NCBI GenBank assembly: GCA_039188945.1
Contig: JBCCYW010000002.1
Location: 26,449 to 90,448 of the forward strand
DNA length: 64,000 nucleotides
Origin: Patescibacteria group bacterium
Lineage (GTDB): Bacteria; Patescibacteriota; Minisyncoccia; Phycocordibacterales; UBA918
Reading direction: 5' to 3'
Shown here: positions 1-64,000 of the stretch, one piece after another
Position numbering within the stretch: position 1 is the stretch's first letter
Layout of the letters: each line of letters begins with the position of its first letter
Translations under genes and position numbers: made by a program
The notes under the pieces: model-generated
What the model was told of the DNA's origin: nothing
Seen by the model: only the letters and a program-made list of their open reading frames with translations
Database searches by the model: none

Positions 1-387
1 AGCATCCACAAATCCTCTAATGATAAACCTGCTATCTAGTTCTCCTGGGATACCAATCTCAGAATCACCAGCATCAAAAATACCATCGTTATTGTTATCG
101 CGAAAAATTCGGTACGTTCGATTATTGCCAGCGCTCGAATCAAAATGAATCCCAAACTGGTCTTCAAAATCACCAGCATCTCCTTGAGCGGCAACCGCAA
201 ACAGCTGTGCTTGCCTGATTGAAAGTGCTACTTCAAGCGCCTGATTTTTCAGGAGCACTGCACTATTAAACGAACTATAGCGGGCTACAACCACGCCACT
301 GATAATGAGCATGAGACCGATCGTCACCAGCAATTCCGTGATGGTAAATCCAAACGATGGTATGTTGTGTTTTCTAACCAAGAACAT
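1..387 (-). CDS. Type IV pilin-like protein (prepilin), partial; C-terminus lies beyond the window start
   Basis: Reverse translation from the ATG at complement 385-387 gives MFLVRKHNIPSFG|FTITELLVTIGLMLIISGVV..., a class III prepilin leader with G|F cleavage context, Glu+5 and a hydrophobic helix. The frame is open through position 1. Its first 14 nt overlap the 3' end of pilD. Not in the ORF track because it is truncated. Confidence 0.6.
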   Translation of the reverse strand, partial: MFLVRKHNIPSFGFTITELLVTIGLMLIISGVVVARYSSFNSAVLLKNQALEVALSIRQAQLFAVAAQGDAGDFEDQFGIHFDSSAGNNRTYRIFRDNNNDGIFDAGDSEIGIPGELDSRFIIRGFVDA

Positions 388-1195
388 ACGACATGAGTGC
401 TAACACATCTACAGACCATAGATATGCAGCCAAAAACCCAGCCGCTAGAAATGGTCCGAAGGGTACCTCACTTTTCATTGTAAGCGGTTGGCCAAAAAAC
501 CGTAAGGACGATTGTCCCCGTTGTACTACCAACAAACCAATACTAATGACCGCACCGATCACAAACGAGAGCACAACAAACGAATAGACCTGACCAAACC
601 CAACTAGCCACGCGAGCGGGAACACTAACTTTACATCGCCAAAACCAAGCCACTTCCCTCGTGATACATACCACAAAAAGCCAAAGAAAGCGGTAGCGGA
701 AACTGCAGCTAGTACGTTGTAGAGCGCTACACTAGTCGCACCAGTTTGGTACCACTGATAACCATTCGCCATAACAGCAAGTACAAGCAATCCGGCCACC
801 AACTGATTTGGAATAATAAAATGATTGATGTCGTAGACAACAATCACCACCAGCAAACACATCACCAAAGCTGCGATGACGTATTCAGCCAGTGAAGTGA
901 CGGCCAAGTAACTCGCCACAAACAATAGTCCAGTACCTACCTCAACCAAGACGTAGCGTGGAGAAATCATTGACCCGCAGCGGGCACACCGCCCCCGCAA
1001 TCCTATATATGAAACAACTGGAATAAGCTCGAACCACCGAAGCTGCTGACCACAGGAGAGACAGTGTGAACGACCAGCTAGTGAACGACCCGTGTTGAGT
1101 CGGTAGATAACCACATTAAGAAAACTACCGATAATACTACCTACAGCGAAGACAAGTATTACTTGATACCAAAATGGAACAAATTCTAACAGCAT
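374..1195 (-). CDS. pilD: Prepilin peptidase (A24 family, type IV pilin leader peptidase/N-methyltransferase)
   Basis: Eight-TM protein with the tetra-cysteine zinc motif (CLSCGQQL...CARCG) and the typical PilD N-terminal block FLNVVIYRL. Confidence 0.9.
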   Translation of the reverse strand: MLLEFVPFWYQVILVFAVGSIIGSFLNVVIYRLNTGRSLAGRSHCLSCGQQLRWFELIPVVSYIGLRGRCARCGSMISPRYVLVEVGTGLLFVASYLAVTSLAEYVIAALVMCLLVVIVVYDINHFIIPNQLVAGLLVLAVMANGYQWYQTGATSVALYNVLAAVSATAFFGFLWYVSRGKWLGFGDVKLVFPLAWLVGFGQVYSFVVLSFVIGAVISIGLLVVQRGQSSLRFFGQPLTMKSEVPFGPFLAAGFLAAYLWSVDVLALMSYVLG

Positions 1196-1212
1196 TGCTT
1201 TAGTATACGTCG

Positions 1213-1629
1213 TTACTCACAAGCCAACGTGCCTGATGCTAACGGAGACGTTGTTGCAATCGCCTTACCCAAGCTATCAACACACCAGTGATCAGTGCCA
1301 AGAATCGGAGCAGACGCAGCGTAGGCATCAGGACTACTATTACAAATCACCGAAGAAGAAGCGATACGGTTAATCGACTCAATAATTGCGACGACCTGAG
1401 TGGCTTGCGTCTCTCCGTTAGAACCACATACGACGTCATAACTTAAGGCGATACTCTCCTCAATGGTGGCACGTTTTTGTAAGATGCTGAGCTCGCTAAT
1501 CACTTTCGCTTCAATTCCTCGTTCGCGCGCATCACCAAGCGACGACAGTACAACCGCAGCTAAAATACCGATGATAGCAATCGAAACCAAAAGCTCAATG
1601 AGCGTAAAACCACGACCTGGTCGTTTCAT
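1213..1629 (-). CDS. Type IV pilin / pseudopilin
   Basis: N-terminus MKRPGRG|FTLIELLVSIAIIGILAAVV is the canonical prepilin N-methylation motif. The C-terminus is Cys-rich, consistent with a disulfide loop. Confidence 0.8.
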   Translation of the reverse strand: MKRPGRGFTLIELLVSIAIIGILAAVVLSSLGDARERGIEAKVISELSILQKRATIEESIALSYDVVCGSNGETQATQVVAIIESINRIASSSVICNSSPDAYAASAPILGTDHWCVDSLGKAIATTSPLASGTLACE

Positions 1630-1664
1630 GGAAATAATTATACCAGTCGATCTGGACGTGAGTT

Positions 1665-1700
1665 TTATTTACAAACAAAAAACACCTCGCTCGAGGTGTT
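1665..1700. terminator. Bidirectional rho-independent terminator hairpin between the two pilin genes
   Basis: aaaaaacacctcgCTCgaggtgttttttg: a perfect stem flanked by A-run and T-run on either strand. Confidence 0.5.
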
Positions 1701-1721
1701 TTTTGTTAGACAACACGTGTC

Positions 1722-2210
1722 TTACGGACAAACAATGTCTCCCGCGGCGAGCGCTGAAGACGTTCCAGCCGCTCCGGTTGAGTCAACACACCAGTGTTGC
1801 ACCGTACCACCTGAATCTGGAATATTAAGCGGGGCGTGAATCACATACGCTGCATCAGTACTCTGACAGGTAACAGCGGTATCTGCGCCAGCCGTAGATG
1901 GCGTTCCATCGTTGTCAAAGGCAAGGCCGGTGGTTTCAGCACGATTATCTCGTGCTGCCTCCATGAGACTGACTACTGGGTTATCAGCAGCGTTCTGACA
2001 TACATTTGTGTATGAGAAGCCATTTGAGTTGTAGATCAACTCAGCCTGTGAACGAGCGTTACCAATTGACTGCTTAATTGAAGCGTCTTGGCCACCGTCA
2101 CGTGCATCGTTGAGTGACGCCAACACAACTGCCGCCAAGATACCGATGATGGCGATCACAACGAGGAGCTCGATGAGCGTAAAACCTCGCTTGAATGTTT
2201 CTTTCATCAT
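1722..2210 (-). CDS. Type IV major pilin (PilA-like)
   Basis: MMKETFKRG|FTLIELLVVIAIIGILAAVVLASL prepilin signal. Has its own 145-nt upstream region and a terminator, consistent with a highly expressed structural pilin. Confidence 0.8.
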   Translation of the reverse strand: MMKETFKRGFTLIELLVVIAIIGILAAVVLASLNDARDGGQDASIKQSIGNARSQAELIYNSNGFSYTNVCQNAADNPVVSLMEAARDNRAETTGLAFDNDGTPSTAGADTAVTCQSTDAAYVIHAPLNIPDSGGTVQHWCVDSTGAAGTSSALAAGDIVCP

Positions 2211-2355
2211 AATGAAATTACGTAATTAATGATTAGTTTCGATCTTGCTTGAGTTACCAGCTGAATAGCTCAAGTGAGATCAAGCTCCACGAAGTCGTGG
2301 TTACTACTTATTATACGGCGCGTCAGCGATATAAGGGAGCCTGATGTGGACAAAC

Positions 2356-3573
2356 CTAGAAGGAGTTGGTGAGGTTATAAATTGGCATCAAGACTGAAGC
2401 CAGCAACACACCAACCCCCAGACCGAGTAATACAATCATCATCGGTTCAATCAGCCCAATCATGGTATCAACCTGATTATTGACCTCCCGACGATAGAAG
2501 AGTGAGAGGGTTTTGAGGATTTCTGGCAAGCTTCCCGTTTCTTCACCCACCTTCGCCATTTGCGAAAGAACTCCTGGAATCTCCGGGTATTCAGAAATTG
2601 AATCAGCAAACGACCGTCCACCCTTTACTTCAACCAAGGCGTTTTCCAGAATCTCGCGATACACTTCGTTATCAACCACATCAGCGGTGACCTCAATCGC
2701 TTGCACAATAGAAATACCGCTATCGATCATGGTAGCGAGGTTGTCACAAATTCTGGTGAGATAGAGCTTTTTATTCAAATCGCCAACAACCGGGATGGCC
2801 AACAGCAGTTCATCAAAGGTGCGCTTCCCTACCGCTGTCTTCTTAAATTGCCACAAACCAATGCCTCCAGCCGCTCCCAATAACAGCAAAATGCCAATGT
2901 AATCAACCATGAAATTAGAAATACCAATCACGATTTTGGTGTAAATCGGTAGCTCTTGGCCAGAGTCAGTAAGGATTTTGGCGATCCGTGGAATCACGAG
3001 GGTTAACATCAGCCCCATGACAACAATAAACACAGTAATCACAAAGGCAGGGTACGTCAGAGCATTACGCGCTTTTGACACCACTTCGTAGGTGCGGTCG
3101 AGATAGTCAGCTAGATAACTAAATGACTTTTCAAGAGAACCTGACTCCTCACCAGCTCGCACTAAGTTAACGTAAAATGGCGAAAAGACATCCGGGTGTG
3201 ACTCAAGCGCTCGGGAGATCGGACTACCCGCCTGCAGGTCCTCCACAATCGCATCCATCACTCGTTGCAACTGCGGATTATCAACCTCTGACGCCAGAAG
3301 ACGGAAAATACGCAGCGGCGATACATGAGCTTCAAAGAGGGTTGAGATTTGTCGCGAGAGAATGACAATATCTTTAGTGGAAATACTTTGGAAAAAATTG
3401 AACTCAATATCACCTAAGTTATTGAGTGAAAAGCCAGTTGTCTGTTCTTCAACCGAAACGACGGTGTAACCGCGCTCCTGCACAGCACTAATCGCTGCAT
3501 CAACGCTGGTAGCTTCAACAGTACCTTCTCGTTCAATATTACTTTGATCAACCGCCGTATATCTGAATAACAT
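2356..3573 (-). CDS. pilC: Type IV pilus assembly platform protein PilC (GspF family)
   Basis: 405 aa with two T2SS-F repeats, three TM segments and the typical C-terminal VLLASVLMPIYNL. Confidence 0.9.
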   Translation of the reverse strand: MLFRYTAVDQSNIEREGTVEATSVDAAISAVQERGYTVVSVEEQTTGFSLNNLGDIEFNFFQSISTKDIVILSRQISTLFEAHVSPLRIFRLLASEVDNPQLQRVMDAIVEDLQAGSPISRALESHPDVFSPFYVNLVRAGEESGSLEKSFSYLADYLDRTYEVVSKARNALTYPAFVITVFIVVMGLMLTLVIPRIAKILTDSGQELPIYTKIVIGISNFMVDYIGILLLLGAAGGIGLWQFKKTAVGKRTFDELLLAIPVVGDLNKKLYLTRICDNLATMIDSGISIVQAIEVTADVVDNEVYREILENALVEVKGGRSFADSISEYPEIPGVLSQMAKVGEETGSLPEILKTLSLFYRREVNNQVDTMIGLIEPMMIVLLGLGVGVLLASVLMPIYNLTNSF

Positions 3574-3581
3574 AGGTGTAT

Positions 3582-4649
3582 TTAAATAAGGCGCTCAAGT
3601 CCTTTTGGATTAACGGCATGCGCAAACGCGTCTTCAACGGTAATAGCGCCTCGCTTTACTAAGTCAGCAAGCGAGCGATTCATGTCGATCATTCCCTGCT
3701 CCAGACCAGTTTCGACCACTGCATCAATTTCATGAATTCTCCCTTCTCGAATGAGATTAGCAACTGCACTATTGTTAACCAAAAGTTCGTACGACGGCAC
3801 CAAGCCACCATTAGCAGCTGGGATTAACCGTTGTGAGAAAATACCGATTAACGACCCGGCTAACTGGGCTCTGATTTGTGACTGCTGCGCACCGGGAAAA
3901 CTGTCAATAATACGGTTGATAGTTTGTCCAGCGTTATTGGTGTGAAGGGTTGAAAATACTAAGTGTCCTGTTTCGGCTGCGGTAACGGCTGTTCCAATGG
4001 TCTCAGCATCACGCATCTCACCGATCAAAATGACATCCACGTCTTGGCGAAACGCTGCGTTAAGCGCATCTTTAAATGAGGGGGTATCGGTACCCACCTC
4101 ACGCTGATCGATAAGCGAGAGCTTGTCTTCATACACATACTCAATTGGATCTTCAATCGTCACGATATGCTCAGCTCGCGATTCATTAATACGATTAATC
4201 ATCGCTGCAAGAGTAGTTGACTTTCCTTGTCCAACCGGACCAACACATAAGAAAAATCCTTGCGGTCGCTGCGTGAATGATTCGAGAATTGGTGGCAAAC
4301 TTAGCTCCTTGAAGGTTCTGATGGTACTTGGAATAAACCGCAGCGCGATAGACATATTGCCACGCTGCCAAAATCCGTTACCACGGAAGCGGGCGCCATC
4401 TTTGTTTTCGAATGAAAAGTCGACTTCGTGTTTTTCATGAAAGCGATCGAAAAATGGCTTTTGCATAAGCACTTTCGCAAACCCATCAACATCGTCGTTG
4501 GTTAACACTGGCTTAGCTTCAAGTGGCGCTAGGGTGTTGGTCTTACGCACCATCGGATGAGCGCCTACCGAAAAATGCAAATCAGAAGCTCCTTCACTAA
4601 GGACATGCGCTACCAACTGTTCTAGTTCTTTTTTATAATCAGCCGCCAT
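3582..4649 (-). CDS. pilT: Twitching-motility retraction ATPase PilT
   Basis: 355 aa. Walker A GPVGQGKST, Asp box, Walker B DVILIGEMRD and His box: the PilT/PilU signature. Confidence 0.85.
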   Translation of the reverse strand: MAADYKKELEQLVAHVLSEGASDLHFSVGAHPMVRKTNTLAPLEAKPVLTNDDVDGFAKVLMQKPFFDRFHEKHEVDFSFENKDGARFRGNGFWQRGNMSIALRFIPSTIRTFKELSLPPILESFTQRPQGFFLCVGPVGQGKSTTLAAMINRINESRAEHIVTIEDPIEYVYEDKLSLIDQREVGTDTPSFKDALNAAFRQDVDVILIGEMRDAETIGTAVTAAETGHLVFSTLHTNNAGQTINRIIDSFPGAQQSQIRAQLAGSLIGIFSQRLIPAANGGLVPSYELLVNNSAVANLIREGRIHEIDAVVETGLEQGMIDMNRSLADLVKRGAITVEDAFAHAVNPKGLERLI

Positions 4650-4651
4650 AC

Positions 4652-5017
4652 CTATTTCGCTAATTCAATAACCTTATCAACGACCTCGCTAGGAATTGAT
4701 TCTGCTTTAACAATATAGCCAATTGCTCCCGCTTCCATTGCGCTATCGATGTCTGATTGTTCTCCTTGGTTTGAGAGCACAATACATTTTGGAGCTTTCG
4801 CCTTCTTATCTGCCTTGAGTTCATTGATGAGATCAATCCCCGACAAGCCCGGCATAACCATATCCATTAATACAACTTCAAATGGACCGTTACTCTCATA
4901 TTCAACCAACGCTTCTGCGCCACTTTGAGCAGTCATCACGGTGTGGCCAGCTTCGGCAAATTTTGTTGCGTACATATCACGCAAGAACGAATCGTCATCG
5001 ACGAGCAAGATCTTCAT
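4652..5017 (-). CDS. Response regulator receiver-domain protein (CheY-like, stand-alone REC)
   Basis: 121 aa. MKILLVDDD..., phospho-acceptor Asp in VVLMDMVMPG, and a conserved Lys near the C-terminus. Confidence 0.8.
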   Translation of the reverse strand: MKILLVDDDSFLRDMYATKFAEAGHTVMTAQSGAEALVEYESNGPFEVVLMDMVMPGLSGIDLINELKADKKAKAPKCIVLSNQGEQSDIDSAMEAGAIGYIVKAESIPSEVVDKVIELAK

Positions 5018-5025
5018 TAAAAATA

Positions 5026-6831
5026 TTATACGTCACTTAGAGGAGAAGTTTCAGTTTGGTTATCGACAGGAGCAGTTACGTCGTCGGTCACATTTTCTAA
5101 ACCGACTTTTGTACCAAATGCATTCATTTCTTCGTAGGGAATCTTATGTTCGAGTGCTTTGATAATTGCATCTTCTTTCATCGTCATAAACCCATTCTCG
5201 CGAGCACTAAGAAAAATATCTTCTTCAGCGGCATTAGACAAAATCATTTCTTGAATCCGCTCATCAATCTCCAGCACTTCCATGATGGCGATACGCCCCT
5301 TCAAACCAGTCGCACACTGTGGTGAAGGTTCTGGGTGCATGATGGTATCAGCCTTAGGGATCGCACCCTTGAATTTGTCTGGCAAGGTACTAAATTCCTT
5401 TTGCATCATGACTTCAATAGCTTTATTAATTTTTTCTTCTCGTCCAGTGCCTTCACATAGTCGTTTCGCCAAGCGCTGTGCAATTGCCAATTTTAGTGTC
5501 GGCGCAATCAAATATGGGTCTACTCCCATATCAATGAGTCGCGGGATAACGCCAATCGAGTTGTTGGTGTGAATGGTAGAAAGCACCAAGTGACCGGTCA
5601 GTGCAGCCTGAATCGCCAATTGCGCAGTTTCTTTATCTCGGATCTCACCAACCATGATAATGTCAGGGTCCTGACGCAACGCAGCTCGCAAGCCGTGGGC
5701 AAAGGTGTAGCCAATTTCAGGACGTACCTGCGATTGACTCACGCCATCGATGTTATATTCCACCGGATCTTCAAGCGACAGCACATTTTTGGTAGCGCGG
5801 TCTACTTCTGACAGCATGGCGTAGAGCGTTGTTGACTTACCAGATCCAGTTGGACCAGAAATCAGCATGATGCCGTACGGCTCTTTAATCATTCGGCGAA
5901 TCACCTCGAGATGGTGTCCACCAATACCGGTGTCTTCAAGGGTCGTAACACCTTTTTCGTTATCTAAAATACGCATTACGACCTTTTCGCCGTGATTAGT
6001 TGGCAATACTGAGACACGGAAATCAATCTTACGCTCATCAAACGTAGCGGAGAAGCGACCGTCTTGAGGCTTGCGTCGTTCGTCCAAGCGCATAGAAGAC
6101 AAGATCTTAATGCGAGCCACCACAGCAGAGTGTGTCTTCTTCGGCAGTTCAAGACTGGTTGCCAGTGAACCATCAACTCGAAATCGTACTTTAATTTTTC
6201 CACCGGTTGGCTCAACGTGGATATCAGACGCTCCACCATCTACTGCGTATCGCAAAATAGTGGCCACGATCCGAGTGACGGGCGCGTCTTCTTTAATATG
6301 ATCAAGGTCTTCTTTTGGGAGATCTTTCTCCTCTTCTGCCCGGCGGGCGATTTCTGCATCAAGATCATTTTCTAGAGTAGTGAGTGCTTCACCAACTTCT
6401 CCACTGAGGTTTTCATAAAATGTGTGAGCGGCTTCGATATCACTATCGAGCATGAAGTGCAACTTGTACGGCAAATTATGCTTGGTACTAATATAGTTGA
6501 GCACTTCTCGGACTTGTAGATCGTCTGGATTATTACTCCCCACCAACAGCACATCATCCTCAATTTTCAGTGGCACAACCCGATAATGGCGAGCCGACTC
6601 TTCAGGAATGTACCCCAGCACACCTTCGGCCAAGCGCACACCTTCGGGTAACTCATAACTTGGCACCTGATAGTATTCAGCAATTTGTTCGCGCACAACA
6701 GATTTCTCAAGACCCATGTCGAGAAGCGCCTGCTCCTCGCTAATGCCCGCATTAGTGATGGCCGCCCTGACCTCCTCCGCCTGGGCTTCACTGATGACTT
6801 CATGTTCAATTAAGAAACTGAGTCGATCCAT
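5026..6831 (-). CDS. pilB: Type IV pilus assembly/extension ATPase PilB (GspE family)
   Basis: 601 aa. N-terminal GspII_E domain, Walker A GPTGSGKST, and a tetra-Cys-like region. Confidence 0.9.
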   Translation of the reverse strand: MDRLSFLIEHEVISEAQAEEVRAAITNAGISEEQALLDMGLEKSVVREQIAEYYQVPSYELPEGVRLAEGVLGYIPEESARHYRVVPLKIEDDVLLVGSNNPDDLQVREVLNYISTKHNLPYKLHFMLDSDIEAAHTFYENLSGEVGEALTTLENDLDAEIARRAEEEKDLPKEDLDHIKEDAPVTRIVATILRYAVDGGASDIHVEPTGGKIKVRFRVDGSLATSLELPKKTHSAVVARIKILSSMRLDERRKPQDGRFSATFDERKIDFRVSVLPTNHGEKVVMRILDNEKGVTTLEDTGIGGHHLEVIRRMIKEPYGIMLISGPTGSGKSTTLYAMLSEVDRATKNVLSLEDPVEYNIDGVSQSQVRPEIGYTFAHGLRAALRQDPDIIMVGEIRDKETAQLAIQAALTGHLVLSTIHTNNSIGVIPRLIDMGVDPYLIAPTLKLAIAQRLAKRLCEGTGREEKINKAIEVMMQKEFSTLPDKFKGAIPKADTIMHPEPSPQCATGLKGRIAIMEVLEIDERIQEMILSNAAEEDIFLSARENGFMTMKEDAIIKALEHKIPYEEMNAFGTKVGLENVTDDVTAPVDNQTETSPLSDV

Positions 6832-6838
6832 AGTACCG

Positions 6839-7168
6839 TTAATTAGTTGAGATTGGAGTCACGACTCCAGAAACTGGCTGAAAAGGGTTGTCTCGACCAA
6901 TTGGTAATGTCGGCACGGGACGATCAAATGACAGCAAGCTCTCAAAGCGGGCATCTGTAAATAAATCAAGTTGTAAATCGATTTGCCGTAATTCGTTTTG
7001 TCGTGCAATGAAAGTTTGAGCATCTCGCTCCAACTGTAGAGTGAGCTGCTCGTTGGTCGTGTCAAGCAAGAGTTCACCCTGCTGCAGGTAGAGATAGTAA
7101 CCAACTCCTGCTATGAGTAAGAAGCCGACGATGACAACTGCATTTTGAATGATGTTTCCCATATGCAT
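6839..7168 (-). CDS. Small single-TM pilus-operon protein (possible PilP-like component)
   Basis: Internal ATG (MHMGNIIQNAVVIVGFLLIAGV...) lies 2 nt after the pilO stop. The track ORF extends upstream through the pilO 3' end, so the shorter start is preferred. TM segment plus coiled coil. Function inferred only from position. Confidence 0.4.
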   Translation of the reverse strand: MHMGNIIQNAVVIVGFLLIAGVGYYLYLQQGELLLDTTNEQLTLQLERDAQTFIARQNELRQIDLQLDLFTDARFESLLSFDRPVPTLPIGRDNPFQPVSGVVTPISTN

Positions 7169-7169
7169 A

Positions 7170-7784
7170 TTACAATCTTCCCTGAGCCGGGTTATCTTCT
7201 GGCACGAGCCTTGAGTACGTCTCAACGACCAGATTCATTTTCATTGTATCAGTCCCCAATGACACCCCCTCTTCTCCCGCTTCAGCAGGTGCTGCATTGA
7301 GTGCATACACGTGCAACGGATAATCATTCTGTTCAAGATTCAGCAAAAACTGCTTGATGCTTTCATAGGTACCAGTGACTTCAACATCAAACCGATATGA
7401 CGTGAATGAATCAGGCAATGCATTGACCACATTACTAGTACTTGAGTCACCTTCTGTTACATCGCCAACCGAGAGTCCTTCGAGGATAACATTACTCTCT
7501 TGGGCAATTGTGTCGATATCCCGCAATACCCTGAGCTGATCGACGGTGTCTGGCATAAAGCGGATCAATGATAATCGATCGTCTGCTGAGACAGCGCTCA
7601 CTTGAGCAACCAGATCAGCCAAGAGCGTATTTACTTCAGCAACTTGTGCGGTAGCTCGATCAAGCTCTGCTATGTCGTCTTGCACCTGTCTGATCTCAGC
7701 AAAGGTCGGCATGACATACGTGAAGCCAATCACGACAGCGATGATAGCGATAGCAATTTGCACAAATACGTTATAGTGCATCAT
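7170..7784 (-). CDS. pilO: Type IV pilus assembly protein PilO-like
   Basis: N-terminal TM, coiled coil, then a C-terminal domain. Positioned after the pilN-like gene in the operon. Confidence 0.6.
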   Translation of the reverse strand: MMHYNVFVQIAIAIIAVVIGFTYVMPTFAEIRQVQDDIAELDRATAQVAEVNTLLADLVAQVSAVSADDRLSLIRFMPDTVDQLRVLRDIDTIAQESNVILEGLSVGDVTEGDSSTSNVVNALPDSFTSYRFDVEVTGTYESIKQFLLNLEQNDYPLHVYALNAAPAEAGEEGVSLGTDTMKMNLVVETYSRLVPEDNPAQGRL

Positions 7785-8509
7785 ACGTCAGTTGGGTTAT
7801 CGACTACTTCTGGCAATTCACTTTCCTCTTCAACCACACCATCAGCTTCTACGGGAACCTCCTCGACCGGGACGACAACATCGTTTTGTTCACTAAATGT
7901 ATCAGCAATATATGCGATTGCTTGACTATCAAGATTAAGTGATACCACTGCCTCAATTACCTCTTCGCCGGTGTTCAACGTATCAGTTTCATCAGTTTCA
8001 GTCTTACGAGCGACATTACCAACAAACTGAGCAACAAAGGCATCTTCATCGATAAACGTATCTCGCTGGAAAATAGTTGAATTGTACGTGTCTGTAACGA
8101 CTGACGCCGTAACATTAATCTCTTCATCACCATCTCTCGTCACCTGAATATCCTTAATCTCAACCGACGCGACAACCGCCTCTTCAAGTAGTCTAAAGAT
8201 CTGACTGGTCGCTAAGTGATTATCCATCCGGTCACCCGCAAAGTTCAACCGGTGCTCAAATTCTTTCACCATCTCGAGATCGCTCTGACTAAAACTATCA
8301 ATCAAGGTTGAAAGGCTCTTTTGTTTCTCTACCAACGACGCTTGGAGTTGTAGTTTGTAGATAAATACCCCAGCCGCTGAGAGAACGGCAGCAAAAATAA
8401 GTACGTATGCAACATACGAAAAGACATACACTCGACTAACATTTTTTTTACGCGAGCGTTTAACTGGGTTTCGAGTAGGAATAAATGAAGCACCTGGACC
8501 ATCCGCCAT
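7781..8509 (-). CDS. pilN: Type IV pilus assembly protein PilN-like (acidic C-terminal extension)
   Basis: Basic cytoplasmic N-terminus, a single TM (VYVFSYVAYVLIFAAVLSAAGVFIY) and a periplasmic coiled coil. Overlaps pilO by 4 nt. Confidence 0.6.
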   Translation of the reverse strand: MADGPGASFIPTRNPVKRSRKKNVSRVYVFSYVAYVLIFAAVLSAAGVFIYKLQLQASLVEKQKSLSTLIDSFSQSDLEMVKEFEHRLNFAGDRMDNHLATSQIFRLLEEAVVASVEIKDIQVTRDGDEEINVTASVVTDTYNSTIFQRDTFIDEDAFVAQFVGNVARKTETDETDTLNTGEEVIEAVVSLNLDSQAIAYIADTFSEQNDVVVPVEEVPVEADGVVEEESELPEVVDNPTDV

Positions 8510-8563
8510 CTACTTATTATATGTCTATTGCTCTAGATTTTTGTCCATTGGTGTGGACACATC

Positions 8564-9640
8564 TTATTCAAAGTTACGTAATGCCGCACCAAGTGCCGTT
8601 GTAAAACTTGGCCCAATAGTAGTAATCAGGTCTTCCATAAAGGCTGGATAGGCAACCTTAGCAAAGGGGTTAGCGATCTCAATGTCTCGCTGGAGCGTAT
8701 CAGTGATCATGCCAGGCAGTCCAACAAACTGCACAGGGCCACCAATCACAACCACCCGCTTGATAGTCGTCCCTTCCAGAGACTCATACTCCTCAATCAC
8801 TCGCCGGAACTCACCCAGCGCCCGCTCAAAACAAGATTCGTGTACTTTTGCGATATCCCGGTAGTGCTCATCTCCCTTATGCACCCCACGTTTTCGCAGC
8901 TCAGCGTCCTGAAACGAAATATCGTGAGCTTTAGCTAACCGATTTGTGCACATCGCTCCACCAGCCCGCACTCGATGCATTCGGTGCAGCAAACCAGACT
9001 CAGCAATATAGAGCTTGCTTGAAGCAGCACCCAGATCGATCACAGCTGTTGTAGCATCATCAAAGTCCGTCACGCCGCGAATGGCACTGAAACATTCAAT
9101 TTCGGAGGGTTGGCTCGGCATATTAACGTGACGCATGAGCGTGCGTAATCGCTCAAGGCCCTCGTTCTGGATCGCTGCCAATAGCACCCGGCGCTCGTTA
9201 GTGTCCTCGGGATGCAGAGTGTCGATTTCAGCCCAGTCGAGGGTGACATCAGAAATTGGAACTGGGATGTACTTTCTCGCTTCAACCCGAATCCGTGATG
9301 AAATATCCTCATCAGGACGAGCCTTCATTTCCATCACCGTCACAAAGCTCGACGCCAAGGGCATAGCAAACACGGCCTGACGAGCTTTAACGGCCGACTC
9401 ACGAAGGACGTCCACTAAAGCCGTCTGTTCTTGCTTCGGCTGCAAGACAACTGTCTGACCCAGCTCCTTATCTGCGTAAGGGCCAATCTGAACTTCACCG
9501 TACGTAGTGAGGGTGACAACATCATTTCGATCCTCAAGCTCAACCAGTTTGATCGAGGAAGAACCAATATCGATACCAACCACCTTGCCTGAGGTCTTTG
9601 CTGGCTGTCTGAGATTAGAAAAAATGTCTAAGAGTGCCAT
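8564..9640 (-). CDS. pilM: Type IV pilus assembly protein PilM (actin-like ATPase fold)
   Basis: VVGIDIGSSSIKLVELE phosphate-1 motif and a second DLGAASSKLYI motif, typical of PilM/FtsA. Confidence 0.8.
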   Translation of the reverse strand: MALLDIFSNLRQPAKTSGKVVGIDIGSSSIKLVELEDRNDVVTLTTYGEVQIGPYADKELGQTVVLQPKQEQTALVDVLRESAVKARQAVFAMPLASSFVTVMEMKARPDEDISSRIRVEARKYIPVPISDVTLDWAEIDTLHPEDTNERRVLLAAIQNEGLERLRTLMRHVNMPSQPSEIECFSAIRGVTDFDDATTAVIDLGAASSKLYIAESGLLHRMHRVRAGGAMCTNRLAKAHDISFQDAELRKRGVHKGDEHYRDIAKVHESCFERALGEFRRVIEEYESLEGTTIKRVVVIGGPVQFVGLPGMITDTLQRDIEIANPFAKVAYPAFMEDLITTIGPSFTTALGAALRNFE

Positions 9641-9687
9641 AGATACATCATAATCTTAGCATGAGTGTGCCGTATACTATCTGAAAT

Positions 9688-10278
9688 ATGTCTCGGTCGC
9701 TAAGAACTATCTTTGATCTCATGTTCCCTCCTCCCGCAGAGGTACTGTTATTGCGTGACGTGAGTGGAGAACGATTTATCGAGCGATACAACGAACAACG
9801 GTTTACAGATATTGTATATCTATCTACCTATCGCGACCCAATCATCCAGGCTGCCATTAAAGCCTGCAAGTTTCACCGCTCCGAACGAGCGGCCAAACTC
9901 CTTGGACTATTGTTTATGCAATGGCTCAACAAGCAATCTAAACATTATCTGATTGTACCGATTCCACTCTCAAACGAACGAAAGCGTGAGCGAGGCTATA
10001 ACCAAGTTGAGCGAATCCTTAAAACAACAGACGTGACGATGCATACATCCTTGCTGCAAAAAAGTATCCATACCCCACCGCAAACCTCATTGAGCAAAGC
10101 GGAACGAACCGAGAATCTGCATGGTTCGTTTTCGGTCACGACCAGCAGCAACATCAAAGGCCAGCACATACTATTGGTTGACGATGTTGTCACAACCGGC
10201 AGCACCTTTGCGGCGGCGCGAGCTGCGCTCGCGCCACACTCCCCCGCTTCCATCACCTGTCTCGCCCTGGCGCACTAA
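9688..10278 (+). CDS. comFC: Competence protein ComFC (phosphoribosyltransferase-type)
   Basis: PRTase motif ILLVDDVVTTGSTFAAA and the ComF N-terminal region. Divergent from pilM with only a 47-nt spacer. Confidence 0.8.
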   Translation: MSRSLRTIFDLMFPPPAEVLLLRDVSGERFIERYNEQRFTDIVYLSTYRDPIIQAAIKACKFHRSERAAKLLGLLFMQWLNKQSKHYLIVPIPLSNERKRERGYNQVERILKTTDVTMHTSLLQKSIHTPPQTSLSKAERTENLHGSFSVTTSSNIKGQHILLVDDVVTTGSTFAAARAALAPHSPASITCLALAH

Positions 10279-10309
10279 TAATTATGAGCGAGCACTTTCT
10301 AGCGCTCGC

Positions 10310-10801
10310 TCATTCAGTACTCCTTTTCCAGCATTGCTTATCTTTGTACGCCTGACTAATGAGGTCTTTCGGAATCGGCACCGTTTCGGAGGTATGATGC
10401 AATTTTTGCTCACTTAGTAGATACTCAAAGAGTGGCTCTCTGGTGAGGGCAATATGGACCAAGGTATTAATTTCTTTAAGATTTTTACCTTGGTGCCAAG
10501 CATGAGCATGGAAACTCGCTGAAGGAGCCCAACATATCCGCTCGCTGGAAACCAGCAACCACAGACACGCACTTTGACACGAACCTTCAATTTGCACCCA
10601 GCGATCAAGCAACAATTTGTATGCATCAAAGTATCCTCCAGGTGACTCAACGATCACAATCGGCATATCTCTGGGGATACTCTCCACGGCCCTCTTCACC
10701 ATGACACCATTGTAATAAGCAATTCCCTGCTTGTACTCAATCTTCCAACTTGTACAAGCACTCATCAGCACGACACTGATGAGCAGTAACGCTTTTCTCA
10801 T
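10310..10801 (-). CDS. Hypothetical lipoprotein
   Basis: Signal peptide with lipobox LMSAC. No confident family assignment. An ESPGG motif is reminiscent of ClpP/SppA but is insufficient on its own. Confidence 0.45.
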   Translation of the reverse strand: MRKALLLISVVLMSACTSWKIEYKQGIAYYNGVMVKRAVESIPRDMPIVIVESPGGYFDAYKLLLDRWVQIEGSCQSACLWLLVSSERICWAPSASFHAHAWHQGKNLKEINTLVHIALTREPLFEYLLSEQKLHHTSETVPIPKDLISQAYKDKQCWKRSTE

Positions 10802-11088
10802 AACGCCTCCTTTCTTCAGTTCTATCAGTAACCTACTGCAACAACCAATTTTGTAAAGCCTATGCTCAACATAATGCTGGTTCTATGCTATCCTGTGGCG
10901 CACAAATCAAATTGGATGGAACTCGGTCTACTGTTGGCTGAGTGAGAAAGTCTGGGAGACTTTCGCAAGACCTTGCCTGATATTTTCTTGAGGTTGTGCC
11001 AAGAGTAAAATATCGACAAGGTGTACTGCGCCTGTAAGGCGAAAGAAACTCCGGAACTTCCTTACAAAATTTGTTTAATAGAAAATAT

Positions 11089-11105
11089 GGAGGGTTGGCT
11101 GAGTG
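11089..11105 (+). repeat. Degenerate copy of the tRNA-Ser 5' end (acceptor plus D arm), 118 nt upstream of the gene
   Basis: ggagggttggctgagtg is identical to tRNA positions 1-17. A weaker 12-nt copy, gttggctgagtg, lies at 10933-10944. Confidence 0.6.
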
Positions 11106-11205
11106 CTCAATGAGCAAAGGAGCTGTCTAAGCGACTATTGCAAATTAGTGTTTAATACTCAAACACTCTTCAGGTGTAAAAGATGGATGAAAAATCAAAT
11201 ATTCA

Positions 11206-11294
11206 CGGAGGGTTGGCTGAGTGGTCGAAAGCGCCTCACTGCTAACGAGGTAAGGGTTTATAGCCCTTCATGGGTTCGAATCCCATACCCTCCG
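11206..11294 (+). tRNA. tRNA-Ser (anticodon GCT)
   Basis: Folded by hand. Acceptor GGAGGGT/ACCCTCC, D arm, anticodon stem with loop CTGCTAA, a long variable arm, T arm GGGTTCGAATCCC and discriminator G. CCA is not encoded. Confidence 0.85.
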
Positions 11295-11300
11295 CATGGA

Positions 11301-11335
11301 GAAAAATCACTGAACTTCTGGTTCAGTGATTTTTC
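11301..11335 (+). terminator. Rho-independent terminator downstream of tRNA-Ser
   Basis: Perfect 15-bp stem gaaaaatcactgaac/gttcagtgatttttc with loop ttctg, followed by ttcttcac. Confidence 0.6.
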
Positions 11336-11391
11336 TTCACCTCGTGAAGAAATGATATTCGAAGTTTATGCCCTGGAGCGACAGCGTAAGG

Positions 11392-12222
11392 GTAAATCCC
11401 ATACCCTCCGCTATCATTCTGAGCGATACTGCGACTGCTAGTAACACTCTAAATCTGTTGCAAAATAACTGATCTATGGTTTGATACGTCCAAGCCGCCT
11501 ACTGCGGTTTCTGTCAACTCAAATGAGCTGGCAGGAGCCAGCAGGAAGGAAGTCATGCTTACACTCTTCGCTTTGTTCCTTTTCATGGCCATCCCAGGTT
11601 GGGAGTCTCACGACGTGCCTAAACTATTCGATAAGATCGTGGGCGCCCCCGAGCTGAAAATTTCAGTGCTACTGGCTATCGTGGTCGGCTTGTTCAGTAC
11701 CGGTTTTTGGATGAGTTACGTGATAAGAATGGAGATGCACCCGCTGTCTGCCATCACGGCGTTGGGCCTCGCGTGGATGGCTGCTCTGGCGGTTTTCTAT
11801 GTCAACGAACTGTTGGCGCGTGCAGTCTATTTCTTTACCTTCAGGAGCCTTCCAAGCCGCCGTCTGTGGAACTGTCTGGCACAGCCAGTCTGACGAACGG
11901 CCCGGGCTCAGGCCAACGCCGCCACCTTCGGGATGGCGGCGTTTTCACATTTAGGCCGCCAAATCCACATCATTCTCAAACCCAAAATTCCTCCGCCACG
12001 TCTCCTTCTTCTTAAGTTTTTTCTGACACTTCTTTTTCCAGGCACACTATCAAACTCACCGATAAAAGCTCTAAGAGTGTCTCGGATCGAGCCGCATGAA
12101 TAAATCGATCCGGATTCTTTCCGGACCGATTTATTTATATCTGAGTGTCATGAGAAGTTTATGCTAGGACATATATTTTAATGCACTATAAAAATAATAT
12201 CGTAGTAAATCCCATACCCTCC
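11392..12222. mobile_element. Putative remnant of an integrated mini-element, bounded by two copies of the tRNA-Ser 3' end
   Basis: gtaaatcccataccctcc occurs at 11392-11409 and 12205-12222. The tRNA itself ends cgaatcccataccctccgc at 11278-11294. The enclosed segment is GC-richer than its surroundings and carries only a small membrane ORF. Confidence 0.35.
11555..11893 (+). CDS. Hypothetical small membrane protein in a GC-rich patch
   Basis: 112 aa with 3 predicted TM helices. GC-rich codon usage unlike the flanking genes. No family recognised. Confidence 0.3.
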   Translation: MLTLFALFLFMAIPGWESHDVPKLFDKIVGAPELKISVLLAIVVGLFSTGFWMSYVIRMEMHPLSAITALGLAWMAALAVFYVNELLARAVYFFTFRSLPSRRLWNCLAQPV

Positions 12223-12367
12223 ACAGGCATAGTCACCACTTGGTAAGGAGATTACTTTTAAGTACGTTCTTGTGAGTATTGTCACATAGCCTATAGTATA
12301 GGTTGTTTTACAAAGTAACGCTTCGTGTACACGTAATTTATAAATTATCTCAATAATAAATATCATT

Positions 12368-12850
12368 ATGGAAACAAATAAACCAAGCTTGCCAATGCAC
12401 ACAAACCTGATCCCTGAAGAGGTTGCTACCAAAATTATTGCCGCTGACCAGTCTGGCAAAGATAAAGCTCAAGTGATTATCGATCTGTATCAGGCACTAG
12501 CAACCAAACCTACACCCGAAGCGATTGCTCAATACGTAGCGGATGACTATATCCAACACAGTCCGATGTTGCCAGATGGCCCAGAAGGGTTAGCCACGTT
12601 TTTTGCATCACTCACTGAGGCATACCCAGTGAGCATTGACGTGCATCGAGTGCTGGTCGTTGATGATTGGGCAATGGCACACGTTAACTTCCGAAATATG
12701 AATACTGATGATGAAAACGATCTAGGTATGGCTGGTGTAGATATCTACACATTTGGGTCAGATGGCAAGATAACTGAGCACTGGGACGCTGTACAGGAGG
12801 TGCCGGCACAATCTGCTAACCCAAACGGAATGTTTGCAAAGATCGGTTAA
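12368..12850 (+). CDS. SnoaL-like / NTF2-fold protein (predicted ester cyclase family)
   Basis: Blocks DDYIQHSP, VHRVLVVDDWAMAHVNF and GVDIYTFGSDGKITEHWD match the 'predicted ester cyclase' SnoaL-like family. Confidence 0.6.
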   Translation: METNKPSLPMHTNLIPEEVATKIIAADQSGKDKAQVIIDLYQALATKPTPEAIAQYVADDYIQHSPMLPDGPEGLATFFASLTEAYPVSIDVHRVLVVDDWAMAHVNFRNMNTDDENDLGMAGVDIYTFGSDGKITEHWDAVQEVPAQSANPNGMFAKIG

Positions 12851-12926
12851 TAGAAATGTATTACTTGCTAGAAAAGCTGATAACGGAAGAGATAGGGGTC
12901 AAAATGTAACAAACTATCACTCAAAC

Positions 12927-13721
12927 CTAATCCACATTATCGTTACAGATAGCCTTTACGGTCACCGTATCACTGTTGCTGGTATGCCAATTGGTACACG
13001 ACTTCGTTTTATACCCACCGGTAGAGAAATCTATCGTGCAGGTCGTGTCTTTTTTGCGATGAGTAATAGCGATGTCTTGTTGGGCCGTCTCAGAACACGA
13101 CACCCGAAATTCTTTCGTGGCTCCGTGCCCTAACGTATAGTCGAACTTACACTGACAATCACCACCCTCAGCGGCAGGTTCACAATCACACTTGTAGTGT
13201 TTGTACGTTGAATCAATAAAGAGAGCCGACTGAGCGAACGAAGCGTATCGGGCAATGTCTCCAACGATAGGTTCTAGTGGCAGCACTTCGTAGGTCAGCG
13301 TATTAGTAATCTCATTATACGAAACACTCATGAGCTCAAGCACGAGAACACTTTGGGTACCGTCAGCGTGAAAAATGTCCAGTGCAGCATTTGGAGGTAC
13401 AGCAGCAAAGCTATTATCACCTTGATTCCAGGTACTCACAAACCCAACCGTCGGTTCACGCCCCACTTCTCGAGCCGGTCGGTCGGAGAAAAAAGTGGTC
13501 TGCTCTCCTACACCAAAGAGCGTGAGTGTCCACCTCTCTCCATCTTGATTAGGGACGAGTGATCCCGCTGTTGCATTTTGTACGTACAAGAAGGTTGGCT
13601 CAGTATGGGCGGGTACCTGCGGCATCTGCTGAGAGGAGTGGCTGAGAGTATAAGCGACACCGAGGGCTACAGTGATAAGTGCGACGCCACTGAAGACGAC
13701 TTGGTATGAAAGTGATTGCAT
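12927..13721 (-). CDS. Hypothetical secreted protein with a Cys-rich C-terminal domain
   Basis: N-terminal signal peptide. Eight-plus Cys in the last 80 aa (CDCEPAAEGGDCQCK...). Confidence 0.5.
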   Translation of the reverse strand: MQSLSYQVVFSGVALITVALGVAYTLSHSSQQMPQVPAHTEPTFLYVQNATAGSLVPNQDGERWTLTLFGVGEQTTFFSDRPAREVGREPTVGFVSTWNQGDNSFAAVPPNAALDIFHADGTQSVLVLELMSVSYNEITNTLTYEVLPLEPIVGDIARYASFAQSALFIDSTYKHYKCDCEPAAEGGDCQCKFDYTLGHGATKEFRVSCSETAQQDIAITHRKKDTTCTIDFSTGGYKTKSCTNWHTSNSDTVTVKAICNDNVD

Positions 13722-13862
13722 AGAGTTGATTGCGTTAACTCACTTCTAAGAGTAGCAACTTGTTCTGGCACTTGGATGTGCAATGGGGATAAATCACATT
13801 CCCTTGTAAACCCAAACCATCTCTACAAACCAATCGTACTATTTCATAATAGGACAATATGA

Positions 13863-14216
13863 TCACCGACCTGTATCAGGACAAGGAGTAGGAGTGTCAC
13901 CACTAAGCTGTTGGTGTTGCTTGCCCCACGCAGCCATCGCTTCGATAACTGGTTTTGCTTTTTGTGCATACACATGTAAGGAATACTCGACTCGTGGCGG
14001 CACCTCAGCATAGACAGTCCGCGCAACCAACCCATCTTGCTCTAGCTCGCGCAGCTGTTGCGTCAACATCTTTTGTGATACAGCTGGAATGGCTTTCTGT
14101 AATTCACTAAACCGCAATGTGCTCTTGTGTAAGTGCCATAAAATCATTGGTTTCCACTTTCCACCCAAAATCCGCAAGGTGGTCTGGATCGGGTTTTCTG
14201 GTTCTTGGTTACGCAT
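13863..14216 (-). CDS. HxlR-family winged-helix transcriptional regulator
   Basis: LGGKWKPMILWHL...FSEL...ISQKMLTQQLRELEQDGLV matches the HxlR/MarR-like signature. Confidence 0.8.
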   Translation of the reverse strand: MRNQEPENPIQTTLRILGGKWKPMILWHLHKSTLRFSELQKAIPAVSQKMLTQQLRELEQDGLVARTVYAEVPPRVEYSLHVYAQKAKPVIEAMAAWGKQHQQLSGDTPTPCPDTGR

Positions 14217-14349
14217 AGTTGTATCAGTTACAGTTACCTTTTGGTACCTTATGAACTAAAGAGTTAGTACTTGCTACTTATACTACTTACTATATATTGC
14301 TTACATATTTTATTAAAGCTCGATTTCAAGGGGCGCTAATCTAGTAATC

Positions 14350-15891
14350 ATGCCGAACCTCACCTATCTCTATAAATATTTCTTAATTACTGCAGTATTC
14401 GCACTCGCAGTCTACATCCTCTCGCCAGACAATAGTAGCGTATCGGAACCGTCGGAAAGCCCTAGTACGAATACTCCCCTGCCAACAGTGCAACTCCTCA
14501 CCGTACGCGATAGTAATGTTGCAGCTGACGCAGGTGGGCGACAACTTGAGGTGACAGGCACCATTGAGGCCGCGGCTGACGTTGATGTCTTACCTGAAGC
14601 AAGTGGTGTGATCAGTCGAGTGAGCGTGACCGAGGGTCAGGCGGTAACAGCTGGGCAAATCCTACTCGAGATAGAAAATACTGATGAGCGTATTGCGGTC
14701 GGTCAGGCACAGGCCCAACTCGAACAGCAACGAGTTGTACTAGCAGATTTAATCTCAGAAAGTGATACCAGTGGCAACTCGACCATTGCCTCGGTAGTAG
14801 AGCAGCAAGACGTCGCTATTGAAAATGCTTATGAAGCACTCCTCAACAACGACTTGCAAGCCTACCCCGACGATCCTGAAGATATCGACCACCCAAATCC
14901 CATCATATCTGGAACCTATTCGAGCACAGAAGAAGGGACATATATTATAGATGTCTATCGCTCGAGCAACGAGTCGGGCTACTCGTTTCGCCTTCGTGGC
15001 ATGGAATCAGGCACTTACCCAGTGTCATTTAACCAGCCAGTATCGTTTGGATCTCGAGGCCTCTTTATTAAGTTCACTCCAGACGAACTCGGCAATATGA
15101 AAGATGAGATCTGGAGAGTTACCATCCCTAATCAACGAAGCGCTAGCTATGTTGCCGCACTCACCAATTATGAAGCGGCGATTGAAGGTAAGGATGTAAC
15201 CGTTCGACAGACAGAAGTGAGCGAGGAAGACATTGCTCGACAACAAGCGATTGTTCGGCAGCAAGAACTCTCAGTGCAAGCAGCACAAAACGCCTTGCGT
15301 AAAACTATCGTTCGATCACCGATTAGTGGAACACTTACTTCATTTGATCTTGATATTGGAGATTTCGTAGCCACTGCCGCTGTCGCAACAGTAAAAAGTC
15401 TTGATCAATTGGAAGTCGTGACCAATGTAACTGAATTTGATCGTCTATTCGTCGCGGTTGGTAGCCCAGCTACCATTGCCGGCATTGCTGCCGGCGAAGT
15501 CATCTCGGTTGGAGCAGCCGCGAGTGAATTAACGCAAAAAGTGAAGGTGCGCATTGGTATAACTGACGCTGACCGGCAAACCTTTACCACCCTCTTCACT
15601 GAAGGCCAATCGGTACCTATCACACTCGAACGAACACCTAATGAGTCAATTTCACAAATCGAACGATTTGCTAACTTTGCGATTGTACCCCTCACGGCGA
15701 TTCAAATTATTGGCACAACACCAAGTGTCTTTGCCTTCAATCAAGCTGATAACACCGTGCGTACCGTACCAGTCGAGACAGGTCTACTCGTCGATGACTC
15801 AGTCTTAATTACAAGTGGTCTCGAAGCAGTTGACGCAGTAGTGGTTGACGGCCGAGGCCTGAGCGACGGTGAGATGGTGGTAGTCGAGTAG
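14350..15891 (+). CDS. Efflux RND periplasmic adaptor subunit (membrane fusion protein) with an extra inserted domain
   Basis: N-terminal TM, biotin-lipoyl-like hairpin (VLPEASGVISRVSVTEGQAVTAGQILLEIE), coiled coil and beta-barrel. A roughly 100-aa insertion is shared with the paralog at 30916-32421. Confidence 0.8.
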   Translation: MPNLTYLYKYFLITAVFALAVYILSPDNSSVSEPSESPSTNTPLPTVQLLTVRDSNVAADAGGRQLEVTGTIEAAADVDVLPEASGVISRVSVTEGQAVTAGQILLEIENTDERIAVGQAQAQLEQQRVVLADLISESDTSGNSTIASVVEQQDVAIENAYEALLNNDLQAYPDDPEDIDHPNPIISGTYSSTEEGTYIIDVYRSSNESGYSFRLRGMESGTYPVSFNQPVSFGSRGLFIKFTPDELGNMKDEIWRVTIPNQRSASYVAALTNYEAAIEGKDVTVRQTEVSEEDIARQQAIVRQQELSVQAAQNALRKTIVRSPISGTLTSFDLDIGDFVATAAVATVKSLDQLEVVTNVTEFDRLFVAVGSPATIAGIAAGEVISVGAAASELTQKVKVRIGITDADRQTFTTLFTEGQSVPITLERTPNESISQIERFANFAIVPLTAIQIIGTTPSVFAFNQADNTVRTVPVETGLLVDDSVLITSGLEAVDAVVVDGRGLSDGEMVVVE

Positions 15892-15895
15892 TCAT

Positions 15896-18800
15896 ATGCT
15901 TTTCTTAATTCAACGATCAGTATTTACCTATTTTGCACTCGTGTGTCTCCTCTTATACGGAGTATACAGTGTGATGATTATTGGTAAGGAATCTTCACCC
16001 GAAATCAATGTACCGATTGTCAGTGTAACAACAGTATTTCCTGGTGCTGCTGCCGCAGATGTCGAAGATCTCGTAACTGATGTTATTGAAGACGAGCTAC
16101 TACAAGCTCTAGACGATGTGGACACCATTGACTCCGTATCCTCACAGGGATTGTCAGTAATAACGGTCCACTTTGAATCGTATGTTGATCTTTCAACAGC
16201 AATACAAGATGTGAAAGATGAGGTTGATCTTATTGAAAGTGATTTACCTGACGATGCTGAAGATCCAATTGTCGACGAGGTGAATTATTCTGATGCGCCA
16301 GTCTATATTGTCTCGGTCTCGACAAGAAGCGCCCTCACTCAACTATCAGAGACCGTCGCACAAATTGAAGATCGACTGGATAGCATTCAGGGCGTATCTG
16401 AAGTAACTATTTCCGGACAGCCGGATCGACAGATTAATGTGATTGTGGGTACCGCTCAGATGGATCAGTTTAACCTCAATGCAAGTGATATCGTCGCTGC
16501 CCTCGACAGCGCCGACAGCTCACTTCCAGTGGGGTCGATTGTGCAATCAGGCACTGAATACAACATTACATTTGATGGCGAATTGAATAGTGTTGAACTT
16601 ATCGAGAATAGCGTTGTGGCAAGAACTCAGACCGGTCAGGCAATCTTTGTTCGAGATATTGCTAGAGTTGAAGATGGTCTAGCCGAGCGAGAATCATCTT
16701 CTCGACTCTCAGTTGCTGGCAGCGAACCACAACAAGCCATTACTTTCTCCATTAACAAGCAGTCGGGTTATGATGTCACGACACTAACCGCAGACGTACG
16801 CGCTGAACTGCTACTACTGGAAACTGAATTGGCTAGTGAACAGCTTGAATTTGTGACGCTGGAAGATGGTGGTGAAGACGTGACTGAGGACCTGATTGAC
16901 CTAGCTGTCACAGCAATGCAGACCATCACGCTTGTTTTTGTTGTTCTGCTGATTGGTCTTGGATCCCGGCAGGCGATACTGGCTGCTGCCGCAGTACCCA
17001 TTTCGTTTATTATTTCGTTTGTTGGCCTGTATTACACCGGCACAACCTTAAACTTTGTGAGTCTGTTTGCGCTCGTACTAGTAGTTGGGATGTTAGTAGA
17101 CTCAGCAGTGGTCATGGTTGAAGGGATGACAGGCGAACTCAAGAAAGGCCTGAAGGGGTATGACGCAGCCAAAAGCACTATTTCAATTTATTCTGCATCA
17201 GTCACCGCTGGAACGTTAACAACAATATCAATCTTTGCTCCGATGTTATTTCTATCGGGGGCAGTCGGCGAGTTCATCACCTCAATCCCAGCGACGGTGA
17301 TAGTGGTCATGACAGTATCGCTTATCATCGCCATCATATACATTCCTTTGTTTGGCATCTCTTTTCTTCGCATTACGCCAGTGATACCCGGCACGTTTGG
17401 AGAAAAACGTGAACAATTCGTAAAAGCGATGAATGCTTGGTATCGAGAAAAACTAGAATACATACTCGCTCATAATGCTGTCGCTAGAGGTTTTGTGGCA
17501 GTAATCATTCTCCTGTTTGTGGCGGCGATAAGTCTCGTGACTACTGGCGCTGTTAAAGTAATGTTCTTCCCTGAAGATGACTTTAGTCAGTTCAATGTCC
17601 AAGTCGACATGCCAACCGGAACCCTCTTGGAGCAAACAGAACGAGCTACCGAACCAGTTGAAACGATTATTCAATCTCATCCTCGAGTCACTGCTTTTGT
17701 TTCTGAAATTACCGCTGAGGAAGCCGATATTACTGTCGTGATTGATGACGAAACACTTGGTGACAGTGTAGTTCGAGAGTTACGCGCCACGATTGGTGAG
17801 CTTGCTTCCGTAGCGGACGTTACCGTGGTACCACCTGCTTCGGGCGTATCAACAGGAGCACCGTTTCAAGTGAAGTTTGTCGGCGACGATTTAGAAGCAC
17901 TCACCACTGTCGCCAACGAAGCAACTGCCTTAGTCAAGACAATCCCTGATACTTTTGATGTGACCAATAGTCTAGCCGGGGCGGGCATCGATATCATTCT
18001 CGAAGCTAATCGCGAAACAATTGAAGAGACAGGGATTACTGTCGACCAACTGGCTGGCACAGTGCGCTCAGCCTTATTTGGAGCAGATGCCTACTCATAC
18101 ACACATCCAAAAAGTAACGATGATGTCGATGTATCAGTACGCGTCGGCCTAAACGCAGAGACATTTGTCACCGATGACACTAATGCTATCACCATCGATA
18201 CATTACGTGGATTACCAATTACCACTCCAAATGGTACGGTGCTGCTCGGCTCACTTATTACCGAATCACTCGAAGCAAGTAACACATCAATCGAACATGA
18301 AGATGGCCAACGCGTAATTACCGTATCAAGCTACATTGCTGAAGATGTTGTGGTAAATGATATCAACGACCGTTACACAGCACTCGCTGCAGCGGCACTA
18401 ACGCTTCCTGACGGGGTCACCATGAAATTTGGTGGTGATACAGAAGACAGTGCTGATTCAACTGCTGATCTAGGTATTGCCTTATTGGTAGGCGTATTTC
18501 TAATCATGGTTGTGCTGGTTTTTCAGTTCAATTCAATAAAGAGCATGTTGTTTATTGTCAGTGTCATTCCTCTAGGACTCATTGGGGTACTATTTGGACT
18601 TGCCGCATTTGGCCAACCCCTATCATTCACCGGCATGCTCGGGTTTGTTGCTTTGGTTGGAATCGTCATCAATAACTCAATCATGCTGATCAGTTCAATG
18701 AATGATGCCAAGGCAACTGGTACGACATCACACCTTAACGTTGTACTCGACAGTTCGGTTGGTCGCTTACGACCAATCCTTCTCACAACAGCTACGACAG

Positions 18801-18943
18801 TGATCGGCATGATGCCACTCCTCAACTCTTCACCAATGTGGGCACCGCTCGCGCTTGCTATCATCTTTGGTCTTTTATTTGCGGTAGTACTAACCTTAGT
18901 GATGATTCCCATCTTTTACAACTGGTGGGCTACTCAGTCGTAG
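15896..18943 (+). CDS. RND efflux transporter permease (AcrB/AcrD/AcrF family)
   Basis: 1015 aa with 12 TM and two large periplasmic loops. Conserved TM4 region and C-terminal signature PLALAIIFGLLFAVVLTLVMIP. Confidence 0.9.
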   Translation: MLFLIQRSVFTYFALVCLLLYGVYSVMIIGKESSPEINVPIVSVTTVFPGAAAADVEDLVTDVIEDELLQALDDVDTIDSVSSQGLSVITVHFESYVDLSTAIQDVKDEVDLIESDLPDDAEDPIVDEVNYSDAPVYIVSVSTRSALTQLSETVAQIEDRLDSIQGVSEVTISGQPDRQINVIVGTAQMDQFNLNASDIVAALDSADSSLPVGSIVQSGTEYNITFDGELNSVELIENSVVARTQTGQAIFVRDIARVEDGLAERESSSRLSVAGSEPQQAITFSINKQSGYDVTTLTADVRAELLLLETELASEQLEFVTLEDGGEDVTEDLIDLAVTAMQTITLVFVVLLIGLGSRQAILAAAAVPISFIISFVGLYYTGTTLNFVSLFALVLVVGMLVDSAVVMVEGMTGELKKGLKGYDAAKSTISIYSASVTAGTLTTISIFAPMLFLSGAVGEFITSIPATVIVVMTVSLIIAIIYIPLFGISFLRITPVIPGTFGEKREQFVKAMNAWYREKLEYILAHNAVARGFVAVIILLFVAAISLVTTGAVKVMFFPEDDFSQFNVQVDMPTGTLLEQTERATEPVETIIQSHPRVTAFVSEITAEEADITVVIDDETLGDSVVRELRATIGELASVADVTVVPPASGVSTGAPFQVKFVGDDLEALTTVANEATALVKTIPDTFDVTNSLAGAGIDIILEANRETIEETGITVDQLAGTVRSALFGADAYSYTHPKSNDDVDVSVRVGLNAETFVTDDTNAITIDTLRGLPITTPNGTVLLGSLITESLEASNTSIEHEDGQRVITVSSYIAEDVVVNDINDRYTALAAAALTLPDGVTMKFGGDTEDSADSTADLGIALLVGVFLIMVVLVFQFNSIKSMLFIVSVIPLGLIGVLFGLAAFGQPLSFTGMLGFVALVGIVINNSIMLISSMNDAKATGTTSHLNVVLDSSVGRLRPILLTTATTVIGMMPLLNSSPMWAPLALAIIFGLLFAVVLTLVMIPIFYNWWATQS

Positions 18944-19259
18944 AGTCAGATCCTTCATTGCTTGAGACCTGCTGTTCTCGTCTCTCTAAATACTGTTCTC
19001 CAAGGTGAGTGGCGAGCGAAATGTACAGCGTGATAGAGATCAATGCGTACATGGCAGTTACAAGCCGCGTGGTGTCACTTGACGGTACCAAGTCACCATA
19101 GCCAACAGTGGTCATTGTCGCTACAGAAAAATAAAACGCTTGTATCCAGGTAAATGGTTCAATCAATTTAAATAACATCGTACCACCAAGCAGGAGCGTA
19201 AAAAGGGTGGCTATTATAATTTTAACGCGATACCGCTTGAGAGCTGCATTGTAGTTCAT
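18930..19259 (-). CDS. Minimal two-TM potassium channel (KcsA/Kch-like)
   Basis: Selectivity filter TTVGYGD between two TM helices. 109 aa. Its 3' end overlaps the RND permease 3' end by 14 nt (convergent). Confidence 0.8.
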   Translation of the reverse strand: MNYNAALKRYRVKIIIATLFTLLLGGTMLFKLIEPFTWIQAFYFSVATMTTVGYGDLVPSSDTTRLVTAMYALISITLYISLATHLGEQYLERREQQVSSNEGSDSTTE

Positions 19260-19399
19260 GACAAGTATGTACTTACACTTCGTAGCTATACAATAACATC
19301 TCCTACCAACCGACTTACACGCTACCTAATAATCTTTACCCTGCAGCCTCGATACAATTTTTTGATTCTCTAGAAAAGAACACGTATTTCTCAAGAGCA

Positions 19400-20224
19400 G
19401 TGTCTTACCGGTATACTAACCACATGTTTTGGACAGTCATCGGAATCGGCTTGCTCCTCTGGGTACTCTACGACCTCTATACCGGAGAAGTATGGAGTTA
19501 TCGAGCAATCAAGCGCAAAGAAGAACCGGGGCAATACTGGCTTTGGACGGCTATTTGGTTTGTGATTGCGCTCACCGTTCTCTACCCTTCTTTGCAGTAT
19601 TTCTCTGGCTCGCCTTATACCTATGTTGAAGATGGTGAAGAAGCCACTTCACTTGAAACGACAGCCACTGAATCACCAGAACCAGTCACCACACCCGAAG
19701 AGACTGCTCTCATCGAGCCAGACGGCCAGGAAACAGACTCCTGTGTAGTGCTTGAGGACTTCACTGGTACTTCGGGATTACGTTGGGGTACGGTAAACGA
19801 CGGCGTCATGGGTGGACTCTCCAGTGGCACGACGGTGATCTTGGATGAGAAACTCATCCATACTGGTACCATCAATACCAACGGCGGCGGCTTTTCCTAC
19901 ACTGGCACTCGCCTAACTGAAGATGCGTTGGTTGGATACAACAGTCTTAAAGTATTGCTCAACACCAACGGCAGAAGCTACGATGTAAACTTTAACGACG
20001 CGCGATACTGGCGCATCAACCACCAAACCCCCGTCCCTACAACGAGAGATAGTTGGCAGGAAGTGACGATTCATTTCTCTGATACCATACCAACTATTTT
20101 TAGTCGCCCAGTTGAAAGTGAGCCGTTTGCTGCAGCTGCGATAAGTGAACTCAACTTTATCTTAAGTGACGGCATTGATGGTCCGTTCCGGATGGAGATT
20201 GATTGGATTAAGGTCTGTTCATAA
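19400..20224 (+). CDS. Membrane-anchored CIA30-like domain protein (complex I intermediate-associated protein 30 family)
   Basis: WGTVNDGVMGGLSSG resembles the CIA30 core motif. N-terminal 2 TM, then an acidic T/P/E linker. Confidence 0.5.
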   Translation: MSYRYTNHMFWTVIGIGLLLWVLYDLYTGEVWSYRAIKRKEEPGQYWLWTAIWFVIALTVLYPSLQYFSGSPYTYVEDGEEATSLETTATESPEPVTTPEETALIEPDGQETDSCVVLEDFTGTSGLRWGTVNDGVMGGLSSGTTVILDEKLIHTGTINTNGGGFSYTGTRLTEDALVGYNSLKVLLNTNGRSYDVNFNDARYWRINHQTPVPTTRDSWQEVTIHFSDTIPTIFSRPVESEPFAAAAISELNFILSDGIDGPFRMEIDWIKVCS

Positions 20225-20286
20225 CGCACTGAAACATTTCCTAACCTTGCGTGTACTAAGAGGTGAACAGGTAATGAATTTTAGAT

Positions 20287-21108
20287 ATGTCACAAAAAAC
20301 GATTTTAATTACTGGCTCTTCAACTGGCATCGGCCGCGCTACTGCCCTGCATTTTCAGGAACAAGGCTGGAACGTGGTCGCTACCATGCGCTCACCAGAA
20401 AAAGAAGCAGAACTTACCAAGCTCGATAACGTCCTCGTTACCAAACTTGATGTCCAAGACGAAAGCACGATCGCCAGTGCTGTGAGTGAAACTATAGAAA
20501 AGTTTGGTCAGATTAATGTCTTGGTAAACAATGCTGGCTATGGTGCGATGGGTGCCCTGGAAGCGTTTGATATGGACGGTATTCGACGGCAATTCGATGT
20601 CAATGTCATCGGCCTATTGGCAGTCACCAAAGCAATTGTGCCGCACATGCGCGAACGTAAAGACGGCACCATCATCAACATCTCTTCCATTGGTGGCAAA
20701 ATGGCGTTCCCACTGCTTTCGCTCTACCATGGTACGAAGTTTGCAGTAGAAGGAATTTCTGAATCAATGGCCTATGAACTTGCTGAATTTGGGGTGAAGA
20801 TGAAGCTGGTTGAGCCTGGTGCGATCGCCACTGACTTCGGTAGCCGCTCAATGGATATGCAAAACGACGAATCACTCGAGGAGTACCAGCCGTTGGTCGG
20901 AAAAGTCGCCGGTGCTTTCCAAGCCATCTTAAGTGGTGGCGCTGCGCCAGCTTCAATTGTTGCCGAGACAATTTACGAAGCCGCGACTGATGGCACCAAT
21001 ACGCTGCGCTATCTGGTCGGCGAAGACGCCAAAGCCATCGCCGCCAACCGAGCCAGCCAAGATGATGCGGCCTTCACCACCGGCATTAAATCACAATTTA
21101 ATCTCTAA
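20287..21108 (+). CDS. Short-chain dehydrogenase/reductase (SDR family oxidoreductase)
   Basis: TGSSTGIGRA Rossmann motif, NNAG, and catalytic S...YxxxK (YHGTKFAVEG). Confidence 0.85.
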   Translation: MSQKTILITGSSTGIGRATALHFQEQGWNVVATMRSPEKEAELTKLDNVLVTKLDVQDESTIASAVSETIEKFGQINVLVNNAGYGAMGALEAFDMDGIRRQFDVNVIGLLAVTKAIVPHMRERKDGTIINISSIGGKMAFPLLSLYHGTKFAVEGISESMAYELAEFGVKMKLVEPGAIATDFGSRSMDMQNDESLEEYQPLVGKVAGAFQAILSGGAAPASIVAETIYEAATDGTNTLRYLVGEDAKAIAANRASQDDAAFTTGIKSQFNL

Positions 21109-21127
21109 AAAATGTACAAACCACTAG

Positions 21128-21487
21128 CTACTGTTTCTTGCAACACGTTCCGCGAACGGTCACTTCTAGTTCGCCGATTTCAAAACCATCGAGACCGAGC
21201 AACTCTTTAATCTTTTTATCCGGGGCATTAAAGTGCATTACTTTTTTACATTCACCACAAACCGCGTGGTGATGAGAAGCTGACTTTAGTTCGTATTGAG
21301 CCTCCTTACCGCCAAGCTGTAGTTTCTTCACCACGCCATCCTCGACAAACAACTCTAAGTTGCGATAGATTGTCGCCAAATCAATTTCGGGCAGTCGCTC
21401 ATGCAGCTGTGCCGCTGAAAGTGCGCAAATTTCTTGCTGCAGCAACGAAAGAATTTGTTCTCGCTTTTTACTATGTCGTCTAGTCAT
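21128..21487 (-). CDS. Fur-family metalloregulator (Zur/Nur-like by context)
   Basis: Fur signature HHHAVCGECKKV plus a C-terminal CC pair. Last gene of the COG0523 cluster. A 6-2-6 inverted repeat AAATACgtGTATTT lies at its start codon. Confidence 0.85.
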   Translation of the reverse strand: MTRRHSKKREQILSLLQQEICALSAAQLHERLPEIDLATIYRNLELFVEDGVVKKLQLGGKEAQYELKSASHHHAVCGECKKVMHFNAPDKKIKELLGLDGFEIGELEVTVRGTCCKKQ

Positions 21488-21559
21488 AAATACGTGTATT
21501 TAGTATGAAAATGGTCCGCCGCCAGCTAGGTACGGCGGACCGAGGATTTGTGTGGCAGC

Positions 21560-22360
21560 TTACTCTACAGCCACAAGCTCAGCTTCTTCGCCGAGCAGGA
21601 AGCGACGGGCTTCCTCGGCGTGATGACCGAAGTCACCAAGCTTACGTTGCGCCACGATAGCTTCGGTTGAAGCTTCCGTAAAACGCAGGTAGCTCTTCAC
21701 TTCTGCCGAACCAAAGTCGGCAGAAGCGGCGAGAATTGCCGGTGGCACATCCCGGACAGAAATTCCGTCCCAAAGTGAGTTGCCAACCGTCAACACGTCA
21801 GCGTCGAAGAATCGACCCTTGCTCTCGCGAGTGTTGTAGTAGTCAGACTCGAAGAGAACATCCAGATCGTCAGTGGCAACTGCGATCTTACAACAGCTGC
21901 AACCAGCAACTATCTGAATGCCAAACTCCTGATCCAGCAAACGGTTGAGTTTGCGCATGCCAGCAGTACGCAGCGCCAGTTTCTCCATCGGACCATGCAG
22001 CAGCTCGGTTTCGTGGGTTTTTACCCGCATTACCCGGTCATGCTTTTTGGACCAGAAGAGGATGGACAACGGGTTGGCCGCCAGCTTGAAGCCAACGCCT
22101 CGAATCTTCGAGAACGAGCCCTCGAGATAGCGCTGCGTCAGCTCCGCGACACCGGCAACCTCCAAGAGGCGCGGTTCATTGAGAAGATCGCCGATTTTGG
22201 CAATCAAAGACTCGCCGACAAGCGGGCAGTACTTAGCCAGTACCTTGGCGTCATTCGGGACATAGTAGCCCCAAATTGTACGTGTTCCGTCCTCGTTGAG
22301 GGCGGGATTGGCCTTGGCAGCCGGTTGCAGTCGGTCGTAGAAGTCACAGACTTCGCACAT
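21560..22360 (-). CDS. Hypothetical Cys-rich protein (266 aa), candidate client or partner of the adjacent metallochaperones
   Basis: N-terminal CEVC and internal GCSCC motifs. No family recognised. Followed by a 9-bp-stem hairpin at 21520-21548. Confidence 0.45.
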   Translation of the reverse strand: MCEVCDFYDRLQPAAKANPALNEDGTRTIWGYYVPNDAKVLAKYCPLVGESLIAKIGDLLNEPRLLEVAGVAELTQRYLEGSFSKIRGVGFKLAANPLSILFWSKKHDRVMRVKTHETELLHGPMEKLALRTAGMRKLNRLLDQEFGIQIVAGCSCCKIAVATDDLDVLFESDYYNTRESKGRFFDADVLTVGNSLWDGISVRDVPPAILAASADFGSAEVKSYLRFTEASTEAIVAQRKLGDFGHHAEEARRFLLGEEAELVAVE

Positions 22361-22463
22361 GGTTCACCTCACGGGTTTGATGGTTTGTTGGGTACGTGTT
22401 TTGACACTGTCATCAGTGTTGCAGGGGGCATTTCAAATGAAATAACCCCTGTGGCACCGACGA

Positions 22464-23312
22464 CTATACAGCTGCAAATTCCCGATTACGCTTGAACTTT
22501 TTTACAGTCCGTTCCAAGCGGTTATTCTTGTGAACCTCTATCGCCTTTGTAGAAATCATTTGCAATTCGTTGGCCCACTCCCCGACAACGGACGAAGGGT
22601 CTCGTTTAAGGCCAGTGCTTTCCATCAAAAACGCCGCTGGCTCAACTCCTAGTTTTGAATCAATGAAATCTTTATCTTCACTTGAAGTCACTTTATTCCC
22701 AACAAAAATGTACGGGGTTTCGTAGAAGTTCATCAACTCTGCGATCTGCTTGGCCGTCTTTACGCTATGAAGTGCTGGCTCACACACAATCACACCCACA
22801 TCGATACCAGTCACAATGCCAGTTGAAACACCGTCTGCACCAGCCTTTTCGTCTACGATCACAGTTTCGTTCTCCTGTAGCTCTAAGAGCGGTAGGAGGA
22901 TCTTAAGCGGAGTTGTGAGACTGTGACTGCAGTGCGTGCCATAGAGTACGCTATCTGTCTGAGGACCAGCAGCCATCAACCTAATACCATTTTCAAGCTC
23001 TCGAGAATAGTCTGCAATCTCATTTGATAGTGGTGACAAAGAAAAACGAGTATCTGTATTCTTAAGAAATGCCTGATCGTACTTCTCACCCTCTGAAAGT
23101 CCAGCCGCACTTTGCAGTGTGCTAAGGCTCTGACTAAAATACTTGAGCTCTAACAACTCGCCTGAGGTGAGGTTGTATGAAAGATCCATATTGTGATCAG
23201 CATCAATTGCCAGCACTGACTTTTTTTGGTCATTGAGAAAAAGCGCCATCTGTGTCGAAACAGATGATTTGCCACTTCCTCCTTTACCTAGAAATCCTAA
23301 AATCATAGTCAT
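22464..23312 (-). CDS. ParA/MinD/CooC-type P-loop ATPase (deviant Walker A)
   Basis: GFLGKGGSGKSSV matches the deviant Walker A KGGxGK[ST]. Size and context fit a CooC-like metallocentre-assembly ATPase. A Cys/His motif HCSH is present. Confidence 0.7.
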   Translation of the reverse strand: MTMILGFLGKGGSGKSSVSTQMALFLNDQKKSVLAIDADHNMDLSYNLTSGELLELKYFSQSLSTLQSAAGLSEGEKYDQAFLKNTDTRFSLSPLSNEIADYSRELENGIRLMAAGPQTDSVLYGTHCSHSLTTPLKILLPLLELQENETVIVDEKAGADGVSTGIVTGIDVGVIVCEPALHSVKTAKQIAELMNFYETPYIFVGNKVTSSEDKDFIDSKLGVEPAAFLMESTGLKRDPSSVVGEWANELQMISTKAIEVHKNNRLERTVKKFKRNREFAAV

Positions 23313-23315
23313 TCA

Positions 23316-24509
23316 CTACCACTCAGAAAACGGATCTTCAAACGTGCGCCACCCAGTTACCCCGAGCTGCCACTCTTCATCCGTCAGCAAACATTTGTTG
23401 AGACTTTCGGTAATTGCCTCTTTGTTCATATCAATGCCGATAAATACGAGTTCTTGGCGATGATCAAAGTACGGCGCTTGCCAATGTTTCTCAACTGCCT
23501 GTTGCTTGATCATGTCTGGCCATTGATTTGGGTCAATGATACCCCACCACCAACCAGCGGCGCGCAGCGACAGCAGTGTGCCAGCCAGCGAGAGATCACC
23601 GGCTTGCTCAAAGCGAGTCGCCAGCCAGAAGAGCCCCTTAGCCCGCACCACTGTCTTGGGAATACTTCCCGTCCACTCTTGAAAACGTTGTGGATGGAAC
23701 GGTCGATCAGCTTTGTAGACAAAACTATCAATACCGTACTCGAGCGTTTCTGGCACATGCTCGCCACGCAATTCCTTCAGCCACATCGGCGCGAGCGCCG
23801 CCTTTTCAAAATCAAATAGGCCAGTGTTCACGATCTTCTTGAGTGGCACCTCAGAATAATTAGTTTCGATGATCTCAGCGTCAGTATTGAGCGACTTAAT
23901 CACCCCAAGAATCTTCTGCTGTTCTGCTTCAGAAACATCAGCCACTTTGTTGAGAATAATGATGTTGGCAAACTCAATTTGATCAGTCAGGAGATTGACA
24001 ATATCTCGCTCGTCTTCTTCGCCGAGTGACTCACCTCGCTCTTGTAAGGTCTCGCGTGAGTTCCAGTTCTCCAAAAAATTCACGGCATCTACCACTGTCA
24101 CCATGGTGTCTAGCTTGGCAAAGTCTTTGAGAATATCACCGCTCTCATCATCAAACGTGAAGGTTTCTGCCACCTGCATTGGCTCACCAATTCCGGTTGA
24201 TTCAATAATCAAGTAATCAAACTTACCTTCCTGCGCAAGACGCTTTACCTCAATCAAAAGATCTTCGCGAAGTGTGCAACAAATACAGCCATTGCTCATC
24301 TCTACCAACTTTTCTTCAGTTCGGCTGAGCTCAGCGTCACCGCGTGCCACGATATCAGCGTCGATGTTGACCTCAGACATGTCGTTTACGATGACAGCTA
24401 CCTTAAGACCTTCGCGATTACGAAGGATGTGATTGAGTAAGGTCGTTTTACCACTACCGAGAAAGCCTGAGAGAACGGTTACTGGTAGTCGAGAATCGTT
24501 TGTTTCCAT
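23316..24509 (-). CDS. COG0523-family G3E GTPase (CobW/YciC/ZigA-like metallochaperone)
   Basis: P-loop GFLGSGKTT, metal-binding [10 protein letters not shown] (CxCC), and the C-terminal CobW_C-like domain. Confidence 0.85.
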
Positions 24510-24555
24510 AGTTCAAAATATACGTGAGCCAAAATAATACCGCACCCCAGTAATA

Positions 24556-24571
24556 TTGCAAATCATTTGCA
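24556..24571. promoter_or_regulatory. Candidate Fur/Zur-family operator upstream of the COG0523 operon
   Basis: TTGCAAATcATTTGCA, a 7-1-7 palindrome of the AT-rich ATcAT-centred type. It lies 47 nt upstream of the COG0523 start, in the divergent region shared with the 24610 gene. Confidence 0.4.
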
Positions 24572-24609
24572 TTTAGAAACACCTGGCTAAGTTCTTCCTT
24601 TTTGCTATA

Positions 24610-25203
24610 GTGCGAGTAATGAATGAACATATTAAATTAGCGCTGGCGTTTGGAGCTGGCGTCGTGCTCACCCTGGTTTTTCTTTCCCTTACCAAAAGTG
24701 CCGAGGCACCATCTGAAGTAGATATTATTGAAGTAACCCAGACTGAAGAAGCTGATAGTGCAACAACATCTAATGAGGACGCTGCAGAGACAACCCAACA
24801 AAGTCCTACAGCCTTATCACCTACCCCAGCTCCTGTAGCTGCACCACCAGTAGTACAAGAAACCTATCCCACCAGTGCTTTAGTGCGTTTTACCGGACGG
24901 CAGTTTGAACCTGAGACCGTGCTCATTGTTGAAGGTGGGCGGGTGACCTTTCAAAACACCAGCGATGACGATTTGATGCATATTATTAGTGGTCCAATTC
25001 CTCGTTATGATGCCTATCCAGGCAACGGCCGCCCCGGCTGCGCCCCAACCTTGTTTGATCAGTGTAATTCAGTAGCTCCAGGTGGCACGTGGAGCTTTAC
25101 CTTTGATGAACTTGGTGGTTGGACCTACTACAACAAAGAGGATCAGGTGTTCTCAGGGCGAGTCCGTGTTCTCACTCGCGAGCAATTCGATAATGAGTTT
25201 TAG
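24610..25203 (+). CDS. Hypothetical secreted/membrane-anchored protein
   Basis: Signal/anchor sequence, Thr/Pro/Ala-rich linker, and a C-terminal globular domain with 2 Cys. A terminator hairpin follows. Confidence 0.5.
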   Translation: MRVMNEHIKLALAFGAGVVLTLVFLSLTKSAEAPSEVDIIEVTQTEEADSATTSNEDAAETTQQSPTALSPTPAPVAAPPVVQETYPTSALVRFTGRQFEPETVLIVEGGRVTFQNTSDDDLMHIISGPIPRYDAYPGNGRPGCAPTLFDQCNSVAPGGTWSFTFDELGGWTYYNKEDQVFSGRVRVLTREQFDNEF

Positions 25204-25210
25204 AACGAAA

Positions 25211-25240
25211 TAAGCCCCACTGCTGTGGGACTTATTGTTC
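25211..25240. terminator. Bidirectional terminator hairpin
   Basis: ataagccccacTGCTgtgggacttat. Confidence 0.5.
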
Positions 25241-25260
25241 GCATAATCTACCAGTTGAGC

Positions 25261-25521
25261 CTACTTGCTTGAGTCGCCCTGTAGCAGCTTAAGCAATTGA
25301 TTGAGAGTCATTTCTCCTGACAAATCTGCAGCTTCTGGTGGATTTTCGATGACACCAGCATTCTCAATCGCAGTTGCGATATCAAAGAAGTCTGCATCAT
25401 CTAGATCCAACTCAGCAAAGGTTTTGTCGGCGTCACCTCGCTTAAGCTCCTTTTCTGCAGGCAAGGCTTTATTGATGGTTTCAAGCAACCAATTCAGGCT
25501 GATTTCGACAAGCTGTGTCAC
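25261..25521 (-). CDS. Acyl-carrier-protein-like small acidic protein lacking the phosphopantetheine-site Ser
   Basis: Helix-II-like segment ELDLDDADFFDIATAIE aligns to the ACP block DLGADSLDTVELVM, with Asp in place of the modified Ser. Low-confidence homology. Confidence 0.35.
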   Translation of the reverse strand: MTQLVEISLNWLLETINKALPAEKELKRGDADKTFAELDLDDADFFDIATAIENAGVIENPPEAADLSGEMTLNQLLKLLQGDSSK

Positions 25522-25571
25522 GCTGTTCTCCTTTTGAATCTATTCCGTTCTGTATCGTATCAAATAAAAAA

Positions 25572-26717
25572 TTATTTGATAGCATTCGCCACCTTCTTCA
25601 CCAAGCCCGGGGCATTGTTGGTTGGGATGATGGTATTCTCGTCTGGTTTTTTAATCATCCCCGCAATCTGCTCGGCCGCCTTCAATTTCATCTTATCGGT
25701 GATTTTGATGACCTTATTATCGAGGGCACCCCGGAAAATACCTGGGAACGCGAGTGAGTTATTCACTTGATTAGGAAAATCTGAGCGTCCAGTCGCCACA
25801 ATGCGAGCACCGGCGCGCTTCGCGACATCAGGCATGATCTCGGGAATCGGATTGGCCAGGGCAAACACAATACTATCGGGAGCCAATCGTTCGATATGAG
25901 CCGGCGCAATTGTACCCGGGCCTGATACACCGATGAGCACATCGGCGCCCTCAACAATTGCTTGGACATCTCCCTTTATCTTGTGTGGGTTGGTGATGGC
26001 GGCGAGGTCTTTTTTGTAGCCAGAGAGGCCCGGGCGGCCGGCATAGATGGCCCCTTTACTGTCTGACACAATGATTTCTTTAATACCAGCCTCACGCATC
26101 AGAAGCGTGACCGCTCGGCCGGCCGCCCCAGCCCCTACCACCACAACTCGTAGTTTCTTGAGCGGTTTTTTTACGACCTTGGCAGCATTTATAAGTCCGG
26201 CTAAGACCACGATTGCCGTCCCATGCTGATCATCATGCATCACCGGGATAGCAAGCTCAGCCTTCAAGCGCTCTTCAATCGTAAAACACTTCGGCGCCGC
26301 AATATCTTCTAGGTTGATCCCACCAAACCCTGGCGCAATTGCTTTTACCGCAGCGACAATCTCGTCTTCTGTATGCGCATCGAGCACAATTGGCCACGCA
26401 TCAATATCGGCCAGCTCCTTAAAAATCGCCGCCTTTCCTTCCATCACGGGCATCGCCCCTAAGGGACCGATATCACCGAGCCCCAGCACCGCCGAACCAT
26501 CAGACACCACCGCCACCGTATTGCCTTTAGTGGTATAGGTACGAGCGTCTTGCGGCTTCTTAGCAACATGCGAAGACACCGCGGCTACACCAGGTGTGTA
26601 CATGGTGCTCCAGTCGGTTTTGGTCACCAGTCTACCTTTACTCTTCACCTCAATCTTGCCGCGGTGTTTTTTATGCAACTTCAATGCCAGTTCGTTATAG
26701 TTTGGTTTTTTTGCCAT
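25572..26717 (-). CDS. NAD(P)-dependent malic enzyme (malate dehydrogenase, oxaloacetate-decarboxylating), short form
   Basis: Malic-enzyme N-terminal block YTPGVA, dinucleotide motif VVVVGAGAAGRAV, and 381-aa length typical of MaeB-type small malic enzymes. Confidence 0.85.
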   Translation of the reverse strand: MAKKPNYNELALKLHKKHRGKIEVKSKGRLVTKTDWSTMYTPGVAAVSSHVAKKPQDARTYTTKGNTVAVVSDGSAVLGLGDIGPLGAMPVMEGKAAIFKELADIDAWPIVLDAHTEDEIVAAVKAIAPGFGGINLEDIAAPKCFTIEERLKAELAIPVMHDDQHGTAIVVLAGLINAAKVVKKPLKKLRVVVVGAGAAGRAVTLLMREAGIKEIIVSDSKGAIYAGRPGLSGYKKDLAAITNPHKIKGDVQAIVEGADVLIGVSGPGTIAPAHIERLAPDSIVFALANPIPEIMPDVAKRAGARIVATGRSDFPNQVNNSLAFPGIFRGALDNKVIKITDKMKLKAAEQIAGMIKKPDENTIIPTNNAPGLVKKVANAIK

Positions 26718-26817
26718 ATGTTTTATGAAAATGTATTACCTTATTTGCTACGCATTAATCGCCACAATAATACACGAGGGCCGCGGCGAATGCTCACCAC
26801 GGCCCTGCCGCACCATC

Positions 26818-27129
26818 TCATGAGTCCGGACTAACATACTCAATAACATCGCCCACTGTCTTGAGTCTTTCTGTATCCTCAAGCGTGATGTCAATGTCGC
26901 ACTGTTTCTCCAACTCCATCACAAAATTTAAGAATGCAGTTGAATCAATCCCAAGATCATCTGTGAAGCTGTGTCCAGCCAGAGACCCTTTTTCATCACT
27001 GCCACTTTGAGACCTCTCGATCTGCATTCTCACTCTTTTCTGTATCCCTGGATGCAGGGAAAGCGACTCAAGCAAGGCTCGCAAGACAAAGTTTTCGTCA
27101 CGCCCAACCTCTTGGTGTGCCACTACCAT
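26818..27129 (-). CDS. acpP: Acyl carrier protein
   Basis: SFTDDLGIDSTAFLNFVMELEKQCDIDITLED...TVGDVIEYV, the canonical DSL-type phosphopantetheine attachment block. Strong RBS aaaggagagaaacATG. Confidence 0.65.
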   Translation of the reverse strand: MVVAHQEVGRDENFVLRALLESLSLHPGIQKRVRMQIERSQSGSDEKGSLAGHSFTDDLGIDSTAFLNFVMELEKQCDIDITLEDTERLKTVGDVIEYVSPDS

Positions 27130-27294
27130 GTTTCTCTCCTTTTGACTGGCTTGGTTTTTATTCGATTATTCCAGAGACAACAATATCAAAAAATTGTCAA
27201 ATGTACAGAGGTATTAATAAACCCCGCGAACGTGGGTTCTAGCGGGGTGGTTGGGGGTCGGCACATGGCCGCCCCCTGATGTGTCGACCTTGAC

Positions 27295-27432
27295 CTAGCG
27301 TTCGTGCCGGCTGCCGGTCGCGATGTCCTGATCCGCGACGTTGAAGTTGTTCGTCAGAGCGGTTGCAGCGCCACACATCTCGCCCGGGTCGCAGCAGGTC
27401 GCCATCATCGCCGTTTTCATATTCCGTTCCAT
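27295..27432 (-). CDS. Small Cys-containing peptide (45 aa) in a GC-rich cassette
   Basis: MERNMKTAMMATCCDPGEMCGAATALTNNFNVADQDIATGSRHER. Strong RBS GAGGAGaagaagATG. Two GC-rich hairpins follow, the second with a T-tract. GC3 of about 70% versus roughly 50% for the host. The track's 78-aa ORF is the same frame extended upstream. Confidence 0.35.
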   Translation of the reverse strand: MERNMKTAMMATCCDPGEMCGAATALTNNFNVADQDIATGSRHER

Positions 27433-27603
27433 CTTCTTCTCCTCAAGATCCTGGGCCACTCTGTGACCCTTTCGCGTTCCGGCCCCAAAATCGGGCCGTC
27501 CTTGCACTATAGCCTGCCTCCCAAAACACACAACCCTCTTTCTATGGTCTGGTTTGAATAGTAATGATTTTAAGGATTTGTCAAATTTTGTCCCAAACAG
27601 TAG

Positions 27604-27629
27604 TGGCCCGATGTTTTAAACATCGGGCC
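27604..27629. promoter_or_regulatory. Near-perfect 25-nt palindrome (operator/hairpin candidate) between the 77-aa ORF and the peptide gene
   Basis: ggcccgatgttttaaacatcgggcc. Confidence 0.4.
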
Positions 27630-27849
27630 GCAGGTTAATTTGAGGCAGTTGGAGGCGAACATAGGCAGGAAACAAACCGTCCCAGCTAGCGACGCGGTCG
27701 CTTTCATCAACTTCAGCTGTAGTGTTGGGCGCACTCCGCATCCTCGCGCGAATGTAGTCACCAACAAGACTTCTGTTAGTTGCTACCAAAATCATTCTCC
27801 CTGTCTCAGAGCATCGAACGTAAAGTTCGAAAAAACGTGTATTTCTCAT
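27616..27849 (-). CDS. Hypothetical 77-aa protein upstream of the Cys peptide
   Basis: RBS aaagggagaaatcagATG. No family recognised. The stop codon lies within a 25-nt palindrome. Confidence 0.3.
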   Translation of the reverse strand: MRNTRFFELYVRCSETGRMILVATNRSLVGDYIRARMRSAPNTTAEVDESDRVASWDGLFPAYVRLQLPQINLRPDV

Positions 27850-27907
27850 CTGATTTCTCCCTTTTCTTCTTTCAACGTAACGACTTATAGCCTAAAAGTA
27901 AAGCTTT

Positions 27908-30130
27908 TTGTTACTATTACTCAACATGAAACCCTACCACCAACTGTCAGACCATTTCCGAATTGATGCCCCGCACCAAAAAGCGCTCAAGCGCTTAGGA
28001 ATTAAGACAGTCGAAGATTTGCTCTACCACTTGCCTGCTCGGTATGAAGATATTACTGATGTGCAATCGGTGGCGGGTTTGGAGAAAGGTCGGGAAGCGG
28101 TAGTGTATGGGCAACTCTCGGGCTTAAAAAGCAGGAAGGCGTGGCAGAGCCGGCGGCCAATTGCCGAAGGCTATATTGAGGACGGCTCCGCCAAAATAAA
28201 AGTAATGTGGTTTAACCAGCCGTATCTGGCGAAGATGTATGTCGATGGGATGTATGTCAAAGTAGCTGGGAAAGTGACCGGTAGTGAGGGCAAGCTGTAC
28301 ATTGCTAACCCAGAAGTAGAGAAACTTGACTCTCTGCCGGTCGATCGCCACGACTCAATTTTTAAAGGGAGTAACACCGAACAAGACGACACCCTCTACC
28401 CGGTCTACCGCGAAACGAAAGGAGTGACGAGTAAGTGGTTCTATCACACAGCGTTGAAGTGCTTTGAGAAAGGTGTTTTGGAGCACTTGCACGACCCAAT
28501 TCCAGAATCAATTCTGAAAAAATACAAGCTCCCGGTCCTCTCCACTGCTCTGGTATGGATCCACTCGCCCAAAAAAGCTAGTGACGCCGAAGCGGCCCGC
28601 AAGCGCTTTGCGTTTGAAGAGGTGTTTTATATTCAAGTCCAGAAAGCGATGGAACGCGCAGCGGTAAGCGCAGCCACCACCTACCAATTTAAAACTACGA
28701 AAAGCCATGTTAAGGAATTCACCGATCGCTTCCCCTTCAAGCTCACCAAAGCCCAAAGTGACGCAGTATCGGCGATCTTGAAAGATTTCAACGGCAACCA
28801 TGCGATGGGTCGTCTCTTGGAGGGTGATGTTGGTAGCGGGAAGACGGCGGTCGCGGCGACGACTGCGTATGCCGTCGCCACGTCGCGACCGCCAGAAGGG
28901 ACAAAGAGCGCGGGGCGCTCTTTGTCGAAAGCAGACGTTGACTGGGGCAATCTGCAAGTAGCGTACATGGCTCCAACCGAAATTCTCGCCAAGCAGCACT
29001 TCGAGAGCTTCATCGAATACTTTCACCACCTCCCGATTCAAATCGGTCTCATCACTGGTTCGGGTTGTCAAAAGTTTCCGAGCAAAGTCGATCCAACCAA
29101 ACCAACCAATATCTCGAGAGCCCAACTCCTAAAGTGGGTGAAAAATGGTGAAATCCCGATTCTCATTGGTACGCACGCCCTTATCTATAAGTCGGTAGAA
29201 TTTAAGCATCTCGCGCACGTCATTATTGACGAACAGCATCGCTTTGGTACCAACCAACGCAAGGCTTTGGCCAAGAAAGATGCTCGTATGCCACACCTTC
29301 TCTCCATGACTGCCACCCCAATTCCCCGCACCCTGGCTCTTACCATTTATGGTGACCTCGACATTACCCTCCTCGATCAGATGCCGGCCGGCCGCAAACC
29401 TGTCATAACAAAAGTAATCGGCCCAGGTCAAAGTAAAGAAATGTACGAACACGTACGAGGTGAACTTGCGGCCGGCCGTCAAGCCTATGTGATTTGTCCA
29501 CGTATCGACGAGCCCGACCCAGACAAAGCTTCGGCCTTGCGATTGAAGTCGGTCAAGGCCGAAGCTAAACGTTTGCAAGAAAAAGAGTTTCAAGACTACA
29601 AAGTAGGCATTCTACACGGCAAGATGAAACCAAACGAAAAAGACAAAGTGATGGAGGAATTTAATGATCACAAGTTTGATGTGCTTGTCGCAACCAGTGT
29701 CGTCGAAGTCGGAGTGAACGTGCCAAACGCCACTAATATTATTATCGAAGGCGCCGAGCGCTTTGGTCTCTCCCAATTACACCAACTGCGCGGTCGCGTG
29801 ATTCGTGGTACCCACCAGCCATATTGTTTTGCGGTCACTGATAGTAAAAGTGAAAAAACCAAAGAACGCCTCTCAGCGCTCTCGACTGCCAAAAATGGTT
29901 TTGAACTGGCGGAACATGACCTGCAGTTCCGCGGCTCTGGCGAACTGTATGGCGCTAAGCAATCAGGCCTCACTGACCTTGGAATGGAAGCGATTAAAAA
30001 TTTGAAGTTAGTAGAAGCCGCCCGCAACGAAGCAAGGGATTTAGTGGAAGCTCACCCAGACCTCAACAAAAACTTCCCTCTCATATATGAAAAAGTTGCC
30101 AAAATCGGCGAGACGTTACATATGGAGTAA
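27908..30130 (+). CDS. recG: ATP-dependent DNA helicase RecG
   Basis: N-terminal wedge/OB domain, helicase motif I LEGDVGSGKTAVA, motif II DEQHRFG, and the C-terminal TRG motif region. Confidence 0.9.
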   Translation: MLLLLNMKPYHQLSDHFRIDAPHQKALKRLGIKTVEDLLYHLPARYEDITDVQSVAGLEKGREAVVYGQLSGLKSRKAWQSRRPIAEGYIEDGSAKIKVMWFNQPYLAKMYVDGMYVKVAGKVTGSEGKLYIANPEVEKLDSLPVDRHDSIFKGSNTEQDDTLYPVYRETKGVTSKWFYHTALKCFEKGVLEHLHDPIPESILKKYKLPVLSTALVWIHSPKKASDAEAARKRFAFEEVFYIQVQKAMERAAVSAATTYQFKTTKSHVKEFTDRFPFKLTKAQSDAVSAILKDFNGNHAMGRLLEGDVGSGKTAVAATTAYAVATSRPPEGTKSAGRSLSKADVDWGNLQVAYMAPTEILAKQHFESFIEYFHHLPIQIGLITGSGCQKFPSKVDPTKPTNISRAQLLKWVKNGEIPILIGTHALIYKSVEFKHLAHVIIDEQHRFGTNQRKALAKKDARMPHLLSMTATPIPRTLALTIYGDLDITLLDQMPAGRKPVITKVIGPGQSKEMYEHVRGELAAGRQAYVICPRIDEPDPDKASALRLKSVKAEAKRLQEKEFQDYKVGILHGKMKPNEKDKVMEEFNDHKFDVLVATSVVEVGVNVPNATNIIIEGAERFGLSQLHQLRGRVIRGTHQPYCFAVTDSKSEKTKERLSALSTAKNGFELAEHDLQFRGSGELYGAKQSGLTDLGMEAIKNLKLVEAARNEARDLVEAHPDLNKNFPLIYEKVAKIGETLHME

Positions 30131-30150
30131 TGCACGAGATTGGCCTGGTC

Positions 30151-30205
30151 GCAAAGAGCGCCAGGCCAGGTTGGGTCGGGGATATGTTCAGTCCCCGGCT
30201 TAGAT
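30151..30205 (+). terminator. Tandem hairpins downstream of recG
   Basis: ggcctggtcgcaaagagcgccaggcc then cggggatatgttcagtccccg followed by gcttagattt. Confidence 0.45.
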
Positions 30206-30526
30206 TTACTTCTCAGCTTCACAGCGATTCGCTCCCATTAAGGGTTATGAAACTGGTCAAATCCTTGAGATGAGCCTAAAAGGCTGGATCACCTCCGTTT
30301 TGTGTCGTCATGTAAAGATCGGAAATTGCGGGGGCTCAAGGCCAAAAACTCTTTGTTCAGGATGTTTTCTCCTCTTTTTTATGAGTGCCAATCGCACTCA
30401 ATTTCTTTGTACCATGGAGAAATGCAGTCGACAACCCACCCTGTGCTTAACAAAAGACAATACTGATACAGCAAGTCAACTGTTTGAGGAATAGTGCCCT
30501 GCGCGGTATAGTTTCCCCACTATCAG

Positions 30527-30575
30527 CCGCCCTTAGCTCAGTTGGTAGTAGCGCGAAGCTTACAAATGAATGAAC
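30527..30575 (+). repeat. Degenerate copy of the 5' half of tRNA-Ile, ending at the anticodon loop
   Basis: ccgcccttagctcagttggtagTagcgcgaagcttacaa versus the gene ccacccatagctcaatcggtagagcgcgaagcttatac. Similarity stops at the anticodon loop. Confidence 0.55.
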
Positions 30576-30640
30576 GAGGGTCGCGAAAGTTTACTTTGAT
30601 GACCGAGTGAATGAAATTTGTATCAAATTGAATTTTCAGT

Positions 30641-30715
30641 CCACCCATAGCTCAATCGGTAGAGCGCGAAGCTTATACCTTCGTGGTTCCAGGTTCAAGT
30701 CCTGGTGGGTGGACC
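30641..30715 (+). tRNA. tRNA-Ile (anticodon UAU)
   Basis: Hand-folded. Acceptor CCACCCA/TGGGTGG, D arm GCTC/GAGC, anticodon stem CGAAG/CTTCG with loop CTTATAC, T arm CCAGGTTCAAGTCCTGG, discriminator A and encoded CC. Confidence 0.7.
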
Positions 30716-30731
30716 GAAAATTGAATTCGAT

Positions 30732-30760
30732 ATACTTCGTGGTCGTTGGTTCGCACCACC
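30732..30760 (+). repeat. Degenerate copy of the 3' half of tRNA-Ile, starting at the anticodon loop
   Basis: tatacttcgtggtcgttggttcgcaccacc versus the gene tataccttcgtggttccaggttcaagtcctggtgg. Confidence 0.5.
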
Positions 30761-30915
30761 AGAGTATTTCCATTTTTATATTCCTATCGTCATTAAAAAT
30801 TAGGTCAATCCAACCGGGCGGACAACTTGTAGTTGTAATAAATTAATACCTCAACTGTAGCGTGGTGTGCAAGGAAACTAATGTTTTTTAAGCACCAGTT
30901 GCTATACTTACACCG

Positions 30916-32421
30916 ATGCGGATCCTTCTCAGCGGAAAATCATATTACGTCGTTGGTGCAGTTATTTTAATTGCAGTGGCTTTGGTAATGCTCTTCTCAT
31001 TAAGTAGTCGGAAGGGCGAAGAAATCGTCACCACTACCGTAGACCAAGGTGAAGTACTACAACTCGTATCAGTATCGGGTGTGGTAGAAGCTGAAAATAC
31101 GGCCGAACTAGCCTTCCCCGTGACTGGTATCGCTCGCGAAATCAATGTCCGTGAAGGTGATTTTGTGCAAGAAGGCGAAGTAATGGCCACCATTGAGCAG
31201 AGCACACTCCTAGCCGATCGGAAAGACGCTCTGGCTGCCCTTGGTTCAGCGCGGGCTGACCGTGACGAACTCATAAGTGGACCGCGCGACGAGCAGCGAG
31301 CCGTCACCAATCAAAATATTCTTATTCGAGAAAATGAACTCGAACAAACCATAACTGAAGAAGAGCAAAAAGTAGCTAACGCCCGCCGTACCTTCCTCTC
31401 ATCTAATCTCCAAGCCCGTTCGCTCGATCCAGAAGAAACCGCTACTGCGCCAACCGTGAGCGGCAGCTATAACTGTGATCAAGCGGGTGAATACATCCTG
31501 GATGCATTTTCTTCAGATGCTGAGTCTGGCTTTTCTTTCCGGCTGTCAGGACTTGGGGGCGGTACGTACCCAGCAACTACTGATCAAGCGAGCTTGTTTG
31601 GCAGCTGCGGTCTCAAACTACAATTCACGAGCGGTGATCGCTACTCAAATTCAGATTGGATTATCGAAATTCCTAATACAAAATCACCCAACTACATCGC
31701 TACTCTGAACGCTTTAGAGCTCGCCGAAGACCAAGCTACCAACAACATCCGTGACGCTGAAGAGGCTCTTAGCCTGGCTCTGCAGGAGCAGACCCTTGAA
31801 AATGCCGACCCCCGCAGTGAAGCCTTAGCGCGAGCAAATGCAGCGGTTGCCCAGGCAGAGGCTCGACTTGAACGGGTGAACGCTGAAATCGAAGACCGCA
31901 CCCTACGAGCCCCGTTTGCTGGCACGGTAACAAACGTTGATATTTTGGCTGGCGAAACAGTAAGTACCAACCCGGTCATTACACTCCTGGCTGATGACGT
32001 GTTTGAAATGACCGCGCGAATTCCAGAAATTGATATTACGAAAGTCTCAGTCGACCAACCAGCCGAGATCGTGTTTGACGCGCGAACAGAGGAGGTGCTC
32101 CCCGCACACATTAGTTTTATTTCACCCCTAGCAACCGAGATCGATGGAGTCGCTTACTACGAAGCAAAACTACAATTTGATGAACCACCGTCTTGGCTGC
32201 GCAGTGGCCTCAACGCAGATATTGATATTATTGTCGAAGAGCGCGTGAACGTAACCCGGTTGCCAAAGCGATTTGTGATTGAAGACAATGGCGTGTACTC
32301 AGTCATGGTGATGCAGGGCGAAACTAAGGCCTCTACAACTGTTGAAGTTGGAGTTGTCGGTAATGACGGCTATATCGAAGTTATCGGACTAAACGTTGGC
32401 GACATTATCGTCGCCCCGTAG
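30916..32421 (+). CDS. Periplasmic adaptor subunit (HlyD/MFP family) of an ABC-type efflux system
   Basis: N-terminal TM, biotin-lipoyl-like hairpin, long coiled coil and beta-barrel. Paralogous to 14350-15891 and carries the same inserted domain. Confidence 0.75.
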   Translation: MRILLSGKSYYVVGAVILIAVALVMLFSLSSRKGEEIVTTTVDQGEVLQLVSVSGVVEAENTAELAFPVTGIAREINVREGDFVQEGEVMATIEQSTLLADRKDALAALGSARADRDELISGPRDEQRAVTNQNILIRENELEQTITEEEQKVANARRTFLSSNLQARSLDPEETATAPTVSGSYNCDQAGEYILDAFSSDAESGFSFRLSGLGGGTYPATTDQASLFGSCGLKLQFTSGDRYSNSDWIIEIPNTKSPNYIATLNALELAEDQATNNIRDAEEALSLALQEQTLENADPRSEALARANAAVAQAEARLERVNAEIEDRTLRAPFAGTVTNVDILAGETVSTNPVITLLADDVFEMTARIPEIDITKVSVDQPAEIVFDARTEEVLPAHISFISPLATEIDGVAYYEAKLQFDEPPSWLRSGLNADIDIIVEERVNVTRLPKRFVIEDNGVYSVMVMQGETKASTTVEVGVVGNDGYIEVIGLNVGDIIVAP

Positions 32422-32422
32422 C

Positions 32423-33670
32423 ATGCAGTCGCTTCGGGTTGGCTTACTCCTTGGTTTGCGCCAAATCCAGCGCGCTAATATTTGGACCACCCTCCTGATT
32501 ATTTTTGTGATGATGCTCACGTTTCTCAACCTGATCGCCGTATCAGGTATTTTGGTAGGTCTGATTGAAGGAGCTGAACGAGCGGTCCGCGCGGAGTCAA
32601 TCGGTGACATTATTATTTCTGCCCGTGACGACGAGGACAGAATCCTTGAGACCCCAACCTTTGAGCGGCAATTGCAAGCCTTCCCCGAAATCACTGCCTA
32701 CTCAATTCGTTACGAAGACGGTGGCATTATTGAAGCTAATTACGAAGAACGTCGTGACCTTTCTGGTGAGCGTGATATCGCTTCAGTTCGGGTCACGGGT
32801 ATCGATCCTGTCCAGGAAGAATTGATGAGCAACCTTTCCAAAAGTGTGGTAGCCGGAGAATATCTAGACCCCGACGAAGAAGGTTTTATCTTGCTGGGCG
32901 CTCTCTATACTGAAGAGTACGCCGAGAACTTTGGTGATATTTTTGAAACAGTGTCTGGCGTTGAGCCAGGCGATAAAGTCCGCCTAACTTCAGGCAATAT
33001 CTCAAAAGAATTTACAGTGAAGGGAATTGTGCAATCAAAGGTCGATGAGGTCTCCCTCAACAGCTACATTCCCGAGCGTGAGTTCCGACGTGTTTTTGAA
33101 CGCTTCGACCGCAACGCTGACCAAATTGTTATTCGTGTGGTGGAGCAAGGGATGGAAGATGGGGTGAAAGCGTCACTTGTTTCGGCTGGCCTCGATGATT
33201 TTGCCAAGATTCAAACGTATGACGAAGGCAAGCCAAAGTTTATTACCGACATCAAAAACACTTTCAATATTCTTGGTACCTTTATTGGTTCGATTGGAAT
33301 TGTGGTCGCATCAATCACGATCTTTATTATCATTTTCATCAACGCGCTTTCGCGTCGGCGACAGATTGGTATCTTGAAAGGTATTGGTATCCAACGTCAG
33401 GCCATCGAGTTTGCTTACGTGATCCAAGCCGCTTTCTACGCTCTCTTTGGGTCAGCCCTCGGAGCATTTGTGACCTACGTGATCCTGATTCCGTATTTTG
33501 ATGAAAATCCAATTAAGTTCCCCTTTAGTGACGGTATCCTGGTGGCTGAGCCAGAGGGTACCTTCTATCGTTTCTTGGTACTCTTTGTGATCACTCTGCT
33601 CGCTGGACTTTTGCCAGCCTGGCTGATCGCGAAGCAGAACACCCTTAATTCCATTCTTGGACGTAAATAA
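32423..33670 (+). CDS. ABC transporter permease, FtsX/MacB-like (DevC-type)
   Basis: TM1, a large periplasmic loop, then 3 C-terminal TM helices in FtsX-like arrangement. The ATG at 32423 (2 nt after the adaptor stop) is preferred to the track start at 32396. Confidence 0.8.
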   Translation: MQSLRVGLLLGLRQIQRANIWTTLLIIFVMMLTFLNLIAVSGILVGLIEGAERAVRAESIGDIIISARDDEDRILETPTFERQLQAFPEITAYSIRYEDGGIIEANYEERRDLSGERDIASVRVTGIDPVQEELMSNLSKSVVAGEYLDPDEEGFILLGALYTEEYAENFGDIFETVSGVEPGDKVRLTSGNISKEFTVKGIVQSKVDEVSLNSYIPEREFRRVFERFDRNADQIVIRVVEQGMEDGVKASLVSAGLDDFAKIQTYDEGKPKFITDIKNTFNILGTFIGSIGIVVASITIFIIIFINALSRRRQIGILKGIGIQRQAIEFAYVIQAAFYALFGSALGAFVTYVILIPYFDENPIKFPFSDGILVAEPEGTFYRFLVLFVITLLAGLLPAWLIAKQNTLNSILGRK

Positions 33671-33675
33671 ACATC

Positions 33676-34362
33676 ATGGCAATTATTGAAGCAAAAAACA
33701 TTCACCGTCGCTTTGGAGAAGAACCGCTCGTTACCCATGTTCTTAAGGGTGTTGATGTGAGCGTTGAAGAAGGTGAATTTGTTGCCATCATGGGCAAGTC
33801 GGGAGCTGGCAAATCAACCCTCATGTATCAACTCTCAGTCCTCGATGAACCGAGTGAAGGAAGCATCACCATCAATGGTGTCACGGTGGATACTATGTCT
33901 GAAACTGAACGTACGGAATTTCGCCTCAACACTCTTGGGTATGTGTTCCAAGACTACGCCCTGGTGCCAGACCTTAACGCTGAAGAGAATGTCTTAATGC
34001 CACTCCTCATGAGTGGTGTTGACTGGGATGAATCAATCAGAATTGCTCGCGAAGCAATTGATTCCGTCGGACTTGAAGGCAAGTACCCCAACCTTCCTGG
34101 TATGCTCTCGGGGGGTGAGCAGCAGCGTGTTGCGGTCGCTCGAGCGATTGCCGGCAAGCCAAAGATTTTATTTGCGGACGAACCAACCGCCAATCTCGAT
34201 AGTGTCTCAGGGAAGCAGATTATTGAACTGATCACTTCTCTCAATCGCGACTACCAACAAACGGTTGTCATGGTGACGCATGAGCGAGAGTATGCCCTTG
34301 GGTGTGACCGGATTTTCCATATGGAAGACGGCGTTATTGTGGATGTCGAGCAATTACGATAA
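33676..34362 (+). CDS. ABC transporter ATP-binding protein (MacB/LolD-like, DevA-type)
   Basis: Walker A GKSGAGKST, Q-loop, signature LSGGEQQRVAVARA, Walker B ILFADEPT and H-loop. Confidence 0.9.
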   Translation: MAIIEAKNIHRRFGEEPLVTHVLKGVDVSVEEGEFVAIMGKSGAGKSTLMYQLSVLDEPSEGSITINGVTVDTMSETERTEFRLNTLGYVFQDYALVPDLNAEENVLMPLLMSGVDWDESIRIAREAIDSVGLEGKYPNLPGMLSGGEQQRVAVARAIAGKPKILFADEPTANLDSVSGKQIIELITSLNRDYQQTVVMVTHEREYALGCDRIFHMEDGVIVDVEQLR

Positions 34363-34410
34363 CTTTTGCTATACTAGAGCCTTAGAGGCTCATCTACAAA
34401 GGAGAACAAA

Positions 34411-34791
34411 TTGGAACCTCCTCTACTACTCGCACTCGCACCCTATTCATTCGAACCAGCTACCACTATCAGTGAAGCAAGATCAATCATACACTTCTTT
34501 AAGCACAAGTTCAGTGACTTGTATCAGGAAGAGTTATCGCCATCAGATGGCATTGTTATATTTCATGACTGGTGGTTCGCTCCCTACAGTCGAGACCAGG
34601 CTGCAAACGCAGATATGATATTTGCACTGGCAGAGTACGTCTTGTGGCGATATCAGCAAGATTTCATTCTGCCTGTCTACATGAAACAAGGAAGCGAGTA
34701 CGCGAAAAAATCTAAACACGCCTTCCATAGATACAAACCCGAACAATCGTTGTTTGGAGAAAGCTATGAACTAAAAAGAGCGGCAGCCTGA
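34411..34791 (+). CDS. Hypothetical protein
   Basis: 126 aa with an RBS upstream. No family recognised. Confidence 0.4.
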   Translation: MEPPLLLALAPYSFEPATTISEARSIIHFFKHKFSDLYQEELSPSDGIVIFHDWWFAPYSRDQAANADMIFALAEYVLWRYQQDFILPVYMKQGSEYAKKSKHAFHRYKPEQSLFGESYELKRAAA

Positions 34792-34807
34792 CGGCTGCCG
34801 CTCTCTC
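34777..34807. terminator. Bidirectional terminator
   Basis: agagcggcagccTGAcggctgccgctct. Confidence 0.55.
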
Positions 34808-34827
34808 ACGTTTATTTGTATAGGCAA

Positions 34828-35556
34828 TTATTCTTCTTGGACTTCACCTTCCTCTTCTTCAGTTTCTTCTTCTACATCTTCGCCACTCTCCTCCTCTGCT
34901 TCTTCATCAGCCAAGCGTGCGGCACGACGTTCTTCTAACTTCTCGCGTAGTTCAGCTACTCGCTCGAGAAGCGCTTCGCGCTTATCCTGAAACTCTTCTT
35001 TTACTTCTTCACGATTTTCTTGGCGCTCTTCCTTATTATCTTGGAATTGTGCCTTATGTTCTTCAATTGCTGCACGAAGATTTTCGATCCACTCCATCAT
35101 CGCCGCCTTTCGTTCTTCCTCTGAAAGGTCAGCAATACTTGCAAAGAATTCTTCCTTATTAGTTTGAAACTCTGCTTTCTTTTCTTCGCGATTTTCTTGG
35201 CGCTCTTCCTTATTATCTTGGAATTGTGCCTTACGTTCTTCAAGAGCAGCCTTCCTCTCTTCAATGACTGCTCGCAATTCGGCGATCCGTTCTAGCATCG
35301 CCTCCCGGCGGTCGCTAGTCGCATCATCCTCGTCAGATTCGTCATTCGATTCTTCTTCTGCTTCATCAGAGGAGTCAGCTTCCTCATCTGAAGTGTCGTC
35401 TTCTGATGTATCACCAGATTCATCAGTCGTTTCCTCAGTACTGGTTGCAGCATCAGTTTGCGCCTGGGTCATCACGGGGACAACCGCTACGGTCGCAATC
35501 AAAAATAAAGCTGCGAAGAAGTATAGTTGAAACATTCGTGCAATGGTGGTTTGCAT
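34828..35556 (-). CDS. Secreted acidic coiled-coil repeat protein
   Basis: Signal peptide, D/E/S-rich region, then two near-identical roughly 40-aa repeats (RKAQFQDNKEERQENREE...). Confidence 0.5.
   Translation of the reverse strand: MQTTIARMFQLYFFAALFLIATVAVVPVMTQAQTDAATSTEETTDESGDTSEDDTSDEEADSSDEAEEESNDESDEDDATSDRREAMLERIAELRAVIEERKAALEERKAQFQDNKEERQENREEKKAEFQTNKEEFFASIADLSEEERKAAMMEWIENLRAAIEEHKAQFQDNKEERQENREEVKEEFQDKREALLERVAELREKLEERRAARLADEEAEEESGEDVEEETEEEEGEVQEE
35005..35244. repeat. Two copies of a roughly 60-nt near-identical direct repeat inside the acidic-protein gene
   Basis: ttcttcRcgattttcttggcgctcttccttattatcttggaattgtgccttaYgttcttcaa at 35005-35067 and 35183-35244. Confidence 0.7.
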
Positions 35557-35681
35557 GGTGTTTTATGATTAGGCCTAATAATACTTTGTACACACGAAAG
35601 AGGTCGCCCCTCTCGGGGCGACCTCCATTACCAGATATCTTATAGCAGATACGCTATATTGAAAGATGCCTCTGTGGACAA

Positions 35682-37760
35682 CTATGTTTCAGGCTGTTTT
35701 TCTGAAGCGGGTGTCTCAAGCGCCTTTGATGGATCTCCTACTTTTTCTTCCATTTCCCGTTGCGCTTTATAGGCATCGTTAATTTCAATATTGTATTCCT
35801 TCAGCAAGGCTTCGTATTCTTCCCGTTCTAGTGTTTCTACCTCGACAAGTTTTTTAGAAATGCCTTCCAACGCATCTTTATGTTTGGTGAGAATTTCGCG
35901 CGCCTTCTCTTTCCCTTCTTCAATAATGCGAGACACCTCATCGTCAATTGCTTTAGCAACATCATCAGAGAAACCACGATCTTCGCTCACTCCCCCGCCG
36001 ATCAAGCGACCGCCTGTACCTTCAAGCGCAACCGGACCAAGCTTGCTCATACCATATTTGGTGACCATGTCGCGGGCGAGGTTTGCGACCACCTGAAGAT
36101 CATTCTGCGGCCCGGTAGAGAGGTCGCCAAAAATCATCTCCTCAGTCACGTACCCACCAAGAGTCATGGCAATGTCATCCATAAATTCATTCTTGGTGTG
36201 CATGCGCCGATCCTGGTCTGGCAGCTTGAGCGTATAGCCCGCTGCGCGACCGCGAGAAATGATCGAGATTTTCTGCACTGGGTCAGCGTACGGCAAAACA
36301 GAAGCCACCAAGGCATGACCAACTTCATGGTATGCCGTCACTTCTCGTTCATAGCGAGACAACACGTGCGTCTTTCGCTCTGGACCAAGCATCACTTTCT
36401 CAATTGAACGAATCAAGTCAAATTGCCCTACCTTCTTACGACTCTCACGTGCAGCGAGGATAGCTCCTTCGTTCATAAGCGACTGCAGGTCGGCACCTGA
36501 AAAACCTGGCGTGCGCTGGGCAATAATTTCGAGATTCACATCTTCCTGCAATGGCTTCTTGCGCGCATGGACTTCAAGAATCGATTTTCGGTCATCGCGG
36601 TCAGGGAGGTCAATCGTCACCCGACGGTCAAATCGTCCTGGTCGGAGCAAAGCTGGGTCAAGCACATCAGGGCGGTTAGTTGCCGCCATCACAATTACCT
36701 TTTCACTTGGCTCGAAGCCATCCATCTCTACGAGAATCTGGTTGAGCGTTTGCTCACGCTCATCGTTACCTCCCCCTACGCCAGTCCCACGAATACGACC
36801 GACAGCGTCGATCTCATCAACAAAAATAATGGCTGGTGCTGACTTCTTAGCCATCTGGAACAGGTCGCGCACGCGCGATGCACCCACTCCAACAAACATC
36901 TCGACAAACTCTGAACCAGAAATTGAGAAGAACGGTACGCCCGCTTCACCAGCCACTGCTCGAGCAAGCAAGGTTTTACCAGTTCCTGGTGCACCCATCA
37001 TCATCACCCCCTTTGGAATCTGTGCTCCAATATCAAGAAACTTTTTTGGATTCTTCAGGAAATCGACAATTTCTTCAAGCTCTTGTTTCGCTTCCTTAGC
37101 GCCAGCCACATCCTTGAACGTTACTTTTTGTGATTGATCATTAGGGTCAATTACCCGAGCCTTACTGTTACCAAAGTTCAAAGCTTGCATCCCGGCTCCA
37201 CGCACTGAGCGAGTGAAGAACCAAATAATGATCCCGAGAAAGATCAGCGGGAAAAGAAATGGCGCCAGCTGACCAAGCCAATACCCAAAACCAGTCTCGC
37301 GCTGCACATCGATCTTCACGGCTGCTAGCTGCTCACTGGTTACACCAAGGTTGGTGAGGGTTTCGGAAATTGCGGCATCGGTTTCTTTCTTAGCTTCGCC
37401 TTTATTCCGAGTCTCATCACCATACATAATCTCAAGCGTCGTGCCGCGTACAATAATCTCACTCACCTCCCCATCTTTCACCTGGGTCACGACTTCAGAA
37501 ATAGATAATTCTTCTGGCGGCTGTTCTTCATTGGCCAGTTCCGAAAAGATCCACGTCATCGCGATCAAAATCACTATCGTGGTGAGCATATTGTTCCAGA
37601 AGTTGCCTGGACCAAGCGGTACCTTATCCATCTTAGGCATCTTCATCCCTTTTTGCTCTTTATCTTTTTTGCTGGTGTCAGCTTTTTTTTCTTTGTTGTT
37701 TTCAACGGCGTTTTCTGGCTTTTGTTCTTCAGCCACGACCGATTTTTCTTCCTGCTGCAT
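35682..37760 (-). CDS. ftsH: ATP-dependent zinc metalloprotease FtsH
   Basis: AAA+ Walker [19 protein letters not shown], second region of homology, and zinc motif HEVGHAL. Confidence 0.9.
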
Positions 37761-37830
37761 AGTGGCGCCATTATACAGAAATAAGGCTAATTAGCGAGTT
37801 TTTTGCTATAGTTGGCGGTACTATTTTCCT

Positions 37831-38277
37831 ATGAGTGATTTAGCCCGTAACCGCAAAGCCACGTTTGATTACGAAATTCTCGACACCTTCGAGGCTGGTT
37901 TGGTATTAACCGGCCATGAAGTCAAAGCAATTCGCAATGGCAAGCTTAAACTAGAAGGTTCACACGTGGTAGTTCGGGGCGGTGAGGTGTTTTTGGTCGG
38001 TACAAATATCGCTCCCTACCAACCCGCCAACGCTCCCAAAGACTACGACCCTGAACGCACCATCACCCTTCTCCTCAATCACAAAGAAGTGGCTCAACTA
38101 GAAGCTAAAAGCGAACAACGTGGCTTGACAATAGCACCAATTCGTTGTTATAATAAAGCCGGAAAAATCAAGCTTGAAATCGCTATCGTGCGTGGTAAAA
38201 AGAAGCAAGATAAGCGCGAAACGATCAAGGCACGCGATGTCAAACGCGACATCGAACGAACGTTAAAAAATCAATAG
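37831..38277 (+). CDS. smpB: SsrA-binding protein SmpB
   Basis: KATFDYEILDTFEAGLVLTGHEVKAIR and a basic C-terminal tail. tmRNA lies 1 kb downstream. Confidence 0.9.
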   Translation: MSDLARNRKATFDYEILDTFEAGLVLTGHEVKAIRNGKLKLEGSHVVVRGGEVFLVGTNIAPYQPANAPKDYDPERTITLLLNHKEVAQLEAKSEQRGLTIAPIRCYNKAGKIKLEIAIVRGKKKQDKRETIKARDVKRDIERTLKNQ

Positions 38278-38333
38278 TGAGTGGTTGCTAGGTGGAGCAA
38301 TAGTGCTACACCTAGCAACAGAGAGGGACAACC

Positions 38334-38636
38334 GTGAGAAATATAATCACAAGTCCGCAAACCAAGACGGCTTCTGACGAAATTGTCGAGGCGCAAAAGA
38401 GTGAAATACTCTTAATCATGACAAGTACTCTCGAGAGACAGGGCAAAGGAGCACAGCTGCAAACCTTGACTGAGTTGGCTGAGGAGTGCTCCATGGCCTT
38501 AGCAGCCGAAGCAACGGTTCAAGGCCTTTGTGGTGACCCGTTCGATGAGGAACAACTTCGCGACGCCGTCTTAGGCTGGTTGTTATGTAAGGTTGGCGGC
38601 TTTAGCGACAATCCTGAAAACAAAACCGTCCACTAG
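38334..38636 (+). CDS. Hypothetical protein (GTG start)
   Basis: RBS agagaggga. Flanked by repeated CACCTAGCAAC motifs. Confidence 0.35.
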   Translation: MRNIITSPQTKTASDEIVEAQKSEILLIMTSTLERQGKGAQLQTLTELAEECSMALAAEATVQGLCGDPFDEEQLRDAVLGWLLCKVGGFSDNPENKTVH

Positions 38637-38835
38637 AGAGCGGCCCTGCAGACTGCTCTTTGGGAAGCGATACGTTCGCTTCCCTCCACCTAGCAACCAC
38701 GCACTATAGAAAAAGGAGGAGACGTTGCAGTACAGAGAGTTTTGGATCATTTCGTTGATCAGAAGATTTATCGTCTGGTGTCTAGAACCAGAGAGGAGTG
38801 AGGAGCGCGCGCGCGATCCTCACGAAGACACTGGA

Positions 38836-38880
38836 TCACGCCTCGGGTGAGCCTCTACTGGCTCACCCAACCCCGTTTTT
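38836..38880 (+). terminator. Rho-independent terminator
   Basis: gggtgagccTCTACTggctcaccc followed by aaccccgttttttg. Confidence 0.6.
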
Positions 38881-39243
38881 TGACAACAACATACATTACT
38901 TATTCTCAAGCGGTTTTATGAGGGAGGGACAGATGAAAAACTGCGAACCATGTCAAAAGAATCGCGAACGATTTGAGGCAGGACTGAACATTTTGGTTAT
39001 AACTGCCGTCTGGATTATTAGCTGGTTTCTGAAAGAACCAGACTTCTCACAAGACGAGTGAAGCCCCGGCGACCACTCCTGGTCGCCACCGTTTTAGAGT
39101 AAGTAATAACTAACTTCAGGTTTCTGAAATTTCCTGTGAGAAGCTGGTGGAGCTACCGCATTTGAGATATGCAAGTAGACACCTTTCACCGAGCGTTTGT
39201 GTAAGCACTGCGCTCAACTGTGAAAGTCCCCCGGACTTTCACA

Positions 39244-39637
39244 GGGGATGACAGGCATCGACGGTTAGCGGTTTAAATATATGTGCAGTGTCGCAGCTGA
39301 ATACTGACTGCGTTACAACAGTGTTCACTTGTACGTGCAAAGAATAGCGTACCAAGCCCATACGCCAAGGCGTTTGGCTTCGCTCCCGCTGTAGCGTAAC
39401 TCTACGCTCGCCGAAGCGACATCAGACTACCCCACTTCTCATAAGGTAGCCCTGGTGTAATAACCATGAGAATATAGTCAACGATTGGTCAGGTCGTTGA
39501 TCGAATTTCTTATGACTCGAACCTAACGTGTTTTGTTACTTCTCAAGCTTTAGGTTTTAAATCAAAGGAGTGACTACGCACTGTAGACTCATGTATTTGC
39601 CCTAACTCGGACGGGGGTTCAACTCCCCCCATCTCCA
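39244..39637 (+). ncRNA. ssrA: tmRNA (ssrA), one-piece
   Basis: 5' GGGGATGACAGGCATCGACGG (compare E. coli GGGGCUGAUUCUGGAUUCGACGGG). The 3' tRNA-like end is GGACGGGGGTTCAACTCCCCC-CATCTCC-A, whose acceptor strand pairs with the 5' end. Candidate tag ORF GCA AAG...GTA GCG TAA encodes (A)KNSVPSPYAKAFGFAPAVA. Confidence 0.8.
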
Positions 39638-41152
39638 CATACTGGGAACCTTTAGACGGTTTCTGCTTAAATAACCTTACTGGTATTGATAGATTTCCGG
39701 TTCCAAAACCATTTTCTGGACTATACGTGATAGGTTCGTTAAAGACTAGTTTTAGAACTAGTCTTTTTCGTTGAAAATCACCTTCTATCCAGTATTTGCT
39801 TGGATTCTTCAATATAGAAAATACTGCCTGTAATGCGGTTCCAAAATCTTCCTCCTCTACATTAGATTTCTTAGTTGCAGCCAGTAGTTTTTGTCTCTCA
39901 TCATCTATTTCTTCTACGCGCTTCTCATAAGCTCTCGCCACCTTTTCCTTGTCAGCACCGGCTACTCGACTGATTAACCTGTTCTGTTCTTCATCTAGTT
40001 CCTTCAACTGTCTATGAGCTTTGTTGATCTTTGCTTTTAGTTGAGCCGCCCGACTATTCCACTCTTCAAGAAAGATAGCTTCTACTAGTCCCGTCGCATT
40101 TTCTGAAGGTTGTAGTTTCTTAAGTAAGGAAACAAACTGTTTTTCCATCTTATGACCATTGAAACTCTTCTTGCAGCTATCGCAGTTCTTTTCGTTTCTA
40201 CCTCGATAGTACGGATATTTTTTTGTCCTACCCACACTCCAACTAGCCGTCATTGGAGTACCGCATGCTTCACAACAAACAAACCCCTTAGTGGAAAGTC
40301 TGGATTATCATTCTTTCGCTTCTTGAGTATCGGTTTACCAGCAACTATTGCATCCAATTTCTCCAGAATTTCGTCATTGATAATTGCTTCATGGTGACCC
40401 TTTCTCCTATCAATATCCCATTTTGGATACTCAATATAGCCAGCATACAAAACTCTTCTTTCAATCAACCTATCGACTAACGATAAGTGTATGGCCTTTC
40501 CATCCTTGAAGTCATGTCTGGTTAGGAAATTTTTCACTTCAGTCCTACTCAGAAACCTTCCGTTTGCAAAACCCTCAAGTGCTTCAAACACTAGAACGGA
40601 CTTTATTTCATCCTTAACCAAGAGCCACCCACCCAGAGCGTGCTGCTGGCGTTTATAACCAGGTATAACAGAACCAAAAGTCCAGTACCCCTTTTCCATA
40701 CGAGCTTTCATTTTTTGTATTACCTGAACTCGATTAGTTCTTCTTTCGTTTTCATTAAATACAGCAGATATGGCCTCATGTAACCAGGTACTTTCATCAT
40801 CCTTGAATTCAAAATTTGGGGAATCAACAATGGCTCCAAGTTTTTTAAAATGATCCCTGAGTTGCCAGTGACTAATAGTATCTCTGGCTAACCTTTTTAA
40901 ATCATCGAAAATAACCACATACTCTTTGTGTCCGTTGTCAGCAATATACTCCAGCATTTCAGCCATCTTTGGTCTCTTCATGTAGTCACCACCGCCAGTG
41001 AAACTGTCAGGAAACACACGCTCAACCTTATATCCAAGTCTAGCTGCGTATTCGCGGCACCTATGTTCTTGGCTATCAAGACCATGTCCGTCATTCTTTT
41101 GACGTTCAGATGAAACCCTACAATAAATTAAAGCCTTCCTTTCCATAATCAA
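39543..41152 (-). pseudogene. Large serine recombinase, split by a frameshift
   Basis: 40250-41152 encodes the resolvase catalytic domain (ALIYCRVSSERQ, catalytic Ser) and recombinase domain. 39543-40253 encodes the zinc-ribbon CxxC...CxxC and coiled-coil region in another frame. The junction lies in aaggggtttgtttgttgtg, where frame A reads GLFVV* and frame B reads GFVCCEACG. The last roughly 30 codons are antisense to the tmRNA 3' end. Confidence 0.75.
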
Positions 41153-41352
41153 AATGTATCGTATTTAGAAAACTCCTCGTCCAAGATTCCAACAATCAAT
41201 TCTTGTAATCCATCACGAATATCTTCGATTTCTTTATCGCTTAACTTAGTTTCGCCCAGATATTTTCGACATTCTTCGATAGACAACATAAAAAGCATCT
41301 CGCCTGAGATGCCTCCTACTTTCGGTACACAACACAAGGAAATAGGAAGCAC
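41149..41352 (-). CDS. Small hypothetical protein overlapping the recombinase start (possible excisionase/RDF-like accessory)
   Basis: Overlaps the recombinase by 4 nt (ATGA). Acidic C-terminus. No family recognised. Confidence 0.3.
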   Translation of the reverse strand: MLPISLCCVPKVGGISGEMLFMLSIEECRKYLGETKLSDKEIEDIRDGLQELIVGILDEEFSKYDTF

Positions 41353-41476
41353 TACAGACTTCTTTATTCCCTGAAATTATGTGCTTAGCTTCTAACGCTA
41401 AGTTGTACTTAAATACTAAGTGGCTCTTCTGCACTCCGCAAACAGTAGTGCGTGGATAGTATTTAAAATGCAGTAA

Positions 41477-41815
41477 CTAGTTACAGTTTGTTGCTTCAGA
41501 TTTACCGACAGTGTACGTTCCATTTGAACCATTTTGAATACTCTCTTTCTCCTCTGGCAAATATGCAAACACTGTTACCTCATCGGCATTTAAAAGATAT
41601 TTGTCCCGAATGAAATCCAATGTTCGCTGATATGCTCCTGAGTTATCGATGACAACATACACTGTTTCTCTTTTACATCCAGGATATGAATCATCTCTCA
41701 CTGTTACAACCTCGTAGTCCAAAGGTTTAAACGTGCTTGTGGAGCCCAAATTCTCGTTCTGGGACTCTGGAACTAGTGAACCTATAAAGATAGGGCTAGT
41801 ATCCCAAACGTGCAA
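41477..41815 (-). CDS. Hypothetical protein (island cargo)
   Basis: 112 aa. First gene of the minus-strand island operon. No family recognised. Confidence 0.35.
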   Translation of the reverse strand: MHVWDTSPIFIGSLVPESQNENLGSTSTFKPLDYEVVTVRDDSYPGCKRETVYVVIDNSGAYQRTLDFIRDKYLLNADEVTVFAYLPEEKESIQNGSNGTYTVGKSEATNCN

Positions 41816-42011
41816 TATATAAATTTTTTCATGGTTACCGGCTTATTGTTTCTAAAGCACTATAAAACCCTCACCAAGGTTTTATAGTCCGAAGACCAGC
41901 CGGTAACCAAACACAGCCCTTGATGAGGGGTTTATAAGTTTGGTTACCGGCTTTATTCAGTTGTGAGTAGATTATGCCATAGTAATTCATGATTTACACT
42001 TTTAGTGTATA

Positions 42012-43217
42012 GTGTCCTTCATGAGCTTCTTCAATGAAGAAAACGTTCCTGGATTCATTCCTAAAGTTATGGACGGAAAGATAACTGAGTGGACTGATGG
42101 TATGGACTTCTTAGCGATTGATTTAAACCACGTGAAATGGCGTGGGAATGTTCTACCGTTATTGCGTGACCATACACCAAAACTACTTGTTGATCCTGTG
42201 ACTCACAAGGCGTTCTTTTCTGACGCAAAATCAAAAACAAACTTCCAAAAAATTGGCTATCCTGATATCGAACCTGAGTTACTGTATTCGGAAAAACGTC
42301 ACCGTTCTGAATTTATTGAACTCTCAGTGAATGAACAATTGACTGCGGGAGCAAATGCCATAATTGCACCCTACCTATACACTCCAGACACAGACGACAC
42401 AAAGTTTGCAGTTAATTTAACTCTGCTGTCAGAGACTTTGGTCTACCTGGAGCAAAACGAGATTGATTTACCAGTATTTGCAAAAATTTGTACTCACTCT
42501 CAAATACTCACCAGACAATTAGTTATTAACAATATCGTCAGTCGATACTGTGATGACTACTCTGATAGATTGGAAGGTGTCATACTGAGCATCACTGATT
42601 TCGATGCGAGAAAGAACGATTTACCTCACCTTCTTGGTCTAGCTAATTTGGTACACCAACTTCAAGCACGCACTAAAGTTCTTCTATCTCCGATGGGTGG
42701 TTACGGGGAGGTCTTGTTGGCTTTAGGGGCAGCAGCTTTTTCGAGTGGCATCCATGAAAGTGAAGGGATTACAGTCAAACAGCTCCAAGAAGGGTCTGGT
42801 GGTAGTGAACATATTCACCAACGCATCTATATTCCGGAGATTTTAAATTACATCAACTACGAGGAAGCTGCAAAAATTGGCTACGTGGGTACCTCAACTG
42901 GTTGCAACATTGACTTTAATGATTCTGAACCATCTGCGGAAACAAAAAAGAGACACTATTTAAACAACAGAGTAGCTACAATCGCTACACTTAGAGGAAA
43001 AAGTCGGGAAGAAAAAATCAATTTGATGATTGGTAGTATTTCTTCTGCACAACGATTGCTCACAAGATATATTAGAGACCATGAACTTCTAGTAAGAAAT
43101 GACTTTCACGCGCGCTGGATTCAAGTACTAGAGCAAGCTCGAACTTGGAGCGATCCAGAAACAGACAATGAAGAACTTGAGGCGTTATTAGCAGAAATCG
43201 ATAAGTCAGATGATTAA
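42012..43217 (+). CDS. Hypothetical 401-aa protein, upstream partner of the PIN protein
   Basis: No recognisable catalytic motif. Predicted cytoplasmic. Its stop overlaps the PIN gene start by 8 nt, suggesting translational coupling. Confidence 0.5.
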   Translation: MSFMSFFNEENVPGFIPKVMDGKITEWTDGMDFLAIDLNHVKWRGNVLPLLRDHTPKLLVDPVTHKAFFSDAKSKTNFQKIGYPDIEPELLYSEKRHRSEFIELSVNEQLTAGANAIIAPYLYTPDTDDTKFAVNLTLLSETLVYLEQNEIDLPVFAKICTHSQILTRQLVINNIVSRYCDDYSDRLEGVILSITDFDARKNDLPHLLGLANLVHQLQARTKVLLSPMGGYGEVLLALGAAAFSSGIHESEGITVKQLQEGSGGSEHIHQRIYIPEILNYINYEEAAKIGYVGTSTGCNIDFNDSEPSAETKKRHYLNNRVATIATLRGKSREEKINLMIGSISSAQRLLTRYIRDHELLVRNDFHARWIQVLEQARTWSDPETDNEELEALLAEIDKSDD

Positions 43218-43671
43218 GATTGTTCCAGACACAAATGTCTTAGTGGGGAGCATGCTTGGCGGAGGAGGACCGAAGCGTTGGGTAATCAATCTAGCTCTCG
43301 AGAAAAAAATAGCTCTCTATGGTTCTTCGGTCTCTTATGCTGAATTTATGGATGTCATTCAGCGTGAAGAATTCAAACCATATCTTGAGAAGCAAATTTA
43401 TACTGTTGAGAAATTAGAGCATGACTACAAATCAGTCATTACGATAGTTGATACTGAAGGTGTTTATGAAGGAATTACCATTACTGAAGACCCAGATGAT
43501 GACGAATACTTTAGAATCGCAAAAGCTGAAGGAATAAAAGTTATTGTTTCTGAAGATAACCACTTAAGGAAAGTAGGGAGATACGAGGATATTAGAGTAG
43601 TGACAGCAAAACAATTTACAGACTCCTACATCTCAGCTATCGCAAAGACTGAACATCCTTCTTCAAACTAG
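43210..43671 (+). CDS. PIN-domain protein (putative toxin-antitoxin toxin component, PIN family, TIGR00305-like)
   Basis: IVPDTNVLVGSML first acidic motif, ITEDPDDDEYFRIAKAEG, and IVSEDNHL: conserved Asp/Glu positions of PIN nucleases. Confidence 0.7.
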   Translation: MIKIVPDTNVLVGSMLGGGGPKRWVINLALEKKIALYGSSVSYAEFMDVIQREEFKPYLEKQIYTVEKLEHDYKSVITIVDTEGVYEGITITEDPDDDEYFRIAKAEGIKVIVSEDNHLRKVGRYEDIRVVTAKQFTDSYISAIAKTEHPSSN

Positions 43672-44320
43672 CGCTCCAAAAATACTCTGAGGCGTAATCC
43701 CTTTTATTTAAATTGAAAGGCGTAATCCTTTTTGCAGCGACTGGATAATACTTCGCTTCAGTATCAACATCGAAACCAATCAGCCCAACTCCATACTTCC
43801 TAACTTCTGATACTGGTATGTTTTTAATTATCTTACTAGGTACCGCCAAATAAGATCTATGTGCGAATGATTTATAACGAGCAGCCTGCTGTAGACCTTT
43901 TTTCCAATCATGAAGTTTTGCTTCAATAGCAATGAGTTCTTTCGATATAGGTAGCCATCCGTTAATTTTCAGATAGTAGCTTTTTTCCACCTCTCGAATA
44001 TATCCAGCTTTTTTTAGCCTCGGGATAACAGAGTACCTCAATGTTCCTCTGGACATTGAGATTTGTGCTTCGATTTCTGAGATATGAGTTGGTACATCCG
44101 TATGTTCGTAGTCGGCAATCTTATCCAGAATTTTAAAGTAGTTCTCACTGAGAAGTCTCGTGTGTTGATTATGTCCTAAGCGCTTCAATACCTTGCCTCT
44201 GTTGGGTTTAAATAAAACTAAATCAGCAATTCCATAACCAACACCAACCTCCCGATTGGTGTAAAAACCATCTTTAATGAACTGTTTTTCTAATTGCCTA
44301 ACGAAAAATGCTTCGGTCAT
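43637..44320 (-). CDS. PD-(D/E)xK-like nuclease-fold protein with a possible inserted winged helix
   Basis: GIADLVLFK and LIAIEAK segments resemble motifs II/III of Hjc/restriction-endonuclease-like folds. By-eye assignment only. Confidence 0.35.
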   Translation of the reverse strand: MTEAFFVRQLEKQFIKDGFYTNREVGVGYGIADLVLFKPNRGKVLKRLGHNQHTRLLSENYFKILDKIADYEHTDVPTHISEIEAQISMSRGTLRYSVIPRLKKAGYIREVEKSYYLKINGWLPISKELIAIEAKLHDWKKGLQQAARYKSFAHRSYLAVPSKIIKNIPVSEVRKYGVGLIGFDVDTEAKYYPVAAKRITPFNLNKRDYASEYFWSASLKKDVQSLR

Positions 44321-44334
44321 ACAATGGCCATTAC

Positions 44335-44826
44335 TTATACTCTAACATTTTGACTAATTACAGGTGAGACAGTTGTATACACTGGCTCAGAGTGCGAAAA
44401 TTCATTCGGCATCTTCCACTTCAAATACGCCAAAGCTGCCCGCCAGTCTCCCTGCATCGTGAATGCATCAATAAATGCCTTCCTTGCTGACAACGTGGGT
44501 GTCATCCTGAAACTTTCGAGAGTGTTGCGAAATTCAGGATGTTTAGCACTAAAGCGATAGAATGAATCTCTCGAAATACCTGCGTAAAAACAAGCCTCTG
44601 TTACTGTGCAGTCGATGGCGAACGCACGTGCCAATTTCACAACAACTACCCCCGGGTCTACCCCTCCGAACGTCTTTCTACCTCTAGTGGTATTACTCGG
44701 TGTTGACACACATTTATCGGTTACTGCATCGGTGCAGTAACGTATAGTTCTATCTAACTCTTGGAGAGTTAGTATTCTATTACTAGTATGTGTATGTAAT
44801 GGAGTACTAATATCAAGCAAATACAA
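44335..44826 (-). CDS. HTH DNA-binding protein (phage terminase small subunit-like HTH)
   Basis: EACFYAGISRDSFYRFSAKHPEFRNTLE resembles the HTH of phage TerS/P27-type proteins. Confidence 0.35.
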   Translation of the reverse strand: MYLLDISTPLHTHTSNRILTLQELDRTIRYCTDAVTDKCVSTPSNTTRGRKTFGGVDPGVVVVKLARAFAIDCTVTEACFYAGISRDSFYRFSAKHPEFRNTLESFRMTPTLSARKAFIDAFTMQGDWRAALAYLKWKMPNEFSHSEPVYTTVSPVISQNVRV

Positions 44827-44979
44827 GGTTATTCTTCTCTTCTCCCTGCTCCTTTAGAACCACGTGCATATCAAATATCCACTGCTGCAATACATCCCAG
44901 TTCTCCCGCACCGTGTCCACCAATCTCTTCTTATTTGAACACAAAACCCTCACTTAACAGTGAGGGTTTTGTGTAGTAT

Positions 44980-46113
44980 CTAGATTTCTCTCAAAATATC
45001 TACCAGCTTTCTATTGACGTAAACTTTCTGTTTTTTGAAAGTCCCTGAATGTTCGATTACTCCAAGTTTTTCTAATATCTCTACGTAACGCTGAACAGTA
45101 GACGAAGGGATATCAGTGAATCTAACAATAAATGGAACAGTGAAGAAAGGATTGCAGAAACTGTAATCCAGGACTTTAATCAAGTTAATGTTTGTTGACT
45201 GAGCAGTCGCTTTTTCAAAAGCATCTTTATAAAGCGAATCAATTTTTAACACCAACTGTAGTGAAAGTTCTGCCTGAAACTGAATCCCCTTCAAGAAAAA
45301 CAGCAACCATGTCTTCCACTCCTCCTTTTTATCAACCTTAGAAAGTGCATCCATGTAATCACTTTTATTTTCTTCAAAATAACCACTTGGATACAAAATC
45401 GGCATATCAAGTAACCCTTGATCAACCAAATAGAGAGTGATTAACAGCCTACCGACACGTCCGTTACCATCTTCGAAAGGGTGAATTGCCTCAAAGCGAT
45501 GATGAATAACACCACACGCAACTAAAGGATTAGTCTTACCTGCATCTTTTACATATGAGGATAGTACTTCCATCATTTTTGGAACATGAACAGGATCTGG
45601 CGGTAAATAACGTGCTTTACCTTTACTTGTTCCCAACTTACCAATCCACACCTCTTTCTTCCGATACTCTCCAGGACTTTTATCTTCACCTCTCACACCA
45701 GTCATTAACGTCTTATGCATTTCACGAATTGCCATTTCATTTAACCCATACTTCTTCAGAGCTACTAACCCCTTCCTCATTGCAGACTCATAGTTTCTAA
45801 TCTCTAAAGCATCATTTCGCTTCTCAGCGGTCTGCTCAGTAAGATCAATTTGATACGCGTCTACAATGGAGGCCTGAGTTCCCTCAAGCTGAGAACTTGA
45901 CTCTGCTTCCTTTGCAAGAATAGGTGCCATAAGTAAATCAGGGTTCTGTAATAACCTTGAAGTTTGTAACAAACTCTTAACAGCACCCTGTGTTTCTGCA
46001 AGTTGATTCGCAAAATCTTCATCATAGATTTCACCTAACTTTGGAGGGAAAACGTGTTCTAAAAGTGTTTTTGACATTAACCCGAATATAGCATTTTCTG
46101 GGTTAATTGTCAC
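44980..46113 (-). CDS. Fic-family protein (AMPylase/adenylyltransferase), class II with N-terminal inhibitory motif
   Basis: Fic motif HPFEDGNGRVGR. Inhibitory-helix motif SSQLEG matches [ST]xxxE[GN]. C-terminal winged-helix extension. Confidence 0.85.
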   Translation of the reverse strand: MTINPENAIFGLMSKTLLEHVFPPKLGEIYDEDFANQLAETQGAVKSLLQTSRLLQNPDLLMAPILAKEAESSSQLEGTQASIVDAYQIDLTEQTAEKRNDALEIRNYESAMRKGLVALKKYGLNEMAIREMHKTLMTGVRGEDKSPGEYRKKEVWIGKLGTSKGKARYLPPDPVHVPKMMEVLSSYVKDAGKTNPLVACGVIHHRFEAIHPFEDGNGRVGRLLITLYLVDQGLLDMPILYPSGYFEENKSDYMDALSKVDKKEEWKTWLLFFLKGIQFQAELSLQLVLKIDSLYKDAFEKATAQSTNINLIKVLDYSFCNPFFTVPFIVRFTDIPSSTVQRYVEILEKLGVIEHSGTFKKQKVYVNRKLVDILREI

Positions 46114-46341
46114 ACATTAACTCATAACTGGGTTGATCTCAACTCATCGACCCATAAATACAAAAATCTGACTTGGTGTTTAAAGTCTAAGAAGTCATTG
46201 ATTGTATTGCGATTTAACCAATTTTCTATATATTGGTTTAGGGTGCACAGATCTCCACATAACGGAAATTAAAAGCTAGCTTTATGCTGGCTTTTAATTT
46301 TGGTGTAGTATAGAAAATACAATAATACTTTTGACTGCATT

Positions 46342-47361
46342 ATGAACAACCCTCTTCTTAACGGCCTTCTAATCTTCTCGATCCTCCTCGCGCTGGCCTG
46401 GGTCGGAGGCGATATTTTACTGCCGGTCATTTTCGCCTTCCTCTTATGGGTGATTATCACTGCCTGGAATAAACAATTTGCCAAAATCACCTTCCACGGA
46501 AAGTTTATTCCTCGTCGCCTGCAGAATGCTCTCTCATTTATTGCATTCATTGGTATTTTGTTTGTCTTAGCCAACCTACTTGCTTTTGACTTACAACAAT
46601 TCAGCAACGTCTACCCAGAGCTTGAAGCCAACCTCGAGGAGCGAGCAATCAGTATTGAAGCAGCGATTGGCATTAATCTTACGGCACTGGTGGAAGATAA
46701 TCTCGCGACTGTCGATTTTCAAAGCGTCGCAGCCAACGTCGCCAATGCAGCCACCTCCCTCTCCACCACCATCTTCACGGTTTTGGTTTACTTACTCTAT
46801 ATCTTTGGTGAACAAAAATACGCCCAAGCGAAACTTAAGGCGGCGAGCGGAGACGAATATGAATCACAACACGCGCTTTTTTCTGACATCATCGCTAGTA
46901 TCGAGCAATACATAAGTATCAAAACCGCGATCAGTGCCCTGACTGGACTTCTCTCTTATGGAGTAATGTTGGCGGTAGGTCTTGAATTTGCCTTTGTCTG
47001 GGCATTTATTATTTTCATTATGAACTTTATTCCTAGCATCGGTTCTATTATCGCTACGATTTTCCCCGTCGCTTTTGCGTTTGTGAGCTTTAGCACCTGG
47101 TGGCCAGCCCTAGTGCTGCTGATTGTTATCGGTGCCATTCAGCTCTACGTTGGGAATGTACTTGAACCAAAATATCTTGGCAAAAAACTTAATGTGAGTT
47201 CGTTGCTACTATTCTTCTCACTGTTTTTCTGGGGTGCAATCTGGGGTATTCCTGGCATGTTTATCTCTGTGCCTCTGACCGTCATCATTATGATTGTCCT
47301 CTCGCGTATTCCCGCCACTCGTTCGATTGGTATTTGGATGTCGGGCGATGGAGTGGTGTAA
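46342..47361 (+). CDS. AI-2E family transporter (PerM/YhhT, UPF0118)
   Basis: 8 TM. Conserved NFIPSIGSIIATIFPV and GNVLEPKYLGKKLNVSSLLLFFSLFFWGAIWGIPGMFISVPLT. Confidence 0.8.
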   Translation: MNNPLLNGLLIFSILLALAWVGGDILLPVIFAFLLWVIITAWNKQFAKITFHGKFIPRRLQNALSFIAFIGILFVLANLLAFDLQQFSNVYPELEANLEERAISIEAAIGINLTALVEDNLATVDFQSVAANVANAATSLSTTIFTVLVYLLYIFGEQKYAQAKLKAASGDEYESQHALFSDIIASIEQYISIKTAISALTGLLSYGVMLAVGLEFAFVWAFIIFIMNFIPSIGSIIATIFPVAFAFVSFSTWWPALVLLIVIGAIQLYVGNVLEPKYLGKKLNVSSLLLFFSLFFWGAIWGIPGMFISVPLTVIIMIVLSRIPATRSIGIWMSGDGVV

Positions 47362-47365
47362 CAGT

Positions 47366-47722
47366 CTAGGGAGTCTGTCGTAAAATGGCATTCATCGGCT
47401 TCCCTTTGGCAAGTTCATCAATCAGCTTATCGAGATAGCGAATTTCGCGCATAGTTTTCTCTTTGATTCCTTCGACTCGGACTCCACAGACAACGCCAGT
47501 GATGTGCTTACGCTTTGGATTCAATTTCGGAGCGTTTTTGAAGAAGGTCTTGAAATCAGTTTTGTTGCGTAATTCCTGAGCAAAACTTTGGCTGTTGTGG
47601 CCGGTAAGCCAGTAAATAATTTTATTCACCTCGCGCTTCGTGCGTCCTTTCTTCTCCGCCTTCGCGACGTAGTGTGGGTACACACTGGCAAAACTCATTT
47701 TATATACCGGATGATTCTCCAT
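47366..47722 (-). CDS. Hypothetical conserved small protein (possibly DUF2200-like)
   Basis: 118 aa. [18 protein letters not shown] block. Low-confidence family guess. Confidence 0.4.
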
Positions 47723-47770
47723 TTTTAAACTATAGCACCTTAAAAATGCGTCCTGTTATACTACTTCCAT

Positions 47771-48565
47771 ATGAATATCCTGATTACCGGTAGTACTGAT
47801 GGTATTGGTAAATTGGCGGCTGCCAAACTTGCGACCGACGGTCACACGATTTATATACACGGTCGAAGCGAAGAAAAAGTGTCGGCTACGGTAGCAGAGT
47901 TGCGACAAGTGACTGGCAACGAATCAGTTCATGGCTTCACTGCTGATCTCTCAGACCTAGCTGTGATCCGTGATTTTGCTGAAAAAATTATGGAGAAAAT
48001 TACCACCCTCGATATCCTGATTAATAACGCAGGCGTACTGAAAGCACCGGTAACCAAAACTCCGACCGGGATTGATCTACGGTTTGTGGTGAATTATTTT
48101 GCTCCCTACGTACTCACCAACGCTCTCTTGCCACTCCTAAAACAAAGCGAGCAGTCGCGGGTGATTAACTTGAGCTCTGCCGCCCAGTCACCCGTCGATC
48201 TCGCGGCACTTCGAGGCGAGAGTGACCTGAGCGACTTTGACGCCTACGCACAGAGTAAGTTGGCGCTCACCATGTGGAATTTTACACTCGCAGCTGCAGA
48301 ACCAGACCTTTCAGTCATCGCAGTTAACCCGGGCTCACTCTTAAACACCAACATGGTACGTGAAGGCTTTGGCCAACACCGAGCGTCGGCTGATGTTGGT
48401 GCTGACATACTTTATGAACTCGCTACGAAACATGAAGGTGTGACTGGGAAATATTTTGATAATGACGCCGGTGACTTTGGCCAGGCACACCCTGATGCCT
48501 ACGACCAAGCTAAGATCGTCGCGCTTATAGCGGCTACCAAAAAAACTATTCAACTCAATTCATGA
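47771..48565 (+). CDS. SDR family oxidoreductase
   Basis: TGSTDGIGK Rossmann motif, NNAG, and YAQSK catalytic Tyr/Lys. Confidence 0.8.
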   Translation: MNILITGSTDGIGKLAAAKLATDGHTIYIHGRSEEKVSATVAELRQVTGNESVHGFTADLSDLAVIRDFAEKIMEKITTLDILINNAGVLKAPVTKTPTGIDLRFVVNYFAPYVLTNALLPLLKQSEQSRVINLSSAAQSPVDLAALRGESDLSDFDAYAQSKLALTMWNFTLAAAEPDLSVIAVNPGSLLNTNMVREGFGQHRASADVGADILYELATKHEGVTGKYFDNDAGDFGQAHPDAYDQAKIVALIAATKKTIQLNS

Positions 48566-49104
48566 ACACGTATGTCGCCCTTCTCAGGGGAATCAATGTT
48601 GGTGGAAATAACAAAATTGAGATGACTAAGCTCAAAATGGGCTTTGAAAAGTTTGGCCATAGTGATGTTCAGACCTACATCAACTCTGGTAACGTCATTT
48701 TTTCGTCCCACACCAATGACATTGCTGCCCTCACCAACGAAATAGAAGCAATGATCAATAAAGATTTTAAGCTCGACATTCCGGTCGTGCTCCGCAGCAA
48801 AGAAAGCATAATGAAAGTTTGTAAAAAAATTCCTGCTGCCTGGACCAATGATAAAGAGCAAAAGACCGATGTGATGTTTCTCTGGGATGAATACTCAAAC
48901 AAGAAAACCCTGAAGCTCATCGAGCAAAATCCTAAGGTCGACACACTTATATATGTAGACGACGCCATTGTCTGGCACCTTAAAAAGAAAGATTATTCCA
49001 AGAGCAAAATGCACGACCTAGTCAGCACTAAACTTTATAAAAGCATGACCGTTCGAAACGTGAATACGGTACGAAAGTTGCAAGAACTTATGTCTCAAGA
49101 CTAA
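48562..49104 (+). CDS. DUF1697-family protein
   Basis: MNTYVALLRGINVGGNNKI...YINSGNVIF is characteristic of DUF1697. Confidence 0.65.
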   Translation: MNTYVALLRGINVGGNNKIEMTKLKMGFEKFGHSDVQTYINSGNVIFSSHTNDIAALTNEIEAMINKDFKLDIPVVLRSKESIMKVCKKIPAAWTNDKEQKTDVMFLWDEYSNKKTLKLIEQNPKVDTLIYVDDAIVWHLKKKDYSKSKMHDLVSTKLYKSMTVRNVNTVRKLQELMSQD

Positions 49105-49760
49105 AATCCGCAGACTTCGGCGCCTTTCACTGATGCTGGCTTTTCACCGCAGCGTTCGTGCCAAGCCATGACGTTTTTGTATTCATCTAAGCTAAGACGA
49201 TCTTTAGCACCATAGCCCCAATCGAGGCAGCCCACCCACGGGAAAGTAGATATATCAGCGATTGAATACTCACCTACCAAATAGTCCTGCCCTTCAAGTT
49301 GCTTCTCAAGCACGCCGAGGAGTCGTCGCGTTTCGTTGGCGTATCTCTCGACTGGGTAGGGGTGGTCGCAGTTGTCTTTGCCAAACCTAAAGAAGTGACC
49401 AAACTGCCCAAACATCGGACCCACGCCCGCGTTCTGGAAGAAGAGCCACTGAATTGTCTCGCTCCGCTTGCCAGCGTCGCTCGACATCAGCTTCCCACTC
49501 TTATCTGCGAGATAGATCAGGATCGCTCCCGACTCAAACACACGGTGCTCTTCCCCGTCTGGACCATCTGGATCAATAATAGCGGGAATGCGGCCGTTTG
49601 GGTTCACGCGTGTCGTGTAGTCTTCGGTTTTAAGCTCGCCATTACTGAGATCCATGCAATGTGCCTCGTACTCGAGACCCATTTCTTCTAAAGCAATCGA
49701 GATCTTCCGCCCATTTGGCGTTGCTCGGGTATAGAGTTGAATTGGTTGTGACATATGCAT
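49101..49760 (-). CDS. Glutathione S-transferase
   Basis: N-terminal thioredoxin-like GST domain (IQLYTRATPNGRKISIALEE...ESGAILIYLADK) and a C-terminal helical domain. Confidence 0.8.
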   Translation of the reverse strand: MHMSQPIQLYTRATPNGRKISIALEEMGLEYEAHCMDLSNGELKTEDYTTRVNPNGRIPAIIDPDGPDGEEHRVFESGAILIYLADKSGKLMSSDAGKRSETIQWLFFQNAGVGPMFGQFGHFFRFGKDNCDHPYPVERYANETRRLLGVLEKQLEGQDYLVGEYSIADISTFPWVGCLDWGYGAKDRLSLDEYKNVMAWHERCGEKPASVKGAEVCGF

Positions 49761-49814
49761 GATTCTATCAAATACGCATATAAACGCGTAATTTATGCTA
49801 TTTAGACAAAGATT

Positions 49815-50549
49815 CTACAATAGCGCGTCTCCTAGAATTTGGTCGAGTTTTTTTAGATCATTTGGTTCAACACCGATGAGTTGCAATTCTTTTTCTTGAT
49901 AGAGTGCGGTTTTTTCCTCTCGATCTTTTTGGTAACGTCGGTCGGTCAGTCCCCAGAATTCGATAAAGTATCCATCTGTTACTTTAGAGCCACCTGGAAT
50001 ATAAAAATCACATCGCTTTACCCCAAGCTCTTTTAAAAATGGTTCGTAGGCATGGGCAATACCGTGTTGATACAGCCAATTATCAATTTCTAATTCCCCT
50101 TTACTGCGCACAAAATGGCCATCGTCAGTAACGTACGAAAAATCATCTGAACTGTCAGGCAATCGCTCATCTTGGATGAGTAGTGAATTGATAATCGAAA
50201 CTTGTTCATCATCAAGTCGAGCGGGTGGATACTTTTTAAACCGTAGAAGATGCCAATAGTCTTGACGAGAAATCGGTTTGTACTCTTTTACCCGTTTCAC
50301 TCGAACTTGCCATGGGAAGCTGCGGCCACTAGTTTCCCAGGCGTCAGGTTCAATATTCATCGCTCCATCCGATACAGCTTCAAAAGCCCCATGAATTTTC
50401 TTGGTCTGATAATTGAAAAGGAATAAGGTATCCCCAGCTCGTACTTCACCAGTTTTCTTTTCGTAGCCCTCCATGCCACCAAACAGTTCCCGCTCGAGAC
50501 ACTCTTGTTCGGTTACTCGTGAACACAGAAATACGTGACCTACTTTCAT
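49815..50549 (-). CDS. DCD (development and cell death)/PUA-like domain fused to a DUF559/Vsr-like restriction-endonuclease-fold domain
   Basis: N-terminal GHVFLCSRVTEQECLERELFGG...GDTLFLFNYQTKKIHGAFEAVSDG...WQVRV matches the DCD domain blocks. C-terminal ELEIDNWLYQHGI...KRCDFYIP...GYFIEFWG resembles the DUF559/Vsr endonuclease core. The internal ATG is chosen because the TTG-extended track ORF overlaps the DUF1059 gene. Confidence 0.5.
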   Translation of the reverse strand: MKVGHVFLCSRVTEQECLERELFGGMEGYEKKTGEVRAGDTLFLFNYQTKKIHGAFEAVSDGAMNIEPDAWETSGRSFPWQVRVKRVKEYKPISRQDYWHLLRFKKYPPARLDDEQVSIINSLLIQDERLPDSSDDFSYVTDDGHFVRSKGELEIDNWLYQHGIAHAYEPFLKELGVKRCDFYIPGGSKVTDGYFIEFWGLTDRRYQKDREEKTALYQEKELQLIGVEPNDLKKLDQILGDALL

Positions 50550-50628
50550 GCTCGCACTATACTGATATCTAAAAATAAAGCAAAGAGCGGCCAACAAGTT
50601 GGCCGCTCTTTGCTTTTTAACTTCCACC

Positions 50629-50871
50629 TCACTCAGCGTCCTCTGGAGCATCGTCAAACGCCTGCTTGTACGAAGCGAAGGCTTTTTGCTGCTCTTCTGG
50701 TGATTTACTTTTCATTGCTTCCATCATAGCGATGTAGTCTTCATTGCCCGCCGCGATCATTTCCATCGCGCGCGCTTTGCATTTTTCTGCTACTTCTTCG
50801 AAGGTTTCTCCAGATACTTGAAAGTCGTCGCTCGCTGGACAACCCAAGTCTCGTACATATACAGTTTTCAT
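50629..50871 (-). CDS. DUF1059-family small protein
   Basis: MKTVYVRDLGCPASDDFQVSGETFEEVAEKCKARAMEM matches the DUF1059 N-terminal pattern. Confidence 0.6.
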   Translation of the reverse strand: MKTVYVRDLGCPASDDFQVSGETFEEVAEKCKARAMEMIAAGNEDYIAMMEAMKSKSPEEQQKAFASYKQAFDDAPEDAE

Positions 50872-50896
50872 ATAGTAACTATACCCTACGAATCTC

Positions 50897-51331
50897 TTAG
50901 TCCAAATCTAATTCTAGATCCGGCTCAGTGTACGGCTCGAAGTCTTCAGGCGTAAAAATAAACTTACCAGTGCCCCAATCGAAGTCCTTCGGTCGCTTAA
51001 CTTGAATATATGGGTACTTGTTTAAGCCTGGCTGCTTGGTTTTGTTGTAATCACTACTAGCTCCCTCGCGATACTCAATTGGGTCTTCCTCAAACTCAAG
51101 ACCTTCTATTTCACTTACCTCGGTGGTTTCTTCGACCAGTACACAATTCGCACCGGTTTCATCACACTGATAGACCTTGGTAGTAAATAAACCAAGGAAC
51201 GTACCACCTGGCTGTACACCCGGCAGATGCACCATACCTGGATGCTGATTGCCAAAAGTAAGAGCATTGCTATACAGTGCAAACCACGTCAGCAAAATGA
51301 GCGGTCCACCAATATAAAAAAGTGTTTTCAT
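50897..51331 (-). CDS. Hypothetical secreted protein
   Basis: Signal peptide. 144 aa. No family recognised. Confidence 0.45.
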   Translation of the reverse strand: MKTLFYIGGPLILLTWFALYSNALTFGNQHPGMVHLPGVQPGGTFLGLFTTKVYQCDETGANCVLVEETTEVSEIEGLEFEEDPIEYREGASSDYNKTKQPGLNKYPYIQVKRPKDFDWGTGKFIFTPEDFEPYTEPDLELDLD

Positions 51332-51371
51332 AGAATTACTATACGATCTTCGTACGATTTAGCAAAAGTAA

Positions 51372-52688
51372 TTAAAATGATTCAATTCGATATAACCCTC
51401 CAGCGCTCTCACCCGCACGACTTTGCCGGCTGGTGGTGTCTGTGAGTACGTAGAGATAACTATCAGGACCTTGTCCCAGACTTCTCACCCGCACGTCTCC
51501 AACCGTAATCATTTGTTGGTCTACTACTTGTCCCGAATCGTCTGTCACAAGGTGGAAGATTGCGCCCGCCGGTCGTGTTGCGTAGGCAGCGATTGTGGTG
51601 TTGCTCCGCAACAACATGCCAGCTAAGAAGATAGTTTGATTCTCACTTACACCGTATTGACTGCCGCTAAAGACAACCACCTCAGACGGTGCGATAGTTG
51701 GCGTCCAGACGGCGAGCGGATTGCGCACTCCCGGCAAGGTTTGATTTGGTGAGATTTCAGTTGAAAAGGCATCATACTCAGTCGCAAAGGTAGCGAGCGG
51801 CCAGCCATAGTTGGCTCCTGGCAGCACAATATTTAATTCATCACCGCCTTTGCTGCCATGCTCACTCGCCACCACCTGGCCATTAGCAGCTACATCAATG
51901 CCTTGCGAGTTGCGATGACCATAGCTATAGATTTCTGGCTGCACATCTGGACGACCAATAAATGGATTATCTTCAGGAATTGAACCGTCATCATTGATAC
52001 GAATAATTTTGCCCAAATGCGCTTGCAGATTTTGAGCCTGCTCGCGAATCAACGCGCCAGCGTATTCAGTTGGTGGATTACCGCCGTCCCCGACGGAGAA
52101 GAGGAGGGTGTTGTCGGGGAGCCACGCGAAGCGCGACCCGAAGTGCTGGGCACCAGTCTTGGTTTCGCCGACTTCAAAAATAACTTCGAGATTTTCTAGA
52201 GTAGTGTCGGCAAGCTCGGCTCGCGCGACCCGAAGGCGATTCCCTTCGTTGATGCCATGAGCGTACGAGAGGTAGACCAAGTTATTAGTTTCAAAATCTG
52301 GGTGAATGGTGATATCAAGCAAACCACCCTGTCCAGAGGAAAGCACTGTCGGCACATTTGTAATTGGGGCAGACACTTGACCATCGCGTACCCGACGCAG
52401 GCTGCCAAACCGCTCAGTAACGAGGAGGTCACCATCGGGCAACCAAACAAAAGCCCACGGCGCATCGAGACCAGTTGTCACCGGAGTGAGCTCAGCTTCG
52501 CGCACTGGCAGATCGCGGTAGTCAGTAATACTCGGAATTGGATTTGGTGTATCACCTTCGTACACGCTGTCGATCTCGACCGGTACTTGATTAGGTTGCT
52601 CTGACAATCGCTCGACATCTTGCACTACATACCAGTACCCGCCACCGATGGCGATAAGTACCAGTACCAAAAACACAGTTCGACTCAT
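51372..52688 (-). CDS. PQQ-dependent sugar dehydrogenase (soluble aldose/sorbosone dehydrogenase, beta-propeller)
   Basis: Blocks GLLDITIHPDF, HFGSRFAWLPDNTLLFSVGDGG, IYSYGHRNSQGIDV and EHGSKGGDELNI are typical of the SGDH/YliI family. N-terminal signal anchor. Confidence 0.8.
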   Translation of the reverse strand: MSRTVFLVLVLIAIGGGYWYVVQDVERLSEQPNQVPVEIDSVYEGDTPNPIPSITDYRDLPVREAELTPVTTGLDAPWAFVWLPDGDLLVTERFGSLRRVRDGQVSAPITNVPTVLSSGQGGLLDITIHPDFETNNLVYLSYAHGINEGNRLRVARAELADTTLENLEVIFEVGETKTGAQHFGSRFAWLPDNTLLFSVGDGGNPPTEYAGALIREQAQNLQAHLGKIIRINDDGSIPEDNPFIGRPDVQPEIYSYGHRNSQGIDVAANGQVVASEHGSKGGDELNIVLPGANYGWPLATFATEYDAFSTEISPNQTLPGVRNPLAVWTPTIAPSEVVVFSGSQYGVSENQTIFLAGMLLRSNTTIAAYATRPAGAIFHLVTDDSGQVVDQQMITVGDVRVRSLGQGPDSYLYVLTDTTSRQSRAGESAGGLYRIESF

Positions 52689-52778
52689 GAGTAGTATTGT
52701 ACGTTATTACAAAAATAAGCGCCCGAACTTTGCAGTCTGGGCACCAATTGTTCTCTTCACGTTAGCACTACTCTAACC

Positions 52779-53351
52779 TCAAGAAGCCCTTCTGCCTCGA
52801 CCTCGCCGACGCGAGCGTATTGTAGCCAATGGCTGGTAGGCGACTGCCACATGATGTTCGCAGTACGGCTTACCAGGAGCGCAGGGTAGGCCACAAAAAT
52901 AGAAGTTCTCTTCAGCTGGATCCCCGATCGGCCATTTGCACGTTCTTTCGGTAAGTTCGAGTAAGCTGAGCTTTTTAGCCTGCGGATTGATTTTGCTCAG
53001 AAGGTCTTCAGCCAACTTTCGCTCTGCAGCCTCATCAACTTGCGGAATTGGCTTCCGCGGATGATTGAATGGATTCCCGGGTCGCGGTCTCTGGCTCGGG
53101 CGTGCTGGTGATGCTTCGACAGCAAGAGGGATAGTCTCTGGCTGATTTTTAGGCTGCTTATTTTCTTCGCCATCACCACCTTTTATTTTTTCACCTTCAG
53201 ACTGTCTGCTAGTAAGGCCAAGTCGATGAATCTTTCCAATCACACCGTTCCTGGTGACACCGCCCAGGGATTTGGCTATCTGCGAAGCCGACATTCCTTC
53301 GGCCCATAGCTTTTTTAGTTTTTCAACTCGCTCGTCTGTCCATGAAGACAT
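52779..53351 (-). CDS. gcrA: GcrA-like cell-cycle regulator family protein
   Basis: MSSWTDERVEKLKKLWAEGMSASQIAKSLGGVTRNGVIGKIHRLGL N-terminal DNA-binding domain. C-terminal CKWPIGDP...FCGLPC...PYCEHH. Strong RBS aaaggagattgctATG at the internal start. Confidence 0.7.
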   Translation of the reverse strand: MSSWTDERVEKLKKLWAEGMSASQIAKSLGGVTRNGVIGKIHRLGLTSRQSEGEKIKGGDGEENKQPKNQPETIPLAVEASPARPSQRPRPGNPFNHPRKPIPQVDEAAERKLAEDLLSKINPQAKKLSLLELTERTCKWPIGDPAEENFYFCGLPCAPGKPYCEHHVAVAYQPLATIRSRRRGRGRRAS

Positions 53352-53528
53352 AGCAATCTCCTTTATATAACTGTTTTCTGGCGCTACAGTAGCACGAATT
53401 AGTGAATAGACAATCAATCACCACGCTGCCTTACCGCCAGATCATTTGTTTTATTTTAGCTATCAGCGAATCATCATCTTGTTACAGCAGCCTTACTCCA
53501 CAAACAAACTATAAAAATAACTGGGGCT

Positions 53529-53936
53529 TTGCTATACTCGCCCGACATGACGCCAGGAAAGGTCAAAGTAAAACGCGGATTGGCGGGGCTCGGTTTGTTT
53601 GCTGATCAGGAATTTAAACGTGATGATTTTATTATTGAGTATACTGGTGAACTGATTACCGATGAAGAACGGAATCGCCGGGGTGGAAAATATTTGTTTG
53701 AAATAGATGAAGAGTGGACCATCGATGGAAAAGATCGCAGTAATATTGCTCGCTACATTAATCATGGTTGCAAAAACAACGCCTACGCTGAAGTCGATGA
53801 GGAAGAGAGACGAGTGTTTGTGCGTGCCAAGAAAAAGATCCAGCCTGGCGAGGAGATCACCTTTCACTACGGTAAAGAATACTTTGACGAGTATATGAGT
53901 AACGGCCGTTGTCGGTGCGCGAGCTGCCGTAGCTAA
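53529..53936 (+). CDS. SET-domain protein (lysine methyltransferase-like) with a post-SET Cys cluster
   Basis: GLGLFA...IIEYTGELI, NHGCKNNA, GEEITFHYG and C-terminal CRCASC. Confidence 0.75.
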   Translation: MLYSPDMTPGKVKVKRGLAGLGLFADQEFKRDDFIIEYTGELITDEERNRRGGKYLFEIDEEWTIDGKDRSNIARYINHGCKNNAYAEVDEEERRVFVRAKKKIQPGEEITFHYGKEYFDEYMSNGRCRCASCRS

Positions 53937-54592
53937 CCACTGGGCGAGGCTTCAGGCTGCGATTCTGGCGAAGCAGCTTCGGATGACTCAGTCTTGGGAG
54001 CGACTTCCACTGCTTCTGCTACTTCCGGTGATGATTCAGTTTCGGTTCCTGCTTCTGATTCTGCTTCCACGTTTTCCTCAGAATCACCTACTTGCTCGTC
54101 AGTTGAGCTAGCCGTTTCGTCGGTACTGCTAGCAGTTGAAGTTGCTGTGCTGGTGCCAAGTTCAGATTCGACTGCAGCTGCAGTATCGTCGGGCGGATCG
54201 AACGTTGGACCCGAGCCAACTAAACCACCATTTGGCAATTGATTGCTAGTATCTTGCACTGGAATCGTTTTTCGCACCGTCGAAGACTCTTCTCCTTCAG
54301 GTGTTTCACCAGCGATCACTTTCGCGTTTCGGGCCTCAATTTTTTCGGTTACATTTATTTCACCAGCGTCAAGAAACCCAATCCCAACCGACGCCCCGCT
54401 AATGATAAAGAAGCTTGCCGCAGCAATCAGGTAGCTATTTCGAAATTTTCGACCAGCTTGTGCTTGCGCTTTTACTGGTGTTGGGGCTTTACGTCGCGTA
54501 GTCGCGCGTTTAGCCGCGGTACGCTTAACCGCCGCTCGCTTACGTGGAGCCCTAGTTGTTGGGTCTGACGAAGATGCAGCCGCTCTCGGCAT
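53933..54592 (-). CDS. Hypothetical membrane-anchored low-complexity protein
   Basis: Basic N-terminus, one TM, then an acidic S/T/E/A-rich tail. Confidence 0.4.
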   Translation of the reverse strand: MPRAAASSSDPTTRAPRKRAAVKRTAAKRATTRRKAPTPVKAQAQAGRKFRNSYLIAAASFFIISGASVGIGFLDAGEINVTEKIEARNAKVIAGETPEGEESSTVRKTIPVQDTSNQLPNGGLVGSGPTFDPPDDTAAAVESELGTSTATSTASSTDETASSTDEQVGDSEENVEAESEAGTETESSPEVAEAVEVAPKTESSEAASPESQPEASPSG

Positions 54593-54632
54593 ATGCTGAT
54601 GATTGTACCATCTGCTACAATAAAGCGATATT

Positions 54633-55436
54633 ATGAGCGTGTTGTTGCTAATGACCGGTATTTTTGCTTCAGTCCTGTTGCTTTATTTGGCTGGCATCTT
54701 TTTGTTATCTCGGGTGTTGCGCGATAACAGTATTATGGATATTGCTTACGGTCCGGCTTTTGCTATTGCAGCCATCGCCACCCTTCTACTCACCGACACT
54801 GCATCACCCCTACCAGTTTTGATTGCTACTTGCATTACCATCTGGGCACTCCGCTTGTTCACAAGAATCCTGCGAAAGAATTTTGGCAAGCCTGAAGACG
54901 CTCGCTACGCCGCCTGGCGTGAGAAATGGCTACAAAAAGGGTCGCTCTATTTTATTGTGCGTAGCTTTCTGCAGGTAAATCTCTTGCAGGGCGTCATTAT
55001 TTTGCTGGTGGCTTCTCCGTTTATCATAAGTATCGCGGCTGGTGATGCGATACACCTCTGGTTCGTGTGCGTTGGCTTTGCTATCTATGCTTTCGGATTA
55101 ACTTATGAATCAATTGCCGACTGGCAACTCGATCGGTTTATTGCTGGAAAAAAAGCTGGTACTGAGCCGGCCAACCTCATGGTAACAGGCTTATTTCGCT
55201 ATAGTCGCCGGCCAAATTACTTTGGTGAAACTTTGATTTGGTGGGGTTTGGCGATTATGGCACTCCCTTTGCCATTTGGATATCTTGCCCTGATAAGTCC
55301 CCTTCTGATAACGTTCATCGTCACAAGAGTCACGGGTCCGATGCTTGAAGAGATCTTTTTAGAGAAGTATCCTGAGGAGTATCGAGCCTACATGGAGCGA
55401 ACGAGTTACTTTTTCCCACTACCACCAACATCATGA
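54633..55436 (+). CDS. Membrane protein of the ICMT/PEMT/DUF1295 (steroid-reductase-like methyltransferase) superfamily
   Basis: Multi-TM with C-terminal FRYSRRPNYFGETLIWWG. Confidence 0.5.
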   Translation: MSVLLLMTGIFASVLLLYLAGIFLLSRVLRDNSIMDIAYGPAFAIAAIATLLLTDTASPLPVLIATCITIWALRLFTRILRKNFGKPEDARYAAWREKWLQKGSLYFIVRSFLQVNLLQGVIILLVASPFIISIAAGDAIHLWFVCVGFAIYAFGLTYESIADWQLDRFIAGKKAGTEPANLMVTGLFRYSRRPNYFGETLIWWGLAIMALPLPFGYLALISPLLITFIVTRVTGPMLEEIFLEKYPEEYRAYMERTSYFFPLPPTS

Positions 55437-55822
55437 ACCGACTGATCGTTATTGCTTTTCTTGCCGGCGTTGCCAGTAGTTTTATTGGTGGTACCCTTGG
55501 CCTCGTAGCAGCTTCTCCGCATACGCAAGAGCGCGATCAGCGAATATTTATATATGACGGGCTGATGAATCCCTTACGTCGTTCATACGCTTGTCGATGT
55601 TGGGTATTGCGAAACGAGGTAACCTTAGAAGGTTATATCAAAACTGTTCGCAGTGTTATTGAAACCCCATCGGGAAGAGTAAACGGTGGCATTATTAACA
55701 TCTCAGATACTGAACTAGCCCATCTCGATCGTCACTACGGTGTACCCCACGACTACAGACGTACTTTGATAAATCACAATGGCTTTGACACCTGGTTGTA
55801 TGTCCAAAACGGCGATTTCTGA
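55433..55822 (+). CDS. Gamma-glutamyl cyclotransferase-like (AIG2/GGCT fold) protein with N-terminal TM
   Basis: IFIYDGLMNPLRR resembles the GGCT motif YGSL/YGTLM. Confidence 0.45.
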   Translation: MNRLIVIAFLAGVASSFIGGTLGLVAASPHTQERDQRIFIYDGLMNPLRRSYACRCWVLRNEVTLEGYIKTVRSVIETPSGRVNGGIINISDTELAHLDRHYGVPHDYRRTLINHNGFDTWLYVQNGDF

Positions 55823-55940
55823 TTGCAAAATAAGCCTAGTATGGTAGATTCTTACTACCAATCGTGTTGTATTGGAAACGGTGCTCTACCGTTTTTTTCA
55901 ATTACGATTTCTATCGAACTACTCATTAAGACCCCTATTT

Positions 55941-56618
55941 TTGCCCCGACCACAAAAGAGATCATTCAACCCCAAGGACCGTACCCGGATCAATCAGGCT
56001 ATTACCGCGCGTGAACTGCGGGTAATTGGCGCTAAGGGTGAAAACTTAGGAGTGATTTCACGCGACGAGGCACTGAAAGAGGCAGATAAGGCTAATCTTG
56101 ATCTAATCGAGATCTCACCAGGAGCAAAGCCTCCGGTAGCTAAAATCATGGACTTTGGTAAGTACCGTTATGAAACTGGACGCAAGGCACGTGAAGTGAA
56201 AGCCAAGTCACACGTGACTGAGACTAAGAATGTGCAGGTGAAAATTGGTACTGGTGAGCATGACCAGCAGCTCAAAGCCCGCCGGATTGCTGAGTGGCTT
56301 GAGGAAGGGCACCGAGTTAAAGTCGATCTTTTCCTCTGGGGACGCTACAAGTACATGGAGCCTGATTTCTTGAAAGAACGGTTAAATCGTTTCCTCAAAA
56401 TCATTCCCGCTGAGTATAAGATTGCTGAAGAAATCAAGAAAAGTCCAAAGGGTTTCTCGTGCATTATCGAACGTGTGGCGGGTGCCCAAAAGCAAGATAA
56501 ACCACGGATTATCGAAGAGGAAAAGCCGCAGAAAAGCGAGAAAAAGGCTGAGAAAACGGATGAGCAGAAGTCGAAAAAGAAGTCCCTCGATGAACTCTTG
56601 GAGGGTGGAATGATCTAG
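55941..56618 (+). CDS. infC: Translation initiation factor IF-3 with a Lys-rich C-terminal extension; start codon uncertain (probably non-ATG)
   Basis: RINQAITARELRVIGAKGENLGVIS...LDLIEISPGAKPPVAKIMDFGKYRYE...NVQVKIG are the IF3 N and C domains. An in-frame TTG at 55941 is proposed as start. The track ORF begins at the ATG at 55872. Confidence 0.75.
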   Translation: MPRPQKRSFNPKDRTRINQAITARELRVIGAKGENLGVISRDEALKEADKANLDLIEISPGAKPPVAKIMDFGKYRYETGRKAREVKAKSHVTETKNVQVKIGTGEHDQQLKARRIAEWLEEGHRVKVDLFLWGRYKYMEPDFLKERLNRFLKIIPAEYKIAEEIKKSPKGFSCIIERVAGAQKQDKPRIIEEEKPQKSEKKAEKTDEQKSKKKSLDELLEGGMI

Positions 56619-56719
56619 TTCAAAACACTGGACTTTTAGAGTGAAATACTGTATATTTTTCCCACTTTTTGCTTCTTCTCAGGCGAAAATACCCCGAAAT
56701 TGAATTTCACACGATTCAT

Positions 56720-56911
56720 ATGAAAACCAACAAATCGTATACCAAACGCATCAAAGTGACCAAAAACGGTAAGCTGATTGCCCGCAAGCCTGGTCAAAAT
56801 CACTTTAATGCTCGCCAGTCTGGACAGCAACGGCTCGCTCGAAAGCGAACGCAGGCTTTGACCCTGTCGAAACGAACGACTCGTCGTTTTCTACCTAAAT
56901 CAGGCGCTTAA
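56720..56911 (+). CDS. rpmI: 50S ribosomal protein L35
   Basis: MKTNKSYTKRIKVTKNGKL is the L35 signature. The internal ATG is preferred over the track's upstream start. Confidence 0.85.
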   Translation: MKTNKSYTKRIKVTKNGKLIARKPGQNHFNARQSGQQRLARKRTQALTLSKRTTRRFLPKSGA

Positions 56912-56934
56912 TTATTTAGTCGTAAAACAACACT

Positions 56935-57279
56935 ATGGCACGAGTAAAAGGAGGAGCATCAGCGATGAAGCGACGTCGCACTATCCTCTCCCAAGTAAAA
57001 GGCTACCGCTTTGCTCGCTCAAAGAAGACCCGAGCAGCTCGCGAAGCAATCTACCATGCGCAACTGCACGCGTTTGCACACCGCAAAGACAAGAAAAACG
57101 ATTTCCGTCAGCTCTGGATCACCCGAATCAACGCTGCACTTATGGCACACGGCATGAAGTACAGCCGTTTCATCAAAGCGATGAAGGATAAGCAGATTGG
57201 TCTCGATCGTAAGGTACTGGCTACGCTAGCAAAAGATCGTCCAGAAGCCTTCGCTCGAGTAGTTGAACAGGTTAAGTAA
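56935..57279 (+). CDS. rplT: 50S ribosomal protein L20
   Basis: MARVKGGASAMKRRRTILSQVKGYRFARSKKTRAAREA. Confidence 0.9.
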   Translation: MARVKGGASAMKRRRTILSQVKGYRFARSKKTRAAREAIYHAQLHAFAHRKDKKNDFRQLWITRINAALMAHGMKYSRFIKAMKDKQIGLDRKVLATLAKDRPEAFARVVEQVK

Positions 57280-57300
57280 GCACTTAACAATACAATGAGA

Positions 57301-57332
57301 AAGCCGCCTCACATCGTGAGGCGGCTTTCTTT
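57301..57332. terminator. Bidirectional terminator after rplT
   Basis: aaagccgcctcacATCGtgaggcggcttt followed by a T-tract. Confidence 0.6.
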
Positions 57333-58689
57333 AGAAATCAACTTCAATTTCCTGGTTTTCGTCTGGAGCAATAGCGTTTACTCCTAAGTAATCACGTAAG
57401 CGTTGGGTGAGGAACAAAGATGATTTCTCCTCACCCATAGTGACAAACACCTGCTTGGCTTTATCACCTCCCTGGGCGACCAGATCGATCAGTTGATCGC
57501 GATCAGCGTGACCTGAGAAGCCACGAATACGCTCAATCCTAGCTCGTACCCGGACATCCGTACCATCAATGCGGATTTTTTTTGCACCATCATGGAGAAG
57601 TCTGCCTACGCTTCCAACCGATTGGTAACCAACCAGAAGCAGGGTTGTATTGGGATCGCCAAGATAACGCCGTTCATGGCGACGAATCCGGCCACCATGG
57701 CTCATACCACTACCAGCAATAATCACCTTTGGCGCTTGGGTGAAATCGATTTCGGCTGAATCTTGTACGGTTGGCGTAAACGACAGGCCTTTGAAAGCGA
57801 AAATGTCGTCGCCGTGTAGGACCTGCTGCCAGATTTCTGGTTTGAGGTACTCTGGGTACTGACGATAGATTTCTGTGACACGAATCGCTAGTGGCGAGTC
57901 GAGAAATACAGGAATTGGTTCGAAGCGCCCACTCTCAACCAAGTTGTTTATTTCAAACAAAATCCCCTGCGTGCGCTCCAGTGAGAACGCCGGAATAATA
58001 AGTGTTCCCTTTCGCTCTTTCGCTCCCTCAAGCTGTGCCAACAGAAGCTCAGTGCGCTCCTCGACTTCTTCGTGCAACCGATCGCCGTACACACTCTCCA
58101 TCACCATGTAGTCGTAGTCTTCCGGAATCACTGGCGGCGCCATGAGTGGCTGTGGCACATTACCCACGTCACCCGTGAAGACAAACTTCTTGCCATTTCG
58201 AGTGAGCTGCACCATAGCTGAACCGAGAATATGTCCAGCGTTGGTGAACACTGCCTCTACGCCATCACCTAGTGAAAAAGGTTCATCATAACGAGTGGTG
58301 TCCCAAATTGAAAATGCATGCTGAATATCACCTTCGCTGTATAACACTGGTAAGCTGTGCCGCTCAGCTTCAAACTGCATCACATGCAGTGCATCATCAA
58401 GCATGATCTCTGCTAGGGCTTTCGTGGGTGCCGTTGAATAAATTCGGCCGCGAAAGCCGTCTTTTACGAGCTTTGGAATGCGACCAATATGATCGGCGTG
58501 AGCGTGCGTGACCAGAAGCACGTCAATATCTTTTGGATTATAGACAAAGGGTTCAGCGTTTTGCTCTTGCGAGAAACGATCACCCTGGATCAACCCACAA
58601 TCGACCATAATCGCCACCTCACCGGTATCAAGCACAAAATTGGCCCCGGTTACCGAACCGACACCTCCATAAAACCCAATCGTACTCAT
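57331..58689 (-). CDS. MBL-fold metallo-hydrolase with beta-CASP domain (RNase J/CPSF-like RNA-metabolising enzyme)
   Basis: HAHADHIG motif 2 and downstream Asp/His motifs. 452 aa with a beta-CASP-sized insertion. Confidence 0.7.
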   Translation of the reverse strand: MSTIGFYGGVGSVTGANFVLDTGEVAIMVDCGLIQGDRFSQEQNAEPFVYNPKDIDVLLVTHAHADHIGRIPKLVKDGFRGRIYSTAPTKALAEIMLDDALHVMQFEAERHSLPVLYSEGDIQHAFSIWDTTRYDEPFSLGDGVEAVFTNAGHILGSAMVQLTRNGKKFVFTGDVGNVPQPLMAPPVIPEDYDYMVMESVYGDRLHEEVEERTELLLAQLEGAKERKGTLIIPAFSLERTQGILFEINNLVESGRFEPIPVFLDSPLAIRVTEIYRQYPEYLKPEIWQQVLHGDDIFAFKGLSFTPTVQDSAEIDFTQAPKVIIAGSGMSHGGRIRRHERRYLGDPNTTLLLVGYQSVGSVGRLLHDGAKKIRIDGTDVRVRARIERIRGFSGHADRDQLIDLVAQGGDKAKQVFVTMGEEKSSLFLTQRLRDYLGVNAIAPDENQEIEVDF

Positions 58690-59090
58690 ACGCTACCCAA
58701 CTTACTCGACTCACCAACATAATACGCAATCCAGCCCCCTAAGAAGCCCATAATTAAATCGATGATCGTATCCTGAATAAAATTCTCTTCAATCTCACGC
58801 CCAACAATAAATAGTTCAAACAACTCCCAGAGTCCTGCGACAATAATTACAAAGCCAAGAATTTGCCATAATTTAAAGCAGTAGAGCGCTGGAATAATTC
58901 GCAGATCTCGCAGTACATACAGGCCAAGACCGGCCACACACCCACCGAGAAGATGTACGGGAATATCAAGCCACAAAAAATGCCAGTACAAAAACAGCTC
59001 GAGCGCTATGATGTGCACTACTGCTAGGATTGAGCCGGCTATCAGAAAATAAATCGTTGCTAGTTGGATCATGTTGTTCAATAGTATCAT
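58686..59090 (-). CDS. Hypothetical membrane protein
   Basis: 4 TM, 134 aa. Overlaps the upstream gene by 4 nt. Confidence 0.4.
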   Translation of the reverse strand: MILLNNMIQLATIYFLIAGSILAVVHIIALELFLYWHFLWLDIPVHLLGGCVAGLGLYVLRDLRIIPALYCFKLWQILGFVIIVAGLWELFELFIVGREIEENFIQDTIIDLIMGFLGGWIAYYVGESSKLGSV

Positions 59091-59346
59091 TCTGCATGAA
59101 AAAACACCTCGCTATGAGGCATGCTTTCATGGAACCACTGCGTATGCTCCTGGAAAAACCAGGTGGGCACCCTTTCTGTCCCGCCTATTCGAAATTGATT
59201 GCTCATTCTCGGCACGGAACACGACTGCAGGCAGCCCTGAACATAATATTTAAGCGGAACATACGTCTATGTGGTTCCAAACCTATTCTAGCACAACCAA
59301 AAAACCGCATGGCGCGGCCTTTGGTGACTAGATTGAGTTGTTATTC

Positions 59347-59378
59347 ACGAATCTGCTCTTGGAAATGAGCAGATTCGG
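59347..59378 (-). terminator. Perfect 11-bp-stem hairpin just downstream of ndk
   Basis: cgaatctgctcTTGGAAATgagcagattcg. Confidence 0.45.
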
Positions 59379-59398
59379 AAATAAGCTAGCAATAGCCG

Positions 59399-60007
59399 TT
59401 ACTCTCCTTTGTTAAGCTTAATCGCTTCGTACATCACGCGCTCTTGTGCAGTCGCGTAGTCGTGGATTTCTTTATCATCAAACCAAATCTGGACTTCTCG
59501 TTCAGCTTCTTCCACTGATTCAGACTGATGAATGAGGTTTTTGACACCACGGTCTTCGAGGGTCGCGTGTGAGTAGGAGTCGATAGAATAGTCGCCACGA
59601 ATAGTTCCAATATCAGCAGTGGTTGGTTCGGTGGTACCAACCGTGCGAGTCACGATAGATACCGCTTGATTGCCCTGAAGCACAAGCGCTACTACTGGAG
59701 ATTCGGTCATGTAGCGAACGACTGTACGAATGATATCTTTTCCGTATTCAATCGCTTCTTTATCGATATCGCGACCTTGTGACTTAAGATCTTCAACTAC
59801 CCCTTCGCCTTTGCGCTGGTACCAAGCGTCGTCTTTGTTGTAGTGATCAAGGAGCTGCTCCTCGGTTGGCCACACCATCTTCATGCCGGTGATCTTGAGA
59901 CCCTTCTGTTCAAAACGCTTAATAATTTCACCGACTAAGCTGCGTTGTACCGCATCGGTTTTTAAGAGAACGAGTGATCGCTCTTCGTGTGCTTCTCGTG
60001 ATGACAT
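59399..60007 (-). CDS. ndk: Nucleoside diphosphate kinase (extended form)
   Basis: RSLVLLKTDAVQRSLVGEIIKRFEQKGLKI and catalytic His region. The internal ATG MSSREA is chosen. About 50 aa longer than the typical Ndk. Confidence 0.8.
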   Translation of the reverse strand: MSSREAHEERSLVLLKTDAVQRSLVGEIIKRFEQKGLKITGMKMVWPTEEQLLDHYNKDDAWYQRKGEGVVEDLKSQGRDIDKEAIEYGKDIIRTVVRYMTESPVVALVLQGNQAVSIVTRTVGTTEPTTADIGTIRGDYSIDSYSHATLEDRGVKNLIHQSESVEEAEREVQIWFDDKEIHDYATAQERVMYEAIKLNKGE

Positions 60008-60075
60008 AAAAAAATTACTATCTCCAAATTTGTGCCGGCAGTATACCGCACTGATAGGTGAACACAACCCTATTT

Positions 60076-60846
60076 CTAAATTGTAAGAGGCTCAGGACCG
60101 TTCTCAGTAATCGCCACTGTATGTTCAAACTGAGCGCTCAGAGAGCCGTCTTTAGTAGTCACCGTATAGCCATCGCCATCGTCATCAAAAATTACGTCGG
60201 GTTTACCAATATTTACAATTGGTTCAATCGCATAGACGTGCCCCACCTCAATCAGCGGGCCCTCACCAGGACGACCGAAGTTAGGAATAGTTGGTTCTTC
60301 ATGCACACTGTAGCCCACACCATGTCCTGCCAGGGCTTCCACCACTGAAAATCCTTTGCTTTCAACAAATTTCTGAACGGCATGTGAGATATCACCAATA
60401 TGATTACCAGGCTGAGCCGCTTTGACACCAATCGCGCGCGCTTCTCGAGTAACATCTATCAGTTTCTGGGCGTCTTTGCTGATCTCCCCCACACCGACGG
60501 TAATACCCGAGTCTACTACCATGTCTTTGTGTCCAATCGACATATCAATATTAATAATGTCACCTTCAGCCAAAACGGTATGATCGTTTGGAATACCATG
60601 CTGTACTACCTCATTGACTGAAAGACAAGTAGCTGCTGGATAGGGTGTAGGGGCAAAGCTTGGATGATAGCCAAGCAAAATTGGTTCAACCTCATGCTGT
60701 TCAGCCAGCTGTTGCGCCACATCATCTAGATCAAGGGTGGTCACGCCCGGCACCGCTTCTTTGGCGATACCTTTGAGAATCTTCGCTAAAATACTCCCAG
60801 CTTCACGCAGTACTTCGATTTCTTCGGGTGACTTTTTGGTGATCAT
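60076..60846 (-). CDS. map: Type I methionine aminopeptidase
   Basis: Metal ligands: D...D (DIINIDM), H, and E...E. 256 aa. Confidence 0.9.
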   Translation of the reverse strand: MITKKSPEEIEVLREAGSILAKILKGIAKEAVPGVTTLDLDDVAQQLAEQHEVEPILLGYHPSFAPTPYPAATCLSVNEVVQHGIPNDHTVLAEGDIINIDMSIGHKDMVVDSGITVGVGEISKDAQKLIDVTREARAIGVKAAQPGNHIGDISHAVQKFVESKGFSVVEALAGHGVGYSVHEEPTIPNFGRPGEGPLIEVGHVYAIEPIVNIGKPDVIFDDDGDGYTVTTKDGSLSAQFEHTVAITENGPEPLTI

Positions 60847-60931
60847 AGGTAGATAGTGAAGTCTTAATGGTAATTAGATATTTGCTGGCGCCCCAGCACA
60901 GACCATATCATTATAAAGATTTGTATCAAAT

Positions 60932-61528
60932 CTACGACAACTGTAAAGCAGCAGCAATCTGCTGATGTACTGCTTCAATAGTAGCTGTTCCATCGATATT
61001 GTGAACGGTGGTATTGGCTCGTTCATTAAAGTGATCAACCACTGGCAACGTTTCTTCTCGATACCACTTGAGGCGGGCTTCAATTGATTCAGGCGTATCA
61101 TCGGCTCGCGCTCTCCCTTCCATGCGAGTCCGTACCACCTCCTCTGGCGTATCAAGGTTAATCACATCAACGTGCGGTCGTTTATAGAAATCGAGCGCCC
61201 CCTCTAAAACGCGTGCTTCGCGGACTGTCCGCGGGAAGCCGTCAATCAATACGTGGCACGTTTCATCAAGATGCTCACGCATCGCATCACCCCACAACGA
61301 AACTGAGAGGAAGAGTGGTTGCAATACACCGGTATCGAGCGTCTCTTGAATATGCTTTTCGGTGTACCCTTCGCCTTTGGCGGCCATCGCACGGAAGCGA
61401 CGTCCGGTCTGGATGTCAACAACGTTGTTGGTTGGATCAGCTGCTTTCAGCACGGCATTGAGTTTCTCAATCTGGGTTCCCTTACCGCTTCCCTGAGGAC
61501 CAATAAAGATGATGGTTTTTGGTTGCAT
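60932..61528 (-). CDS. adk: Adenylate kinase (short-LID type)
   Basis: P-loop GPQGSGKGTQ and DGFPRT motif. Confidence 0.85.
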   Translation of the reverse strand: MQPKTIIFIGPQGSGKGTQIEKLNAVLKAADPTNNVVDIQTGRRFRAMAAKGEGYTEKHIQETLDTGVLQPLFLSVSLWGDAMREHLDETCHVLIDGFPRTVREARVLEGALDFYKRPHVDVINLDTPEEVVRTRMEGRARADDTPESIEARLKWYREETLPVVDHFNERANTTVHNIDGTATIEAVHQQIAAALQLS

Positions 61529-61533
61529 ATAAA

Positions 61534-62100
61534 TTAGGTAATTTTTTCTACTATCTCTTTAAAGACATCTTCGGCTGGTTGAGAAGCGTCGACCGTAAAG
61601 AAATCTGCTCGTTCTTTAAAATAATTAACCGACTGCATAGTCTCGCTTTCAAACGCTTCTCGACGTTGTTGAATTTTTTCTTTCACGTCGTAACCCGGTC
61701 GATTACGAGCCAGTAAGCGCTCTTCAAGCACCGACTCATCGGCCTCAAGCAGAACAACCACATAGGAACGTTCAGTGGCCTGGTGAATTTCATGTAGCTT
61801 GCGAGCCTCTTCTGGTTTTCTAGCCACACTCTCAAACACAACACCAGTATCAACACAGTCTTCGATCAAGACTTTCACTAAGAAGTAACTAGCAAGCCAC
61901 TCTGGAATCCAACCACGAGTATGAATACTTTCAATAAGACGTCCGAGTGGTGAATCAAGCGCGGCTGTCTCGCGTGCTTTATCTCCAGTAGAGAAAATAC
62001 AGTAGTTGAAATGCTCGGCCAGGTGCTTTGCTTGTGTTCCTTTACCTGTGCCCGCATGTCCCATTAATACGATGCTTTCGTACTTCGTTTTTTGCTCCAT
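61534..62100 (-). CDS. Adenylate-kinase-family paralog (divergent NMP kinase)
   Basis: P-loop GHAGTGKGTQA. Lacks the GFPRT block. Sits in tandem with adk. Confidence 0.6.
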   Translation of the reverse strand: MEQKTKYESIVLMGHAGTGKGTQAKHLAEHFNYCIFSTGDKARETAALDSPLGRLIESIHTRGWIPEWLASYFLVKVLIEDCVDTGVVFESVARKPEEARKLHEIHQATERSYVVVLLEADESVLEERLLARNRPGYDVKEKIQQRREAFESETMQSVNYFKERADFFTVDASQPAEDVFKEIVEKIT

Positions 62101-62164
62101 AACCTCACTAGTCTACTAAGTATTATGATGAACGCAACAAAAGCGCCATGCTATCCTTAAAACC

Positions 62165-62794
62165 ATGGCAAAGGCGCAGATCATCACCATTTCTGGTAAA
62201 CCAGGGAGCGGCAAATCCTCAACGGCCGACCGCGTAGCCGAGATGCTTGGGTTCACCCGACACTCCTCAGGTGATTTTGTACGTAAATTTGTAAAAGAAA
62301 AAGGCATGACGCTCAAAGAGTACAACGACCATGCTATGGATAATCACAGCCTGGATGAGCGAGTGGATGAAATGCTGCGAGAACTGCGAGATCATAGCGA
62401 GATTATTATCGATTCACGACTTGGTTTTTATTGGATTCCAGAGTCCTTTAAGGTCTATCTTGATCTTGATATGCAGGTAGCGGCAGCCCGTATTTTTAAA
62501 GATGCTGTATCGAATATTGGTCGCTCAAAGTCTGGCTTGGCTGGCTCGATTGGTGAAGTTAATAATCAAGTGAAACAGCGAATGCAAAACGAACGACTCC
62601 GGTTTCGCAGACGCTACGGAGTAGACCCCTACAACTCAGAGCACTTTGACCTCATTGTTGACACCTCACGTCATAGCCCCGAGACCGTTGCTCTCACTGT
62701 CTTTGATAATTACAAAAAGTGGCTAGAATCGGAGAATTGGTCACAAGTACGTAGCTCAGTGCCGATGGGCTACTCGTTTAAGAATCAGTACTAA
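62165..62794 (+). CDS. cmk: Cytidylate kinase, archaeal/short type
   Basis: ITISGKPGSGKSSTADRVAEMLGF...SSGDFVR resembles the archaeal-type CMP kinase N-terminus. Confidence 0.65.
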   Translation: MAKAQIITISGKPGSGKSSTADRVAEMLGFTRHSSGDFVRKFVKEKGMTLKEYNDHAMDNHSLDERVDEMLRELRDHSEIIIDSRLGFYWIPESFKVYLDLDMQVAAARIFKDAVSNIGRSKSGLAGSIGEVNNQVKQRMQNERLRFRRRYGVDPYNSEHFDLIVDTSRHSPETVALTVFDNYKKWLESENWSQVRSSVPMGYSFKNQY

Positions 62795-62796
62795 AA

Positions 62797-62842
62797 AAAC
62801 CAAAAGGCCGGCAGCGGAGCTGCCGGCCTTTTGGTTTTGTTT
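62797..62842. terminator. Bidirectional terminator
   Basis: aaaaaaccaaaaggccggcagcGGAgctgccggccttttggtttt. Confidence 0.65.
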
Positions 62843-62969
62843 GCTTCCCTGTTTATGAGGGAGCTAGTAAATCGTTTTAGACGAGGCGCGCAAAGCAAAT
62901 GGAGCCGAGTCGTATAGAGACATACGACGAGCGCCCATTTGTCTGCAGCGCAACAAAGTATTAAACGAT

Positions 62970-64000
62970 TTAATACTCCCTCATCGAAGCTTGGGCATCA
63001 AGACGACGGATAAGATCAAGCACCACTGACACCACAATCAGAAGCGCGGTTCCTCCAATTGCGAGCGCAGTCACACCAGTGGCAATTTGCATACCAACTG
63101 GCAAGACAGCGACGAGCGCGAGGAAGGTTGCACCAACCAACGTGAGGCGAGTAATCAAGTTCCCAAGATACTCGGCCGTCATGCCACCAGGACGAATTCC
63201 TGGGATGAACGCACCGTTACGTTGAAGATTCTTTGAGATCGCATCTGGGTCAAACGTCACTGCGGTGTAGAAGAAGGTGAAGAGGAAGACCAAGATGAAG
63301 TAGGTTGCTCCATATGCGACTGGATTGTTCAAGAAAGCCGTCACCAACTCATTTGCTTGCGTAGTCCAACCGAGATTGAACGCACTCAAGATATTAAGCA
63401 CCATCTGCGGGAAGAGCAAGATTGAGAGGGCAAAGATGATCGGAATCACACCTGCCTGGTTGAGGCGTAGTGGTAGGTATGAACTGCTACCACCGTAGGT
63501 AGAACCGCCCCGACTTTGCTTCGCGTAGGTGATAGGCACCGGACGCTCAGCTTCAGTCATCACCACCACCGCGTAGGTAACCAGCAACGTGAGAATTACG
63601 AAGCCAATGTAGAGCGGTAACTGCGATGGGTCGAATGAGAAGAGGAGCTGACTCAGAGTCGCTGGAAGACCAGCCACGATACCGGCAAAGATAATGATCG
63701 AAACACCATTACCAATACCAAATTCAGTCACCAACTCACCGATCCACATAAGAAGCATCGAACCAGCCACCACGAGCACCACGTTTACCGCGAACTCGAA
63801 GGTTGAAAGGCCGGCAATGACACCCTGACTCTGCAAGAGCGTCAGGAAGCCAAACGCCTGCAGGATAGCCAGTGGCAACGTAAGCATACGGCTGTACTGC
63901 GTAAATCTAGCTCGGCCAGCTTCTCCTTCTTCGGTATAGAGACTCTTGAGCTTCGGGCTCATCACTGTCATCAATTGCATGATGATTGAGGCAGTAATAA
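62970..64000 (-). CDS. secY: Preprotein translocase SecY, partial; N-terminus lies beyond the window end
   Basis: The C-terminal TM7-TM10 region matches SecY. The track ORF starts at an internal Met, but the frame stays open to the window edge. Confidence 0.85.
   Translation of the reverse strand, partial: ITASIIMQLMTVMSPKLKSLYTEEGEAGRARFTQYSRMLTLPLAILQAFGFLTLLQSQGVIAGLSTFEFAVNVVLVVAGSMLLMWIGELVTEFGIGNGVSIIIFAGIVAGLPATLSQLLFSFDPSQLPLYIGFVILTLLVTYAVVVMTEAERPVPITYAKQSRGGSTYGGSSSYLPLRLNQAGVIPIIFALSILLFPQMVLNILSAFNLGWTTQANELVTAFLNNPVAYGATYFILVFLFTFFYTAVTFDPDAISKNLQRNGAFIPGIRPGGMTAEYLGNLITRLTLVGATFLALVAVLPVGMQIATGVTALAIGGTALLIVVSVVLDLIRRLDAQASMREY

Follow-up and report, generated by a model that had tools for sequence, protein, structure and literature searches.

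The window, a 64-kb stretch of a metagenome-assembled genome from the Patescibacteria (CPR), carries at the locus studied here four open reading frames, all on the minus strand, which encode a COG0523 GTPase, a MinD/CooC-type ATPase, a cysteine-rich protein of 266 amino acids (U266) and a Fur-like protein. An earlier reading made from the sequence alone had proposed that these genes form an operon under Fur-family control with three palindromic candidate operators. The positions of the four genes and of the palindromes (24557-24571, 21488-21501 and 22430-22443) were all exact, and a Fur-family-controlled operon encoding a COG0523 GTPase, a CooC-like ATPase and an orphan Cys-rich protein is supported by our analysis. 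The combination had also been called undescribed, and the literature that we searched on the module contained no description of these three proteins together with a Fur-family regulator.

The first gene (23316..24509, minus strand) encodes a 397-aa G3E GTPase with the CxCC motif (GCICCT) and matches to the Pfam families cobW (2.3e-55) and CobW_C (4.1e-23). It is of the ZigA type, as annotated by NCBI, with a score barely over the cutoff of the NCBIfam ZigA model NF038288 (602.2 bits against 600), and its best PDB sequence match is YjiA. This protein is an accessory member, since the conserved core of the module consists of the regulator, the CooC-like ATPase and U266, with a COG0523 gene in only about 7 of some 40 loci. 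Because of this distribution U266 is not obligatorily served by two chaperones, as the sequence-only reading had imagined; the part of that idea that stands is the constant partnership with the ATPase and the regulator.

The second gene encodes a P-loop ATPase with a deviant Walker A motif (GKGGSGKS). Its full reading frame spans 22464-23312 on the minus strand, but translation probably begins at the second ATG (23306), since the homologues start with MILGF, and this gives a protein of 280 aa (22464..23306). While Pfam and NCBIfam returned only weak CbiA/ParA matches, CooC1 (3kje) was the top match in the PDB both by sequence (E 3.3e-7, residues 5-219) and by Foldseek with the AlphaFold model (pLDDT 89.6; E 1.2e-10, TM 0.63/0.69), placing the protein among the MinD-class folds nearest to CooC. 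ATPase-type HypB of Thermococcus kodakarensis (5auq), also of the MinD class, was among the top fold matches. In addition to an invariant DADHNMD motif, the ATPase has Cys-Ser-His, not Cys-x-Cys, at the position aligned to the CxC metal site of CooC. This Cys126-x-His128 is kept without exception in 16 orthologues and 25 homologues, and the remote loci L047 and L048 have it too. The annotated neighbours across the loci are genes for the U266 family, Fur, COG0523, ZIP or Znu proteins, and no CODH/ACS genes were recorded in any locus with annotated neighbours. With about 1,000 sequence clusters in the ATPase family, the system is widespread.

The third gene (21560..22360, minus strand) encodes U266, which has an N-terminal MCxxC (CEVC at residues 2-5), His122 and a CSCC motif at residues 154-157; the stretch G-C154-S-C156-C157 is predicted to sit at the turn of a beta-hairpin. 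AlphaFold models the protein with confidence (pLDDT 92.1, pTM 0.89). No match was found in Pfam, NCBIfam or PADLOC, nor in the PDB by sequence profile. HMMER against 1.84 billion protein representatives recovered only its own family, with 18 cluster representatives, and an iterated sequence search added nothing new. Foldseek with the model likewise gave no match in the PDB (best E 1.0, TM 0.16) or in BFVD (best E 0.15). The 41 close homologues are all from Patescibacteria where the source is named. Membership of a known family unrelated to metals, which the sequence-only reading had recognised as speaking against it, was thus not encountered in the sequence and Foldseek searches.

Across the extended U266 family the invariant residues are R77, R112, H122, C156, E220 and R226, with C154 nearly so; C154, C156 and H122 are conserved throughout. 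A long subfamily shares about 37 invariant residues, mostly polar, most of which are missing in a short subfamily whose ATPase stays about 65% identical. The terminal Cys motif changes position: most members carry it at the N-terminus, as MCxxC, but in P0040-P0043 it forms a C-terminal C-x6-7-HC tail. Where a locus lacks the ATPase, the partner has no terminal Cys motif and a separate 107-aa Cys/His protein is encoded alongside. The ATPase gene adjoins a U266-family gene in about 27 distinct loci, where either gene may come first, and the pairing still holds for relatives that are only about 20% identical, namely P0051 (L022), P0053 (L047, in the order Fur-ATPase-partner) and, at hhalign probabilities of 97.7% and 98.6%, the partners encoded in L050 and L051. 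Divergence is much faster in the partner than in the ATPase; it has taken the partner to 22% identity, for instance, where the ATPase is at about 65%. A conserved enzyme would not usually change this fast.

The last gene (21128..21487, minus strand) encodes a 119-aa Fur-family repressor (PF01475, 7.9e-20, 71.6 bits against a cutoff of 23.1) with the HHH-x2-CxxC motif of the dimerisation domain (SHHHAVCGEC) and a C-terminal CC. Its best PDB match is PerR of B. subtilis, followed by Fur and Zur structures. The Zur equivalog model NF008646 gave 23.8 bits against a cutoff of 167 and was outscored by the PerR and Fur models, all of which stayed below their own cutoffs. Fur-family genes are neighbours of the module in about 27 loci, with both gene orders represented, and their products fall into two subgroups.

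The first palindrome, ATGCAAnTnAnTTGCAT, is a Fur-type 7-1-7 box that overlaps the -35 element of the operon. We predict a Fur-family, probably Zur, operator here (24554..24574, unstranded, core 24557-24571), consisting of the inverted repeat TATTGCAAATCATTTGCATTT with outer positions TGCA/TGCA (TGCAAATnATTTGCA) and an AATnATT centre. The operon would be read from a sigma-70-like promoter on the minus strand (24534..24562; TTGCAA, a 16-nt spacer and TATTAT, 9/12 positions in a consensus scan), whose -35 hexamer, as read from the sequence, lies within the operator. When the window was scanned with a weight matrix derived from orthologous sites, the operator (score 30.1) was the sole site scoring at least 14. 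The 7-1-7 box precedes the module in about 35 related loci and is found almost nowhere else in their approximately 400 kb: all matches scoring at least 17 fell within the module, nearly all of them before a module gene, except for one weak in-gene match each in L003 and L009. Every related locus for which upstream sequence is available, loci that did not contribute to the matrix included, has an equivalent box immediately before the module; the non-training loci with matches are L013, L016, L017, L018, L020, L022, L024-L030, L047 and L049-L051. In many loci two copies stand 38-40 bp apart. The sequence TTGCAAATcATTTGCA, placed upstream of the first gene by the sequence-only reading, is therefore an operator kept across genomes.

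Conservation is what distinguishes this site, since as bare palindromes none of the three stands out from chance: perfect 7-1-7 palindromes number 5 in the window and 4.0 +/- 2.0 in simulated sequence, perfect 6-2-6 palindromes 29 and 17 +/- 4, and it is only through comparison with other genomes that any of them gains significance. Within the window none of the palindromes recurs above expectation at other metal genes, whereas the box of the first does recur at transporter and COG0523 genes in related loci. The other two palindromes are not supported as operators.

One of these, the 6-2-6 palindrome AAATACacGTATTT (21488-21501), abuts the fur ATG and, with the -10-like hexamer CATACT (21502-21507), makes up the minus-strand element at 21488..21507. 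The palindrome is absent from the closest relatives (L020, for instance, has GATACTATAGAACT), and for this reason neither its role as an operator nor direct autoregulation of fur in the window finds support. The features that are conserved here are a terminator and, immediately ahead of the ATG, a -10-like (T/G/C)ATACT. The terminator-like GC hairpin lies at the U266/fur junction (21506..21541, minus strand; GGTCCGCCG...CGGCGGACC followed by ATTTTCA); this copy was recognised by eye in the sequence and was not called by a simple terminator scan, and an equivalent hairpin with a T-run occupies the same place in L004-L007, L009, L020, L029, L041, L042 and L050. Among the 10 other loci in which fur directly follows the U266 gene, most have (T/G/C)ATACT or TACACT 7-15 nt before the fur ATG, and two have TATAGT or TATTAT instead. 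The fur ATG has no Shine-Dalgarno sequence, and the transcript would be leaderless or carry a short leader, starting from its own promoter.

The remaining palindrome (22430-22443), also proposed as an operator, turned out to be the apex of a long, conserved and covarying RNA hairpin. The structured RNA occupies the ATPase/U266 junction (22358..22466, minus strand) and comprises this hairpin, which starts from the ATPase stop codon (22409-22464), an alternative short hairpin (22404-22419) and then a leader that includes the Shine-Dalgarno sequence of the U266 gene. The folding z-score is -3.8 in the window, and in 8 of 10 loci it falls in the range from -2.9 to -7.0. In a consensus structure from 8 sequences, 93.2% of the cells are paired and 10 of 25 pairs are compensatory; with 12 sequences the values are 92.5% and 14 of 24, which none of 500 shuffles reached, and slid controls gave 29-50%. 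A covariance model matched solely the ATPase/U266 junction in 472 kb, and in Rfam 15 there was no family match, only chance miRNA-like hits with E above 1 and far below the gathering scores.

On the other side of the operator, a 197-aa gene with an N-terminal membrane anchor is transcribed divergently (24610..25203, plus strand), with 36 nt between its start and the operator. This gene may share the control of the operon; its membership of the module is uncertain, as no counterpart was seen beside the module in the contexts of other loci, and searches of Pfam, NCBIfam, PADLOC and the PDB gave no match.

Which metal the module responds to is suggested by the other genes found behind the same box. 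In related loci the box precedes zinc-uptake and zinc-chaperone genes, as a Zur operator would, specifically ZIP/ZupT-like transporter genes in L004, L011, L025 and L051 and COG0523 genes in the window, L007, L020, L024, L029, L050 and L051, while in L050 it lies between a ZnuA/AdcA-like ABC transporter (ZnuABC-like) and the operon. From this gene context the regulator is most likely Zur. The sequence-only reading had left the metal as zinc or nickel, and zinc is now favoured because ZIP, Znu-like and ZigA-like genes stand under one box. The 64-kb window itself contains no ZIP or Znu genes. For the ZnuA-like binding protein, Zn-type and Mn-type models score about equally, and none reaches its cutoff. 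ZIP transporters can also take up other metals, and neither the ZIP nor the ZnuA family is strictly zinc-specific.

We consider it rather probable, on balance, that the module is a local metal-starvation regulon of this ultrasmall bacterium, most likely for zinc and governed by Zur, in which the ATPase and U266 form a metal-handling pair. When metal is plentiful, the Fur-family repressor would bind the 24554-24574 box over the -35 element and switch the operon off; when metal is scarce, the operon would be transcribed to yield the ZigA-type GTPase, the CooC-like ATPase and U266. The last two would act as an obligate working pair whose biochemical role we infer to be ATP-driven transfer of metal between them. 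By analogy with CooC and ATPase-type HypB, the ATPase may dimerise on ATP and bind a metal ion between its two subunits via Cys-x-His, exchanging it with a putative Cys/His site of U266 made up of the MCxxC arm, His122 and the CxC(C) knuckle. U266 could be either the final metalloprotein or a co-chaperone, and either protein may be donor or acceptor. The structured RNA between their genes would add a post-transcriptional layer, and fur, behind the terminator, apparently has its own -10-like promoter element. Weighing against this proposal are the better scores of the regulator with PerR and Fur than with Zur models, the broad metal range of the transporters, the lack of ZIP and Znu genes in the window and the fast divergence of U266. 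A wider version of this proposal, which we put forward tentatively and with distinctly less confidence, is that of a Patescibacteria-wide zinc-starvation metallochaperone system in which a CooC-class ATPase with Cys-x-His acts on a Cys/His protein of new fold, with a cis-regulatory RNA setting their ratio or timing.

That the regulator is instead a Fur/PerR-type sensor of Fe, Mn or peroxide, with a cluster bound by the four conserved Cys of U266 and the pair serving to build or repair an Fe or Fe-S centre, seems unlikely to us. The PerR and Fur matches of the regulator agree with it, as does the presence of NifH, BchL and Mrp-type Fe-S proteins in the fold class of the ATPase; the CxxC and CxC(C) motifs could ligate a cluster, and the breadth of metals carried by ZIP and ZnuA-family transporters leaves room for Fe or Mn. 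However, three zinc-associated gene types stand under the box (ZigA-type COG0523, ZupT-like ZIP and AdcA/AztC/ZnuA-like binding proteins), we saw no gene for ferritin, Feo, Suf, catalase or peroxidase beside it in any locus, and the ATPase has Cys-x-His in place of the cluster-ligand pattern of NifH or Mrp.

Zur regulons typically contain zinc-free paralogues, and U266 could in principle be such a metal-sparing isozyme of an essential zinc enzyme, as the sequence-only reading had also suggested, with the ATPase loading Ni, Co or Fe. CooC-class ATPases are known only as nickel insertases (PMC9164220), and the many polar invariants of the long subfamily also speak for it. We nevertheless regard this as improbable, since U266 showed no likeness to any enzyme family in the sequence and Foldseek searches, those invariants are mostly lost in the short subfamily despite the well-conserved ATPase, and the conserved Cys/His ligands with a movable Cys arm fit metal handling better. 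Finally, a ParA/MinD-type positioning or partition ATPase with U266 as its adaptor and only an incidental link to the Fur box would account for the ParA, MinD and CbiA P-loop matches in Pfam and NCBIfam, for the ParA and MinD structures just below CooC in the fold search and for the fast evolution that U266 shares with ParA-system adaptors, but it is highly improbable given that box, regulator and pair occur together in about 35 deeply divergent loci, that only CooC gives a whole-domain sequence match, and that the invariant Cys-x-His and the partner's conserved Cys/His have no role in positioning systems.

If the wider, Patescibacteria-wide proposal is correct, this would be the first zinc-trafficking machine of the ATPase type rather than the COG0523 GTPase type. 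Patescibacteria make up a large share of uncultivated bacterial diversity and have tiny genomes with almost no experimentally defined regulons; the module offers them a testable metal regulon with an operator, a repressor and target genes, and its covarying RNA is a candidate regulatory element in a group where none has been characterised. The ATPase and its Cys-rich partner are a candidate for an undescribed metal-handling system found throughout the Patescibacteria. The partner is an orphan whose Cys/His ligands are conserved and whose fold, though predicted with confidence, Foldseek matched to nothing in the PDB or BFVD. A metal centre built or served by the pair could reveal a new class of metalloprotein or a new route of zinc allocation in minimal cells.

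Among known systems, Zur regulons with COG0523 metallochaperones include those of ZigA in Acinetobacter and ZagA/YciC in Bacillus, with Zng1 in eukaryotes (Haas et al. 2009, PMC2770081). The module resembles them in its Fur-family repressor, in the palindromic operator over the promoter, in the ZigA-type protein and, in related loci, in the ZIP/Znu-type importers under the same box. It differs in that COG0523 is optional and the constant members are the CooC-class ATPase and the orphan protein, neither of which has been reported from Zur regulons in the literature searched, and in a regulator that falls below the cutoff of the Zur equivalog model.

The module also links a CooC-class ATPase to zinc-type homeostasis, whereas P-loop ATPase metallochaperones of this class have so far been described, and are listed in review, only for nickel (PMC9164220). 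CooC, the Ni-insertion factor of CODH (CooC1 of Carboxydothermus hydrogenoformans), shares with our ATPase the deviant Walker A with its signature lysine, a conserved metal-ligand motif at the CxC position and a gene next to that of a specific partner. Here, in contrast, the motif is Cys-x-His, the annotated neighbours include no CODH/ACS genes, the partner is an orphan protein, and the ATPase gene stands under a Fur-family box alongside zinc-uptake genes. ATPase-type HypB works with the small partner HypA, which combines a Cys zinc knuckle with a metal-binding motif that begins at residue 2, a layout that may be analogous to the MCxxC and CxC(C) of U266. U266 is, however, not homologous to HypA, and hydrogenase genes are absent. 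As for the operator, the Fur, PerR and Zur boxes of the Bacillus type (TGATAATnATTATCA, TTATAATnATTATAA and TCGTAATnATTACGA) have the same 7-1-7 inverted repeat and AATnATT centre, whereas the TGCA/TGCA outer positions are a variant specific to these Patescibacteria loci.

The four-gene, minus-strand operon described in the sequence-only reading was recovered as open reading frames, and Pfam and NCBIfam scans assigned its COG0523 and Fur proteins to their families. Its first gene (23316-24509, minus strand) encodes a 397-aa COG0523 GTPase with the motif GCICCT, confirmed by cobW and CobW_C matches in both libraries and scoring 602.2 bits against the NCBIfam ZigA equivalog model (cutoff 600). 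The P-loop ATPase gene follows (22464-23312, minus strand; the start in homologues corresponds to the second ATG, 23306); its product has the deviant Walker A motif GKGGSGKS and only weak CbiA/ParA P-loop matches in both scans. Next come the gene for the 266-aa protein (21560-22360, minus strand), which carries CEVC at residues 2-5 and CSCC at 154-157 and had no match in either scan, and that for a 119-aa Fur-family regulator (21128-21487, minus strand; PF01475). NCBI names these proteins, MEM9336390-93, 'transcriptional repressor', 'hypothetical protein', 'AAA family ATPase' and 'zinc metallochaperone GTPase ZigA', on a 104-kb contig of a metagenome-assembled Patescibacteria genome. A role of the module in anti-phage defence was rejected, PADLOC having returned no membership.

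The operon's neighbours are otherwise ordinary (K+ channel, CIA30, SDR, malic enzyme, ACP, RecG). The window also holds an HlyD-type adaptor with an AcrB-type RND transporter (14350-18943, plus strand), a second HlyD-type gene (30916-32421, plus strand) and a segment at 40001-46000 with a GC content of about 0.40, against about 0.47 elsewhere, which may have been acquired horizontally. A 166-aa open reading frame (21995-22495, plus strand) overlaps the 266-aa gene and the intergenic RNA in antisense and probably represents a shadow ORF, not a real gene.

When the intergenic regions of related loci were compared, one motif, ATGCAA(A/C)TnA(T/G)TTGCAT, turned up in each locus, directly 5' of the first gene of the module. 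A weight matrix trained on 18 of these sites gave 30.1 for the window site (24554-24574), the sole site scoring at least 14 in the 64 kb. Across about 400 kb of related loci, including many outside the training set, all matches of at least 17 fell inside the module, except for one weak in-gene match each in L003 and L009. Nearly all boxes lie 5' of a module gene (COG0523, ATPase, 266-aa gene, a 107-aa gene, ZIP or fur). In many loci they come as a pair spaced 38-40 bp apart, and loci with remote homologues have boxes too (L022; L047, where it is at the fur start). The box has a 7-1-7 architecture with an AATnATT centre, two features that it shares with the Fur, PerR and Zur boxes of the Bacillus type. 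This conservation across genomes is strong evidence that the box is a Fur-family operator, as had been proposed for the palindrome upstream of the first gene. The window box contains the -35 hexamer of a predicted TTGCAA-16-TATTAT promoter, and regulation through it would be repression. The 197-aa product of a divergent gene (24610-25203, plus strand) has a membrane anchor at its N terminus; the gene begins 36 nt from the operator and may therefore be co-regulated. Its product matched no family and no PDB entry, and no counterpart was seen beside the module in other loci.

Two further palindromes had been put forward as operators. All three are exact (24557-24571, 21488-21501 and 22430-22443), and taken merely as palindromes they are unremarkable: perfect 7-1-7 palindromes number 5 in the window, where simulations gave 4.0 +/- 2.0, and perfect 6-2-6 palindromes number 29, where simulations gave 17 +/- 4. 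Recurrence of the three within the window was at chance level. The one at the fur start is absent in L020, L029, L007 and L004, and was discarded as an unsupported operator. What is conserved is that a GC hairpin with a T-run, located after the partner gene, always comes before fur, and then a -10-like element, usually (T/G/C)ATACT but also TACACT, only 7-15 nt 5' of the fur start codon, an ATG that lacks a Shine-Dalgarno sequence (window 21488-21541, minus strand; L020 6802-6881, L005 1776-1856, L029 5819-5900, L050 5628-5698). Because of this arrangement, the sequences suggest that fur has its own promoter and transcript, possibly leaderless. Direct autoregulation was apparent only in loci whose fur either diverges from the box or carries a box of its own, such as L006.

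The palindrome at 22430-22443 proved to form the tip of a long hairpin (22409-22464) starting at the ATPase stop codon, and since its pairing is conserved and its sequence is not, we rejected it as an operator. A hairpin occupies this junction in 17/17 folded loci with the order ATPase then partner, although the sequences differ, and folding z-scores were between -2.9 and -7.0 in 8/10 loci tested. RNAalifold on 8 aligned sequences gave 25 pairs, 10 of them compensatory, with 93.2% of cells paired. A covariance model built from these sequences found only the ATPase/266-aa junction in the 472 kb searched and added members in L030, L031, L050 and L051; with 12 sequences, 92.5% of cells were paired and 14/24 pairs were compensatory, a result reached by 0/500 shuffles, and slid controls gave 29-50%. 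The structured RNA spans 22358-22466 in the window (109 nt, minus strand) and, among other loci, L001 7892-8003, L005 883-986, L020 5898-6003, L050 4841-4937 and L047 5903-6003; no Rfam family matches it. A second hairpin, a short one, forms in competition with the base of the first, and GUUCUU(U)/AACC elements come after the hairpins and ahead of the Shine-Dalgarno sequence, GUUCUU(U) being found in most loci and missing in the window. We also considered that a ribosome at the ATPase stop codon might remodel the hairpin and free the next Shine-Dalgarno sequence. Blocking the first 14 nt did produce an alternative short hairpin in many loci in folding, but the ribosome-footprint model predicted no consistent change in Shine-Dalgarno pairing, and folding alone thus does not support the idea.

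The comparison drew on 41 close homologues of the 266-aa protein (40-58% identity), from Patescibacteria in every case in which the source was named. The set comprised 15 genome loci (Moranbacteria, Paceibacteria, Kaiserbacteria, Saccharibacteria, Magasanikbacteria), 23 metagenome loci and several contigs retrieved through exact protein look-up, and module anatomy was established by BLAST of their open reading frames against the window's proteins. Saccharibacteria are among the carriers of the module, examples being the MAGs from which L009, L012 and L015 derive. In about 27 distinct loci (type A) the ATPase adjoins the 266-aa family; as a rule it is the upstream gene, separated by a spacer of 80-113 nt, and in some loci it is downstream or convergent. 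About 27 loci have a neighbouring Fur-family gene, which lies either downstream on the same strand, as in the window, or upstream in divergent orientation. COG0523 is present in only about 7 (the window, L007, L020, L024, L029, L050 and L051). About nine loci (type B; L010 7609-9202, L011 7646-9242, L013 7653-9211, L017 7657-9226, L033 5608-7222, and others) have no ATPase. Their order is a divergent Fur, the box, a 107-aa Cys/His protein (HRCDPSVCEYGDHVHVG), a 266-aa homologue that has lost the N-terminal MCxxC, and a membrane protein of about 126 aa with a CxxC (PLDCSFCFPMW; weak DUF1360 match, E 0.049). The window itself was searched for ZIP, Znu, the 107-aa Cys/His protein and the small CxxC membrane protein, and all were absent. 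In L016 and L018 a similar small membrane protein is placed between the 266-aa gene and the ATPase.

Two loci depart from these types. In L049 (4001-5357), a box lies 10 nt 5' of an ATPase homologue (73% identical) that also has a hairpin leader, and the next gene encodes a 138-aa protein in place of a 266-aa relative. This protein begins MQCE, contains VCCSGC, was not linked to the 266-aa family by hhalign, and may be a third partner type. In L022 (556-8848) the remote partner homologue P0051 and its ATPase have two boxes. On one side of them is a flavin-monooxygenase-like gene (Pyr_redox_3), on the other are two small ORFs and then a MacAB-like ABC exporter, a context unlike that of every other locus.

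The 266-aa partner had been described as belonging to no recognisable family, and the searches agreed. A profile search of PDB sequences gave zero matches, HMMER over 1.84 billion representatives found 18 proteins, all of its own family, and an iterated profile search that included remote relatives reached no protein outside it. With a confident model (pLDDT 92.1, pTM 0.89), Foldseek returned no match in the PDB (best E 1.0, TM 0.16) or in BFVD. Profile comparison did recognise remote relatives, namely P0051-P0056 and the 231- and 244-aa partners in L050 and L051 (97.7% and 98.6% probability), which keep the N-terminal MC, His122 and C-x-C(C/G); each one with enough flanking sequence lies beside the ATPase, and mostly also beside Fur and a box. 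R77, R112, H122, C156, E220 and R226 are invariant in the extended family, and C154 nearly so. Most members carry the terminal Cys motif as MCxxC at the N terminus, and P0040-P0043 have it as a C-x6-7-HC tail at the C terminus; in type B partners it is absent, with a separate Cys/His protein alongside. Divergence is far faster in the partner than in the ATPase, with about 22% identity in the former where the latter stays at 64-66%. Because the Cys/His ligands are conserved, the Cys arm is movable and overall divergence is fast, a metal-handling partner fits these sequences better than a classical enzyme does. Such a partner might be a client in which the metal site is simple, or it might act as a co-chaperone.

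As to the metal, the regulator's own sequence leaves it undecided, since its best matches are PerR and Fur and it does not pass the Zur equivalog model. In the gene context, L011 has a second box 5' of a ZIP transporter (PF02535, 8e-21; best NCBIfam match ZupT), L004 and L025 have two boxes between a divergent ZIP gene and the ATPase, and in L051 a box separates ZIP and COG0523 from ATPase, partner and Fur. L050 has a ZnuA/ABC/ABC-3 transporter on one side of two boxes, with COG0523, ATPase, partner and Fur on the other; taken alone, the L050 binding protein might also point to manganese, since its best scores (AdcA, MntC, AztC and ZnuA models) were all below cutoffs. Across the loci examined, none of the boxes was accompanied by an iron, Fe-S or peroxide gene. 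Zinc is favoured by this context, with fairly good confidence.

The ATPase resembles CooC most closely. CooC1 (3kje) was its best PDB sequence match (E 3.3e-7, residues 5-219), other PDB ATPases aligning at the P-loop only, and the AlphaFold model (pLDDT 89.6) had CooC1 as its top Foldseek PDB match (E 1.2e-10, TM 0.63/0.69), ahead of ParA, BchL, MinD, NifH, FlhG and ATPase-type HypB. The family is large (988 clusters at E <=1e-5), and JGI often labels it 'CO dehydrogenase maturation factor'. However, the Cys-x-Cys of CooC aligns to H-C-S-H, giving a Cys-x-His in the ATPase, and no locus contains a CODH gene. Cys126-x-His128 (280-aa numbering) is invariant in 16 locus orthologues, one only 33% identical, and 25 database homologues, as is DADHNMD except in the most divergent orthologue, L012 (DSDINQH); Cys-x-His is kept even in the remote loci L047 (CAHGH) and L048 (CSH). 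The modelled fold is thus CooC-like, and the principle of action probably is too, but by motif and gene context the protein is no CooC.

The analyses show the conserved operator, what the regulon contains, that ATPase and partner genes are obligately paired, and which motifs are invariant; to this we would add the following working model. Metal-bound repressor would block the operon promoter, and limitation of the metal, probably zinc, would allow expression; an ATPase dimer would bind metal at Cys-x-His and, by analogy, exchange it with the partner's Cys/His site in an ATP-driven manner, with COG0523 acting as a parallel, optional chaperone.

In one review, P-loop ATPase metallochaperones are listed for Ni only (PMC9164220). 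The literature we found treats Zur regulons, COG0523 and CooC separately, and neither this module nor any Patescibacteria metal regulon was found in it, in keeping with the earlier description of an undescribed combination. We class the module with the Fur/Zur-controlled NTPase metallochaperone modules. Its ATPase is of a new subtype, its orphan partner has a predicted fold for which Foldseek found no match in either the PDB or BFVD, and a structured RNA goes with it. For the ATPase-partner pair, the closest working analogies are CooC and ATPase-type HypB with HypA.

Follow-up and report, generated by a model that had tools for sequence, protein, structure and literature searches.

Strain-specific islets at hotspots flanked by core genes are known for conserved flanks around a variable content of atypical composition, and their turnover can be described as replacement by homologous recombination. 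Genomic islands are usually expected to be AT-rich. In Patescibacteria, both genomic islands and horizontal gene transfer have been documented (PMC12455944). Other described systems that come close to the locus reported here are integron cassettes behind a resident promoter, metallothionein-like micro-proteins, and the Cys-containing precursors of RiPPs. Our locus lies in a stretch of 64,000 nucleotides (hereafter the window) from a Patescibacteria group bacterium (contig JBCCYW010000002.1), in which a previous reading, made from the sequence alone, had pointed to a GC-rich region with two small genes. The odds are about even, in our judgement, that we are dealing with a strain-specific, self-contained micro-gene cassette in a hypervariable islet; taken overall, its 45-aa gene is an unremarkable orphan of one strain, at a locus of modest interest.

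The GC-rich patch covers about 300 bp (27221–27525), has 61.6% GC compared with 46.6% for the whole window, and contains the 200-nt segment of highest GC in all 64 kb. It spans a 45-aa ORF on the minus strand (27295–27432, MERNMKTAMMATCCDPGEMCGAATALTNNFNVADQDIATGSRHER) and not the 77-aa ORF at 27616–27849 on the same strand. Both ORFs are present where the sequence-only reading had placed them; its patch of roughly 600 bp with high GC3 in both genes is real as a patch, but smaller, and the raised GC3 belongs to the 45-aa ORF only. GC content by codon position is.52/.50/.80 in the 45-aa ORF and.55/.46/.45 in the 77-aa ORF, whose GC3 of 0.45 is the genome average. The GC3 of 0.80 in the former exceeds the genome's 0.47±0.07 (Fisher p=9e-4) and argues for a genuine coding sequence with non-native codon usage; genes of this genome range from.32 to.66, and the ribosomal protein genes in the window from.46 to.50. 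The GC3 periodicity begins at the ATG, is absent upstream and coincides exactly with the ORF, 86% of the four-fold sites are G/C, and the codons chosen (GCG, ACG, CCG, CGG, CTG) are those of high-GC genomes. The acquired look that had been attributed to the peptide gene is thus borne out by its GC3, codon choice and four-fold sites. No donor was identified for the gene, the patch had no more than chance matches of 27–45 nt to phages and plasmids in BLASTN, and we regard a foreign origin as an evenly balanced question. When scored on native codon usage, the ORF is equalled by 21% of spurious ORFs, which counts against our preferred explanation.

Read along the minus strand, the unit opens with a perfect 12+1+12 palindrome (GGCCCGATGTTT A AAACATCGGGCC, 27605–27629, no strand assigned; -20.1 kcal/mol, z=-5.5) just upstream of the peptide promoter, which reads as a putative terminator or insulator hairpin. 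This is the 25-nt palindrome that had been thought to separate the two genes; it is indeed perfect, but it overlaps the 3' end of the 77-aa ORF, including the stop codon and last codons, and the promoter comes after it. The promoter module TTGACA-N13-ATTACTATTC (27556–27584, minus strand), with a -35 element TTGACA at 27579–27584 and a -10-like TACTAT at 27558–27563, is the single occurrence of this pattern in the window. It is followed by a 5' leader of about 120 nt (27433–27555, minus strand; single-sequence fold z=-1.9), of which the first 45 nt or so resemble the leaders of a related genome (L005) and the remainder is GC-rich and unique. A Shine-Dalgarno sequence GAGGAG (27439–27444, minus strand) ends 6 nt before the ATG and is as strong as first described. 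Downstream of the ORF there are tandem hairpins (27216–27276, minus strand), A at 27253–27276 and B at 27222–27247 followed by UUUAUU, which jointly reach -36.8 kcal/mol (z=-3.06, 0 of 200 shuffles as good); the two terminator hairpins of the sequence-only reading are both present, and together they likely form an intrinsic terminator. The peptide unit is flanked by two copies of a 9-nt repeat ATTTGACAA, one at 27194–27202 and the other at 27578–27586 inside the peptide promoter; they lie 384 nt apart on the minus strand, and the 64 kb contain no third copy. At the sequence level, every element of an autonomous small-protein unit is present: promoter, Shine-Dalgarno sequence at 5–9 nt, start and stop codons, and intrinsic terminator. 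Both PGAP and the Logan pipeline call a gene at this ORF, and an independent 6.3-kb assembly has the identical sequence. The 45-aa ORF with its hairpin, promoter, leader, Shine-Dalgarno sequence and tandem terminators is accordingly laid out as a predicted transcription unit of its own, and we lean toward the view that it would be translated.

Neither the 45-aa peptide nor the 77-aa protein has a homologue among 5.8–15 billion proteins, in viral contigs or in the JGI metagenomes. For the 45-aa peptide, a word-indexed protein search returned only the peptide itself, and an exhaustive phmmer search over 1.8e9 representatives gave nothing real; its sole extra match, to a 917-aa repeat protein (P0003), is an artefact whose score was summed over 10 repeats. 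The conservation of the Cys positions, which the sequence-only reading had proposed to follow by tblastn or HMM searches, accordingly had no homologues to be compared in. This absence from all collections searched counts against our preferred explanation, as does the AlphaFold single-sequence model (pLDDT 56), which has no usable fold; the peptide is probably disordered. Neither ORF matched Rfam, Pfam, NCBIfam, PHROGs, PADLOC or the PDB, in agreement with the earlier view that the peptide belongs to no standard family, and the 45-aa and 78-aa versions of the peptide both gave zero families in Pfam and NCBIfam. The CC...C motif pointed out at first is part of a larger Met/Cys cluster (M5, M9, M10, C13, C14, M19, C20) that occupies 7 of 16 residues with four Met and three Cys, in addition to one His. 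It is the densest among 441 six-frame ORFs of at least 40 aa in the window, and the maximum is 4 among 14,305 segments taken from real proteins. In composition, the peptide has the dense Cys/His/Met ligand cluster of metallothionein-like proteins; no homology to a metal-binding family was detected in Pfam, NCBIfam or the PDB. A 7-1-7 palindrome near the Fur-family operon (24557–24571), a candidate Fur-family box, has no related site near the peptide. Our preferred guess, from its composition, is that the peptide might bind a soft metal (Cu(I), Zn) or a thiol-reactive ligand, and we hold it to be rather unlikely even so.

The wider setting is a gap between recG and the malic-enzyme gene, which are divergent neighbours (malic(-)/recG(+)) in 67 of 81 related genomes and are separated in these relatives by 39–4591 bp of variable content. 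In the present genome the islet is 1.1 kb long and contains three tiny ORFs, namely the 45-aa ORF, the 77-aa ORF and an acyl carrier protein (ACP) gene, all of which are absent from the gaps of 80 relatives according to tblastn, tblastx, blastp and phmmer. The sole gap match, of an 86-aa ACP-like ORF to an antisense ORF, was at chance level. The strain-specific ACP is a divergent protein of 103 aa (26818–27129, minus strand) with its own Shine-Dalgarno sequence, a 25-aa N-terminal extension and the motif DLGIDS; it shows the PP-binding fold (PF00550, E=1.2e-7) with the DLGxDS serine, and matches AcpP models at E=7e-14, below the curated equivalog cut-offs. It has no close homologue, only generic AcpP at 44–49% identity over half its length, it is not GC3-rich, and its upstream region is A/T-rich with a TTGACA and a Shine-Dalgarno sequence; it is a third independent singleton. 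Across the relatives, gap ORFs have a mean GC3 of +0.10 above their locus, recG lies +0.05 above the locus mean, the malic-enzyme gene shows no excess, and the gap is the GC maximum of the locus in many genomes. Palindromes between recG and the malic-enzyme gene are present, too, in relatives whose gap is empty. Two gaps, L048 and L056, contain GC3-rich orphan micro-peptides of 44 aa (7 His, 2 Cys) and 59 aa (7 His, 1 Cys), each with its own promoter, Shine-Dalgarno sequence and terminator. Tandem cold-shock-domain genes, common to the gaps of at least 12 relatives, are also GC3-rich and are apparently resident, so that the GC3 signal may be local or expression-linked rather than due to transfer. 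In L005 a partial duplication of the malic-enzyme gene adjoins a second cassette, as expected under recombination through the flanks.

The promoter and leader module recurs in L005 (two copies), L021 and L110/L117; a single-sequence nhmmer search for the promoter gave E=1e-4. Both L005 copies and that of L021 lie in the gap upstream of recG on the same strand, the L110 copy likewise belongs to this gap, and a 19+1+19 palindrome occupies the corresponding position with respect to the L005 promoter copies. The ORFs behind the modules are mutually different and non-homologous, and all have raised G+C: 67 aa (GC3.94), 101 aa (.91) and a 224-aa secreted protein (.78) in L005 and L021, and 104 aa in L110/L117, where G+C downstream of the promoter is.53–.60. 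The L005 cassette proteins show no similarity to the 45-aa peptide in pairwise BLASTP and have no relatives among viral contigs. In metagenomes the pattern occurs in 62 contigs, of which the profile (nhmmer E<=1e-3) recovers five; the best and longest are L110 and L117, and the other three, shorter, were taken as chance, as were all four pattern matches in viral contigs.

Several other readings of the same unit have to be weighed. The sequence-only reading had offered a RiPP or bacteriocin precursor and a toxin-antitoxin pair, to which the small size and Cys content of the peptide and a MacB-type ABC exporter 3.5 kb away (HlyD/FtsX/ABC, 30916–34362) lend some colour. Neither proposal held up. 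The peptide matches no RiPP precursor-family model in Pfam or NCBIfam, its Cys residues are confined to the N-terminal half, no division into leader and core can be recognised in it, and by eye no lasso, lanthipeptide or mycofactocin-like layout fits it. The lack of an adjacent maturase, already remarked on, extends to about 13 kb from the peptide: no rSAM, YcaO, LanM or LanBC-type enzyme appeared among the ORFs of about 90 aa upward that were scanned with Pfam over roughly 13.9–41 kb of the window. As to a pair, the terminator and promoter between the 77-aa and 45-aa ORFs make them two separate transcription units, so that the adjacent genes of a type II system in one operon are not found here, and neither ORF has a toxin or antitoxin domain in Pfam, NCBIfam, PADLOC, PHROGs or the PDB. 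The peptide is also without the hydrophobic stretch or helix, on direct reading, of a small membrane-spanning type I toxin. The 77-aa ORF is itself of doubtful coding status: it has a Shine-Dalgarno sequence (GGGAGA, 27856–27861), yet it is not GC-rich, returns only itself in homologue searches, is called in the Logan assembly only and, to judge by the protein collection, is missing from the MAG's NCBI annotation, has a codon log-likelihood equalled by 25% of spurious ORFs, and gives an unusable AlphaFold single-sequence model (pLDDT 53). A precursor or half of a toxin-antitoxin pair is the least probable of the readings considered here. Hardly more probable is a leader peptide governing read-through into the downstream ACP gene. 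The ORF does lie upstream of the ACP gene on the same strand, its Met and Cys codons are clustered, and an alternative stem (27279–27289/27256–27266) competes with hairpin A of the two after the stop; against this, 45 codons are long for a leader peptide, we could draw no anti-terminator that would compete with hairpin B, the ACP gene has its own upstream signals, and where homologous promoter modules occur elsewhere, ordinary ORFs follow them. Improbable too is that the transcript acts as a small regulatory RNA, perhaps with a dual function, and that the ORF is irrelevant. The roughly 340 nt from promoter to terminator, GC-rich against a genomic background of 47%, would suit such an RNA, whereas the codon-position periodicity and the Shine-Dalgarno sequence would not, the whole transcript folds no better than shuffles (z=-0.41), and no consensus structure emerges from the five homologous leaders. 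The sequence-only reading had wished to exclude a structured RNA or known RNA family, and no Rfam family was found at gathering thresholds, nor any match even at E<=10; over the whole window and in a sensitive scan of 27100–27950 only tmRNA and two tRNAs appeared, all elsewhere, besides Pxr and EBV sisRNA as chance matches far below threshold.

Two further readings concern the origin of the patch and deserve more weight. It is possible, although we doubt it, that the raised GC3 was made locally in an ORF that is native or arose de novo, through GC-biased conversion in a recombination hotspot or the codon bias of very strong expression. Unrelated genes in the gap, the cold-shock-domain genes among them, are GC3-rich, the adjoining recG shares part of the excess, and no donor homologue was found; on the other side, the malic-enzyme gene has no excess, the ribosomal protein genes of the window stay near the genome mean, the codon choice resembles that of high-GC genomes, and the 77-aa ORF and the ACP gene of the same gap are not enriched. 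Somewhat less probable again is that the patch is non-functional debris, recently acquired or recombined GC-rich DNA with an ORF that is an unselected relic or accident. A singleton with a native codon score like that of spurious ORFs and no predicted fold, at a locus that serves as a dumping ground of variable DNA, would be expected of debris. The unit is nevertheless complete and no fragment, from promoter and ideally spaced Shine-Dalgarno sequence through ATG and stop to terminators, its GC3 periodicity matches the ORF exactly, and equally complete micro-genes occupy the same locus in other genomes.

What is shown here, and what our preferred micro-gene cassette builds on, is how the unit is laid out, its anomalous composition, its lack of relatives, the hotspot and the promoter that it has in common with other genomes. 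In this explanation an upstream hairpin is followed by a sigma-70-like promoter module common to related genomes, then by the leader, the strong Shine-Dalgarno sequence and a GC3-rich ORF of 45 codons, and the tandem hairpins would end transcription. The cassette lies between recG and the NAD-malic enzyme gene, both of them conserved core genes that are transcribed divergently, and at this site genomes of the clade carry different accessory genes, often GC3-rich, that are probably swapped by homologous recombination via the conserved flanks. Its product would be an orphan peptide, probably disordered, and the 77-aa ORF is no partner of it. More useful than the orphan alone is its context, a recombination hotspot (recG, gap, malic enzyme) of an uncultivated CPR clade, where varying genes of raised G+C (GC3 0.78–0.94 where computed) stand behind a conserved promoter module. 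If GC3 marks transfer from high-GC organisms, the locus is a possible marker of the DNA-exchange partners of episymbionts; if it is generated locally, the locus would offer a compact example of compositional drive confined to one site of a bacterial genome. A bolder scenario, which we consider quite improbable, is that the clade has an integrase-less expression platform by recG, in which the insulated promoter and leader (hairpin plus TTGACA-N13-ATTACTATTC) drive rotating, unrelated GC3-rich orphan micro-genes, several of them ligand-rich (Met/Cys/His), captured from high-GC donors that may be hosts of Paceibacteria-like episymbionts; the 45-aa peptide would then be a captured effector or metal-handling factor.

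Compared with known systems, the peptide resembles SCIFF/ranthipeptide and other Cys-containing RiPP precursors in being about 45 aa long with several Cys; it differs in having only three, all in the N-terminal half, with no precursor model match and no radical-SAM or other maturase nearby. It is also similar to the Cu(I)-binding motifs rich in Met and Cys, and to the metallothionein-like micro-proteins of bacteria, in its dense thioether/thiolate cluster MxxxMMxxCCxxxxMC, its short length and its probable lack of structure, and other micro-peptides of the same gap are likewise His/Cys-rich; unlike these systems, it has no family homology, signal peptide or link to the nearby Fur-family/COG0523 operon. 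What the locus shares with integron cassettes is that unrelated small ORFs follow a homologous promoter at one set position in the chromosome. It departs from integrons in that no integrase occurs in the roughly 13.9–41 kb scanned, the nearest recombinase being a serine recombinase (40250–41152) about 12.7 kb off beside the tmRNA; the hairpins are short, perfect terminator-type stems, and no attC-like site was recognised, judged without an attC model; the promoter in L005 travels or duplicates with its cassette; and the leader similarity fades gradually with no sharp crossover point. The locus also resembles strain-specific islets at core-gene-flanked hotspots, in the conserved recG and malic-enzyme flanks, variable content, atypical composition and orphans, and the partial flank duplication in L005 is consistent with the homologous recombination by which such islets are replaced. 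In contrast to the usual islets, the one described here is very small, it keeps a conserved promoter and leader module while the ORF behind it changes, and its composition is shifted toward higher GC.

The 45-aa open reading frame on the minus strand of the window (ATG at 27432, end at 27295) is a strain-specific orphan micro-gene in the variable gap between recG and the NAD-malic enzyme gene (malic). Its promoter consists of TTGACA (27584-27579) and TACTAT (27563-27558), followed by a leader of approximately 120 nt and by the SD sequence GAGGAG (27444-27439), with 6 nt between its end and the ATG. On the 3' side, hairpin A (27276-27253) and hairpin B (27247-27222, then UUUAUU) jointly reach -36.8 kcal/mol (z = -3.06 against shuffled sequence). 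About 95 A/T-rich nucleotides including a second TTGACA come next, and then a divergent acyl carrier protein (ACP; 103 aa, 27129-26818, minus strand) with its own SD. On the other side lies a 77-aa ORF (27849-27616, minus strand, SD GGGAGA upstream), whose stop codon falls inside a perfect 12+1+12 palindrome (27629-27605, z = -5.5). Both ORFs, the SD of the peptide, the two 3' hairpins and the 25-nt palindrome had been described in the sequence-only reading, and all are present. The 9-mer ATTTGACAA has just two copies in the 64 kb (27194-27202 and 27578-27586, both minus strand), 384 nt apart on either side of the peptide unit; they may represent a pair of -35 regions or else an insertion footprint. 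In the public annotation of this Patescibacteria MAG the peptide is part of MEM9336398.1 (54-aa hypothetical protein, AAGA35_00900), and the ACP is MEM9336397.1, annotated as acyl carrier protein. Over window 24273-30556 the independent Logan assembly of SRR22824305 agrees at 100% identity, so the sequence of the peptide region is no artefact of one assembly alone.

A GC-rich patch of about 600 bp, with raised GC3 (GC at third codon position) in both small genes, had been claimed. The patch exists and measures approximately 300 bp (27221-27525; 61.6% GC vs. 46.6% for the window), and the richest 200-nt GC window of the whole 64 kb falls within it. The raised GC3 holds for the peptide ORF, with GC of.52/.50/.80 by codon position, and not for the 77-aa ORF (.55/.46/.45). 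In the former, G or C occupies 37 of 46 third positions vs. 47 of 92 at the other two (Fisher p = 9e-4). This periodicity sets in at the ATG, and G/C makes up 86% of four-fold sites. Window genes have GC3 of.32-.66 (mean.47 ±.07), and those for ribosomal proteins L35 and L20.46-.50. Codon usage of the peptide ORF is non-native and typical of high-GC genomes; its score by the genome's own codon model is equalled by 21% of spurious ORFs. Judged by its sequence features, the ORF is most likely a real coding sequence, now or until recently, because ORF-confined periodicity, optimal SD and full transcription-unit anatomy are unlikely to arise by accident, and because the same design with other ORFs recurs at the recG-malic gap. 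The coding status of the 77-aa ORF is doubtful, since it is called by just one pipeline, has average composition and no homologue, and its codon score is unexceptional (reached by 25% of spurious ORFs).

The small genes lie outside any standard family, as had been supposed. Rfam gives no match at the peptide region at gathering thresholds, nor at E ≤ 10, and neither protein has a match in Pfam, NCBIfam, PHROGs, PADLOC or PDB sequence searches, or a confident AlphaFold fold. No relative of the peptide was found among 5.8 billion clustered proteins, in viral contigs or in JGI metagenomes, and exhaustive phmmer against 1.84 billion representatives returned no true match; a lone extra match was an artefact of a score summed over repeats. 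The 77-aa ORF likewise has no homologue, and the ACP has generic AcpP matches only (44-49% identity across half its length).

Several readings of the peptide can be set aside. A RiPP or bacteriocin precursor, as once suggested, is rejected, for there is no match to precursor models (Pfam, NCBIfam) and no leader/core layout; the adjacent maturase already reported missing is absent from all ORFs scanned at ~13.9-41 kb. The idea of a toxin-antitoxin pair fails as well: a terminator hairpin and a promoter stand between the ORFs, placing them in separate units, no TA domains turned up in either, the peptide lacks hydrophobic character, and coding by the 77-aa ORF is in any case doubtful. A structured ncRNA, for which an RNA-structure check had been advised, is rejected in view of the empty Rfam search, of a whole transcript with no more folding stability than shuffled sequence (z = -0.41) and of homologous leaders that share no conserved structure. 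That the ORF serves as an attenuator of the ACP gene is a weak possibility, as no anti-terminator could be drawn.

Our best functional guess, tentative and in itself rather unlikely, is that the peptide may bind a soft metal or thiol, owing to its Met/Cys cluster and to His/Cys-rich micro-peptides in other genomes' gaps. At 7 in 16 residues, the cluster (M5, M9, M10, C13, C14, M19, C20) is denser than any other in the 441 six-frame window ORFs of at least 40 aa, and real window proteins (Met 2.2%, Cys 0.6%) have at most 4 Met/Cys per 16 residues. The metal-binding micro-protein proposed earlier stays as a speculative role suggested by Met/Cys density, since homology yields no clue to function. 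The gap micro-genes of two relatives, L048 (44 aa, GC3.93, 7 His and 2 Cys) and L056 (59 aa, GC3.92, 7 His and 1 Cys), are orphans and complete, each carrying a promoter-like sequence, an SD and hairpins of its own. As a weak contextual hint, an operon 3-6 kb from the peptide (21128-24609, minus strand) encodes a COG0523/CobW GTPase, a ParA/CooC-like NTPase, a 266-aa ORF (GC3.62, no Pfam match) and a Fur-family regulator. The perfect 7-1-7 palindrome TGCAAATcATTTGCA in its promoter region (24557-24571) is a candidate Fur/Zur operator and has no counterpart near the peptide.

The genes recG (start 27926, plus strand) and malic (26717-25572, minus strand) lie side by side and diverge in 67 of the 81 related genomes that were retrieved through RecG (73-86% identity). 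In relatives the two genes stand between 39 bp and 4.6 kb apart, and the contents of the gap vary; they include tandem cold-shock-domain proteins, PEP-CTERM-like secreted proteins, a GtrA-like membrane protein and further orphans. Searches with tblastn, tblastx, blastp and phmmer found no copy of the window's three gap ORFs in these genomes. Because these ORFs are absent from relatives and gap content is variable, the 1.19-kb stretch 26718-27925 is a strain-specific islet within a clade-wide hotspot. The tandem cold-shock-domain proteins occupy this gap in at least 12 relatives (loci including L003, L006, L014, L029, L036, L045, L048, L050, L053 and L070), and their genes have GC3 of.48-.81, mostly far above their own genomes. 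Short recG-malic regions (L024, L028, L034, L047, L076 and others) carry a perfect palindrome, e.g., GGGGCAAATTT...AAATTTGCCCC, between the divergent promoters even when the gap is empty; after this palindrome comes the conserved -10 element of malic, cgTATACTa.

Other features of the window include a tRNA-Ile with anticodon TAT (UAU) just 3' of recG (30641-30715, plus strand), and a second ACP-like ORF 3' of malic (86 aa, 25261-25521, minus strand), which has a weak PP-binding match (E =.015), DLDDAD in place of DLGxDS and hence no phosphopantetheine serine, and was not found in 80 relatives. Behind the tmRNA (39244-39640, plus strand) come genes of low GC3 (.32-.38), among them a serine recombinase/resolvase (40250-41152, minus strand); the block (whole stretch 39244-46113) resembles an element integrated at ssrA. 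At 374-9640 (minus strand), judged by ORF N-termini alone, lies a type IV pilus/type II secretion-like cluster of pilin-like GFTLIELLV proteins, ATPases, a platform protein and a PilM-like protein.

As for the origin of the raised GC3, we favour foreign DNA acquired at a recombination hotspot, and no donor was found. Across the clade, GC3 exceeds the locus mean by 0.10 in gap ORFs and 0.05 in recG, equals it in malic and is slightly under it in the other neighbours, and in many relatives the ~18-kb locus has its GC peak inside the gap. A local or expression-linked cause must still be reckoned with, as the cold-shock-domain genes at the gap look resident and are also GC3-rich.

The promoter of the peptide and the first ~45 nt of its leader are homologous to same-strand sequences in other genomes' gaps, namely the relatives L005 (two copies) and L021 and the metagenome contig L110/L117 (blastn 81% over 43 nt, E = 1e-4; single-sequence nhmmer E = 1e-4). 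The exact pattern TTGACA-N13-WTTACTATTC occurs once in the window and is exclusive to these loci among the 81. The ORFs behind the copies are all different and have no detectable mutual similarity: 67 aa (GC3.94) and 101 aa (.91) in L005, a 224-aa secreted protein (.78) in L021, and 104 aa in L110, where G+C 3' of the promoter is.53-.60. In L005 a perfect 19+1+19 palindrome upstream of each promoter copy mirrors the palindrome of the window, and one copy adjoins a duplicated 5' malic fragment, as is expected if islet alleles recombine through conserved flanks. This segmental duplication (L005 5680-7990) repeats the first 94 codons of malic at 6454-6759 next to the second palindrome and promoter module, each module leading to a different GC3-rich ORF. 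What goes beyond the ordinary is the locus: next to recG, a CPR clade has a conserved promoter module joined to ORFs that change and have raised G+C.

Follow-up and report, generated by a model that had tools for sequence, protein, structure and literature searches.

Type II toxin-antitoxin systems are self-contained two-gene operons, in which a small DNA-binding antitoxin (about 100 aa or less) is encoded upstream of the toxin. In VapBC modules, the toxin may be a PIN nuclease of the PIN_3/TIGR00305 family, the active site of which is occupied by the tail of VapB. VapC-type PIN proteins commonly cut tRNA. The anticodon nucleases PrrC and RloC are encoded within type I restriction loci, prrC being located inside the EcoprrI locus. 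PD-T4-6 is a single-gene defence system encoding a Ser/Thr kinase. The tRNA-guanine transglycosylase (TGT) superfamily offers further points of comparison. In eukaryotic tRNA modification, the catalytic TGT subunit is partnered by QTRT2, a non-catalytic tRNA-binding paralogue. In Dpd systems, TGT-fold enzymes act on DNA (PMC12839542), and in type IV CBASS the TGT-like protein Cap10 holds a nucleobase-conjugated CD-NTase (bioRxiv 10.1101/2025.04.06.647259).

The locus presented here is found in a 64-kb stretch of patescibacterial DNA, called the window in what follows. An initial annotation described it as a two-gene system, made of a 401-aa protein with no recognisable motifs and of a PIN nuclease. 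The locus contains a TGT-like protein (gene A), a PIN nuclease and a second nuclease (gene C), and has the appearance of a candidate system of conflict or anti-phage defence that has not been described before. In agreement with the initial view of an uncharacterised module, no described system was matched in the libraries searched, PADLOC included: PADLOC-DB 2.0 gave no match for gene A, the PIN protein or gene C of the window, nor for more distant members of the TGT-like and gene C families. In the literature, no paper was found that joins a TGT-like protein with a PIN domain, or that describes such an architecture.

Organization of the locus

The open reading frame containing gene A spans positions 42012-43217 (401 aa from a GTG). 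Since the ATG at 42021 (MSFF...) is the start used in the NCBI record (P0001, 398 aa, 100% identical) and in all homologues, gene A was assigned to positions 42021-43217 of the plus strand and encodes a 398-aa protein. It is followed on the same strand by the gene of the PIN nuclease (153 aa, 43210-43671), the ATG of which sits within ...GATGATTAA. The 8-nt overlap with the stop of gene A, pointed out initially for the 401-aa frame, is exact. The assignment of this nuclease to the TIGR00305-type toxin family is sound, with scores above the curated cut-offs for both PF13470 PIN_3 (38.5 bits, cut-off 27) and TIGR00305 (37.7 bits, cut-off 29.15). Its acidic active-site residues, Asp7, Glu45, Asp97 and Asp116, are shared without exception by the 38 orthologues. 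A profile search of the PDB with the PIN protein returned nothing meaningful.

Gene C (43637-44320, minus strand), which was absent from the initial account, is convergent with the PIN gene, and the 3' ends of the two genes overlap by 35 nt. It encodes a 227-aa PD-(D/E)xK nuclease with an inserted winged helix-turn-helix. A sequence profile search of the PDB with gene C gave zero matches. In its predicted structure, built with database homologues, the protein has a restriction-endonuclease-like fold and resembles PaqCI, NucS and HindIII. Its catalytic signature, Asp33 (GYGxADLV) followed by Glu133-x-Lys135 (AIEAKL), is invariant in 42 homologues and in 38 of 38 triads. Judging from active-site residues invariant in 38 cases out of 38, the PIN protein and gene C both look catalytically active.

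The cassette lies within a 6.6-kb low-GC island inserted at the tmRNA gene (39244-39640, plus strand), at the 3' end of which the island starts; SmpB is encoded upstream of the tmRNA, at 37831-38277. A serine recombinase is encoded in the island on the minus strand (39543-41152) by two overlapping reading frames (39543-40253 and 40250-41152), as is, also on the minus strand, a SoFic-like Fic protein (44980-46113; Pfam Fic and Fic_N, PADLOC SoFic 1.2e-101). SoFic-like Fic proteins are a known defence-candidate family. A 163-aa HTH protein is also encoded in the island. The sequence ATCTCCACATA (46251-46261, plus strand), a copy of the tmRNA 3' end (39631-39641), is likely the right boundary of the island. 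The insertion at tmRNA, the copy of the tmRNA 3' end, the serine recombinase and the defence-type neighbourhoods all agree with the mobile-island location put forward initially.

The divergent intergenic region upstream of gene A (41816-42020) carries a locus-specific array of repeats and a hairpin. Exact GGTTACCGGC occurs three times in the whole window, always within 41833-41951, and the two direct copies and one inverted copy reported at first are indeed the only ones. The copies extend to 12-15 nt, with TGGTTACCGGCTT present twice. Copy 1 (TGGTTACCGGCTT, direct) is at 41832-41844 and copy 2 (GTTTGGTTACCGGCTT) at 41938-41953, both on the plus strand; the inverted copy (AGCCGGTAACCAAAC, 41898-41912, minus strand) can pair with the direct copy on either side of it, and AGCCGGTAACCAAAC and GTTTGGTTACCGGCT are inverted repeats of each other over 15 nt without a mismatch. 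The hairpin noted as ctataaaacc/ggttttatag, here ACTATAAAACC / GGTTTTATAGT (41859-41888), is present and perfect, with an 8-nt loop, but its stem has 11 bp and not 10. Compared with shuffles, folding of the region gives z = -7.1 on the plus strand and -6.2 on the minus strand, none of 200 shuffles being as good. Rfam finds no RNA family in the intergenic region, and only tmRNA nearby. The repeat motif was not found in 11 related loci, the upstream regions of other loci carry unrelated repeats and, in several loci, gene A abuts restriction-modification genes without a promoter region of its own. The operator-like repeats of the initial annotation are thus real and strongly structured at this locus, but an operator was rejected as a feature of the family. 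The divergent 112-aa reading frame (41477-41815), of which none of the related loci has a homologue, was likewise excluded from the system.

Fold and active site of gene A

The absence of recognisable motifs in gene A holds at the level of sequence models, with zero matches in the Pfam, NCBIfam, PADLOC and PHROGs HMM libraries, but not at the level of the fold. Gene A belongs, as a divergent member, to the tRNA-guanine transglycosylase superfamily. It has the TGT-type (beta/alpha)8 barrel, and its best fold match is tRNA-guanine transglycosylase itself; DpdA is within the top fold matches and QTRT2 is also matched. The Pfam TGT model (PF01702) does not match gene A of the window and matches 2 of 69 family members only, with a best E of 2e-4. 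PDB profile searches with gene A retrieved only an aldo-keto reductase (E 0.74) and, on the Zn motif, ArcTGT (E 0.21). In a global profile alignment, the gene A family is collinear with the E. coli and Z. mobilis TGTs over 325 columns (69% probability), and local hhalign of the gene A profile to a single TGT sequence gives 9% probability. No DNA-binding domain was detected in gene A by HMM and fold analysis.

With a word-indexed search, 8 close relatives of gene A were found, to which a 26-sequence profile version added little. The idea of a tiny family was overturned by an exhaustive profile search with the gene A family, which yielded 353 cluster representatives at E <=1e-3. A phage origin of the cassette is unsupported: no homologue of gene C was found in phage GenBank records, and BFVD contains no close structural relative of gene A (TM 0.42 or less).

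Most TGT-like family members keep a Zn motif, CxCxxC...H, which aligns with CSCPVC...H of ArcTGT. The Zn cysteines have been lost in the clade of the window gene A, where the site reads GTSTGCN...H312, with only the last Cys and the His left. Other TGT residues were mapped by low-identity profile alignments, using a bridging family member and a global alignment besides local hhalign. According to these alignments, Asp58 corresponds to TGT Asp102 (58 D and 9 N among 69 sequences) and the FDEC segment, which contains Asp156 of Z. mobilis, falls in a 5-residue deletion of gene A. Similarly, Ala238 is aligned to the TGT nucleophile Asp280 (Z. mobilis D280 / QTRT1 D279), at a column that varies across the family (S24, A11, T9, N7, D6, K5 of 69). 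Glu248 (acidic in 60 of 69), Tyr270 and Glu273 are conserved residues specific to the family. The active site thus appears to have been remodelled, so that gene A would not be a canonical base-exchanging transglycosylase. The conserved carboxylates Asp58, Glu248 and Glu273 are found at the catalytic face of the barrel, which suggests that gene A may be an enzyme and not a passive sensor.

These features also set gene A apart from its characterised relatives. Cap10 retains the catalytic Asp (D248), together with base-reading Asp-Ser and Asp residues, and its partners are the QueC-like Cap9 and the CD-NTase; none of these is present at the locus described here. CD-NTase, QueC-like Cap9 and effector were found neither in the window, nor in the gene lists examined individually, nor among the 25 neighbour families listed as most frequent. 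Whereas QTRT2 partners the catalytic TGT subunit, gene A has no catalytic TGT partner, and its partners are nucleases or a kinase.

The C-terminal part of the protein distinguishes two types of members. In proteins associated with a PIN nuclease, the profile match extends to positions 392-398; fusions with a kinase stop at about 367-382, at their own C-termini. The tail of gene A is, in the predicted structure, a separate helix (384-396) beyond a low-confidence linker. This acidic C-terminal helix is found only in the PIN-type proteins.

Conservation of the cassette

A locus search with the close gene A alignment in a genome collection gave 3 loci only. Related loci were gathered by anchoring on gene C in metagenomes, 81 of them being non-redundant. 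The complete triad, TGT-like protein, PIN nuclease and gene C, is present in 44 of the 81. The initial annotation would have been refuted had homologues never co-occurred with PIN genes; with 44 such loci, they clearly do. Another 15 of the 81 loci lack PIN but have a Hanks Ser/Thr kinase, which in most cases is fused to the TGT-like domain. Gene C accompanies a kinase-TGT-like fusion in 12 of the 81 loci, and a TGT-like protein plus a separate kinase in 3. In 9 others, gene C and the TGT-like gene are visible before the contig ends. The TGT-like gene is missing from only 3 loci having more than 1.5 kb of room. It accompanies gene C in 68 of the 71 loci where gene C is present with at least about 400 nt beyond its 3' end or with a partner already visible, and this includes kinase loci without PIN. 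Gene C is the most constant partner of the TGT-like protein, and the notion of a two-gene system has to be abandoned. Because the 15 loci devoid of PIN carry a kinase instead, the core pair consists of the TGT-like protein and the nuclease, PIN or kinase being an apparently exchangeable third enzyme. PIN and kinase are located on opposite sides of the TGT-like gene, however, and their functions may not be equivalent.

Most of the fused kinases checked retain HRDLKPxN and DFG. The closest relatives of the fused kinase domain are the defence kinases PD-T4-6 and mad6 (PADLOC models, E about 1e-61). This likeness concerns the sister kinase-type systems and not the PIN-type cassette of the window. 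It is moreover limited to the kinase domain, whereas the TGT-like domain and the convergent nuclease have no PADLOC model.

The layout of the triad is well preserved. In all but one of 37 non-redundant triads (36 of 37), the start of PIN lies at -20 to +8 nt from the stop of gene A, as expected from the proposal that the translationally coupled pair is a conserved unit. In 35 of 36 triads, PIN and gene C share 4-29 nt at their 3' ends. Pairwise-identity matrices of the three proteins are correlated (r = 0.86 for A-PIN, 0.85 for A-C and 0.76 for PIN-C; Mantel test, 0 of 999 permutations), and their co-inheritance can be traced down to 23% identity for gene A. The distribution of the cassette is patchy. 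The triad travels as a block between phyla, including Patescibacteria, Omnitrophota and Bacteroidota, with one locus labelled Gammaproteobacteria.

Restriction-modification and recombinase families are the commonest neighbours, as counted over 149 non-redundant flanking proteins. In four loci (L007, L014, L035 and L039), gene A lies immediately downstream of restriction genes of type I or type III; other cassettes have IIG, Dcm or helicase-nuclease genes beside them. Only about one triad locus in four has restriction-modification neighbours. Housekeeping genes flank many loci, an arrangement that is also compatible with a selfish addiction module. Other cassettes are carried by plasmids and by integrase- or recombinase-bearing islands, and cultured Priestia, Kocuria and Kineococcus have the kinase-type system on plasmids, the pair of Priestia megaterium being WP_322552809 and WP_322552810 on p6_CACC119. 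Taken as a whole, this context suggests defence.

Possible functions of the cassette

We tentatively favour the reading in which the locus is a conserved three-gene conflict cassette, a candidate for anti-phage defence or abortive infection, carried by small mobile islands and made of a TGT-like regulator, a DNase and an exchangeable PIN or kinase. From the gene content, the fold assignments, the conservation of catalytic residues, the co-inheritance and the neighbourhoods, we infer a physical complex where the TGT-like protein would be the nucleic-acid-recognising and regulatory subunit and would work together with the gene C DNase. The third enzyme would be attached to the TGT-like protein, by translational coupling in the case of the PIN RNase found here. 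In other lineages, it would be an active Hanks Ser/Thr kinase, usually fused at the N-terminus. Gene A would bind the PIN protein and hold this nuclease silent, probably via the acidic C-terminal helix, in the manner of VapB tails; the distribution of the helix, specific to PIN-type proteins, points to this role. Upon sensing of an invader, both nucleases would become active, their targets being the DNA of the invader and the RNA of the cell or of the invader. It may be imagined that the signal is a foreign or modified nucleic acid accommodated in the old TGT base pocket or, alternatively, the loss of a neighbouring restriction system.

A more specific version, which we regard as doubtful, would make the TGT-fold protein a new type of invader sensor or enzyme. 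After loss of base exchange, it would flip and read a base, or excise it hydrolytically, thereby licensing the DNase and the RNase or kinase. Candidate bases would be 7-deazaguanines, which many phages install through their own DpdA; 9g and CAjan are examples of phages with 7-deazaguanine DNA. If this were true, the family would represent a modification-dependent (type IV-like) immunity mechanism that derives from TGT and uses PIN or kinase interchangeably as its output, spanning from bacteria of the candidate phyla radiation to plasmids of cultured Bacillota and Actinomycetota.

Several other explanations may be envisaged. In the first one, rather unlikely in our opinion, the cassette would be akin to a restriction-modification system. 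Gene A would act on DNA, either by DpdA-like insertion into host DNA or by base removal from invader DNA, gene C would be the cognate restriction endonuclease, and PIN or kinase would be accessory. Dpd and the cassette share a TGT-superfamily TIM barrel found with nucleases in genome conflict, and a Zn motif kept in most of the gene A family. The precedent of Dpd, where a TGT-fold enzyme acts on DNA, goes in the direction of this reading, as does the presence of DpdA in the best fold matches of gene A. So do the restriction fold and DNA-binding winged helix of gene C, its resemblance to PaqCI, NucS and HindIII, the status of TGT-like protein plus nuclease as the core across loci, and the three carboxylates at the catalytic face of the barrel, which suggest catalysis. 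Convergent gene pairs, such as this one, are common among restriction-modification systems. However, the nucleophile Asp is unconserved here (Ala238), the Asp156 segment falls in a deletion according to the alignments and Pfam TGT is not reached. Moreover, DpdB (ParB-like ATPase), DpdC (DUF328) and the restriction genes DpdD-K were found neither in the island of the window, nor in the gene lists examined individually, nor among the 25 neighbour families listed as most frequent, and the PADLOC Dpd models gave no match. QueC/D/E and FolE are likewise missing from these gene lists and neighbour families, and genes of preQ0 synthesis do not occur nearby. Such a system would also leave unexplained a tightly coupled PIN RNase and an active protein kinase.

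A second explanation, which we hold to be unlikely, is an addiction-type toxin-antitoxin system stabilising the island. Gene A would then be an oversized antitoxin of PIN and gene C a separate regulator or nuclease, with no sensing of invaders. PIN_3/TIGR00305 is a toxin family, and the resemblance to VapBC extends to the four acidic residues of PIN, to an upstream gene overlapping the start of the toxin gene (translational coupling), as in an antitoxin-toxin arrangement, and to the location on mobile DNA, here integrative islands and plasmids. In addition, the acidic C-terminal tail of gene A, confined to PIN-type proteins, might fit into the active site of PIN, like the tail of VapB in VapBC modules. 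The atypical toxin-antitoxin system with a large antitoxin or sensor, proposed initially, is a live reading for the gene A-PIN part, gene C being outside it. But the upstream partner is a 398-aa conserved TIM barrel with the TGT fold and conserved pocket residues, and not an antitoxin of less than 100 aa; nor does it have the DNA-binding domain that type II antitoxins use for autoregulation. The cassette is not a self-contained two-gene operon either, gene C being conserved in 44 triads and co-inherited. An addiction module accounts neither for this near-obligate third gene, a PD-(D/E)xK nuclease with a winged helix-turn-helix and invariant catalytic residues, nor for the sister systems in which a kinase is present without PIN and the TGT-like protein and gene C are kept.

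A third possibility, which we find improbable, would be a tRNA-directed abortive-infection nuclease guarding restriction in the manner of PrrC and RloC. The TGT-like protein would have kept recognition of the anticodon loop, and would deliver PIN to tRNA once a restriction enzyme is disabled. TGT as the best fold match, the match with the tRNA-binding QTRT2, the Zn subdomain retained in most of the family and the taste of VapC-type PINs for tRNA are consistent with this idea. Like PrrC and RloC, the RNase module may stand beside or within restriction operons, and gene A placed directly 3' of type I or III restriction genes in the four loci mentioned above recalls prrC and suggests a restriction back-up. 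The proteins are nevertheless unrelated, since the cassette has no ABC-ATPase and no PrrC nuclease domain; it is linked to restriction-modification genes in a minority of loci and contains an additional DNase. Furthermore, this invariant partner is DNase-like with a winged helix, and not an RNA enzyme, the Zn cysteines are gone in the clade of the window and the residues of the TGT base pocket are largely unconserved. Finally, although the TGT superfamily is mostly housekeeping and ordinary genes flank many loci, a divergent tRNA-modification or repair operon carried incidentally by islands is hardly credible given the patchy distribution, the plasmids, integrase or recombinase islands and tmRNA site, the missing canonical catalytic Asp, the coupling to a toxin-family PIN and to defence-type kinases, and the travel of the triad as a unit across phyla.

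Under the favoured reading of a three-gene conflict cassette, the finding adds to the recent emergence of TGT-fold proteins as versatile immune components, DpdA writing 7-deazaguanines into DNA and Cap10 handling a nucleobase-protein conjugate. With the gene A family, the TGT fold would have been recruited to immunity a third time, independently, and the family would be distinguished by a missing canonical nucleophile, by its locking to a restriction-fold nuclease and by its wiring to a PIN RNase or a Hanks kinase. Since neither Pfam, NCBIfam nor PADLOC has a model for it, its members are missed or mislabelled by annotation pipelines; existing labels include 'serine/threonine-protein kinase', 'BadM/Rrf2 regulator' and 'hypothetical'. 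For Patescibacteria, the immune repertoire of which is poorly known, the locus provides a defined candidate defence cassette. Its plasmid relatives in the cultured bacteria Priestia megaterium, Kocuria rosea and Kineococcus radiotolerans offer hosts in which the system is directly testable.

A three-gene cassette and its variants

Gene A, on the plus strand, can be read from GTG 42012 as a protein of 401 aa, the size given in the initial annotation. However, its deposited product (P0001, 398 aa, 100% identical, labelled 'hypothetical protein' in a Patescibacteria MAG) and all homologues start at ATG 42021, which gives 398 aa. The PIN gene (43210-43671, plus strand) starts 8 nt ahead of the gene A stop; this overlap and the ORF positions were reproduced as first reported. 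Its product exceeds the curated thresholds of both PF13470 and TIGR00305, in agreement with its assignment to a toxin family. Gene C, an ORF of 227 aa on the minus strand (43637-44320), overlaps the 3′ end of the PIN gene by 35 nt. The proposal of a two-gene system has to be abandoned, because the same three genes recur with the same geometry in each related locus having sufficient sequence.

A metagenome scan anchored on gene C, pooled with all loci, yielded 81 non-redundant loci. Homologues of gene A do co-occur with PIN genes: gene C, PIN and a gene A-like gene stand together at 44 of the 81. At 12 loci, gene C accompanies a fusion of a Ser/Thr kinase with a gene A-like domain, without PIN; three others have gene C, a gene A-like gene and a separate kinase. 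The contig end is reached after gene C and a gene A-like gene (nine loci) or after gene C and PIN (two). Gene C was alone at nine loci, only three of which leave more than 1.5 kb of room, and was not seen at two. From these counts, the invariant core consists of the gene A-like gene and gene C. The third component is either PIN or a kinase, the two being exchangeable.

The junction of gene A with PIN lies between -20 and +8 nt in 36 of 37 triads, and the two genes are translationally coupled. In 35 of 36 triads, PIN and gene C share 4-29 nt at their 3′ ends. Furthermore, the pairwise-identity matrices of the three proteins correlate (r = 0.76-0.86; Mantel 0/999) over gene A identities down to 23%, which argues that the three genes are transferred and evolve together. 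At four loci (L068, L087, L091 and L100), gene C runs in the same direction as the TGT-like gene and does not converge with it; L100, an IMG/VR 'viral' contig, has gene C, a kinase and the TGT-like gene in a row. Gene C occurs in two IMG/VR contigs and was not found in phage GenBank records.

A transglycosylase fold and its partner enzymes

Gene A had been described as devoid of recognisable motifs. This stands as far as HMM libraries are concerned, since no match was obtained in Pfam, NCBIfam, PADLOC or PHROGs, but the protein is modelled as a TIM barrel related to the tRNA-guanine transglycosylase (TGT) superfamily (AlphaFold2, 8-sequence alignment; pLDDT 78, pTM 0.81). An exhaustive profile search revealed a large family (353 representatives at E <=1e-3 and 51 at <=1e-30), of which two members weakly match Pfam TGT. 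Most members carry, about 290 residues in, a CxCxxC motif and then a conserved His. This motif aligns with CSCPVC...H of ArcTGT and represents the TGT zinc signature. Its first two cysteines are gone in the clade of the window protein.

Residues were mapped on the E. coli Tgt sequence, 100% identical to PDB 10fa/10fb. In a global profile alignment, gene A and TGT are collinear across 325 columns. In a separate alignment, GVDAIICG of a bridging family member (P0137) faces GIDMFDC of TGT. PxFIPK of gene A corresponds to TPxFMPVGT. Asp58 of gene A corresponds to TGT Asp102, in a column with 58 D and 9 N among 69 sequences. The FDEC segment containing TGT Asp156 is missing through a 5-residue deletion, and the covalent nucleophile Asp280 aligns with Ala238, in a variable column (S24, A11, T9, N7, D6 and K5 of 69). 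Conserved instead are Gln106, Pro117-Tyr118, Ser242, Glu248 (acidic in 60/69), Tyr270 and Glu273. This mapping suggests a TGT-superfamily protein unable to use the canonical mechanism, which would be either a binding subunit, like QTRT2, or an enzyme with a new chemistry. In one 466-aa representative (P0019), a DnaA N-terminal domain precedes the TGT-like domain, which may reflect a genuine fusion or else a chimeric gene call.

The PIN-type gene A proteins possess an extra acidic C-terminal helix (residues ~377-398), modelled in the window protein as a linker of pLDDT <50 followed by a helix at 384-396. The kinase fusions lack it, since their matches stop at profile positions ~367-382, at their own C-termini.

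Gene C has 90 database homologues, all of about 225-230 aa and none annotated. Its very confident model (pLDDT 95.7) matches PD-(D/E)xK nucleases (SPO1766, XisH-like, PaqCI, NucS, AF1548, Can2 and HindIII), and an inserted domain matches winged-helix proteins. Glu24, Asp33, Glu133, Lys135, Gln145, Arg148, Tyr149 and Glu212 are invariant; in PIN, Asp7, Glu45, Asp97 and Asp116 are invariant in 38/38 orthologues. Across these alignments, the catalytic residues of both predicted nucleases are intact. Most kinase variants retain HRDLKPxN and DFG, and their kinase domain is closest to those of the defence kinases PD-T4-6 and mad6. PADLOC contains no model for the TGT-like domain or for gene C. On plasmid pKRAD01 of Kineococcus radiotolerans (L103; NC_009806.1 8032-8793), the homologue of gene C carries the label 'BadM/Rrf2 family transcriptional regulator', probably a mis-annotation owing to the winged helix. 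In the window, two copies of AGGCGTAATCC(C)TTTT, spaced 28 nt apart (43690-43733), lie just past the PIN stop and within the 3′ part of gene C; the pair may be due to chance.

Genomic settings and intergenic repeats

In the window, FtsH and SmpB genes are followed by the tmRNA (39244-39640), a low-GC stretch and an AI-2E transporter gene at 46342. GC content is ~0.38-0.42 from the tmRNA to the transporter gene and 0.44-0.53 on either side. One copy of ATCTCCACATA lies at the tmRNA 3′ end (39631) and a second at 46251; together they delimit a 6.6-kb island inserted at the tmRNA 3′ end (39244-46261), and the mobile location initially proposed is borne out. Besides the triad, the island carries a serine recombinase, two small ORFs, a terminase-small-subunit-like HTH protein and a SoFic-like Fic protein. 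The recombinase (39543-41152, minus strand) is split into two ORFs of 300 and 236 aa overlapping by 4 nt, the lower of which overlaps the tmRNA 3′ end. Its relatives are single proteins (504 aa in L002, 609 aa in L014), and the split could reflect a frameshift, a pseudogene or an assembly error. The 163-aa HTH protein (44335-44826, minus strand; phrog_4102, 6.7e-8), encoded directly upstream of gene C, has no counterpart at related loci. A divergent putative ORF of 112 aa (41477-41815, minus strand, TTG start), which shares the repeat-rich intergenic region, has neither a family match nor a homologue at any related locus. The Fic protein (44980-46113, minus strand; PADLOC SoFic, 1.2e-101), with a hint of a C-terminal winged helix, lies two genes from the cassette; another Fic gene occurs near a distant triad in L015/L016. 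At L008, the triad likewise follows SmpB and tmRNA, but without a recombinase between. A 280-aa protein of the window (49815-50657, minus strand) contains a Development-and-Cell-Death domain (DCD, PF10539; 2.6e-27), unusual for a Patescibacteria genome. Known mainly from plants, it is counted among the PUA/EVE-like readers of modified bases.

Elsewhere, the triad is carried on mobile elements and in neighbourhoods rich in restriction genes. It is co-oriented with type I genes directly downstream of HsdR (L007, 4-nt gap) or HsdS (L014, 4-nt overlap), and HsdS lies 69 nt upstream in L012. Type III genes precede it in L035 and L039 and are on the opposite strand, past gene C, in L017. Adjoining genes also encode type IIG enzymes (L015, L050/51, L057), a Dcm-RadC fusion (L056), a helicase-REase (L065) and, at some loci, tyrosine or serine recombinases. 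Restriction-modification and integrase families are the commonest Pfam families among 149 non-redundant flanking proteins; by a conservative count, however, they occur in only about one quarter of triad loci, many flanks being housekeeping genes. In cultured Priestia megaterium, Kocuria rosea and Kineococcus radiotolerans, the kinase type is plasmid-borne, its genes being labelled only kinase, hypothetical or 'BadM/Rrf2 regulator'. L012 (CAZYXQ010000007.1, a MAG labelled Gammaproteobacteria) and L014 (JAMCSY010000004.1, a Patescibacteria MAG) have in common a block that holds HsdS and the triad along with genes for a Zn-ribbon protein of 110 aa and a protein of 180 aa; a large serine recombinase is present in addition in L014. 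Such sharing suggests horizontal transfer or mis-binning.

The operator-like repeats reported ahead of gene A are real and non-random. The exact 10-mer GGTTACCGGC has three copies in 64 kb, all inside 120 nt and extending to 12-15 nt; a perfect 11-bp hairpin is also present, and the folding z-scores of the region are -7.1 and -6.2 on the two strands. However, the motif was not found in the 11 related loci compared. Repeats or palindromes upstream at other loci are unrelated to it; one distant triad, for example, has a perfect 40-bp palindrome (TAAAACATTCTAACATTCTA / TAGAATGTTAGAATGTTTTA; L015 5835-5874) ahead of gene A. Restriction-coupled loci have no separate promoter region before this gene. 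The array is therefore a property of the window locus, and its attribution to the system as a whole is ruled out. Speculatively, it could be a binding site for the gene C winged helix or for the island HTH protein, or else form a structured 5′ leader RNA.

Possible modes of action

Read from genomics, the cassette is probably a conflict system, serving defence or addiction. As a tentative mechanism, which as a whole falls somewhat short of even odds, the TGT-like protein would be the recognition and regulatory subunit. It would bind and silence PIN and act together with the DNase gene C, until an invader-derived cue releases nuclease activity. Silencing is suggested by the acidic helix, present on PIN-type proteins and not on kinase fusions, which would look like a VapB-like toxin-binding tail.

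Several other possibilities may be considered. A restriction-modification-like system acting by base exchange or excision is unlikely. Recent work shows TGT homologues recruited into other defence systems (PMC12839542; Cap10 preprint, bioRxiv 10.1101/2025.04.06.647259). By its fold, gene A is a TGT-superfamily member, but in function it falls outside the TGT, DpdA and Cap10 families: there is no conserved nucleophile Asp, the Zn site is missing from the window protein and the companion genes are absent (DpdB/C for DpdA; QueC-like Cap9 and a CD-NTase for Cap10). Slightly less probable still is a plain addiction toxin-antitoxin pair: the cassette would work partly like VapBC, but the defining small DNA-binding antitoxin and the two-gene unit are both missing. 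A PrrC-like, tRNA-directed guard of restriction seems improbable, restriction-modification genes being linked to only a minority of loci. A role in housekeeping metabolism is very improbable, given the carriage on mobile elements.

The finding holds up and is of greater interest than a two-gene toxin-antitoxin system would be. In the literature searched, no description was found of an architecture joining a TGT-like protein with PIN and PD-(D/E)xK nucleases or with a kinase. The cassette represents a three-component family that is widespread and unannotated; it comes in two output variants and has a repurposed TGT fold at its centre. As judged from its genomic settings, it would be a defence-island nuclease or a toxin-antitoxin-like module that uses a TGT-fold protein.
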